Assembly: GCA_026625185.1 (NCBI GenBank)
Contig: CP113000.1
Coordinates: 2,712,651-2,744,650, forward strand
Reading direction: 5' to 3'
Length of the DNA stretch: 32,000 bases
From: Thermodesulfobacteriota bacterium
GTDB lineage: Bacteria > Desulfobacterota > WTBG01 > JAGOGO01
The notes beneath the pieces are model-generated. The model worked only from the letters and a program-made list of their open reading frames with translations, did no database searches and had not been told where the DNA came from. The stretch's first letter is position 1, and each line of letters begins with the position of its first letter. Made by a program: the position numbers and the translations under genes. Below are positions 1 to 32,000 of this stretch, in pieces.

Positions 1-540
1 CAATACCGCCTGAAACCCTTTACCTTCCTCCGTCATGCGGGTAAGGATATAATTTGCGGTTCCATTTAAGATACCAAAAATGGTAGTGATTTTATTGGCT
101 GACAAACCTTCTTTAATAGCGCGGATGATAGGAATCCCGCCGCAGACACTTCCCTCAAAACCGATATCTACCTGACGTTCAAATGCGGATTTAAAAATTT
201 CCTCACCCCGCGTAGAAAGGAGAGCTTTATTGGCGGTTACTACGTGTTTTCCGTTTTGAATCGCTTTTAATAAAAAAGAAGCAGCCGGCTCTTCCCCACC
301 CATAAGTTCCACTACGATGGGAATTTGGGGGTCATTAATCACTTCCAGCGCATCCTGAGTAAGAGGGAGATGGTTGAGAGAAATTCCTCGGTCATAAGTA
401 AAATCCAAATCCGCAACTTTAGCGATCTCAATGATCGCGCCAAGACGATTCTGAATGAGGTCCTGGTTTTGCTGCAGAATTTTAACCACTCCGGTACCAA
501 CCGTTCCCAAACCAATAATGCCGATCTTTATCGTTTTCAT
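1..540 (-). CDS. hom: Homoserine dehydrogenase, N-terminal 180 codons (gene runs off the left edge)
   Basis: Not in the ORF track because it is open to position 1. Hand translation of the minus strand from the ATG (reverse complement of 538-540) gives MKTIKIGIIGLGTVGTGVVKILQQNQDLIQNRLG...VTANKALLSTRGEEIF...GFEGSVCGGIPIIRAIKEGL...ILNGTANYILTRMTEEG. This shows the GxGxxG NAD(P)-binding start and motifs typical of homoserine dehydrogenase. Confidence 0.9.
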   Translation of the reverse strand, partial: MKTIKIGIIGLGTVGTGVVKILQQNQDLIQNRLGAIIEIAKVADLDFTYDRGISLNHLPLTQDALEVINDPQIPIVVELMGGEEPAASFLLKAIQNGKHVVTANKALLSTRGEEIFKSAFERQVDIGFEGSVCGGIPIIRAIKEGLSANKITTIFGILNGTANYILTRMTEEGKGFQAVL

Positions 541-664
541 AGGACTTATAGTAAGCACTTTATGACAAAAAATGAAACTTCGTTGGGCCACGCAACCGGT
601 TATGTACTATGGTACTATCGACAACAAGGGTTTTATATAAAATGACAGAAGTCTTACACAGATT

Positions 665-726
665 GTCATTCCGGGCCTGACCCGGAATCCAGTATTTTTC
701 TGGATTCCCGTTTTCGCGGGAATGAC
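665..726. repeat. REP-like nested palindromic element: two inverted copies of a GTCATTCC..GGGAATCCA unit
   Basis: Unit 1 is GTCATTCCGGGCCTGACCCGGAATCCAG (665-692). The reverse complement of 701-726 is GTCATTCCCGCGAAAACGGGAATCCA. Each unit is itself a hairpin (668-688 and 704-723). A third hairpin, GGAATCCAG/CTGGATTCC (684-708), bridges the two units. The element lies in the alaC-hom spacer. Confidence 0.65.
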
Positions 727-760
727 GTGTTATGTTGTATTTAATGACGCTGTATACAGA

Positions 761-1933
761 TTAACTTCTCAGCAAATTTCGGATGCCACGAACCGCCTGG
801 TTTATTCGGTGTTCATTTTCTACCAAAGCAAACCTTACACAGTCATCTCCATGTTCTCCAAAACCGATTCCCGGAGCCACTGCTACTTTAGCCTTATCCA
901 AAAGAAGCTTGGAAAACTCAAAAGAACCCATCTTGCGAAACCTTTCAGGAATCTGAGCCCAAACAAACATGGTCGCCTTTGGTTTTTCCAGTTCCCAACC
1001 TGCGCGGTTTAAACCATTAACAAGCTGATCTCTTCTTTTCTGATACGTAGATACAATCTCCTTGACATGCTTTGGACTGCCGTTGAGAGCAATAATAGAA
1101 GCGATTTGAATCGGTTGAAAGATCCCATAATCAAAGTAGCTTTTTAACCGTGCCAAAGAGCCAATGATATTTTCATTGCCAACCACAAATCCTACTCTCC
1201 ATCCCGGCATATTGTAACTTTTTGAAAGGGTGAAAAGTTCAACCCCAACCTCACGGGATCCTTTTGCCTGTAAAAAGCTGGGAGCTTCATAACCGTCAAA
1301 AACTAAATCAGCATACGCGAAATCGTGGATTACGATCAGGTTATTTTCTTGGGCAAAATCCACCACCTTTTTAAAAAACTCACTATCAACCACCATAGTC
1401 GTTGGATTGTGGGGAAAAGAAAGGATGAGGATTTTAGGCTTGGGCCAAGACCTTTTTGTGGCTTCAACCAATTCTTCAAAAAATTCCTCCGGACTTCTCA
1501 TGGGGAGGTTAATTAAATCGCCTCCTGCAATAATAACCGAATAAGCATGAATAGGGTAGGTGGGGTTCGGAACCAGCACCGTGGTTCCGGGCGTCACCAT
1601 AGTCAAAATGAGGTGGGATAATCCCTCTTTACTCCCTATGGTTACCACGGCTTCTTTATCAGCGTTCAAATCGACATTAAATCTTCGTTTATACCAATCA
1701 CAGATCGCAAGCCTGAGCTTATAGATGCCCCGCGAAGCTGAATAACGATGATTACGAGGATTGATAGTTGCTTTGTTCATTTTTTCGACAATATGGGGTG
1801 GGGTTGGGAGATCCGGATTACCCATTCCCAAATCAATGACATCATCACCACGTTTGCGAGCTTGATGTTTTAATTCATTGACCGCTCCCAGGACATAGGG
1901 AGGCAAACGTTTAATTCGGGGGAACTCTTCCAT
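761..1933 (-). CDS. alaC: Class I/II PLP-dependent aminotransferase, AlaC/YfdZ-like (alanine/glutamate-pyruvate aminotransferase type)
   Basis: 390-aa ORF. The N-terminus [47 protein letters not shown] and [23 protein letters not shown] closely recall E. coli AlaC. The PLP-lysine motif [13 protein letters not shown] is present. The exact substrate was not determined. Confidence 0.8.
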
Positions 1934-1987
1934 TAAAAAATCCTTATTATAAAGTTACTAATTTTATGTTACTGAATAAAAAAACCA

Positions 1988-3031
1988 TTATGAAAAACAT
2001 CGCCAAAATTCCTGCTGAACTTTTTTTACCCGGTTAATAACCGGGTTGATTTCTTCGGAGCTTTTTGAATGAACTATCTTGGATTGAGTTTTGCCGGAAA
2101 GTTCCAAAAGCACCGTTTGGACGGAATCACGAAGCCCCATTAAACCATATCCCCCTTCTAAAGCCATGGCCAGTTTACCATTGCATATTTGTTGAGCGCA
2201 ATCCATTAACATTCGAGTAAGAAAGGCGAAGCCCTCTGGGGTTACCCTCATCCCTCCCAAGGGGTCGTCAAAATGAATGTCAAACCCCGCTGATACCAGA
2301 ATAAAATCCGGAGAAAACTCACGCGCAATGGGTATCAGGATTTCTCTAAAAATCGTACTATATTCTTCGTCTCCTGCTCCGCGTTGGAGAGGCACATTAA
2401 TGGTAAAGCCTTTGCCTTTTCCTTTACCCACGTCACCAAAATCGCCCGTCCCAGGATAAAACGGATACTGATGAGTTGAGAAATAAAGGATTTGGGAATT
2501 GTCATAAAAAGAATGCTGAGTTCCATTGCCATGGTGCAGATCCCAATCCACAATCAATACCTTATTTAAACTGAATTTTTTAATTAAATACAGCGCACCA
2601 ATAGCAACATTGTTAAAAATACAAAATCCCATGGCCCGGTTTGCTTCAGCATGGTGGCCCGGAGGACGAACCAGCGCAAAACCATTTCCAAGCAATCCAT
2701 TCTGTATTATTTCCAACAGAGACAAAAAACCACCCGCAGCCAACTTTGCGGCCCGAAAAGAATCCGGTCCCGCGGAAGTATCAGCGTCCAAAGGGGTTAT
2801 GCCGCGACGAAGAGCAGTTTCTGACACTTTTCGGTAGTAAGAAGGATCGTGGACCGCAGTAATCTCCTCTTCAGTAGCCTCCCGAGGAAAAATTTTTTTA
2901 AAAAGAGCATTCATTTCCGGCTGATCTAACATTTCATAAATTACTTCAAGTCGTTCCGGACATTCCGGATGAGAATATCCATTTATATGTTTTTTGTAGA
3001 AATCATCCCTTACAATACCCGTTTTTGACAT
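1988..3031 (-). CDS. Histone deacetylase-family (acetoin utilisation / acetylpolyamine amidohydrolase-like) zinc deacetylase
   Basis: 347-aa ORF with the HDAC signatures RPPGHHA, DWDLHHGNGTQ and GGYG near the C-terminus. Confidence 0.85.
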   Translation of the reverse strand: MSKTGIVRDDFYKKHINGYSHPECPERLEVIYEMLDQPEMNALFKKIFPREATEEEITAVHDPSYYRKVSETALRRGITPLDADTSAGPDSFRAAKLAAGGFLSLLEIIQNGLLGNGFALVRPPGHHAEANRAMGFCIFNNVAIGALYLIKKFSLNKVLIVDWDLHHGNGTQHSFYDNSQILYFSTHQYPFYPGTGDFGDVGKGKGKGFTINVPLQRGAGDEEYSTIFREILIPIAREFSPDFILVSAGFDIHFDDPLGGMRVTPEGFAFLTRMLMDCAQQICNGKLAMALEGGYGLMGLRDSVQTVLLELSGKTQSKIVHSKSSEEINPVINRVKKVQQEFWRCFS

Positions 3032-3139
3032 AACTACTCCTGATTTACCTAGATAATTTCATTTCCCCTTGACAAAATATGGGAAAAATTAGTAAGTAAT
3101 TTACAATTAGATATTCTTTTGGTCAAGAAAATATCCAAG

Positions 3140-3169
3140 TTGACTCTTGAGGGGGGTTGTTTATATAAT
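3140..3169 (+). promoter_or_regulatory. Putative sigma70-type promoter for tRNA-Gln
   Basis: TTGACT (3140-3145), an 18-nt spacer, then TATAAT (3164-3169). The -10 element ends 13 nt before the mature tRNA 5' end at 3183. Confidence 0.45.
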
Positions 3170-3182
3170 AATTAATTGTTTC

Positions 3183-3253
3183 TGGGGAATCGTCCAGCGG
3201 CAGGACATCAGACTCTGGATCTGATTACCCAGGTTCGAATCCTGGTTCCCCAG
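3183..3253 (+). tRNA. tRNA-Gln (anticodon CTG)
   Basis: Hand-folded cloverleaf with perfect stems: acceptor TGGGGAA/TTCCCCA, D stem GTCC/GGAC, anticodon stem TCAGA/TCTGA, T stem CCAGG/CCTGG. The anticodon loop is CTCTGGA and the T loop is TTCGAAT. The discriminator is G and no CCA is encoded. The layout matches E. coli tRNA-Gln. Confidence 0.92.
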
Positions 3254-3508
3254 TTTTTTAATGGTGGTAAAATTACTTTTCCGTAACCTTTCCTGCTTGT
3301 TCAACCGCATAAGGCTTAAACAAGAAAAAAATCTATTTTTTTTAAAGCGCAACGATAAGTTGGCTGACAGAAATCATTTTCTGACTAAGGAAGGAAAAAA
3401 GTTTTTTTGTGAACCGCAAAAGGGAAGATGTTTTTTAAGAAAAAAATTGAATAATAGAAAAAATAAGCTATAATAAAAAATTAACCAAAATACAAACCAT
3501 TTTAAGAA

Positions 3509-3582
3509 GGCGGTGTAGCTCAGTTGGTTAGAGCATGCGGCTCATATCCGCAGTGTCCGGGGTTCAAATCCCTGCACCGCCA
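3509..3582 (+). tRNA. tRNA with CAT anticodon (elongator Met type; tRNA-Ile2/lysidine type not excluded)
   Basis: Acceptor GGCGGTG/CACCGCC is perfect. D arm is GCTC-AGTTGGTTA-GAGC, anticodon stem is TGCGG/CCGCA with loop CTCATAT, and T arm is CGGGG-TTCAAAT-CCCTG. The discriminator is A. It is not an initiator: base pair 1-72 is paired and the anticodon stem lacks the three consecutive G-C pairs. Confidence 0.9.
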
Positions 3583-3608
3583 CTTAATAACCAAAATGTT
3601 ATTTGATA

Positions 3609-3645
3609 AAACCCTTTCTATCTGTTGGAAAGGGTTTATTTGTGT
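3609..3645 (+). terminator. Stem-loop plus T-rich tail between tRNA(CAT) and tilS
   Basis: A 10-bp stem, AAACCCTTTC (3609-3618) paired with GAAAGGGTTT (3628-3637), with a 9-nt loop, followed by ATTTGTGT. The right arm contains the only SD-like purine run (GAAAGGG) upstream of the tilS ATG at 3646. Confidence 0.5.
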
Positions 3646-5037
3646 ATGAAGAAAATAAAATTTTTAAAGCGGATCCAACAAACCATTGAACGTTATAAAA
3701 TGCTCGCAATCGGAGACAGGGTGATCGTGTGTGTTTCCGGGGGACCTGATTCAATGGCGCTGTTATTTGCTTTGCATCAACTGCAAGACGACTATCAGCT
3801 TTCTCTTTGGGGCTCCCATTATAACCATAAGCTCAGAGGGAAAGAATCGGATCAAGAGGCTGAGTTTGTTAAATGCCAGGCAGAACGAATAGGCATTCCT
3901 TTATTGGTTGAGGATGACAATGGTTCACTTTTGAAAACCAAAGGCAATTTAGAGGAAACAGCCCGAAATAAGCGGTATGCTTTTTTTCAGAAGAAAACTT
4001 TAGAGCTAAATGCCCAGAAAGTCGCCCTCGGCCATACTGCCACTGATCAGGCAGAAACTTTTTTTCTTTGGCTATTCCGGGGAGTGGGTACTAAAGGACT
4101 GGGCTGCATACCTCCGGTACGAGATAATTTGATCATTCGGCCGTTAATTGAAACTGAGCGGGAAGAAATTATAGGTTTTCTAAAAGAAAAGGGTATTCCT
4201 TGGAAAGAAGACCCAACAAATAAAGCAGGCAACTTTCTCAGAAATCGTGTTCGAAGGATATTAATTCCTAAGCTTTTGAAGGAATTTGATCCCCATCTTG
4301 TTAAAAAGATAATCAAAACTACCGAGATTTTTAGAGATGATGATATTTTTTTGGAAAAATTAACATTAGATAAGTTAAATGAAATTAGTATAAAAAATGA
4401 TAAAACTAACGTATTACTTGATATTAATAAATTAGAAGTACTACCTGTTTCTTTAAAACGCCGCGTAATCAGATACGCTCTTAAAACAATTCAAGGGGCA
4501 CTTCGAAGGGTAAACTTTGATCATGTTGAAAGTATATTAAAGCTCATTAAGAGCCATCAACCGCATTCACAAATTTCACTTCCTTATGAAATCGAAGTTT
4601 ATAAGGAGTATAATCGTTTGAGGTTTGCCCGGGCTTTAAAGGAAACGATTTCTTTTTATTATGAGGCTTATAAAGTGCCTGAGATAATCATTATCCCAGA
4701 AATTGAGAGGAAGATCACAATCACTACGTTAGACTGGGACCAGAACAATTCACCGTTGACGGAGAAAAATGTTGCTCTTATTGATTTTGAAAAAATAAAT
4801 TTCCCACTTGTTGTCAGAAATTGGAAACGTGGCGATCGTTTTCAACCATTGGGGACACAAGGTTCTAAAAAAGTAAAGGATTTTTTTATTGACCTCAAAA
4901 TCCCCCGAATTGAACGTAAGCAAGTTCCCCTTGTGCTTTGCGGGGATCAAATTGCCTGGATAGCCGGGCTCAGGGTTGATGAAAAAGTTAAGATTACTCA
5001 ATCAACCAAAAAAGTTGTTAAGATGGTTATTATTTAA
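3646..5037 (+). CDS. tilS: tRNA(Ile)-lysidine synthase
   Basis: PP-loop ATPase motif VCVSGGPDSMAL. The length and C-terminal domain (RNWKRGDRFQPLG..KKVKDFFID.KIP) are typical of TilS. I prefer the ATG at 3646 (MKKIKFLKR...) over the ORF-track TTG at 3625, which lies inside the hairpin loop. Classical tilS-ftsH synteny. Confidence 0.9.
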   Translation: MKKIKFLKRIQQTIERYKMLAIGDRVIVCVSGGPDSMALLFALHQLQDDYQLSLWGSHYNHKLRGKESDQEAEFVKCQAERIGIPLLVEDDNGSLLKTKGNLEETARNKRYAFFQKKTLELNAQKVALGHTATDQAETFFLWLFRGVGTKGLGCIPPVRDNLIIRPLIETEREEIIGFLKEKGIPWKEDPTNKAGNFLRNRVRRILIPKLLKEFDPHLVKKIIKTTEIFRDDDIFLEKLTLDKLNEISIKNDKTNVLLDINKLEVLPVSLKRRVIRYALKTIQGALRRVNFDHVESILKLIKSHQPHSQISLPYEIEVYKEYNRLRFARALKETISFYYEAYKVPEIIIIPEIERKITITTLDWDQNNSPLTEKNVALIDFEKINFPLVVRNWKRGDRFQPLGTQGSKKVKDFFIDLKIPRIERKQVPLVLCGDQIAWIAGLRVDEKVKITQSTKKVVKMVII

Positions 5038-5141
5038 AAGATTTTTTATTTGTTCGGTAACGTTGTTTGTGGTAAACAATTATAGGAAGTTATATCTGTT
5101 TTTTGGTTAATTCTAAAAGGCTTTTATTAGGAGGTTGAGCA

Positions 5142-6980
5142 TTGAGATCGATTTATAAAAATTTACTTTTATGGTTAACGTTTAGTTTAATCCTGATTGT
5201 TATCTACCATATTTATAATCAGCCCCGAAAACCAATTGAGAAAATTAACTATTCTCAGTTTATAACACTTATAGAGCAGGGTAAAGTAACTGAAATTACG
5301 ATACAAGGGAAGAAAATTCAGGGATCACGCGGAAATGGAGAAAGTTTTAAAACCTATGCTCCGGATGATCCAGACCTTATAAAAACAATGCGCGAAAAGG
5401 GTGTTAAAATAAACGCTGAACCAGATGATGGTACCCCGTGGACAAGTATATTATTCTCTTTCTTGCTCCCCACAATCTTTTTTGTTGTTTTATGGGTCTT
5501 TTTTATTCGCCAGGTTCAGTCAGGCGGAAAGGCAATGTCTTTTGGAAAAAGTAGGCACCGGGTGCTTTCTGATTCTCAAGAACCAAAGGTAACGTTTAAA
5601 GATGTTGCCGGGGTTGAGGAGCCTAAACAAGAACTTGAAGAAATAATTGAGTTTTTAAAAAATCCAAAAAAATTTACCACTTTAGGAGGAAGAATTCCAA
5701 AAGGTGTTCTCCTTATCGGCGCTCCGGGAACCGGAAAAACACTTCTCGCCCGGGCAATCGCCGGGGAAGCTAATGTTCATTTTTTCAGCATCAGCGGTTC
5801 TGATTTTGTGGAAATGTTTGTAGGGGTCGGCGCTTCAAGGGTCCGCGATTTATTTCTCCAGGGTAAAAAACATGCTCCCTGTATTATTTTTATTGATGAA
5901 ATAGACGCAGTGGGACGTCATCGAGGCGCTGGTCTGGGGGGCGGGCATGACGAAAGGGAGCAGACTTTAAATCAACTCCTAGTAGAAATGGATGGCTTTG
6001 AATCAAGTGAAGGAGTTATCATAATTTCAGCAACTAACCGACCGGATGTTTTAGATCCCGCTTTAGTAAGACCCGGACGTTTTGACCGTCAAGTGATTGT
6101 TCCCATACCTGACATCAAGGGCCGAGAAAAAATACTCGAGGTTCATACTCAAAAGACTCCGCTTGGTGATGATGTTAATCTGGGAATCATTGCGCGAGGA
6201 ACTCCGGGACTGTGTGGCGCTGATTTGGCTAATTTAGTGAATGAAGCGGCCCTATTAGCTGCCCGAAAAGGAAGAACAAGTGTGATTAAAGAAGATTTTG
6301 AGCAGGCCAAAGACAAGGTTTTGATGGGGGTTGAGCGAAGAAGCATGGTCATTTCTCCTGAAGAAAAAAAGATTACTGCTTATCATGAAGCAGGACATAC
6401 TTTGGTGGCTAAACTTATTCCCGGTACGGATCCTATCCATAAAGTAACAATTATTCCTCGCGGGCATGCCTTGGGTTTAACCCAGCAACTTCCGATTGAT
6501 GAACGGCATACCTATCCTAAACAATACCTTATAGACTGCATTACCGTTCTTTTAGGCGGGAGGGGCGCTGAAGAATTAGTGCTTGAGAGTTTAACCACGG
6601 GCGCTGGAAATGATTTAGAACGAGCAACCGAAATAGCGCGAAAAATGGTCTGTGAATGGGGCATGAGTGATGATTTAGGGCCTTTAACTTTTGGGAAAAA
6701 GGAAGAACAAATTTTTTTGGGTCGAGAAATAGCCCAACACCGGGATTATAGTGAGGACACGGCTTTAAAGATAGATCATTCGATAAGAAAAATTGTTGAA
6801 TGGAGTCATATAAGGGCTCAGGATCTGCTAAGAGAGAATGAAGAGCTGCTCCATATATTGGCAAATACTCTTTTGGAGAATGAATCCTTGGATGGAGAGG
6901 AAGTTGACCGAATTTTAATGCTAAAAAATCAAGCTGGTTTAAATCCTCCCCAGGTGGAGTCACCCTCTTCTCCGAACTAA
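5142..6980 (+). CDS. ftsH: ATP-dependent zinc metalloprotease FtsH
   Basis: 612-aa ORF with two N-terminal TM segments, AAA+ Walker [12 protein letters not shown], Walker [33 protein letters not shown] and zinc site HEAGH. AGGAGG lies 6 nt upstream of the TTG start. Confidence 0.95.
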
Positions 6981-6985
6981 GGGTT

Positions 6986-7123
6986 TTGCCCCGTTAGAAA
7001 AGTCCGGCTTGCCCCATTAGATATCAAATAGCTTAGGGAAGAAAAGGTCACAAGTCAAATTAAAATTTTACATTTTTTTCACATTGGGTAAATGCCCCGT
7101 GTGAAAGCTTTCTAACGGGGTTT
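6986..7123. repeat. Four copies of a CCCCGTTAGAAA-like motif (three direct, one inverted) in the ftsH-folP spacer
   Basis: Copy 1 is TTGCCCCGTTAGAAAAG (6986-7002). Copy 2 is TTGCCCCATTAGATA (7009-7023). Copy 3 is ATGCCCCGTGTGAAAG (7092-7107). Copy 4 is inverted: CTTTCTAACGGGG (7108-7120). Confidence 0.6.
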
Positions 7124-7125
7124 AT
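7094..7125 (+). terminator. Possible ftsH terminator / attenuator hairpin formed by motif copies 3 and 4
   Basis: CCCCGT(7095-7100) pairs with ACGGGG(7115-7120). There is a 2x2 internal loop and the inner palindrome GAAAGCTTTC. The hairpin is followed by TTTATCTGATT, which is a weak T tract. Confidence 0.3.
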
Positions 7126-7198
7126 CTGATTGTGCCGTGTTCAATAAAATCCTGTTTTAACATTTGTTTGGTGATGGTCACAATTTTTTAAACTCACT

Positions 7199-8068
7199 AT
7201 GCCTAAGGTAAATGGAAATCAAAGATTACTGATGGAGTGGAAGGGGGGGCATATTGATTTCTCACTCAAAACCTTTATAATGGGCATCCTCAACGTGACC
7301 CCTGATTCTTTTTCTGACGGAGGAAAATTTTGCGATACGGGAAGAGCGGTTGAACGCGCATTGATAATGCAGGAGGAAGGTGCTGATATAATCGATATCG
7401 GAGGTGAATCCAGCCGGCCGGGAGCAAAGCCAGTTTCTGCTGACGTGGAATTAAGTAGAGTTATGCCCGTGTTAAAGGCTATCGTTAAAAAGACAAAAGT
7501 TATCGTATCAATTGACACCATAAAGGCTATTGTGGCAGAGGAGGCATTGTCCGAGGGCGCCGAAATGGTAAACGACATAAGCGCCCTGCGGGGTGATCCT
7601 AAAATGGCTCCTTTGGTGGCAAAGCAAGAGGTCCCGGTTGTGCTGATGCACATGCGAGGAACAGCGCCTCAGAACATGCAAGCAAATACTCACTATCTCA
7701 ATCTTATCTCTGAGGTGATTGAATTTTTACAGGAAAGGATTGGTTTTGCACATGCCTCAGGGATTGGTCTTTCGCGGATTATAATTGATCCGGGGATTGG
7801 TTTTGGAAAGTCCATCGAGAAGGATAATTTTACTATTTTAAAACACCTTGAAAAATTTAAGTCTTTGGGAAAGCCAATTCTTGTTGGCCCTTCTCGAAAA
7901 GCTTTTCTGGGACATTTATTGAATTTGCCGGTAAATGACCGAGAAGAGGCTACTGCGGCGACAGTGGCAGTGGCAGTAATGAATGGAGCCAACATTGTGC
8001 GAGTCCATGATATAAAAAAAATAAAACGAGTCGTACAAGTTGTGGACGCCATTAAAGCCGCCGAATAA
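7199..8068 (+). CDS. folP: Dihydropteroate synthase
   Basis: Motifs IMGILNVTPDSFSDGG, IIDIGGESSRPGA, DTIKA, NDISAL, IIDPGIGFGK and GPSRK are the canonical DHPS signature set. ftsH-folP synteny. The start could instead be the internal Met (MEWKGG). Confidence 0.9.
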   Translation: MPKVNGNQRLLMEWKGGHIDFSLKTFIMGILNVTPDSFSDGGKFCDTGRAVERALIMQEEGADIIDIGGESSRPGAKPVSADVELSRVMPVLKAIVKKTKVIVSIDTIKAIVAEEALSEGAEMVNDISALRGDPKMAPLVAKQEVPVVLMHMRGTAPQNMQANTHYLNLISEVIEFLQERIGFAHASGIGLSRIIIDPGIGFGKSIEKDNFTILKHLEKFKSLGKPILVGPSRKAFLGHLLNLPVNDREEATAATVAVAVMNGANIVRVHDIKKIKRVVQVVDAIKAAE

Positions 8069-8079
8069 TATTGAGCATA

Positions 8080-8372
8080 ATGCTTAAAAATAAGAAACCA
8101 CTTTCTGAACTATCCCAGGTTATGCAAATTTTTCCACAAATTTTAATCAGTGTTTCGGTCACTAAACGAAAAGACATTTCACAAATCCCTGCTATTTCAA
8201 ATCAGATTCAGAGAGCGGAAAATAAAATAAATTAAAAGGAAAGGGGCGAGTAGTCATTAGACCTTCGGGCACGGAATCAAAAATCAGCGTGATGGTTGAG
8301 GGAGAAGACGAAGGAGAAATAAAATTAATCGCTGAGGAATTAGCCGGCTTTATTAAACATAATCTTGATTGA
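8080..8372 (+). pseudogene. glmM: Phosphoglucosamine mutase (glmM) C-terminal remnant, 5'-truncated and frameshifted
   Basis: Frame A (8080-8235) reads MLKNKKPLSELSQVMQIFPQILISVSVTKRKDISQIPAISNQIQRAENKIN*. A -1 shifted frame from 8232 reads [46 protein letters not shown] and ends at 8372. Together these match the GlmM C-terminal domain (E. coli ..[31 protein letters not shown]..). The first ~350 codons are absent because folP ends at 8068. Confidence 0.75.
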
Positions 8373-8390
8373 TTGATAAAGGAGAATTCA

Positions 8391-9110
8391 ATGGCAAGGC
8401 TTTCTGTTAATATTGACCACATTGCAACTATTCGCGAAGCGCGTAAAGGCAATGAACCAGATCCGGTGGCTGCTGCCTTCTTGGCTGAACTCGCGGGATG
8501 TGATGGGATTATCGTCCATCTTCGTGAGGATCGCCGTCACATTCAAGAACGAGATGTCGAGATTTTACGGAAGACCATTAAAACAAAACTTAACATGGAA
8601 ATGGCTGCTACTGGGGAGATGGTCAAAATTGCCGGAAAAATAAATCCGGATATGTGTACGTTGGTTCCCGAAAAAAGACAGGAACTGACGACTGAAGGTG
8701 GGTTGGATTTGCTGGGAAATTTTGCTTACCTAAAAGCAACCGTCAGCAAGCTTCAAAAAGAAAAAATTCTGGTTAGCCTTTTCATCGACCCTGATCCCGA
8801 GCAAATAAATGCGGCTAAAGAGTTGAAAGCTGACTTTGTTGAAATCCATACGGGAACTTACAGTAATGTTAAGACCAAAAAAGAAATCGAACGTGAGCTG
8901 AAAAAAATTGTTGAAAGTGTAACTTTAGCCTCCCAGCTTGGACTTGGCATAAATGCGGGGCATGGGCTTAATTATCGCAATATTCAACCGTTGCTCAACC
9001 TTTCAGAGATCGACGAATTCAGCATCGGCCACAGCATTATTGCCCGTGCAGTTTTAGTTGGATTTGAACGGGCCGTGAAAGACATGATCGACTTAGTTAA
9101 AACGCCATAA
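8391..9110 (+). CDS. pdxJ: Pyridoxine 5'-phosphate synthase
   Basis: MARLSVNIDHIATIREAR...VHLREDRRHI...TLVPE...EIHTG...NAGHGL are PdxJ hallmarks. AAGGAG lies 6 nt upstream of the ATG at 8391, so this is preferred to the TTG at 8373. Confidence 0.9.
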   Translation: MARLSVNIDHIATIREARKGNEPDPVAAAFLAELAGCDGIIVHLREDRRHIQERDVEILRKTIKTKLNMEMAATGEMVKIAGKINPDMCTLVPEKRQELTTEGGLDLLGNFAYLKATVSKLQKEKILVSLFIDPDPEQINAAKELKADFVEIHTGTYSNVKTKKEIERELKKIVESVTLASQLGLGINAGHGLNYRNIQPLLNLSEIDEFSIGHSIIARAVLVGFERAVKDMIDLVKTP

Positions 9111-9145
9111 AATTTTAAAGCAGCCTTTCACTTTTAGGAAAATTT

Positions 9146-10711
9146 ATGAAAGTTGTTTCAGCTTTCCAGATGAAAAATTTAGATCGACGTGCTATCGAGG
9201 AATTTGGCATTCCGGGCATTGTATTGATGGAAAATGCGGGGCGGGCGACGATTGAGGTTATTGATAAATATTTTCCTGCAATAAGCATGAGGAAAATCAT
9301 TATCATCGCCGGCTCAGGAAATAATGGAGGAGATGGTTTTGTGATTGGCCGCCATTTATTGAACCGGGGGGTTGAAGTTGAAGCGTTTTTATTGGGGCAC
9401 AAAGCGAAAGTGACCGGTGATGCTAAGGTCAACATGGAATTGTATCAAAAATTGAGGCCGGTGGTGGAACTTCATCGTCAGGAAGATTTGATGAAATTTC
9501 AAACCCAAATAAGCCATGTCGATCTTATTATTGATGCTATCCTTGGAACCGGCGTAAACACCGACGTTCGAGGATTGTATCGAGATGTTATTGACTATAT
9601 AAATTCCTTGCCCACTCCGGTTGTATCCGTTGATATTCCTTCCGGTATTGATGCCAGCACCGGCAAAATACTGGGCACGGCAATACACGCTGACCTTACG
9701 GTAACCTTTGGACTTCCTAAAATTGGACTTTTTATCCACCCCGGGCTTGATCGGGTCGGTATTTTAGAGGTTGCGGATATTTCAATCCCTCCCTATTTAG
9801 TTCAAGAAGAAAACATCCAGGTTGAGTTGCTTGAAGCTCATGAGCTGTTCCCTTTATTAAAACAACGAGATCGCAATTCCCACAAAGGCAATTACGGTCA
9901 TGTGCTCTTGATTGCCGGTTCGGTGGGAAAAACCGGAGCTGCCGCACTGTCTGCTGACGCTGCGTTAAGAATTGGAGCCGGGCTGGTAACCTTGGGTATT
10001 CCTGCCAGCCTAAACCCGGTTATGGAAGTTAAATTGACCGAAGTGATGACTGAACCCCTGGCTGAAACCGACTCCCAAACCTTAAGCACACAATCTTTAC
10101 CCCGGATCCAGGAGCTGAGTGAAGGTAAAAAAGTGCTTGCCCTAGGTCCCGGTATTTCAACCCACCCTGAAACCATGGCGGTAGTACAGCATATTATCCG
10201 TACCAGCAGGATTCCTATTATTGTTGACGCTGACGGAATTAATGCTTTAGGGGAAAAGCCTTCGGTGCTTCAAGAAGCACAATGTCCGATCGTACTTACT
10301 CCCCATCCCGGAGAAATGGCGCGCCTAACCGGCACTTCAATCAGAGAAGTTCAGGAGGACAGGATTGGGGTTGCAAAAAAAGTCGCGAAACAATGGGGTG
10401 TGGTTATTGTTCTCAAGGGAGCCAGGAGCATTATTGCGGAGCCGAATGGTAATATTTACATTAATTCCACCGGGAATCCTGGTATGGCATCCGGCGGTAC
10501 CGGAGATGTGCTTACCGGAATGATTGCCGGTTTAGTCGCCCAGGGTTATACCATCAGCGAAGCAAGCCGCTTAGGAGTCTTTCTTCATGGTTATATCGCT
10601 GATGAAATAACCGAACAAAGTGGAGAAGTCGGGTTAACTGCTACCGATATTATCAACCGGATTCCCTTGGCGCTCAAAGAGGCAATGGCGGAAAATGGAG
10701 CTTTTGGCTGA
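9146..10711 (+). CDS. nnr: Bifunctional NAD(P)H-hydrate repair enzyme (epimerase + ADP-dependent dehydratase), YjeF/Nnr
   Basis: 521 aa. The N-terminal YjeF_N domain has GSGNNGGDG. The C-terminal carbohydrate-kinase-like domain has HKGNYGHVLLIAGS...GGTGDVLTGMIAGL. The gene is followed by tsaE, the usual yjeF-yjeE pairing. Confidence 0.9.
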   Translation: MKVVSAFQMKNLDRRAIEEFGIPGIVLMENAGRATIEVIDKYFPAISMRKIIIIAGSGNNGGDGFVIGRHLLNRGVEVEAFLLGHKAKVTGDAKVNMELYQKLRPVVELHRQEDLMKFQTQISHVDLIIDAILGTGVNTDVRGLYRDVIDYINSLPTPVVSVDIPSGIDASTGKILGTAIHADLTVTFGLPKIGLFIHPGLDRVGILEVADISIPPYLVQEENIQVELLEAHELFPLLKQRDRNSHKGNYGHVLLIAGSVGKTGAAALSADAALRIGAGLVTLGIPASLNPVMEVKLTEVMTEPLAETDSQTLSTQSLPRIQELSEGKKVLALGPGISTHPETMAVVQHIIRTSRIPIIVDADGINALGEKPSVLQEAQCPIVLTPHPGEMARLTGTSIREVQEDRIGVAKKVAKQWGVVIVLKGARSIIAEPNGNIYINSTGNPGMASGGTGDVLTGMIAGLVAQGYTISEASRLGVFLHGYIADEITEQSGEVGLTATDIINRIPLALKEAMAENGAFG

Positions 10712-11195
10712 GGATTCGGATTTTATCATCGTAAAAACAGACAACCCTGAGGAAACCGAAGAAGTTGGAAAATTTTTGGGAATGCACCTTGGACCAGGTG
10801 ATATTGTTTCCTTAATCGGAGAACTTGGATCCGGCAAGACCTGTTTTACTCGTGGTATCGCTTGTGGTCTCGGAATTGAGGAAAGTCTCCCGATAGTAAG
10901 TCCTACTTTTACCTTAATTAATGAATACCCCGGAAAGACTCCTTTATTTCATTTTGATCTTTACCGGCTTGATGATAGTGAAAGAGTTTTCGATTTAGGA
11001 TATCGTGAATATTTCCATGGCAAAGGAGTTGCGGTTATCGAGTGGGGAGAAAAGGTTGCTCATCTTTTACCGGATGAATATTGCCTGGTTTTGTTTTTCT
11101 CAGAGTTTGATGAAAGAAGGGAAATAAAAATTAAAGGGCAAGGAAAACGTTTTATTGATATAATAAAATCCTTAAGCAAATTTTTAAAAGACTAA
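10695..11195 (+). CDS. tsaE: tRNA t6A37 biosynthesis ATPase TsaE (YjeE)
   Basis: P-loop GELGSGKTCFTRG, SPTFTLINEY and HFDLYRL motifs. It overlaps the nnr stop by 17 nt. Confidence 0.85.
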   Translation: MELLAEDSDFIIVKTDNPEETEEVGKFLGMHLGPGDIVSLIGELGSGKTCFTRGIACGLGIEESLPIVSPTFTLINEYPGKTPLFHFDLYRLDDSERVFDLGYREYFHGKGVAVIEWGEKVAHLLPDEYCLVLFFSEFDERREIKIKGQGKRFIDIIKSLSKFLKD

Positions 11196-11223
11196 TTTCA
11201 ACTTTACTTGATGGAAAGGGCGT

Positions 11224-12447
11224 ATGGGAATTATAGTTCATAAATACGGAGGAACTTCAGTAGGCGATATTGAGAAGATAAAAAATGTTGCTCGCCGTTT
11301 GATAGATACCCAAAAAAAAAGACACGACGTGGTTTGTGTGGTTTCGGCAATGGCAGGAGAGACTGATAGACTGATTAAATTAGCCAATGACCTTACCGAT
11401 TCTCCTGACGCTCGAGAATATGATGTTTTGGTTGCTACCGGCGAACAGGTTTCTATTGCTCTTCTGGCGATGGCCATAATATCTCTCGGAGGAAAAGCGC
11501 GGTCTTTTACGGGGCATCAGGTAAAAATCCTTACGGATGAATCTTTTAGTAAAGCCAAGATCATGAGCATTGATACCAAAAGAATATTAAAAGAAGTAAA
11601 GGATGGATATATAGTTGTCGTAGCCGGTTTTCAAGGGGTGGATGAAGACGGGAATGTCACAACCCTGGGGCGAGGTGGGTCCGATACTTCCGCAGTGGCT
11701 TTGGCGGCTGCTTTGAATGCTGATCAATGTGATATTTATACTGATGTGGATGGTGTCTATACGGCTGATCCCAATATTTGCCCCAAAGCTAAAAAGCTAA
11801 AAAAGATTTCCTACGAAGAAATGCTGGAAATGGCCAGTCTTGGTGCTAAAGTTCTTCAAACGCGCTCCGTAGAAATAGCAAAAAAATTCAATGTCCCCAT
11901 CCATGTACGGTCATCTTTTTCCGAGGAGGAAGGCACTATGGTAACTAGAGAAGATGAAGAAATGGAAAAGTATGTGGTTTCCGGTGTCACCTACAACCGG
12001 AATGAGTCAAAACTTACTATTTCCGGTATCCCGGATGTACCGGGGGTAGCGGCAAAAATTTTTAAACCCATTGCTGACGCAAATATTGTTGTTGATATGA
12101 TAATCCAGAATGCAAGCAGTGCGGGGCACGCTGACCTTACCTTTACCGTTTCCAAAACCGATACCAAAAAAGCTTTAGAAATTTTAAAAGCCATAGGGAA
12201 AAAATTGGGCGCTAACCGAGTAAGCTCTGATGAAAATATAGCGAAAATATCGATTGTTGGTGTCGGCATGAAAAGTCATGCTGGTGTGGCATCCCAGTTT
12301 TTTTCGGTGCTGGCACATGAAGGAATTAACATTATGATGATCAGCACCTCGGAGATAAAAATATCCTGTGTGGTTGAGGAAAAGTATACGGAACTGGCAG
12401 TCAGGATTCTCCACGATACATTCCACCTATCTCCGGAAGAAAGATAG
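11224..12447 (+). CDS. lysC: Aspartate kinase (monofunctional, with C-terminal ACT domains)
   Basis: [39 protein letters not shown] and [14 protein letters not shown] motifs, with tandem ACT-like repeats at the C-terminus. Confidence 0.9.
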
Positions 12448-12474
12448 GTTGGTTTATTTTACTAAGAGGTCGGA

Positions 12475-14061
12475 ATGAAATCCTTAAAACTTTATGATAC
12501 AACCCTGCGTGATGGAACCCAAGCAGAAGATATCGCGTTTACCGTTGAAGATAAAATTCGCATTGCCAAAAAACTCGATGAGCTTGGCGTCCATTATATC
12601 GAGGGCGGCTGGCCAGGGTCCAATCCGCGGGATCTACAATTTTTTAATGAAATAAAAAATTATAATTTAATCCAGGCCAAAATTGCAGCTTTTTCCAGCA
12701 CAGCTCATCCCCACAATCCGCCGGATAAGGATAAAAACATCAAGGAAGTTCTTCGTGCTCAAACTCCGGTGGTAACAATTGTTGGTAAAAGCTGGGATAT
12801 TCATGTCCGAGAAGCATTAGGAATCACCCTCGAGAAAAATCTCCAAATTATATTTGAGACTATATCCTTTTTAAAAAAACATGTCTCGGAAGTCATGTTT
12901 GATGCGGAACATTTTTTTGACGGATTTAAAAAAAATCCTGATTATGCTCTCAAGATAATCAAGATAGCTACTTCTGCTCACGCTGATTGGGTTATTTTGT
13001 GTGATACTAACGGGGGCAGCATGCCCCATGAGGTTCAGGAAATAATTCGAATTGTAAAAAAAGAAAGGCTACCGGTACCCCTGGGAATCCATTGTCATAA
13101 TGATTCGGAAATGGCAGTAGCCAATTCTATTTTAGCGGTAAAAGAGGGGGTAACACAGGTACAAGGGACGATCAATGGATTTGGAGAACGATGCGGGAAC
13201 GCAAACCTTTGTTCGATTATTCCTAATTTGAGGTTGAAGTTGGGGATACCGTGTATATCGGATGAACAACTGACGAAGCTCAGGGAAACTGCCCGGTTTG
13301 TTTATGAACTGGCCAACTTTCAACCCCCAAACCATCAGCCTTTTGTTGGGAATAGCGCCTTTGCTCACAAGGGTGGGCTCCATGTCCATGCAATTCAGAA
13401 AAAATCTGAGACCTATGAACACATCAGGCCTGAGCTGGTAGGAAACCATCAAAGGGTTTTACTTTCCGATTTGTCTGGAAAAAGTAATATAATTTATAAA
13501 GCTAAAGATCTGGGCATCAAGGTAGGAAGTAAAGACCCGGTAGTCATTGCTGCCTTAGAAAAGCTTAAGAATCTGGAAAACCAGGGATATCAGTTTGAAG
13601 GCGCGGAAGCTTCTTTTGAGCTTATGCTTAAAAAAGCTTTAGGACTTCAAAAAAAATATTTTGATTTAGTTGGGTTTCGTATCATCAGCGAAAAAAGGAA
13701 AGAGGATGAAACACCCTTGGCCGAAGCTACCATTATGATCCAAGTTGGCGGCAAAATTGAACATACCGCTGCGCTGGGTAATGGTCCGGTTAATGCGCTC
13801 GACAATGCTATTCGAAAAGCCTTGGAAAAATTTTATCCTCAGCTTAAGGATATGGAACTCGTAGACTATAAAGTCCGGGTTCTTTCATCAGGCGAGGAAG
13901 GCACTGGTGCCAAGGTGCGGGTCTTGATTGAGTCAAGTGATAATCACGACAAATGGGGAACTGTGGGTCTTTCGGAAAATATTATTGAAGCAAGCTGGCA
14001 AGCATTAGTAGATAGCATTAATTATAAACTTTTAAAAGATGACCAGAAAAATGCAGAATGA
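12475..14061 (+). CDS. cimA: (R)-citramalate synthase (LeuA/CimA family with LeuA-dimer regulatory domain)
   Basis: [16 protein letters not shown] and GERCGNA motifs of DRE-TIM metallolyases. The 528-aa architecture and position directly after aspartate kinase recall the Geobacter-type CimA, as I remember it. The CimA versus LeuA assignment is by family resemblance only. Confidence 0.75.
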
Positions 14062-14635
14062 TGAAAGGAAAATCACGTATCCTCATCAAATTATGGCATT
14101 GATTATTCTTACTGTATTTTTGGCACTCAATTGCTATCGTTTTTGCTTTTCTTTTAACAATGAAACCCAGATCGAAAATCTTTCCCCTTGCCTTCTTGAA
14201 GTTAAAGGTGAGGTTCCTCATCCGGGACTGTATTATTATGATTATTGTCCGACTGCTAATGAACTACTTAATGCCAGTGGACAGTCACCTGATGGAAACT
14301 TCCCTATTAACCAAAACTCAATGGTTGTGCTCTCTACCGGCACTTCCCTATGGGTACAAAAGACTCGTAAAGGTATACGGGTCGCTCGGTTTTCTTTAGA
14401 AGGAAAAAAGAAAATGCTTTTGGGAATTCCCATAAATTTAAATACCGCTACCTCGGGTGATTTATCAAGTTTACCCGGCATTGGACCACATATCGCTGAT
14501 GAAGTTATTTTGTTTCGAGAGACTCTCGGAACATTTTCAAAAATCGAAGACCTTAAAGCCGTTAATGGCATCGGAGAGAAACGTTTTAAAAAAATTGAGA
14601 AGTATCTTACGGTAAAACCAGAAACTATCGGGTAA
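14039..14635 (+). CDS. comEA: ComEA-like DNA-binding protein (TM anchor, SLBB-like domain, tandem helix-hairpin-helix)
   Basis: The C-terminus [55 protein letters not shown] is the ComEA HhH pair. An N-terminal hydrophobic segment is present. The start is uncertain; an alternative ATG lies at 14051. Confidence 0.75.
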
Positions 14636-14659
14636 CGTATATTTGAAGGGAGGTTTTGC

Positions 14660-15388
14660 TTGGTCAGAAAAATAAAGGGCTCGAACAAAATTACTATTGG
14701 CCGGAGTGCGGAAACGGCGCCATCGGTTACTCCTTTTTTTGAAGTAGTGCGCAATAATCTTTTGTATCTCATCTTGGGGTTAGTTGCAATTTTACTTTTA
14801 TCCGGGGGAGGGGTCCTGTGGAATTATTTTGACAAAAAAAACGAAGAAAAGGCCTCCACCTTATTTTATCAGGCCTACCAGACCTTTAAAGACTCCAAGG
14901 AAAAGGAAGCCTCTTTAGAAGAACCCATGAAGCTTTTTCAAACAATCATTGAGGACTACCCAAGAACCAGCGCAAGTGAATTAAGCTATTTTTATCTGGG
15001 TAATTGCCAGTTTGTCATGAAGAAGTTCGATGTGGCTATTGATGCTTATAGTAAATTTTTGGAAAAAGTTTCTTCTCAACCGCAATTGGCTCTTCTTGCT
15101 TATGACAGTCTCGGATACTGTTATGAAGAGAAGAAAGATTATAAGAAAGCCATAGAATACTTCCAAAAGACTATCACCCCTCCCCCCGGTTTGGGAGAAA
15201 GTGGGTATTTTAATGCGGGTCGTTGTTTTGAGGCACTGGGAGATAGTGAAGGTAGTTTGAATCTCTATAAAAAGTTTCTTTTAGAATTTCCGGACTCTTC
15301 TAAAAAGAGTTTTATTCAGGAAAAGATTAAAGAAATAGAATTGGAAAAAGGACCGGCAAGCGATGTGGCCAAAAAGTCTCACGGATAA
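14660..15388 (+). CDS. Membrane-anchored tetratricopeptide-repeat protein (YfgM-like)
   Basis: One predicted TM (LLYLILGLVAILLLSGGGVLW) is followed by TPR-like repeats (..YYLGNCQF..AIDAYSKFL.., ..LGYCYEEKKDYKKAIEYFQK..). GGGAGG lies upstream of the TTG start. Confidence 0.6.
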   Translation: MVRKIKGSNKITIGRSAETAPSVTPFFEVVRNNLLYLILGLVAILLLSGGGVLWNYFDKKNEEKASTLFYQAYQTFKDSKEKEASLEEPMKLFQTIIEDYPRTSASELSYFYLGNCQFVMKKFDVAIDAYSKFLEKVSSQPQLALLAYDSLGYCYEEKKDYKKAIEYFQKTITPPPGLGESGYFNAGRCFEALGDSEGSLNLYKKFLLEFPDSSKKSFIQEKIKEIELEKGPASDVAKKSHG

Positions 15389-15989
15389 TGTCAAGGTGAT
15401 TATATTTGATTGCGACGGAGTCATGTTTGATTCCCGCAAAGCCAATATCGCTTTTTACAATACGATCCTTGCTCGCTTTGAAAAACCACGGCTGACTGAT
15501 GATGAGTTCGAGGTAGTTCATATGTCTACCGCAGAAGAATCTATTAATTATTTATTTCGCGATGATCCTCAACTTCAGGAGGCGCAAACATATCGTAACC
15601 AGGTTGATTATCAACAGTTTATTCCTTTCATGACCATGGAGCCTTTTTTGGATGAGGTCTTGGAAATTTTGAAAAAGAAATACCAGTTGGCAGTGGCTAC
15701 CAACCGAACCAATACCATTCACCCCCTTTTAACGGCTTTTAAACTCGAACATTTTTTTGACCTTGTAGTATCGGCGTTAGATGTCAATAATCCCAAGCCT
15801 CACCCAGAAGCGGTTTTTAAGATAGTGAACCATTTTGGTATTGATGCTCGAGAAGCAATATTTGTCGGCGATTCTTCGGTAGACCGGGAAACCGCCTTAC
15901 GCGCAAAAGTTTATTTTGTCGCTTACAAAAATTCTCTTCTTCAAGCTGATCATAATATTGATAATCTGCGTGAACTACTTTTTCTTTAA
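15363..15989 (+). CDS. HAD-superfamily hydrolase (phosphoglycolate phosphatase-like subfamily IA)
   Basis: Motif I IIFDCDGVMFDS, motif II VATNR and motif III/IV KP..P....FVGDSSVD. The substrate cannot be inferred. Confidence 0.75.
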   Translation: MWPKSLTDNVKVIIFDCDGVMFDSRKANIAFYNTILARFEKPRLTDDEFEVVHMSTAEESINYLFRDDPQLQEAQTYRNQVDYQQFIPFMTMEPFLDEVLEILKKKYQLAVATNRTNTIHPLLTAFKLEHFFDLVVSALDVNNPKPHPEAVFKIVNHFGIDAREAIFVGDSSVDRETALRAKVYFVAYKNSLLQADHNIDNLRELLFL

Positions 15990-16014
15990 TTTTCCAACGG
16001 ATTGCAATTTAACG

Positions 16015-16052
16015 CTTATGCAAAATAAAAAAACCTGCATAAGTTAGTTTTA
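16015..16052 (+). terminator. Possible terminator after the HAD hydrolase gene
   Basis: An 8-bp stem, CTTATGCA (16015-22) paired with TGCATAAG (16036-43), followed by TTAGTTTTA. The loop is long (13 nt), so this is weak. Confidence 0.3.
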
Positions 16053-16128
16053 AAAACCGATTGCCTAATTTTTTATTTTCGTTTATCATTAACTGTAATA
16101 CCTTATTAAACATGGTTTTTAATGCGAT

Positions 16129-17400
16129 ATGGATGAAGCTGATACTTTTGTCTTAGAATTTTTATTAATTCTGGTTTTTCTTTTTTTTCTTCTTTTCTTT
16201 TCCATCATTGCTTCCACGCTCCATCGGCTTACCCCTTTTGATTTAAAACTTCTCAATGAACAACACGGAAAGAAAAGCAATATTTTCAACTTACTCGCCC
16301 ACAATAACCTTAAGGTTATTATTCCCATTTCTTTTGGAATCCAAACCTCTTTGCTTCTTGTTTTTATTCTTACCACCCACATGGTTATACAAAAGTTTGA
16401 TTCACATCCCCTGTTATGGACATTCGGTATACTGCTAGTTGTGAGCCTTTTTTTCTGCCAATTTATTCCGGGTCTGTTGGTCCACGTGAATCCAGAGAAA
16501 AAATTACTCAGGCTCCTTCCTTTGCTTTCCATCATTTTTCCGGTGGTAAAGTTTTTATCTTACCCCATTATTTCCAGTGTTGAACGAATGCGGGGCTCAA
16601 CCAAGGGCGCCGACGACGATGAGCCCGAAGTTATGGATAAAAAAATTCAAGCGCTCATCGATATTGGAAAAGAAGAGGAGGTGCTCGAAAAAGAGGATAG
16701 TGAGCTGGTAAAATCGGTCATAGAATTTGGGGATACCAAAGCCCGCGAAGTGATGACCCCTCGTTCTCAAATAATTGCTCTTCCGGAAAATGCCTCCATA
16801 AAAGAAGCCAAAGACCTTATGGTGAGGAAAAAACATTCACGGATTCCGGTATATCGTGAGAATTTAGATCAAATTATTGGGGTAATTTATGTCCGCAATT
16901 TGTTGACCAAGTTGGAAGAAAAAGAGTGGGATTCACCAATAAATGATTTGCTTTTACCGCCAGTATTCGTAACTGAAGAAGAACGTATCTCCGAAGTCTT
17001 CAAGGAAATGAAAGCCAAACGGTCATGGATGGTGTTTGTCAAAAATGAGTACGGCGGAGTTTCTGGTTTGATCACCATCAAAGGTCTCCTCGAGGAAATT
17101 GTCGGTGATATTGACGACGAAGACCAAACCAAACAACCGGAGATCATTCCCCAGGGAAAGAATCTTTTCCTGGTGTCGGGCAAGGCGGGACTTTACGAGC
17201 TTAGTGAGGCGCTGGGAATCACTTTAGCGGATGATGATTGCCAGACTATCGGCGGTTTGATAACGAAAGCAATCGGGCGGCTGCCCAAAAAGAATGACCG
17301 GCTTGAGGTTTCGGGATTGGTGATTACTATTTTAAATGTTGATTCAAGAAAAATTAATCGTTTGTTGGTTGAAAAACCTTTGGCCCCACCCTATGAGTAG
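16129..17400 (+). CDS. CNNM/CorC-family protein: DUF21 transmembrane domain + CBS pair + CorC_HlyC domain (putative Mg2+/Co2+ efflux, 'hemolysin-like')
   Basis: 423 aa with four N-terminal hydrophobic segments. The CBS-pair region contains AREVMTPRSQI and HSRIPVY. The C-terminal domain (..FLVSGKAGLYELSEALGITL..DDCQTIGGLI..LPKKNDRLEV.GLVITILNVDSRKINRLLV) is the CorC_HlyC transporter-associated domain. Confidence 0.85.
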   Translation: MDEADTFVLEFLLILVFLFFLLFFSIIASTLHRLTPFDLKLLNEQHGKKSNIFNLLAHNNLKVIIPISFGIQTSLLLVFILTTHMVIQKFDSHPLLWTFGILLVVSLFFCQFIPGLLVHVNPEKKLLRLLPLLSIIFPVVKFLSYPIISSVERMRGSTKGADDDEPEVMDKKIQALIDIGKEEEVLEKEDSELVKSVIEFGDTKAREVMTPRSQIIALPENASIKEAKDLMVRKKHSRIPVYRENLDQIIGVIYVRNLLTKLEEKEWDSPINDLLLPPVFVTEEERISEVFKEMKAKRSWMVFVKNEYGGVSGLITIKGLLEEIVGDIDDEDQTKQPEIIPQGKNLFLVSGKAGLYELSEALGITLADDDCQTIGGLITKAIGRLPKKNDRLEVSGLVITILNVDSRKINRLLVEKPLAPPYE

Positions 17401-17451
17401 AAAGCGCCGATAACAAAAAGAAACCCTTTAACTTTTTTTGGATATCCTTTC

Positions 17452-18489
17452 TTGCTTAAAGGAATCGTACCACACTTATTTTTGCTGTTTATCTTCCTTG
17501 GTCTTTCAGGTTTGTTTGCCGCGTCTGAAATTGCTCTGGTCAATCTTACTCCTTCCCAGGTCCGCCGCATTGTTAAACAAGGCACGCGTCACAGCCGAAA
17601 TCTGGTTTTTTGGGAGCGGGAACCGGATAAGATCCTTATTACGATCGTTATTGTCACTAATCTGGTCAATATCGCTGCTTCGGCCACGACGGTTACTATT
17701 TTTGTCCATGCTATTCCCCACATCAGTGTGGATTCTGCTGCGGTGATCGCAACTTTTGTAACCACTTTGCTTATGCTTCTTTTCGGAGAGATTACTCCTA
17801 AACTCCTGGGAAAACGACACCCGGTTACGGTCTCCATTGGAGTTTTGCCCTTATTGCTTTTTTTGGGAAAGATTGTTCATCCGATAAGTAAAATCCTTTT
17901 GAAGTTGAGTCAAAGCATTTTGAGTTTTTTAGGCAAAGAAAGCCGGGAAATTTTCCCCACAGAATCAAATAGAGAGGAGATAAAAGCCCTTCTTGAATTA
18001 GTAAAGAAAGAGGGGGTAGTATCGGAAAGAGAAAATAAAATGCTCATGAGCATCTTACGGTTGGAAGAAACCAAAGTTCGGGATATCATGGTGAATCGAA
18101 TGAATATGATTTGCCTCGAAATAAACGCTTGTTATGAAACGGTACTGGAAACAGTCCGTAAAAGTGGATTTTCACGAATCCCCGTTTACGAAAAAACTTT
18201 TGAAAACATCAAAGGAATTTTAATGGCCAAGGATATTTTATCATGCTGGGACGAAAAAAGTTTCCAACTTTCTTCTCTTATGCGGCCGGCAAAGTTTATG
18301 CCTGAAGTGATCACCCTTGACCGCGCACTGCGGGAATTTATCAATACTCAAACCCACTTAGCAATTGTAGTCAATGAGTATGGTGAGGTTGAAGGATTAG
18401 TGACATTAGAGGATGTGATTGAAGAAATTACCGGAGAGATTCAGGATGAATTTGACATTGAAAGTATCTTGGTTAAGAAAATAAAGTAG
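17452..18489 (+). CDS. Second DUF21 + CBS-pair protein, lacking the CorC_HlyC C-terminal domain
   Basis: 345 aa with DUF21-type TM helices (AASEIALVNL..) and CBS-pair motifs VRDIMVNRMNM and FSRIPVY. It ends about 20 residues after the second CBS motif. TTG start. Confidence 0.8.
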   Translation: MLKGIVPHLFLLFIFLGLSGLFAASEIALVNLTPSQVRRIVKQGTRHSRNLVFWEREPDKILITIVIVTNLVNIAASATTVTIFVHAIPHISVDSAAVIATFVTTLLMLLFGEITPKLLGKRHPVTVSIGVLPLLLFLGKIVHPISKILLKLSQSILSFLGKESREIFPTESNREEIKALLELVKKEGVVSERENKMLMSILRLEETKVRDIMVNRMNMICLEINACYETVLETVRKSGFSRIPVYEKTFENIKGILMAKDILSCWDEKSFQLSSLMRPAKFMPEVITLDRALREFINTQTHLAIVVNEYGEVEGLVTLEDVIEEITGEIQDEFDIESILVKKIK

Positions 18490-18748
18490 AATAATCGCTT
18501 TTTTGTTTTTTTTCGCTGATTTCCTAAGAATCTGCCACCAGACCCCAATGCTTTTGATTTTAAGTCCTAAGGTATACTTGTAATTTAATCGTTCCTTTGC
18601 GGAGAAAACGATCTATCAATTCGAAAAAGATAACGACTTTAAATGGAAAGCGATATCCGAGATTTTCCTCTGTCGCTAAGTTTAGGTTTTTTTATGCTTC
18701 TGGTTTCTTGTTTCATGAGTAGATAAAAAAATTGTATTTATAAATTAT

Positions 18749-18773
18749 ATTAATTATAATTATTATAATTAAT
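18749..18773. promoter_or_regulatory. Perfect 25-bp AT palindrome upstream of the regulator/MTHFR cluster (candidate operator or UP-like element)
   Basis: ATTAATTATAAT (18749-60), T, ATTATAATTAAT (18762-73). The 12-bp arms are perfectly complementary. It ends 12 bp upstream of the TTGACA at 18786. Confidence 0.3.
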
Positions 18774-18785
18774 TTAAAAAAAATC

Positions 18786-18814
18786 TTGACAAACTAAAAT
18801 TTCTATAATAAATA
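18786..18814 (+). promoter_or_regulatory. Putative promoter of the 18848-28293 cluster
   Basis: TTGACA is at 18786-91. The obvious TATAAT (18804-09) is only 12 nt away, which is too close. TAAATA at 18809-14 gives a 17-nt spacing. The -10 assignment is therefore uncertain. Confidence 0.3.
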
Positions 18815-18847
18815 AAAATTAGAATATGATTTAAAGGATTAAAGTAT

Positions 18848-19423
18848 ATGGAAGAAATATTAACTGTTTTTCAAGCGTGCAAATATTGCAATGTTTCCCC
18901 ACAAACCATTATCAACTGGATTGAGTCCGGTCATATCAAAGCCTTTAAAACTGTCGGAGGACATCGGCGCATTAAAAAGACTGACCTTGAAGACTTCATG
19001 AAAAAACAGGGGATTCCTATTCCTGCAGTAGAATTAAAAGAAGAAAGAAAAAAAATTTTGATCGTTGACGATGACCCGATTATTGTTGAAACTATTGTTC
19101 AGGCGTTTGAAGAGGATGAATACAATTATGAGGTTATCTCGGCTGCGGATGGTTTTGAGGCTGGTTTGCAGGTTAACCATTTTAAACCCCACCTTATGAT
19201 TCTGGATATTATGATGCCGGATATCAAAGGGTACGAGGTTTGCAGAAAAATAAAAAGCAATAACGCGACGAAAGATATGAAAATTATTGTGTTGTCTGCG
19301 TATCTCGATGATGAAAAATTCAAAAAAATGAAAGAGTTCGGCGCTGACCTTTGTCTCACCAAACCATTGCCATTGCCTCAGTTAAAAAAGGAGGTAGCCC
19401 GATTGTTGGGTTTAATTTCATAA
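18848..19423 (+). CDS. Response regulator: N-terminal MerR-superfamily/excisionase-type HTH + C-terminal CheY-like receiver
   Basis: The N-terminus LTVFQACKYCNVSPQTIINWIESGHIKAFKTVGGHRRIKKTDLEDF is the HTH_17-type motif. The receiver has ILIVDDD, the phospho-acceptor context LMILDIMMPD, VLSA and TKP. No histidine kinase is present in this window. Confidence 0.8.
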   Translation: MEEILTVFQACKYCNVSPQTIINWIESGHIKAFKTVGGHRRIKKTDLEDFMKKQGIPIPAVELKEERKKILIVDDDPIIVETIVQAFEEDEYNYEVISAADGFEAGLQVNHFKPHLMILDIMMPDIKGYEVCRKIKSNNATKDMKIIVLSAYLDDEKFKKMKEFGADLCLTKPLPLPQLKKEVARLLGLIS

Positions 19424-19460
19424 AAAAACCGGTTTAATCTTTATAGGTATTGCAACCAAA

Positions 19461-20336
19461 ATGAAATTTAACGAATCGCTCAAAAAAGGTAAGTTTGTTG
19501 TTACTTCGGAAATTCATTCACCCCTTAATGATGAACCTCAGGAACTTATAAAAAGCTTGGAATTGGTGAGAGGTCGAGTAGACGGAATTACGGTGCCGGA
19601 AATTGACCTTGAGGGAGTTGTGGGAGATAAAATTTATACCTGTGCCCTTCTTAAACAGAATCGTTTTGAACCGATTTACCAAACGACTACGCGAGATAAA
19701 AACCGAATACAATTACAAAAAGATCTTCTCCTGGCGTATGAGGGAGGAGTAGAAAACCTTCTTGTTTTTACCGAAGATTACCGGATTACCGGAGATAGTC
19801 TCCAGGAAATGATGTTTTTTCATGTGGATGCAGGAAAATTACACTCGGTATTAGAGAACATCCGGGAGGGTCATACGTTAGAGAATAAGGAACTTCCTTT
19901 TAAAGCTGAATTTTTATTGGGTTCCGGGGTTGAGTCCGGATGGGGGAAAAATGTTCCTGAGCTGGAAATGAAAGAGATGGAAGAAATGCTTAAGGTCGGC
20001 ACCGGTTATTTTCTTACCACTCCGATTTTTGATCTCAACCTTTTTGAAAAGTTTATAAAACAGGTACAACCCTTTGGCGTTCCCATCATTGCTGAGGTAA
20101 TGATTTTGCGAACTGCCAGCATGGCTCAATTCCTCAATCGACATTTTAAATCGGGTTTGGTCCCGGAGTGGATGATAACAAAACTTACCAAATCACCTGA
20201 AAAGCAAAAGGCCAGCATTGAAATTTTTGCTGAAACGGTATCCGGCCTTAAAGATTTATGCCAGGGAATACATATAATAACTATCGGTGGTGAAGAAAAG
20301 CTACGATACTATTTAGATGCCGCCAAGTTAATTTGA
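19461..20336 (+). CDS. Divergent MetF-like (methylenetetrahydrofolate reductase family) protein
   Basis: 291 aa and colinear with the MetF at 27406-28293, roughly one third identical by eye. Shared blocks are KFVVTSE, VDGI, EPI.Q.T.RD.NR..LQ.DLL.AY, DL.LF..F and GVP/KV.A.V..L.SA.MA.F. Several conserved positions differ: LTGD becomes FTED, and ITDHQSS becomes VPEIDLE. Confidence 0.65.
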   Translation: MKFNESLKKGKFVVTSEIHSPLNDEPQELIKSLELVRGRVDGITVPEIDLEGVVGDKIYTCALLKQNRFEPIYQTTTRDKNRIQLQKDLLLAYEGGVENLLVFTEDYRITGDSLQEMMFFHVDAGKLHSVLENIREGHTLENKELPFKAEFLLGSGVESGWGKNVPELEMKEMEEMLKVGTGYFLTTPIFDLNLFEKFIKQVQPFGVPIIAEVMILRTASMAQFLNRHFKSGLVPEWMITKLTKSPEKQKASIEIFAETVSGLKDLCQGIHIITIGGEEKLRYYLDAAKLI

Positions 20337-20399
20337 TGGCGGTTGATTCATCGGAGTTAGGGAGAAGCTATCCATTATTTTTAAAGGGGGTATTTCCCT

Positions 20400-23054
20400 T
20401 TGGAAACCATTACCCTAACCATTGACGGAAAACCGGTTAGTTGTATACCGGGAACCAGTATTTTAAATGCAGCTAAAAAGCTTGGCATAAAAATTCCAAC
20501 CCTTTGCAATCATCATGCACTCCCGCCTTTTGGCGCTTGTCGACTTTGTTTGGTTGAGGATGAAAAAACCGGCCGGATCATGTCTTCCTGTGTTACCCCG
20601 GCTTTGCCGGACATGATTGTCCGGACGGACTCGCTGCGGATAAAAAATCACCGGACAAACATCATCCGCCTTTTGATGGCCGAGCATCCTGAATCTTGTC
20701 TTGTCTGTAACAAAGGCAACCGTTGTAAGCTGCGAGAGATTGCCGCTCAGTTGGGTATCAGTCAGACGGATCTTTATTCCATGCCTCATTATAAACCCCT
20801 TGAGCAGGCCAATCCCTTTATTGTCCGGGATTTAAATAAATGCATCCTATGCGGCACCTGTATTCGGGCCGACCATGAATTGGTTTTTGTGGGAGCAATT
20901 GATTATCACCAGCGGGGCTTTCACTGCCGGCCCGCTACTCTGCAAGACCGTCCTTTAGAAGATTCTCAATGTACCCTTTGTGGTACTTGCGTTTCCCTTT
21001 GTCCCACCGGCGCGTTATCAACAAGAAATACTACCTTTCTCGGTTCCCCTGAACAGGAGACATTATCTATCTGCGGCTTTTGTGGGGTTGGGTGTTGTGT
21101 TTCGTTGGGGATTGCCTTTGATCGGGTTGTGGAGAGCAACCCTTCTCACCAGGAAGGCACGGTAAATGGGTCCACGCTTTGTGTTCGCGGACATTTTGCG
21201 CATGACTTTTTAAACTCCGCTGACCGGCTAACCTCTCCTTTAATTCGTCAAAACGACACCAGGATTGCGACTTCCTGGGAGAATGCTTTGGACATTATTA
21301 CCGATCGGTTGTTTTCCCTTAAAAATATTTATGGCCCCCAAAGTATCGCATTTTTAGGTTCTTCAAAATGTACTAATGAAGAAAACTATCTTTTTCAGAA
21401 AATTGCCCGGGTATTTTTAAAAACAAATAACATTGACAATGGAGGTTATGGATCCGGCCGATCCGTTTGGAACGATTTAGTGCAAAAGATCGGGGGCAGT
21501 CGGGTCAACGCTCTTGCTGATCTTGAACATGCGGGAGCTATTTTTCTTTTAGGCGCAGATCCAACTCAATCGACTCCGGTAGTTGGCTATTATATTAAAA
21601 AAGCCGCCAAAAACGGAATTCCCTTAATTATTGCCGACCCGATAATAAACGAATTAGCTTCCTCTGCGACCCTTTGGCTACCCATTAATCCCCACACTGA
21701 GCTTACGCTTATAAATGGAATTTCTTCTTTTCTTTGCGAGCAGAATATGTGTGACACTCAGTTTATCGAGCAGTTTACGGAAGGGTTCAGCCTGTACCGT
21801 GAAAGCCTTGCTTCTATCAATCGTAAAAAGGTTTATGCGAAGATAGGGGTAGGGGAGGAAACATTAAAAAAGACCGCAACATTATTACAAAACAAAAAAA
21901 TCGCTTTTGTAGTGGGGGAAGGGGTAACGCTTCAAAAAAATAGTTCCCAATGCCTGGAAGCCATAGTAAACCTTTCCCTGATGACGGGAAGCCTGAGAGA
22001 CAAAGGGGGAGGACTTTATTTTTTGGCCCGAGAAAACAATCAGTGTGGCGCCGAGGATATGGGGAGCGTACCCGATAGCCTTCCGGGACATGTATCCATC
22101 AAAAACGACCCAGGTCGAAAAGAATGGGAAGGTGCGTGGGGCACCAAACTTTCACCTGATCCAGGGCTTAACCTCGTGCGCATGATCGAGGAAGCAGAAA
22201 ATGGGAATTTAAAAGCATTGTATATCATGGGAGAAAACCCTCTCCGGAGCCTCCCCCAGCCGGAGAAAGTGCGCAAGGCTTTAAGTAACGTAGAATTTAT
22301 CGTGGTGCAAGATATTCTTGATAATGAGACCGCTAAAATTGCCCATGTGATTTTACCGGGTGCGGCCCCCAGCGAAAAAGGAGGGTCGTTTACTAACCTT
22401 GAGGGGAAAATTCAGGGTTTTGAGCCGGCAGTCTCGCCTCCGGGTGATGCCAAACCTGACTGGCAAATTCTTGATTTGCTCTCCGTAAAGATGAAGAATC
22501 AGAAACCATTTGGTTCGCTTAAAAACATAAGAAAGGAGATCCGTAAGCTTATTCCTCTGTATGTTGATATTGGGAAAGAGGGGGCATGGATAAAACAAAC
22601 CGGCCAAACACGGTTTTTTACCTCTGGAAAGAAAGGCGATTTAATTCCCTTTTGTCCGGTCATTTCTATTGACTATGATGCTTCTGAAGCTGATTATCCT
22701 TTTACGGCTCTTTTAGGTTCGGTTCGTTTTCATCTGGGCAGCGGCACAAGAACCAGCCGCTCAGAGCGTATCCGGAATTTTGCTCATAAGGGCCATATCG
22801 AAATTTCTTTTCAGGATGCAAAAAAATTGACCCTTAATGCTGGGGATACTGTTCGCGTTATTTCTCCCTATGGAATCGTGGTAAGGAGAATCACGATAGT
22901 AAACACGTTAAGAGAAGGACTGATTTTTGTGCCGACGGGTTTTAATGCTAATGATGCTCGCAATCTAATCGAATTGTCTTTACTGGAAGAAGCCATTTCT
23001 CCCGGCTGGAAGGAGGTTCGGGTGAAAATTGAAAAGGTGGAGGAAAATTTTTAA
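20400..23054 (+). CDS. FdhA/NuoG-like multi-Fe-S protein with molybdopterin-oxidoreductase fold, lacking the catalytic Cys/Sec-His
   Basis: 884 aa. The N-terminal [2Fe-2S] region is C..CRLCLV..C. It is followed by the His-ligated cluster HPESCLVCNKGNRC and two ferredoxin motifs, CILCGTCIRAD and CTLCGTCVSLCP. Next come the MopB cluster CGFCGVGCCV...LCVRG, the MGD-fold body and the C-terminal beta-barrel (DAKKLTLNAGDTVRVISPYG). Where FDHs have NVD.CAR(V/L)(C/U)H, this protein has NIDNGGYGSGRS (21426-21467). Confidence 0.85.
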   Translation: METITLTIDGKPVSCIPGTSILNAAKKLGIKIPTLCNHHALPPFGACRLCLVEDEKTGRIMSSCVTPALPDMIVRTDSLRIKNHRTNIIRLLMAEHPESCLVCNKGNRCKLREIAAQLGISQTDLYSMPHYKPLEQANPFIVRDLNKCILCGTCIRADHELVFVGAIDYHQRGFHCRPATLQDRPLEDSQCTLCGTCVSLCPTGALSTRNTTFLGSPEQETLSICGFCGVGCCVSLGIAFDRVVESNPSHQEGTVNGSTLCVRGHFAHDFLNSADRLTSPLIRQNDTRIATSWENALDIITDRLFSLKNIYGPQSIAFLGSSKCTNEENYLFQKIARVFLKTNNIDNGGYGSGRSVWNDLVQKIGGSRVNALADLEHAGAIFLLGADPTQSTPVVGYYIKKAAKNGIPLIIADPIINELASSATLWLPINPHTELTLINGISSFLCEQNMCDTQFIEQFTEGFSLYRESLASINRKKVYAKIGVGEETLKKTATLLQNKKIAFVVGEGVTLQKNSSQCLEAIVNLSLMTGSLRDKGGGLYFLARENNQCGAEDMGSVPDSLPGHVSIKNDPGRKEWEGAWGTKLSPDPGLNLVRMIEEAENGNLKALYIMGENPLRSLPQPEKVRKALSNVEFIVVQDILDNETAKIAHVILPGAAPSEKGGSFTNLEGKIQGFEPAVSPPGDAKPDWQILDLLSVKMKNQKPFGSLKNIRKEIRKLIPLYVDIGKEGAWIKQTGQTRFFTSGKKGDLIPFCPVISIDYDASEADYPFTALLGSVRFHLGSGTRTSRSERIRNFAHKGHIEISFQDAKKLTLNAGDTVRVISPYGIVVRRITIVNTLREGLIFVPTGFNANDARNLIELSLLEEAISPGWKEVRVKIEKVEENF

Positions 23055-23539
23055 TGGAACCAAAAAAAATTGACTGGAATAAAATTGGGGCGGTGATTGA
23101 CAAACACCGGGATAATAAATGGGCCCTCATTCCCTTGCTCCAGGAGATTCAGGATGTTTGTGGGTTCATTCCTCCGGATTCAATAGAGCCGGTAGCTGAA
23201 TCTCTTCACCTATCACCAGCGCAGGTGCAAGGAGTCATAACTTTTTATGCGGGCTTCACCTTAAAACCCAAAGGCAAATATGTGATTCGGGTTTGCCGGG
23301 GAACCGCCTGCCATGTAAAAGGGGGCAGGGGAATCTTGAGATTAATGAAAAGAGAATTAGGGCTTCAAGAAGGTGAAACGAGTCCGGATTATCAATTCAC
23401 CCTGGAAACCGTAGCCTGCCTCGGGGCATGTTTTTTAGCTCCCACCATGATGGTTAACCGGACATATTTTGGTAAACTTTCCCCGCCAAAAGTTGCCAGT
23501 GTGTTATCTCAGTATCATAAAGATAAAGGGACTGAATAG
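23054..23539 (+). CDS. NuoE/HydC/FdsG-like thioredoxin-fold [2Fe-2S] protein
   Basis: 161 aa with the cluster ligands CRGTAC...CLGAC. The ATG overlaps the upstream TAA (TAATG at 23052-56). Confidence 0.9.
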   Translation: MEPKKIDWNKIGAVIDKHRDNKWALIPLLQEIQDVCGFIPPDSIEPVAESLHLSPAQVQGVITFYAGFTLKPKGKYVIRVCRGTACHVKGGRGILRLMKRELGLQEGETSPDYQFTLETVACLGACFLAPTMMVNRTYFGKLSPPKVASVLSQYHKDKGTE

Positions 23540-26500
23540 ATGGAACGGCTTCTTTCTATTGGACAAATGGAATGGTTGCGCAACAAGATTCGCTCGCAGG
23601 CGGAGAAACAGAAGAACGTCGTTCTCGTTTGTATGACCGGTTGTCGGGCGTACGGTTCCGCGGATGTAAAAAGCGCACTGGAACAAGAAGTTAAAAGTCA
23701 AGGACTTACCGATCAGGTGGAAGTACGTGCCACGGGTTGCCATGGATTATGTGCCAAAGCTCCGGTGATTGCCATCGAACCCTTGGGAATTCAATATCAA
23801 GAATTAAATTCGGATGACGCTGCCGAAGTTGTCTCGGTAACGTTGAAGAATAATCAGTTTATTGATCGCTTAGCATATAAAGACCCTCAGAGCGGAAAAC
23901 CAATTTTTTATCGAAGTCAGATTCCTTTTTACCTGAAACAAGAGAGAAGAGTTTTATCCAATTGTGGGAAAATTGATCCTACTAAAATCGACCACTATAT
24001 CGCCGCCGGCGGATATCAGGCTTTAGTTAAAGCCCTTTCCCGGATGACTCCGGATGAAGTGATTGAAGAGATAAGCGCCGCAAAATTAAGAGGCCGCGGA
24101 GGAGCCGGCTTTCCCACTGGGACGAAATGGAGGCTTGCCCGCCAGGCTGAAGGAAGTCCGAAATATATCGTATGCAATGCTGACGAGGGTGACCCCGGTG
24201 CTTTTATGGATCGGGCGATGTTGGAAGGTGACCCTCACGCGGTGCTCGAGGGAATGTTGATTGGTGCTTATGCCATGGGAGCAGAATATGGTTTTATTTA
24301 TGTGCGTGAGGAATATCCGATTGCGGTTGAACACCTTGCCAATGCTCTGAGACAAATGAACGAAATCGGCCTTTTAGGTGAAAATATTTTAGGAACCGGT
24401 TTTAATTTCTCTCTTGCTCTTAAAATGGGGGCTGGAGCATTTGTGTGCGGTGAGGAAACAGCGCTGATGGCCTCCATTGAAGGGAAACGAGGTATGCCGA
24501 AAGCACGTCCACCATTTCCTGCACAATCTGGATTAGATGGAAAACCAACCAATATAAATAACGTTGAGACCTGGGCTAATGTTCCTTTGATTATAAAAAA
24601 TGGAGCCGCGTGGTACCAACAGGTGGGAACAGAAAAAAGTAGCGGAACGAAGATTTTTTCCCTAGCGGGAAAAGTAAATAATACGGGCTTGGTGGAGGTA
24701 CCCATTGGGGTGAGTATCAAGGAAGTGGTCTTTGATATTGGCGGGGGTATACCTAAAGGAAGGAAATTTAAGGCAGTCCAGATGGGGGGGCCATCAGGAG
24801 GATGTGTTCCGGCGCAATACTTAAACTTTCCTATTGACTATGACACCTTACAGCGCATTGGGTCAATTATGGGTTCAGGCGGGATGGTCGTGATGGACGA
24901 AAACAATTGTATGGTGGAAATGGCTCGGTACTTTTTAAGCTTTACCCAGTCGGAATCCTGCGGAAAATGTGCTCCCTGTCGGCTGGGGACATCCCAGTTA
25001 CTGAAGATTTTGACCCTGACTACGCAGGGGAAGGGAAGGGTTGAAGATATTGAGACCATCAAGGAAATAGGGAAAACCATGATTGAAACTTCTCTCTGCG
25101 GTCTTGGACAGACCGCTCCCAAGCCTGCCCTTTCCACCGTCAAATATTTCTTGCATGAATATGAGGAACACATTTTAGAACACCGCTGTCCCGGGGCAAC
25201 CTGTGATTCTATGGTGATATCCGCGTGTCAGCATGCCTGTCCCGCGGGTATTGATGTCCCCAATTATGTTGCCGCTATCGCCAGCGAACACTATGAACAG
25301 GCAGTGGAAATCATCCGGGAAAGAAACCCCTTTCCTGCGGTTTGCGGACGGATCTGTGTTCATCCGTGTGAATTTAAGTGTCGTCGGGGCGAACTGGATG
25401 AACCGGTTGCTATTCGTTCTCTTAAACGGTTTGTCGCAGATTGGTATTTTGAGAATATCGGAATAGAAAAAAAACCCTTTCCCACTACTAGGAAACAAAA
25501 GGTAGCTGTGGTGGGAGCCGGTCCGGCTGGGCTAACCTGCGCCTACTTTCTGGCCAAAATGGGTTACAAAGTGACGGTTTTTGAGGCTCAACCAGTAGCC
25601 GGTGGAATGCTTCAGATCGCCGTGCCAGAGTTCCGTCTCCCCCGTGAAGTCATACAAAAGGAGATCGAATACATCGAAAGCTGCGGTGTTGACATTATAT
25701 ATAATTCACCGATTGATGCCCGGCATACGGTCAATGACCTTATGACAGAAGGTTATGATTCGGTTTTTATTGCAGCAGGAGCCCAGGCTAGTAAAAGAAT
25801 CAACATACCTGGTGAAGAAGAAGGCCTGGATGGTCTTTACTATGGTCTTCAATTCTTAATAGACATCAGATCCGGCAATGACTTGAAACTTAGAGGGAAA
25901 GTGCTGGTTCTGGGGGGAGGCAATGTCGCCATTGATGTGGCCAGAACTGCTCTCAGGGTTGGTGCCCGGGATGTTCAAATATACTACCGGAGAACCAGGG
26001 AGGAGATGCCGGCATGGGAAAAAGACATTGAAGAAGCCGTTGAAGAAGGAATCGTTATCAATTCTTCATGTGCTCCCAAGCAGATTATGTATAAGGATGG
26101 TAAAATCACCGGTATCGAATTTGTCCGAAGCAAGACCGTTTTTGATGAAGAGGGTCGTTCTTCTCTGATAGTTAATAAGGAGACAACTCAGATAGTGGAG
26201 GCCGATTCTATCATTATTGCCATCGGCCAAGCTCCTGATATCTCTTTTTTATCTAAAGACAGTCAGCTTGAGAGGGCCCTCTGGGGCAGCCTTGTGGTGA
26301 ACGAAAACAGTCTGGCTACCAACATTCCCGGCGTTTTTGCCGGGGGTGATTTTACCACTGGCCCAAGTATTGCCATAAACGCTATAGCCTTGGGGAGGAG
26401 AGCAGCCTTGGCTATAGCAAAATACCTGAGCGGGGAAAAGGGGAGAGTGGAGATTGCGGATGAAAAGACGGCTATGAAAGAAGATATTGGTTTAGCCTTG

Positions 26501-26713
26501 GAGGAAGAGAGCACAGAGGAAAAGCCGAGGGTCAAGACCTTGCTTGAAAAGCCAGCGGAGAGGATAACGGACTTTAGGGAAGTGGAGAAAGGATTCACCA
26601 CGAAGGATGCCAACAGGGAGGCTATGAGATGCCTCCGGTGCGATTTAGAAGAGAAACAGGAGGAAAAATATGATCAGGTCCATTACTCAAAAAAAAACAG
26701 AGGAAGAACTTGA
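23540..26713 (+). CDS. Fusion protein: NuoF/HydB-like NADH-FMN-[4Fe-4S] module + GltD/NfnB-like FAD/NAD(P)H oxidoreductase module
   Basis: 1057 aa. The N-terminal thioredoxin-like [2Fe-2S] region is CMTGC...GCHGLC. The NuoF core has GRGGAGFPTGTKW, GEETALMASIEGKRG and SCGKCAPCRLG...LCGLG. The GltD N-terminal Fe-S domain is ACQHACPAGIDVP...NPFPAVCGRICVHPCEFKCRRG. Two Rossmann motifs follow, KVAVVGAGPAGL and VLVLGGGNVAIDVA, then VFAGGDFTTGPS. The ATG directly abuts the upstream TAG. Confidence 0.85.
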   Translation: MERLLSIGQMEWLRNKIRSQAEKQKNVVLVCMTGCRAYGSADVKSALEQEVKSQGLTDQVEVRATGCHGLCAKAPVIAIEPLGIQYQELNSDDAAEVVSVTLKNNQFIDRLAYKDPQSGKPIFYRSQIPFYLKQERRVLSNCGKIDPTKIDHYIAAGGYQALVKALSRMTPDEVIEEISAAKLRGRGGAGFPTGTKWRLARQAEGSPKYIVCNADEGDPGAFMDRAMLEGDPHAVLEGMLIGAYAMGAEYGFIYVREEYPIAVEHLANALRQMNEIGLLGENILGTGFNFSLALKMGAGAFVCGEETALMASIEGKRGMPKARPPFPAQSGLDGKPTNINNVETWANVPLIIKNGAAWYQQVGTEKSSGTKIFSLAGKVNNTGLVEVPIGVSIKEVVFDIGGGIPKGRKFKAVQMGGPSGGCVPAQYLNFPIDYDTLQRIGSIMGSGGMVVMDENNCMVEMARYFLSFTQSESCGKCAPCRLGTSQLLKILTLTTQGKGRVEDIETIKEIGKTMIETSLCGLGQTAPKPALSTVKYFLHEYEEHILEHRCPGATCDSMVISACQHACPAGIDVPNYVAAIASEHYEQAVEIIRERNPFPAVCGRICVHPCEFKCRRGELDEPVAIRSLKRFVADWYFENIGIEKKPFPTTRKQKVAVVGAGPAGLTCAYFLAKMGYKVTVFEAQPVAGGMLQIAVPEFRLPREVIQKEIEYIESCGVDIIYNSPIDARHTVNDLMTEGYDSVFIAAGAQASKRINIPGEEEGLDGLYYGLQFLIDIRSGNDLKLRGKVLVLGGGNVAIDVARTALRVGARDVQIYYRRTREEMPAWEKDIEEAVEEGIVINSSCAPKQIMYKDGKITGIEFVRSKTVFDEEGRSSLIVNKETTQIVEADSIIIAIGQAPDISFLSKDSQLERALWGSLVVNENSLATNIPGVFAGGDFTTGPSIAINAIALGRRAALAIAKYLSGEKGRVEIADEKTAMKEDIGLALEEESTEEKPRVKTLLEKPAERITDFREVEKGFTTKDANREAMRCLRCDLEEKQEEKYDQVHYSKKNRGRT

Positions 26714-27323
26714 CCAGCTTTTAACTGGTATAGCCCGGATCTTTATCATTGGTTGCGGAACCTGTGTTACTATGACCCATACAGGAGGAACCCCCGAGGT
26801 AACCGAGATAAAAGAAAAATTGTTAAAAAAAGGAAAGTTGGTTACCGGGGATCTGGTTTTACCGGTTGCCTGTGACAACTTGACGGCCGAGGTCCTTCAT
26901 GAAAATCGATCTAAGATAGACCTGGCCGATGGACTCTTGATCCTGACGTGTGCTTTTGGAGTTCAGACAATTGCTCGCCAGGTAAAAAAAACGACTATTC
27001 CTGGCCTAGACACATTATTTATCGGAAAAGAGACTGGGCTTGGCCAATTCGACGAAATCTGCACCCAATGCGGAAGTTGCATTCTGGGTGAAACAGGAGG
27101 TGTTTGTCCGGTTACCTCTTGCCATAAGGGATTGGTTAATGGCCCTTGTGGAGGAACTAAAAATGGCAAATGTGAAATCGATGAAAAAAAAGATTGCGCC
27201 TGGACATTAATCTACAATCGCTTAAAGGATTTAAACCGTTTGGACTTAATGAAACGCTATCAAAAACCAAAAAATTTCCAAAGGGAACCTCGGCCTGGGA
27301 AATATTGGTTAACTCCAACATAG
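26670..27323 (+). CDS. metV: MetV-like Cys-rich protein (MTHFR C-terminal-domain family)
   Basis: 217 aa. CTQCGSCILGETGGVCPVTSCHKGLVNGPCGGTKNGKCEIDEKKDCAW matches the acetogen MetV / MTHFR_C pattern (CP..C.K.L.NGPCGG...G.CE....C.W). GGAGGA lies 5 nt upstream of the ATG. The gene overlaps the preceding one by 44 nt. Confidence 0.8.
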   Translation: MIRSITQKKTEEELDQLLTGIARIFIIGCGTCVTMTHTGGTPEVTEIKEKLLKKGKLVTGDLVLPVACDNLTAEVLHENRSKIDLADGLLILTCAFGVQTIARQVKKTTIPGLDTLFIGKETGLGQFDEICTQCGSCILGETGGVCPVTSCHKGLVNGPCGGTKNGKCEIDEKKDCAWTLIYNRLKDLNRLDLMKRYQKPKNFQREPRPGKYWLTPT

Positions 27324-27405
27324 AAAAATTAAATAATACTTTATAATCATTTTGTTTTATTGGATTATTAAAGTAAATTATCATTTAATAAAGAAAGGAG
27401 ACTTG

Positions 27406-28293
27406 ATGGTTTCCTTATTTAAAAAAGCATTGGAATCAAAAAAGTTTGTAGTAACTTCAGAAGTTGCACCACCAAAAGGTACCAATCTGGAAAAAATTAA
27501 ACACCATATAGAACTACTCAAAAATAAAGTAGATGGGATCAACATTACTGACCACCAAAGTTCAGTAATGCGTTATCCGTCGTTAGGCGGTGCGCTATTA
27601 GTCAAGGAGATGGGGGGAGAGCCAATTCTTCAAATGACTTGTCGTGACCGAAACCGGCTTGCGCTTCAAGCGGATCTTCTTTTCGCTTATAGTCGAGGAA
27701 TCAGCAATGTTCTTTGTTTAACAGGAGATTCGATTCTCATGGGGGATCACAAAGAGGCAAAAGGGGTATTTGATATGGATTCAAGTCAATTAGTGGCAAC
27801 AATCAGAAAGTTAGAAAAGGGAAAAGACCTTGGAGGCAATGATCTTGACGGGGCGGTTTCATTTTGCGCTGGCGCAATTGTAACCCCGGAAGCAAATCCC
27901 CTTGAGCCGCAGTTGATAAAATTTGAAAAAAAAGTAGAGGCAGGAGCAGAGTTCATCCAAACGCAAGCAATTTATGATCTTGACCTTTTTAAACATTTTA
28001 TGGAGTATGCCGAGCAATTTCCGGTAAAAGTTCTGGCAGGGGTTATTCTTTTAACCTCAGCCCAGATGGCTCGGTTTATGAACAAAAATGTGGCCGGGGT
28101 AAACGTTCCCCAAAATTTAATCGATGAGTTGTCTACAGCCCCAAAAGGGCGGGCAATAGAAAAGGGAATCGAAATCGCGGGCCGTATGATAAAAAAAATT
28201 AGAAAACAAAAGTTGTGTACGGGAGTGCACATCATGGCCATCGGAAGGGAAGAGTTGGTTCCGGAAATAATGTCAGCCGCCGAATTAGGTTAA
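27406..28293 (+). CDS. metF: Methylenetetrahydrofolate reductase, MetF (acetogen/anaerobe short type)
   Basis: KFVVTSEVAPPKG, ITDHQSS, QMTCRDRNR, LCLTGD and QAIYD blocks are typical of MetF proteins that partner with MetV. AAGGAG lies 6 nt upstream of the ATG at 27406, so this is preferred to the ORF-track start at 27352. Confidence 0.85.
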   Translation: MVSLFKKALESKKFVVTSEVAPPKGTNLEKIKHHIELLKNKVDGINITDHQSSVMRYPSLGGALLVKEMGGEPILQMTCRDRNRLALQADLLFAYSRGISNVLCLTGDSILMGDHKEAKGVFDMDSSQLVATIRKLEKGKDLGGNDLDGAVSFCAGAIVTPEANPLEPQLIKFEKKVEAGAEFIQTQAIYDLDLFKHFMEYAEQFPVKVLAGVILLTSAQMARFMNKNVAGVNVPQNLIDELSTAPKGRAIEKGIEIAGRMIKKIRKQKLCTGVHIMAIGREELVPEIMSAAELG

Positions 28294-28605
28294 TTTATCA
28301 GGTAAAAAATATTTCCCCAAAAGAAAATCATTAAATTCCCATTTAAAAGTAACCTAAAACAAAGATGCACTTTAAGAAAAAGGGATAACAACTTTAAAAA
28401 GGAAAAGTTAACATAATATATCTTATCAGACGTTGTAAAAAAAATGGAAAAACTTAAAGTAAATGTAACCTGTTACCTTAATTTTTTAGCTTAAATTAAT
28501 ATAATTTGTTATCAGAGGGATATAATTACTATAATAATAAAGGAATTTAGTGGTATTTGAGCTACAACATTAACTATTAATTAAAGAATCACTTGATTTA
28601 GAAAA

Positions 28606-29709
28606 TTAATTGGGTGGCGAGGAGTTGATTGAATGCAAAGGGATTGATGGTTCTTGCTCTTGTTGGATTGAGGTTAAAGAATCAGAGACCTTTAATATTG
28701 CATCCTTAAATATATCTCCCATTACCGTTGTGGTCATCTGATTTGAATGGATACTTATTATATTCATTGTTCCTGAAGAACTTAGAACCGCTGTTTTTTC
28801 TTTTACCATCATTTTTCCATAGGGAGTATTGAACGTGGCATTTATCTGATTAAGAGGTTTTTGAAAAATAGAAAATGAACTCAGGCCGTCCGTATAGAAA
28901 AACTGGATTGTTTTTTCCGAACCTAGTGATCTCAAAATTATATTGTTTAAATTAAAACCTAGAGGAATATAAATGGGGAATGATATTTCTTTTCCCATCT
29001 GGTTTTTTGCCTCTGTTAAGGTTAAATTAAATTTTTCCTTGACCTCAATAAATTCTGTTTGTGGAGGAACCTGGAGATCAAGGTTTTCCTTGTTTGCCGT
29101 CACCTGGAAATCTATAGCTGAAAAAAAAGATAATGAAACCAAGTCATTATCTGATCCATATTTTTCTATTTTAAACGGGATTCCTGTTTCGGAATCGATC
29201 CAGTATATTTGCTGGGGCCGATCGTTTGTTTTTGGTATAAAAGCAACTTTATAACAGATTCTTTTGTTGGCCTCATACTTCCCCAACATTTTTATATTAT
29301 AATTTTTTTTAACAAGGTAAAGTATTTCTTTAGATTTACTATTTAATGGGTGATTTATTTTGGTGGTTTCCTTTATTAGTGAATTTTTATTTGGAAAAAA
29401 TCGCCAAAGATTTTTCCCATCATCATAATCAATCTCTTTTTCAATCCCATTGGTAAGAAGCTCTTCTTTTCGTAGAATATTTCCATAATTTTCTATTTTA
29501 TAACGGCAGACTTCAGAAAAAGGGCTGTTGATTAATATGGTGGTCATGATTCCCTGGTATTTAATCAAGGAATTAGCCTGTTGCATTTTAATTAAGATTT
29601 GACTGATATTGTTTTCCTCAGATTTATTTTTATTGTTTCCGGAAGCTAACCGAAATGTCCCCAGAACAAATATCAAATAAATAACTATTGATAATTTAAT
29701 TAGTTTCAT
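28606..29709 (-). CDS. MucB/RseB-like periplasmic regulator of the ECF sigma / anti-sigma pair
   Basis: The signal-like N-terminus is MKLIKLSIVIYLIFVLGTFRLASG. Blocks are colinear with E. coli RseB: ILIKMQQANSLIKYQG, QIYWIDSETGIPFKIEKY, IPLGFNL...FFYTDGLSSFSIF and TTVMGDI. The ATG at 29709 overlaps the anti-sigma stop (TAATG), so this is preferred to the ORF-track start at 29757. Confidence 0.7.
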   Translation of the reverse strand: MKLIKLSIVIYLIFVLGTFRLASGNNKNKSEENNISQILIKMQQANSLIKYQGIMTTILINSPFSEVCRYKIENYGNILRKEELLTNGIEKEIDYDDGKNLWRFFPNKNSLIKETTKINHPLNSKSKEILYLVKKNYNIKMLGKYEANKRICYKVAFIPKTNDRPQQIYWIDSETGIPFKIEKYGSDNDLVSLSFFSAIDFQVTANKENLDLQVPPQTEFIEVKEKFNLTLTEAKNQMGKEISFPIYIPLGFNLNNIILRSLGSEKTIQFFYTDGLSSFSIFQKPLNQINATFNTPYGKMMVKEKTAVLSSSGTMNIISIHSNQMTTTVMGDIFKDAILKVSDSLTSIQQEQEPSIPLHSINSSPPN

Positions 29710-30299
29710 TATTGATGGTCGGTTGATGCGGTGTATGCGGTATATTTTAAGAGGCATGGTTCATTAGCTAAAGTTTCGATTGATGAAGAAGCTACGTGAT
29801 GAAAAACAATTGCCTTTTTTTCATCTTCCAAACTGGCAAGTTGAGCGGCACCCTGAAGAGGTTTTTTGACTTGAAGTTCATACACACTTAATAATTTTTT
29901 TGGTTCGTGATGGGTATGAAAGTTTTCTAAAAAAACACCGGTTAGCACCCCGATTAAAATCAAAAATGAAAAAACTACTGCGTAAAAAGGGTTCTTGATG
30001 GGGAAAAAAAGCCAGTTTATAAACTGAGAAAGATTAAACGAATATTTTTTTGTTGTGGGATCATGATCTTCCTGAGTAATTTTTTCTATAATTCTTTGAG
30101 CAAAATTCAGGTCGGGTATTGGGCCGGAAGGAATTGCTTGGAGTGAAAGTAATTTTTCTTTCTGGAGGATAAGGTCGGTTAAATTTTTTTTACAGCACTG
30201 ACACCCCTCTAAATGAAACAAGAGGACTTTTAACTCTTTTTTTGAGAGCCCATCATCAAGATAGCCCGAAATCAACTCCTGGTATTCAATGCAATTCAT
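29709..30299 (-). CDS. Zinc-binding (ZAS, zf-HC2) transmembrane anti-sigma factor
   Basis: The N-terminus MNCIEYQELISGYLDDGL....HLEGCQCC carries the HxxxCxxC motif. There is a single TM (FYAVVFSFLILIGVLTGVF). The gene lies immediately downstream of the ECF sigma gene. Confidence 0.75.
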   Translation of the reverse strand: MNCIEYQELISGYLDDGLSKKELKVLLFHLEGCQCCKKNLTDLILQKEKLLSLQAIPSGPIPDLNFAQRIIEKITQEDHDPTTKKYSFNLSQFINWLFFPIKNPFYAVVFSFLILIGVLTGVFLENFHTHHEPKKLLSVYELQVKKPLQGAAQLASLEDEKKAIVFHHVASSSIETLANEPCLLKYTAYTASTDHQ

Positions 30300-30309
30300 A
30301 GGTTCCTTT

Positions 30310-30888
30310 CTACATAAAGGGTTCTAATTTTTCTTTTAAAAGGCGACGGGCATGAAAAAGCCGCGACCGGACAGTGCCCACTGGGCATTTTAATATTTCC
30401 GCGATCTCTTCATAATTCATATCTTCAAATTCTCTCAAAAGAAGAATTGCTCGTAAGCGTTCGGGGAGCGAATCTAACGCCTCTCTCACTACAAAAGCTG
30501 TTTCTTCAAGTAAAATATTGTTTTCTGGAGTTCCAAATTTATTATCGGGTAAGTTTCGAAAAAAATTATTTTCCTCAGACTCGGAATCCAGTGAAAAATG
30601 ATTTCGCGCGTGCAGATAATTGATGCTGTTATTAATCGCGATCCTGCGAAGCCAGGTATAGAAAGATGAATTCCCTTTAAATGTTTTAATCGACCGAAAA
30701 GCCCTTAAAAAGGTTTCCTGGGCTAATTCGGGCACGATATTTCTTTCCTTTGTAAAATTAAAAATGAGGTTAAAAATCTGCTTTTCATATTTAATAATCA
30801 ACAGTTCAAAAGATTTCTTATTTCCTTTTTTGGTCTCTTCAAGCAGAACATCATCGCTTTTTTGCAAATTTTTTCTCTCTCCAACCAT
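30310..30888 (-). CDS. ECF-type RNA polymerase sigma factor (sigma-70 regions 2 and 4)
   Basis: Region 2 is AQETFLRAFRSIKTFKGNSSFYTWLRRIAIN. Region 4 is LPERLRAILLLREFEDMNYEEIAEILKCPVGTVRSRLFHAR. The ATG at 30888 and the TTG at 30891 are equally possible starts. Confidence 0.9.
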   Translation of the reverse strand: MVGERKNLQKSDDVLLEETKKGNKKSFELLIIKYEKQIFNLIFNFTKERNIVPELAQETFLRAFRSIKTFKGNSSFYTWLRRIAINNSINYLHARNHFSLDSESEENNFFRNLPDNKFGTPENNILLEETAFVVREALDSLPERLRAILLLREFEDMNYEEIAEILKCPVGTVRSRLFHARRLLKEKLEPFM

Positions 30889-30906
30889 CAAATAATACTT
30901 TGATTT

Positions 30907-30934
30907 TCAGACCATTAATATACGAAAAAGTTCA
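30907..30934 (-). promoter_or_regulatory. SigmaE/ECF-like promoter upstream of the sigma gene (probable autoregulation)
   Basis: The minus strand reads TGAACTT, then 16 nt (TTTCGTATATTAATGG), then TCTGA. This resembles the GGAACTT-N16-TCTGA/TCAAA sigmaE-type consensus. The -10 element ends about 16-19 nt before the start codon. Confidence 0.45.
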
Positions 30935-31073
30935 AAAACAACAATAAGATCTCAATTCGAGGTAACCGTTACTTAATTTTTAAAAATCATTATACTTCCC
31001 TTATAATTTTTTTCAAGGTTTCGGTTGATTTTAGGACAGTCCATCGAAAAGCTAACCATGATGCCTTATCAGA

Positions 31074-31712
31074 TTAAAGGCAACTTAAAAAAAATCTTTT
31101 TACTTCCTCTCCAATCTCACCTTCCCTTCCGAAAAAAAAATGATCTGATTGCGGCAGGATAACCTTCTTTTTTGATGAAAAAATTTTATCAAAGACGATT
31201 TCAAATTCTTTTTTGTTGCAAAAGGTATCATGGTCTCCCCTTACGAAGAGAATTGGTAAGGCATTATCGTGAAGAAAGTTAAAGTCATATAACCCACAGG
31301 GGGGCGCGATTCCGGCTACTGCCCGGAGAGCATTAATGGTGAGCGCTGCTTGCAATCCAACCCAGGCTCCGAAAGAATAGCCGACAAGAAATATGCGGTT
31401 TCGATCAACCTTGGCGTGGGAGCTTAAAAAATTAACGGCGGCAATAACATCATCAACCTCTCCTTTACCCTCATCGTATTTACCTTCGCTTAAAGTTACC
31501 CCACGAAAATTAAAACGGAGGATTAAAAATTCTTCCGTTTCTAAAGCTTCTTTTATTCCCAGGACAACGTTATTATTCATATCGCCCCCATAAAGCGGGT
31601 GGGGATGACAAATTATCACCCCGGGACACGAAGAAGATTTTTGAGGATGCGATAATACTCCTTCCAGGGTAATGCCGCCACTTTTGAAAAAAATATGTTC
31701 ATGATTAATCAT
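31074..31712 (-). CDS. Alpha/beta-fold hydrolase (small, dienelactone-hydrolase-like)
   Basis: 212 aa with the nucleophile elbow GYSFGA and an HPHPLYGG oxyanion-region-like block. D and H candidates lie near the C-terminus (GDHD, SDHFF). The start overlaps the upstream gene's stop (ATGA). Confidence 0.7.
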   Translation of the reverse strand: MINHEHIFFKSGGITLEGVLSHPQKSSSCPGVIICHPHPLYGGDMNNNVVLGIKEALETEEFLILRFNFRGVTLSEGKYDEGKGEVDDVIAAVNFLSSHAKVDRNRIFLVGYSFGAWVGLQAALTINALRAVAGIAPPCGLYDFNFLHDNALPILFVRGDHDTFCNKKEFEIVFDKIFSSKKKVILPQSDHFFFGREGEIGEEVKRFFLSCL

Positions 31713-32000
31713 GAATATTCCAATACCTCAAGCTTTATTTTATTCACAACGCTTAAAATTTTTATTTGATCACTTAACTCTCCGATTACTAACCGGATAT
31801 GAGCGGCATCCGCAGGAAATTGGTTAAACGTCGGATCAATTGCTACCCATCGGCCCAGGTAAATTTCCGGCCAGGAGTGATAATAAAATTTGTCTTTAAG
31901 ATAGACTAGTCCCACGCATATCCGGGTGGGTATTCCTAACGAACGAGATAACGCGGTAAAAAGGGCGGTGTGTTCATTACAGTCGCCGACCTTGAGAGCA
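31709..32000 (-). CDS. Transglutaminase-like cysteine-protease-fold protein, C-terminal part (gene runs off the right edge)
   Basis: Hand translation of the minus strand from the window edge gives LKVGDCNEHTALFTALSRSLGIPTRICVGLVYLKDKFYYHSWPEIYLGRWVAIDPT... This shows the GDC..H / H(S)W / D pattern of the transglutaminase core. The ORF-track Met at 31915 is internal. Confidence 0.75.
   Translation of the reverse strand, partial: ALKVGDCNEHTALFTALSRSLGIPTRICVGLVYLKDKFYYHSWPEIYLGRWVAIDPTFNQFPADAAHIRLVIGELSDQIKILSVVNKIKLEVLEYS

Follow-up and report, generated by a model that had tools for sequence, protein, structure and literature searches.

Genes and junctions

Within the window, a 32-kb stretch of DNA from a Thermodesulfobacteriota bacterium, seven co-oriented genes encode a response regulator, two MetF-type proteins, MetV, and three proteins of a redox module (Table 1). 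A sequence-only reading had described this cluster, and the ORF list and raw sequence place all seven ORFs at the coordinates it gave. Its operon-grade junctions are likewise present in the raw sequence: gaps of 37 nt and 63 nt; a TAATG overlap (23052-23056) between the FdhA-like and NuoE genes; a TAG/ATG abutment (23537-23542) between the NuoE and fusion genes; a 44-nt overlap (26670-26713) between the fusion gene and metV; and an 82-nt gap before metF. The metV ATG is preceded, within the fusion gene, by an AGGAGG Shine-Dalgarno sequence. For metF, the mechanical ORF list gives a TTG start at 27352. The ATG implied by the sequence-only reading (27406) is supported by an AAGGAG Shine-Dalgarno sequence and by the resulting length, 295 aa, which is that of most orthologues (one has 296).

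Scans for promoter and terminator consensus sequences gave matches not above shuffled expectation, including the promoter-like ones in the upstream region, so that such matches speak neither for nor against a single operon. Pfam and NCBIfam profiles recovered every family expected for the products. No Wood-Ljungdahl genes lie within the window.

Table 1. Features of the cluster, in window coordinates
Feature	Positions	Strand	Basis
Upstream intergenic region, AT-rich, 358 nt; presumed promoter region of the cluster	18490..18847	+	raw sequence
HTH-REC response regulator	18848..19423	+	Pfam HTH_17 + Response_reg
MetF paralogue (MetF2), divergent MTHFR-fold	19461..20336	+	Pfam MTHFR
FdhA/NuoG-like Fe-S protein, BfuA-like, TTG start	20400..23054	+	Pfam, PDB matches
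NuoE/HydC/BfuC-like thioredoxin-fold [2Fe-2S] protein	23054..23539	+	Pfam, NCBIfam
NuoF::GltD fusion, whole ORF	23540..26713	+	Pfam, PDB matches
Fusion, N-terminal part, aa 1-559, Bfu-type B subunit	23540..25216	+	PDB matches
Fusion, GltD/NfnB-like part, aa 560-965	25217..26434	+	Pfam Fer4_20, Pyr_redox_2
Fusion, C-terminal tail, aa 1006-1036, RCLRC motif	26555..26647	+	Fer4_20 profile
MetV, Fe-S/Zn small subunit of MetFV-type MTHFR	26670..27323	+	Pfam DUF5981
MetF, catalytic methylene-THF reductase subunit	27406..28293	+	Pfam MTHFR

The regulator, MetF2, MetV and MetF

The regulator joins an N-terminal MerR/excisionase-type HTH_17 domain (3.4e-17) to a C-terminal receiver (Response_reg, 1.1e-25); its mean pairwise identity is 84%. 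It is kept directly upstream of the cluster in six loci (L001, L083, L085, L086, L087 and L088), where a PAS-HisKA kinase precedes it; the window has no such kinase. MetF2 matches Pfam MTHFR weakly (56.8 bits) and is about 29-32% identical to MetF. Residues corresponding to E. coli Glu28 and Asp120 are retained, with Gln183 replaced by Thr and the RGD motif by TED. MetF2 homologues among the best 120 database matches measure 290-293 aa and share 76-94% identity, and those that are named belong to Desulfobacterota-type MAGs. MetF2 is missing from the fetched loci L002-L005 and L007; both MetF2 and the regulator are lineage-specific.

MetV (Pfam DUF5981, or MTHFR_C, the MTHFR C-terminal family; 2.4e-35) shows an NGPCGG motif in its translation. 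MetF (Pfam MTHFR, 8.7e-43, 147 bits) carries equivalents of Glu28, Asp120, and Gln183, and shows the highest conservation of any gene in the cluster (86% mean identity). Both subunits are intact.

The redox module

NuoE (Pfam 2Fe-2S_thioredx, 8.4e-50; NCBIfam NuoE, 1.5e-42) is found directly upstream of the fusion in seven of the eight complete orthologous loci, with junctions that range between a 4-nt overlap and a 5-nt gap. By its sequence it corresponds to BfuC.

The fusion protein contains 2Fe-2S_thioredx, Complex1_51K, NADH_4Fe-4S, Fer4_20, and Pyr_redox_2 domains. Its first 559 residues match 7t2r_B (2.4e-216), 8a6t_B, StnB (8oh5_B), and NfnB (9n5u_B), and make up a BfuB with these predicted cofactor sites: an N-terminal [2Fe-2S] site, B5 (Cys31/35/67/71); an FMN/NADH site (GRGGAGFPTG and NADEGDPGAF motifs); a B1 [4Fe-4S] site (Cys474/477/480/520); and the Bfu-specific B2 His/Cys site (Cys457, His544, Cys550, Cys555). 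In alignment, the B2 motif falls exactly on 'EYEAHIRDKKCPA..C' of StnB/HydB; matches to the non-bifurcating NuoF/FdsB stop before it. The cofactor ligands are invariant across 13 fusions that are 33-81% identical.

The GltD/NfnB-like part of the fusion (aa 560-965) matches StnC-type 9bov_A (6e-108), 8oh5_C, Tsi NfnA (9n5u_A), and NfnB (4ylf_B). Predicted here are two [4Fe-4S] clusters, FAD, and an NADPH-type Rossmann site with the sequence YRRT, as in NADPH-binding StnC. Together with the NuoF motifs, this bears out the earlier proposal of two nicotinamide sites. Residues 560-638 cover Fer4_20 profile positions 29-110, and the C-terminal tail covers positions 1-29 (E = 7.4e-5). The tail is thus the circularly permuted first segment of that domain; Cys1031 and Cys1034 of its RCLRC motif are invariant. 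The GltD part sits where HydB has a ferredoxin-like domain, and the fusion protein contains no CX2CX2CX3CP motif.

The FdhA-like protein (Fer2_4, NADH-G_4Fe-4S_3, Fer4, Molybdop_Fe4S4, Molybdopterin, and Molydop_binding) consists of an N-terminal wire of [2Fe-2S] and [4Fe-4S] clusters, followed by molybdopterin-type domains without catalytic residues. Its best PDB matches are FdsA 9wxb_B (1.7e-125) and 6tg9_A, and a further match is to the C-terminal part of StnC-type chains. The sequence-only reading had considered this protein inactive, and alignment to FdsA agrees: Ser352-Gly353 occupy the place of Rhodobacter capsulatus Cys386-His387 (Sec/Cys-His to Ser-Gly), Arg587 is lost, and the motif PLRGQNNVQG reads FLARENN. 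Each of the five complete MetVF-linked orthologues that were examined shares the Sec/Cys, His, and Arg losses; these residues persist in the FdhA genes next to sister-clade fusions, which have no MetVF. Mean identity is 76% in the Fe-S N-terminus and 60% in the Mo-type domains, and the TIGR01591 score (483 bits) falls below the cutoff of 666. Having lost its formate-oxidising residues while retaining the Fe-S wire, this protein is an Fe-S scaffold. Its Fe-S wire cannot be obligatory, since one locus (L002, in which MetF2 and the regulator are both absent) retains only a 215-aa remnant.

Conservation of the cluster

The order FdhA-like–NuoE–fusion–MetV–MetF recurs, complete or to the contig limit, in 10 further contigs; the lineages with a MetVF-linked cluster are Desulfobacterota and one Dehalococcoidia. 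Wherever contigs reach far enough, flanking genes are unrelated between loci, which places this recurrence in independent contigs far beyond chance. The juxtaposition of metV-metF and nuoF::gltD singled out by the sequence-only reading is therefore conserved in relatives. Of the fetched loci, 10 carry a fusion with 53% or higher identity to that of the window (L001-L005, L007, L083, L085, L086, L087); in every one of them MetV(-MetF) lies directly downstream, and MetV-MetF likewise in the frameshifted L088. MetVF is missing from every one of the 13 analysed loci whose fusions are 44-49% identical. The MetVF-linked fusions are monophyletic (192/200 bootstraps). The nearest fusions outside this clade adjoin genuine Sec/Cys FdhA genes, and others adjoin HydA or HoxU-like genes; the module thus always accompanies a catalytic partner. 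With its FdhA dead, the MetVF-linked clade has MetFV as the sole catalyst present.

The fusion gene and metV lie at most 10 nt apart in six of the eight complete loci: they overlap in the window and are separated by 2-10 nt in the other five. The metV-metF spacer, 81-152 nt in the majority of loci (L002 has 110 nt, L088 690 nt), contains no sequence conserved across loci, and may hold an internal promoter. The locus is probably one operon, conserved in sulfate-reducer-type bacteria, with a universal core of NuoE–NuoF::GltD–MetV–MetF only. Genomically, the case for a dedicated MetFV-coupled complex is well supported.

The arrangement had been put forward as a candidate undescribed MTHFR complex type, but Yi et al. 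had already noted it in 2021: NuoEFG homologues lie upstream of metFV in Dethiosulfatarculus sandiegensis, in an arrangement described as widespread among Desulfobacterales and Chloroflexi, under the name "X type" or Group III, a "hypothetical pentamer MetFV-NuoEFG" with bifurcation presumed (PMC8515935). The searchable literature yielded neither a biochemical study of this complex since 2021 nor a characterised complex of identical composition. New relative to Yi et al. are the exchange of the ferredoxin domain for GltD, the dead FdhA, the conserved MetF paralogue, and the two-component regulator.

A model and its alternatives

These features suggest that the locus probably encodes a multi-subunit MetFV-type MTHFR, of the X type/Group III of Yi et al., with an electron-input part descended from Bfu-type flavin-based electron-bifurcating enzymes (StnABC/NfnABC, HydABC) and with flavin-based coupling. 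Its most likely function would be to couple methylene-/methyl-THF to NAD(H), NADP(H), and possibly ferredoxin. In this model, which we infer from sequence and synteny, MetF, MetV, NuoE, the fusion, and the FdhA-like protein would assemble as one soluble complex. The FMN "flavobicluster" of NuoF/NuoE would be the coupling point for three redox couples: NAD+/NADH at the FMN; NADP+/NADPH at the GltD FAD; and methylene-/methyl-THF (about -200 mV) at the MetF flavin, reached via MetV and probably also via the FdhA-like wire. In the reductive direction, two NADH would be oxidised, with one electron of each pair passing downhill to methylene-THF and the other entering a lower-potential branch, to NADP+ on GltD or, with less support, to ferredoxin. 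In the oxidative direction, as in acetate-oxidising sulfate reducers, NADPH or reduced ferredoxin would help to power the endergonic step in which methyl-THF is oxidised with NAD+. That oxidation (-200 mV versus -320 mV for NAD) has been described as an "enigma" of the reverse Wood-Ljungdahl pathway that still awaits a solution (PMC6295475, PMC11201294). The cluster may explain how its carrier anaerobes manage the energetically hardest step of the pathway.

Both the sequence-only reading and Yi et al. assumed a ferredoxin-coupled bifurcating MTHFR (2 NADH + Fd(ox) + methylene-THF -> 2 NAD+ + Fd(red) + methyl-THF). With FMN, B1, NuoE [2Fe-2S], and the B2 site all in place, the Bfu-type core is intact; the analogous Moorella MetFV-HdrABC-MvhD enzyme is presumed to be bifurcating; and every characterised Bfu enzyme uses ferredoxin (PMC12018979, PMC9304861). 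However, the B3/B4 domain is absent, with GltD in its place, in every fusion-family member examined; NfnABC binds ferredoxin between its B3/B4-type domain and the NfnC C-terminal domain; and Pfam finds no other ferredoxin-type domain in NuoE or MetV. Ferredoxin would have to dock elsewhere, with GltD as an alternative NADPH entry or a regulatory site, and a four-substrate enzyme is unparsimonious. We regard this reading as unlikely. Somewhat more doubtful is an NAD(P)H-dependent MTHFR without bifurcation, in which NuoF and GltD would be uncoupled NADH and NADPH ports to MetV/MetF via Fe-S clusters. NAD(P)H can reduce methylene-THF exergonically, with no need for coupling, and the ferredoxin domain is lost. 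RnfC has the same Complex1_51K fold as NuoF, and the Acetobacterium woodii MetFV-RnfC2 enzyme is not known to bifurcate. In that enzyme an RnfC-type NADH/FMN subunit feeds MetFV, and activity is NADH-dependent (PMC8515935). Against uncoupled ports stands the strict conservation of the Bfu-specific B2 and N-terminal [2Fe-2S] sites, the former lacking in non-bifurcating NuoF/FdsB. Moreover, published accounts of carriers such as Desulfatiglandales and Desulfobacteraceae have the pathway run in the oxidative direction (PMC13343851, PMC11887813), which confronts an uncoupled enzyme with a +120 mV barrier.

Since clostridial MetFV is active by itself as a ferredoxin-dependent enzyme, and the StnABC of Sporomusa as a stand-alone one, the genes here could conceivably be co-expressed without their products forming a complex. 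The locus would then encode two co-located, co-regulated enzymes: a domain-shuffled Stn/Nfn-type transhydrogenase (FdhA-like, NuoE, and NuoF::GltD) and a ferredoxin-dependent, type II MetFV. StnABC/NfnABC have the same domain inventory and stand alone, C. ljungdahlii MetFV is active without partners (PMC8515935), and the metV-metF spacer and 63-nt gap leave room for separate regulation. Yet a module without B3/B4 cannot perform the Stn reaction in the known way; the fusion clade is never seen without MetVF (10/10 loci), mostly at the tight or overlapping junctions noted above; sister clades have HydA or FdhA, a known integral catalytic partner, in the equivalent position; and L002 keeps NuoE-fusion-MetV-MetF though its FdhA-like wire is gone. 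Two enzymes are accordingly a rather improbable arrangement. Highly improbable is an active FdhA that couples formate oxidation to NAD(P)+ or methylene-THF reduction. The best sequence matches, to NAD-dependent FdsA structures, and the TIGR01591 "formate dehydrogenase subunit alpha" hit point that way, as does a metagenome study whose Wood-Ljungdahl FDH major subunit adjoins NuoE, NuoF, and MTHFR, the order seen here, judged by locus tags alone. The replaced active-site residues, kept beside sister-clade fusions, the sub-cutoff score, the weak constraint on the Mo-type domains (the least constrained region), and the remnant in L002 argue otherwise.

Comparison with known systems

The coupled MetFV complex proposed here would draw on a rearranged Bfu-type unit, similar to StnABC/NfnABC, which have the same domain inventory with another fusion point. 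In the StnC-type chains 8oh5_C and 9bov_A, residues 103-569 match the GltD half of the fusion and residues 561-868 match the FdhA-like protein; the fusion tail is homologous to the GltD-to-NuoG linker of 9bov_A ("RCLEC"). The sequence-only reading had proposed an Stn/NuoEFG-like module wired to MetFV in place of Hdr/Mvh or RnfC2. That wiring stands, but the module departs from its models: HydB/StnB carry a ferredoxin-like C-terminal domain (clusters B3/B4), the Bfu ferredoxin site, whereas all fusion-family members examined carry GltD instead. Because this domain is missing, canonical Bfu chemistry is not simply transferable, and classical ferredoxin-coupled bifurcation is less obvious than was assumed. 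Functionally, uncoupled ports would resemble the A. woodii MetFV-RnfC2 enzyme. For the coupled complex, the energetic mapping is one that we infer, since the A-subunit branch of canonical Bfu enzymes serves the mid-potential substrate, whereas here methylene-THF would be the high-potential one.

Locus and flanks

All seven co-oriented ORFs that the sequence-only reading had placed at 18848-28293 appear in the ORF list: an HTH_17-REC regulator; a MetF paralogue (MetF2); an FdhA-like protein; NuoE; a NuoF::GltD fusion; MetV; and MetF. Its junctions could be read again on the raw sequence: gaps of 37 and 63 nt, the TAATG overlap at 23052-23056, the TAG/ATG abutment at 23537-23542, the 44-nt overlap at 26670-26713, and 82 nt ahead of metF. 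Pfam and NCBIfam likewise recovered every domain family that it had named. Desulfatiglandaceae, Desulfobacteraceae, and 'Deltaproteobacteria' MAGs supply the closest homologues, and the genes on either side are of a Gram-negative housekeeping kind (Table).

Two starts required attention. An AGGAGG ahead of the metV ATG sits within the preceding fusion gene. The overlap at this junction is unique to the window: the five closest orthologues have 2-10 nt between the fusion stop codon and the start of metV, and their fusions measure 1039-1043 aa versus 1057 aa in the window, which carries 14-18 additional residues at the carboxyl terminus. The true metF start is ATG 27406, preceded by an AAGGAG Shine-Dalgarno sequence and yielding a protein of 295 aa, as in most orthologues (one has 296 aa). 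The alternative start in a mechanical ORF list, TTG 27352, is ruled out by that Shine-Dalgarno sequence and by orthologue length.

Signals in the DNA itself are few. Consensus scans of the window returned 21 promoter-like sites (19.3 expected from shuffled sequence) and 14 terminator-like sites (11.6 expected), neither above expectation, and no convincing plus-strand terminator in any gap of the cluster. An Rfam search of the window detected no family beyond the two tRNAs, and none within the cluster.

Table. Predicted cofactor sites of the NuoF::GltD fusion, and features flanking the cluster
Feature	Location	Remarks
N-terminal [2Fe-2S] (B5), predicted	Cys31/35/67/71 of fusion	
FMN/NADH site, predicted	NuoF part of fusion	
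Cluster B1 [4Fe-4S], predicted	Cys474/477/480/520 of fusion	
B2 site, predicted	Cys457, His544, Cys550, Cys555 of fusion	all invariant in 13 fusions
First segment of Fer4_20, with invariant RCLRC (Cys1031/1034)	26555-26647, aa 1006-1036	roughly 370 residues past the rest of the domain
Housekeeping flanks, Gram-negative type		TilS, FtsH, FolP, PdxJ, Nnr, TsaE, aspartokinase, CimA/LeuA
Two CNNM/CorC-type transporter paralogues	upstream of cluster, at 16129-17400 and 17452-18489	a 358-nt AT-rich spacer comes next, up to 18847
RseB / anti-sigma / sigma-E	downstream of cluster	other strand
tRNA-Gln(CTG) and tRNA-Met(CAT)	3182-3254 and 3509-3583	between a divergent deacetylase gene and tilS

A rearranged Bfu-type module

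The Bfu enzymes, a family of flavin-based electron-bifurcating enzymes, are built from subunits BfuA, BfuB, and BfuC. NuoE is a BfuC-type thioredoxin-fold [2Fe-2S] subunit (PF01257, 8.4e-50). The amino-terminal half of the fusion contains the BfuB domains Complex1_51K, NADH_4Fe-4S, and N-terminal 2Fe-2S_thioredx (the last for the thioredoxin-like [2Fe-2S]/Zn site, B5), and in a PDB search its residues 28-560 match Bfu-type B subunits: NiFe-HydB (7t2r_B, 2.4e-216), along with HydB (8a6t_B and 7q4v_B), StnB (8oh5_B), and NfnB (9n5u_B).

Cofactor sites were assigned from a cysteine inventory, an alignment of 13 fusions (33-81% identity), and residue-level alignments. The fusion sequence EYEEH544ILEHRC550PGATC555 is a column-for-column match to 'EYEAHIRDKKCPAKSC' of StnB/HydB; His544, Cys550, and Cys555 line up with 'H..(K/R)C P...C' of 8oh5_B, 8a6t_B, 7q4v_B, and 7t2r_B. 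Alignments of non-bifurcating NuoF and FdsB proteins to the fusion stop short of this B2 motif. The B2 histidine was named as a Bfu hallmark, missing from non-bifurcating homologues, in the report on the NfnABC structure (PMC12018979). In all characterised Bfu enzymes B2 is followed by a ferredoxin-like domain with two CX2CX2CX3CP clusters, B3 and B4, the docking place for ferredoxin (PMC12018979). The fusion was rejected as a canonical BfuB of this kind: it has no CX2CX2CX3CP motif, and its homology to HydB and StnB ends at about aa 560.

Directly after B2, in place of B3/B4, the fusion instead contains a GltD Fe-S domain (Fer4_20 plus Pyr_redox_2). Residues 560-1037 match the amino-terminal GltD/NfnL-like part of StnC-type chains and Thermococcus NfnA (9bov_A, 6e-108, and 8oh5_C, 1e-100, both over chain residues 103-569; 9n5u_A, 5e-99), with which they share the NADPH-type motif YRRTREEMPA. 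The Fer4_20 domain is circularly permuted, with profile positions 29-110 at aa 560-638 and positions 1-29 at aa 1008-1036, and its RCLRC-type motif is the GltD-to-NuoG linker in StnC-type structures. Together, the split segments are predicted to supply eight ligands for the two GltD [4Fe-4S] clusters. As judged from these alignments, the Bfu-type FMN/B1/NuoE core is complete up to B2, with an NADPH-type FAD module where the ferredoxin domain would be expected.

The FdhA-like protein matches the other, carboxyl-terminal part of StnC-type chains (residues 561-868; PDB search). Because StnC-type chains match both the GltD half and the FdhA-like protein, and B subunits match the NuoF half, the FdhA-like, NuoE, and NuoF::GltD proteins together represent the StnABC/NfnABC domain inventory, rearranged.

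An FdhA-like protein stripped of its active site

The best overall PDB matches of the FdhA-like protein are structures of NAD-dependent FdsA (9wxb_B and 6tg9_A), and its domains (Fer2_4, NADH-G_4Fe-4S_3, Fer4_Nqo3/Fer4_7, and Molybdop_Fe4S4) are those of a NuoG-like BfuA subunit with A1/A2 clusters. Its active site is another matter. Cys386-His387 of Rhodobacter capsulatus FdsA aligns to Ser352-Gly353, and the 'PLRGQNNVQG' motif with Arg587 has become 'FLARENN'. The five complete MetVF-linked orthologues inspected have lost the same residues (those at L001, L083, L085, L086, and L007, among the loci compared from other genomes), whereas FdhA genes beside fusions that lack MetVF retain selenocysteine, encoded by an in-frame TGA in CARL*HS (L009, L014a/b, and L054), or cysteine (L015); the arginine motif is kept in all of these. 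With Sec/Cys-His and the arginine gone from the five complete orthologues, an active formate dehydrogenase is effectively excluded, and the sequence-only reading was right to call this protein inactive.

The remainder of the protein shows a different pattern. Orthologue alignment reveals that the [4Fe-4S] cysteine motif of Molybdop_Fe4S4 and the amino-terminal clusters are kept. When six complete loci are compared, constraint within the cluster is weakest in the Mo-type domains, with a mean pairwise identity of 60%; the Fe-S amino terminus reaches 76%, and the other cluster proteins 76-86%. The TIGR01591 score of the window protein, 483 bits, falls below the cutoff of 666. By its sequence, the FdhA-like protein is catalytically dead, its Fe-S wire intact.

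Genome annotation may already have been misled by this family. In a supplementary table of a 2026 study of Desulfatiglandales MAGs, OBLMFN_00865 is listed as the Wood-Ljungdahl 'formate dehydrogenase major subunit' (PMC13343851). Adjacent locus tags denote NuoE (_00870), NuoF (_00880), and MTHFR (_00890/_00895), which the authors did not connect (PMC13343851). By locus-tag position alone, OBLMFN_00865 is probably the dead FdhA-like gene, and thus a false-positive formate dehydrogenase call. As far as such adjacency indicates, in metabolic reconstructions from MAGs the FdhA-like protein probably passes for a working formate dehydrogenase and the fusion for 'NuoF', and both assignments are probably wrong.

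MetFV and the MetF paralogue

Both MetFV subunits have the features of a MetFV-type methylene-THF reductase (MTHFR). MetF is an MTHFR TIM-barrel (PF02219, 147 bits) that keeps the equivalents of the catalytic residues Glu28, Asp120, and Gln183 of Escherichia coli MetF (numbering checked internally). MetV is an MTHFR_C / DUF5981 protein (PF12225, 2.4e-35) with 'GLVNGPCGG' and multiple cysteine motifs in its translation. Intact MetFV is the sole catalytic partner in the cluster.

The spacer between metV and metF (27324-27405 in the window) measures 81-152 nt here and in L001, L083, L085, L086, L087, and L002, and 690 nt in the frameshifted L088. In acetogens, metV and metF are reported to be adjacent or overlapping (PMC8515935). 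A seven-locus alignment of the spacer disclosed nothing conserved except the Shine-Dalgarno sequence, and no RNA or regulatory element. Short direct repeats (AAGGC..., GCGCCTTGAGCCCTGCGC) occur in the spacer of L001.

The MetF paralogue has a bona fide MTHFR fold (56.8 bits) and is about 30% identical to MetF. It keeps the Glu28 and Asp120 equivalents; Gln183 is replaced by Thr, and the (R/T)GD flavin/folate motif by 'TED'. A PDB search with the paralogue found only a weak partial match to a eukaryotic MTHFR (E = 5.8e-5). Purifying selection on the protein is indicated by its uniformity, 76-94% identity and 290-293 aa among the best 120 database matches. Since more distant MetVF-linked loci have no MetF paralogue, it is presumably an accessory, lineage-specific subunit, possibly a non-catalytic or folate-binding partner of MetF.

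Conservation, descent, and control

Loci for comparison were collected by scanning species-representative genomes with the fusion alignment and by looking up individual homologues, yielding 23 loci with full-length or near-full-length fusions. Fusions at least 53% identical to that of the window have MetV directly downstream in all ten cases (L001-L005, L007, L083, L085, L086, and L087; L084 is a duplicate of L083, and L088 carries a frameshift), followed by MetF where the contig extends that far, so the synteny with MetVF holds in relatives. The hosts are Desulfobacterota MAGs (one of them Desulfomonilaceae) and one Dehalococcoidia MAG. Fusions at 44-49% identity tell a different story: none of 13 is accompanied by MetVF. 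Downstream of these lies the [FeFe]-hydrogenase gene hydA, a gene for a HoxU-like Fe-S protein of 235-240 aa, or one for a Sec/Cys FdhA; hosts include Bacteroidota, Planctomycetota, Zixibacteria, Omnitrophota, Bacillota, Chloroflexota, and a Promethearchaeota (Loki) MAG. Fusions without the HydB ferredoxin-like domain, and with NuoE adjoining, were seen at L006, L008, L009, L011-L016, L024, L032, L033, and L055. The best 120 database matches of the window fusion are 77-83% identical and, as for the MetF paralogue, come mostly from metagenomes and Desulfobacterota-type MAGs.

Neighbour joining groups the MetVF-linked fusions as one clade (192/200 bootstraps), with FdhA-linked fusions as their nearest neighbours. 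The simplest history would be that MetFV was recruited by a formate dehydrogenase-type complex with NuoF::GltD, in which formate catalysis had been lost and the FdhA body had stayed on as an Fe-S scaffold. Outside the cluster, gene content differs among L001, L002, L083, L085, and L086, the loci with enough sequence. Chance juxtaposition of MetVF and the module is ruled out by this synteny in independent contigs with different flanks, together with the monophyly of the clade.

Some loci depart from the pattern. L002, from the complete MAG genome CP070710.1, has only a 215-aa ORF with Molydop_binding (8684-9331) in place of the FdhA-like gene, and lacks the MetF paralogue and the regulator; its NuoE-fusion-MetV-MetF genes are intact. 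Frameshifts or internal stops break up the fusion and/or FdhA-like gene in L003 (two internal stops), L005 (6729-8228 plus 8071-9465, and 9992-12616 plus 12579-13199), and L088 (a 924-aa ORF, then a 122-aa ORF). These may be assembly errors or pseudogenes.

A larger constant unit is found in L001, L083, L085, L086, L087, and L088: PAS-HisKA kinase, HTH_17-REC regulator, MetF paralogue, FdhA-like protein, NuoE, fusion, MetV, and MetF. The histidine kinase (PAS-HisKA-HATPase) is encoded immediately upstream of the regulator in all six of these close relatives. The window has CNNM/CorC-type paralogues and the AT-rich spacer there instead, so its regulator is an orphan. The regulator itself (18848-19423) has an inverted domain order for a response regulator: HTH_17 is amino-terminal and the receiver carboxyl-terminal. 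In the Dehalococcoidia locus, L007, the regulator position is occupied by an unrelated two-component set: a GAF-HisKA_3 kinase, a REC-GerE protein, and a double-REC protein.

A model for coupling

These features suggest a single complex in which three redox couples would be linked: NAD(H) through the FMN, NADP(H) through the FAD of GltD, and methylene-/methyl-THF through MetF. NADH would deliver two electrons to the FMN: one would pass via the B1 branch and the FdhA-like wire to MetV, MetF, and methylene-THF; the other, via the NuoE [2Fe-2S] branch to the GltD clusters and FAD, would reduce NADP+. In reverse, NADPH would help oxidise methyl-THF with NAD+. The physiological potential of NADP+/NADPH, about -370 to -380 mV, lies well below that of NAD+/NADH. 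The latter is about -280 mV (PMC9304861), and that of methylene-/methyl-THF about -200 mV (PMC6295475, PMC11201294). One caveat is that this energetic mapping departs from canonical Bfu enzymes, whose A branch carries the mid-potential substrate; another is that the FdhA-like wire is dispensable, as L002 shows; a third is that ferredoxin may still take part.

The model has a strong form, in which GltD took over both the position and the role of the ferredoxin-binding domain, and MetFV replaced formate dehydrogenase as third partner, creating a ferredoxin-independent bifurcating or confurcating enzyme. The reaction would then be 2 NADH + NADP+ + methylene-THF <-> 2 NAD+ + NADPH + methyl-THF. 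This is a tentative proposal, and rather an unlikely one.

Three other, less likely readings compete with the model. The enzyme may be a bifurcating MTHFR coupled to ferredoxin after all, as its FMN, B1, and B2 sites would allow; ferredoxin would then have to dock elsewhere than on a B3/B4 domain. It may also be a non-bifurcating NAD(P)H-dependent MTHFR like the RnfC2 type of Acetobacterium woodii, a reading against which the invariant B2 ligands speak. Finally, MetFV and the module may be two separate, co-regulated enzymes. Within the MetVF-linked clade, the NuoE-fusion junction ranges from a 4-nt overlap to a 5-nt gap, and the fusion-MetV junction is 2-10 nt or overlapping in six of eight loci. 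These tight junctions stand where one would expect subunits to touch.

Implications

No redox step of the Wood-Ljungdahl pathway is less well understood than the methylene-/methyl-THF step. Acetogens either waste its energy or conserve it by a bifurcation that is still unproven. In the reverse direction, used by complete-oxidising sulfate reducers, syntrophic acetate oxidisers, and Dehalococcoidia, methyl-THF oxidation in syntrophic acetate oxidisers is still called an 'enigma' (PMC6295475, PMC11201294). The cluster offers a concrete, testable candidate for the coupling device, and would widen the range of Bfu-type modules to include a folate enzyme and a variant lacking the ferredoxin domain. 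Biochemical work on it is worthwhile because it opens the electron partner of methyl-THF oxidation and reduction to a direct test.

Should the ferredoxin-independent reaction hold, autotrophs would store as NADPH the energy 'wasted' in methylene-THF reduction; in acetate-oxidising sulfate reducers and Dehalococcoidia, NADPH would serve to pull endergonic methyl-THF oxidation, which would settle an old puzzle, how the reverse Wood-Ljungdahl pathway gets past the methyl-THF step. The wider NuoF::GltD family, with its HydA, HoxU-like, and FdhA partners in many phyla and one Asgard archaeon, would then be an unrecognised Bfu branch that uses NADP(H) rather than ferredoxin. A 2022 Bfu census selected its B subunits on an architecture with the ferredoxin-type domain among its parts, and never mentions MetF or methylene-THF (PMC9304861); the NuoF::GltD fusion type therefore lies outside its net.

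Comparison with known systems

The sequence-only reading was right in substance, but it had proposed an undescribed type of MTHFR complex, and the arrangement had already been named on genomic grounds. Yi et al. (2021; PMC8515935) noted NuoE, NuoF, and NuoG homologues directly upstream of metV-metF in Dethiosulfatarculus sandiegensis, with MetFV in phylogenetic Group III, and described this 'X type' as a 'hypothetical pentamer', widespread in Desulfobacterales and Chloroflexi and speculated to bifurcate. The window has the same gene arrangement, so it is another member of an already named, purely genomic type; the distribution agrees with the Desulfobacterota and Dehalococcoidia MAGs found here, and bifurcation is presumed for both. 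Full-text literature searches found no biochemical or structural study after 2021, and no characterised complex of identical composition, only that genomic note; the enzyme of an August 2026 paper is assigned to 'Type II' of the existing scheme, without mention of the X type.

A single paragraph long, the 2021 account says nothing of a GltD fusion, the lack of a ferredoxin-like domain, the dead active site of FdhA, the MetF paralogue, or the regulators. To that account the present analysis adds the recognition that the module is an Stn/Nfn-Bfu unit, rearranged so that GltD stands in for the ferredoxin domain; the catalytic death of FdhA, as its sequence shows; the accessory MetF paralogue and two-component control; and the placement of MetVF-linked fusions as one clade within a broad, uncatalogued NuoF::GltD family. 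The cluster is a fifth MTHFR architecture, genomically well-supported and so far known from genomics only.

The MetFV-HdrABC-MvhD enzyme of Moorella thermoacetica and Sporomusa ovata ('6S', type IV) also joins a MetFV core to a module drawn from a known family of flavin-based bifurcating enzymes; it works with NADH and is suspected of bifurcating to some second acceptor. Its partner, comprising the HdrA FAD, HdrBC, and MvhD, is unrelated to NuoE/NuoF::GltD/FdhA-like. No Hdr (CCG, HdrA) or MvhD/FlpD domain occurs in any ORF of the 32-kb window, which places it outside type IV.

In the MetFV-RnfC2 enzyme of A. woodii ('3S', type III), the MetFV core is likewise fed by an NADH-binding subunit, of the RnfC type. 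RnfC shares the Complex1_51K (NuoF/RnfC) fold, with FMN and Fe-S clusters; the MetFV-RnfC2 enzyme is not known to bifurcate or to have a Bfu B2 site. A. woodii RnfC2 is a MetV-like::RnfC fusion, without NuoE, GltD, or a NuoG/FdhA-like subunit, whereas the window has a single, unfused DUF5981 protein of 217 aa and a Complex1_51K protein of the NuoF/HydB type with a NuoE partner.

FdsABG and the NuoEFG part of complex I have the same E-F-G trimer architecture, and the FdhA-like protein is closest in sequence to FdsA. Relative to these, the window lacks the catalytic Cys/Sec-His and Arg, and its NuoF part has the Bfu additions (N-terminal [2Fe-2S] and B2) plus GltD. No membrane-arm genes of complex I are present in the window.

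[quoted passage not shown] Shared are the NuoE-like C subunit; the NuoF-like B subunit with N-terminal [2Fe-2S], FMN, B1, and B2; the GltD/NfnL-like FAD/NADPH domain with two [4Fe-4S] clusters, the best PDB match of the fusion's GltD half; and a NuoG/Fdh-like Fe-S domain that has no Mo active site. However, GltD stands at the carboxyl terminus of B in the window and at the amino terminus of A in StnABC/NfnABC; the B3/B4 ferredoxin-like domain, the ferredoxin site, is absent from the window; and the A-type subunit of the window keeps the full-length FdhA-like Mo-domain fold and an N-terminal [2Fe-2S]. StnABC/NfnABC is a three-gene unit without a further catalytic partner, whereas the genes of the window clade are always accompanied by MetVF.
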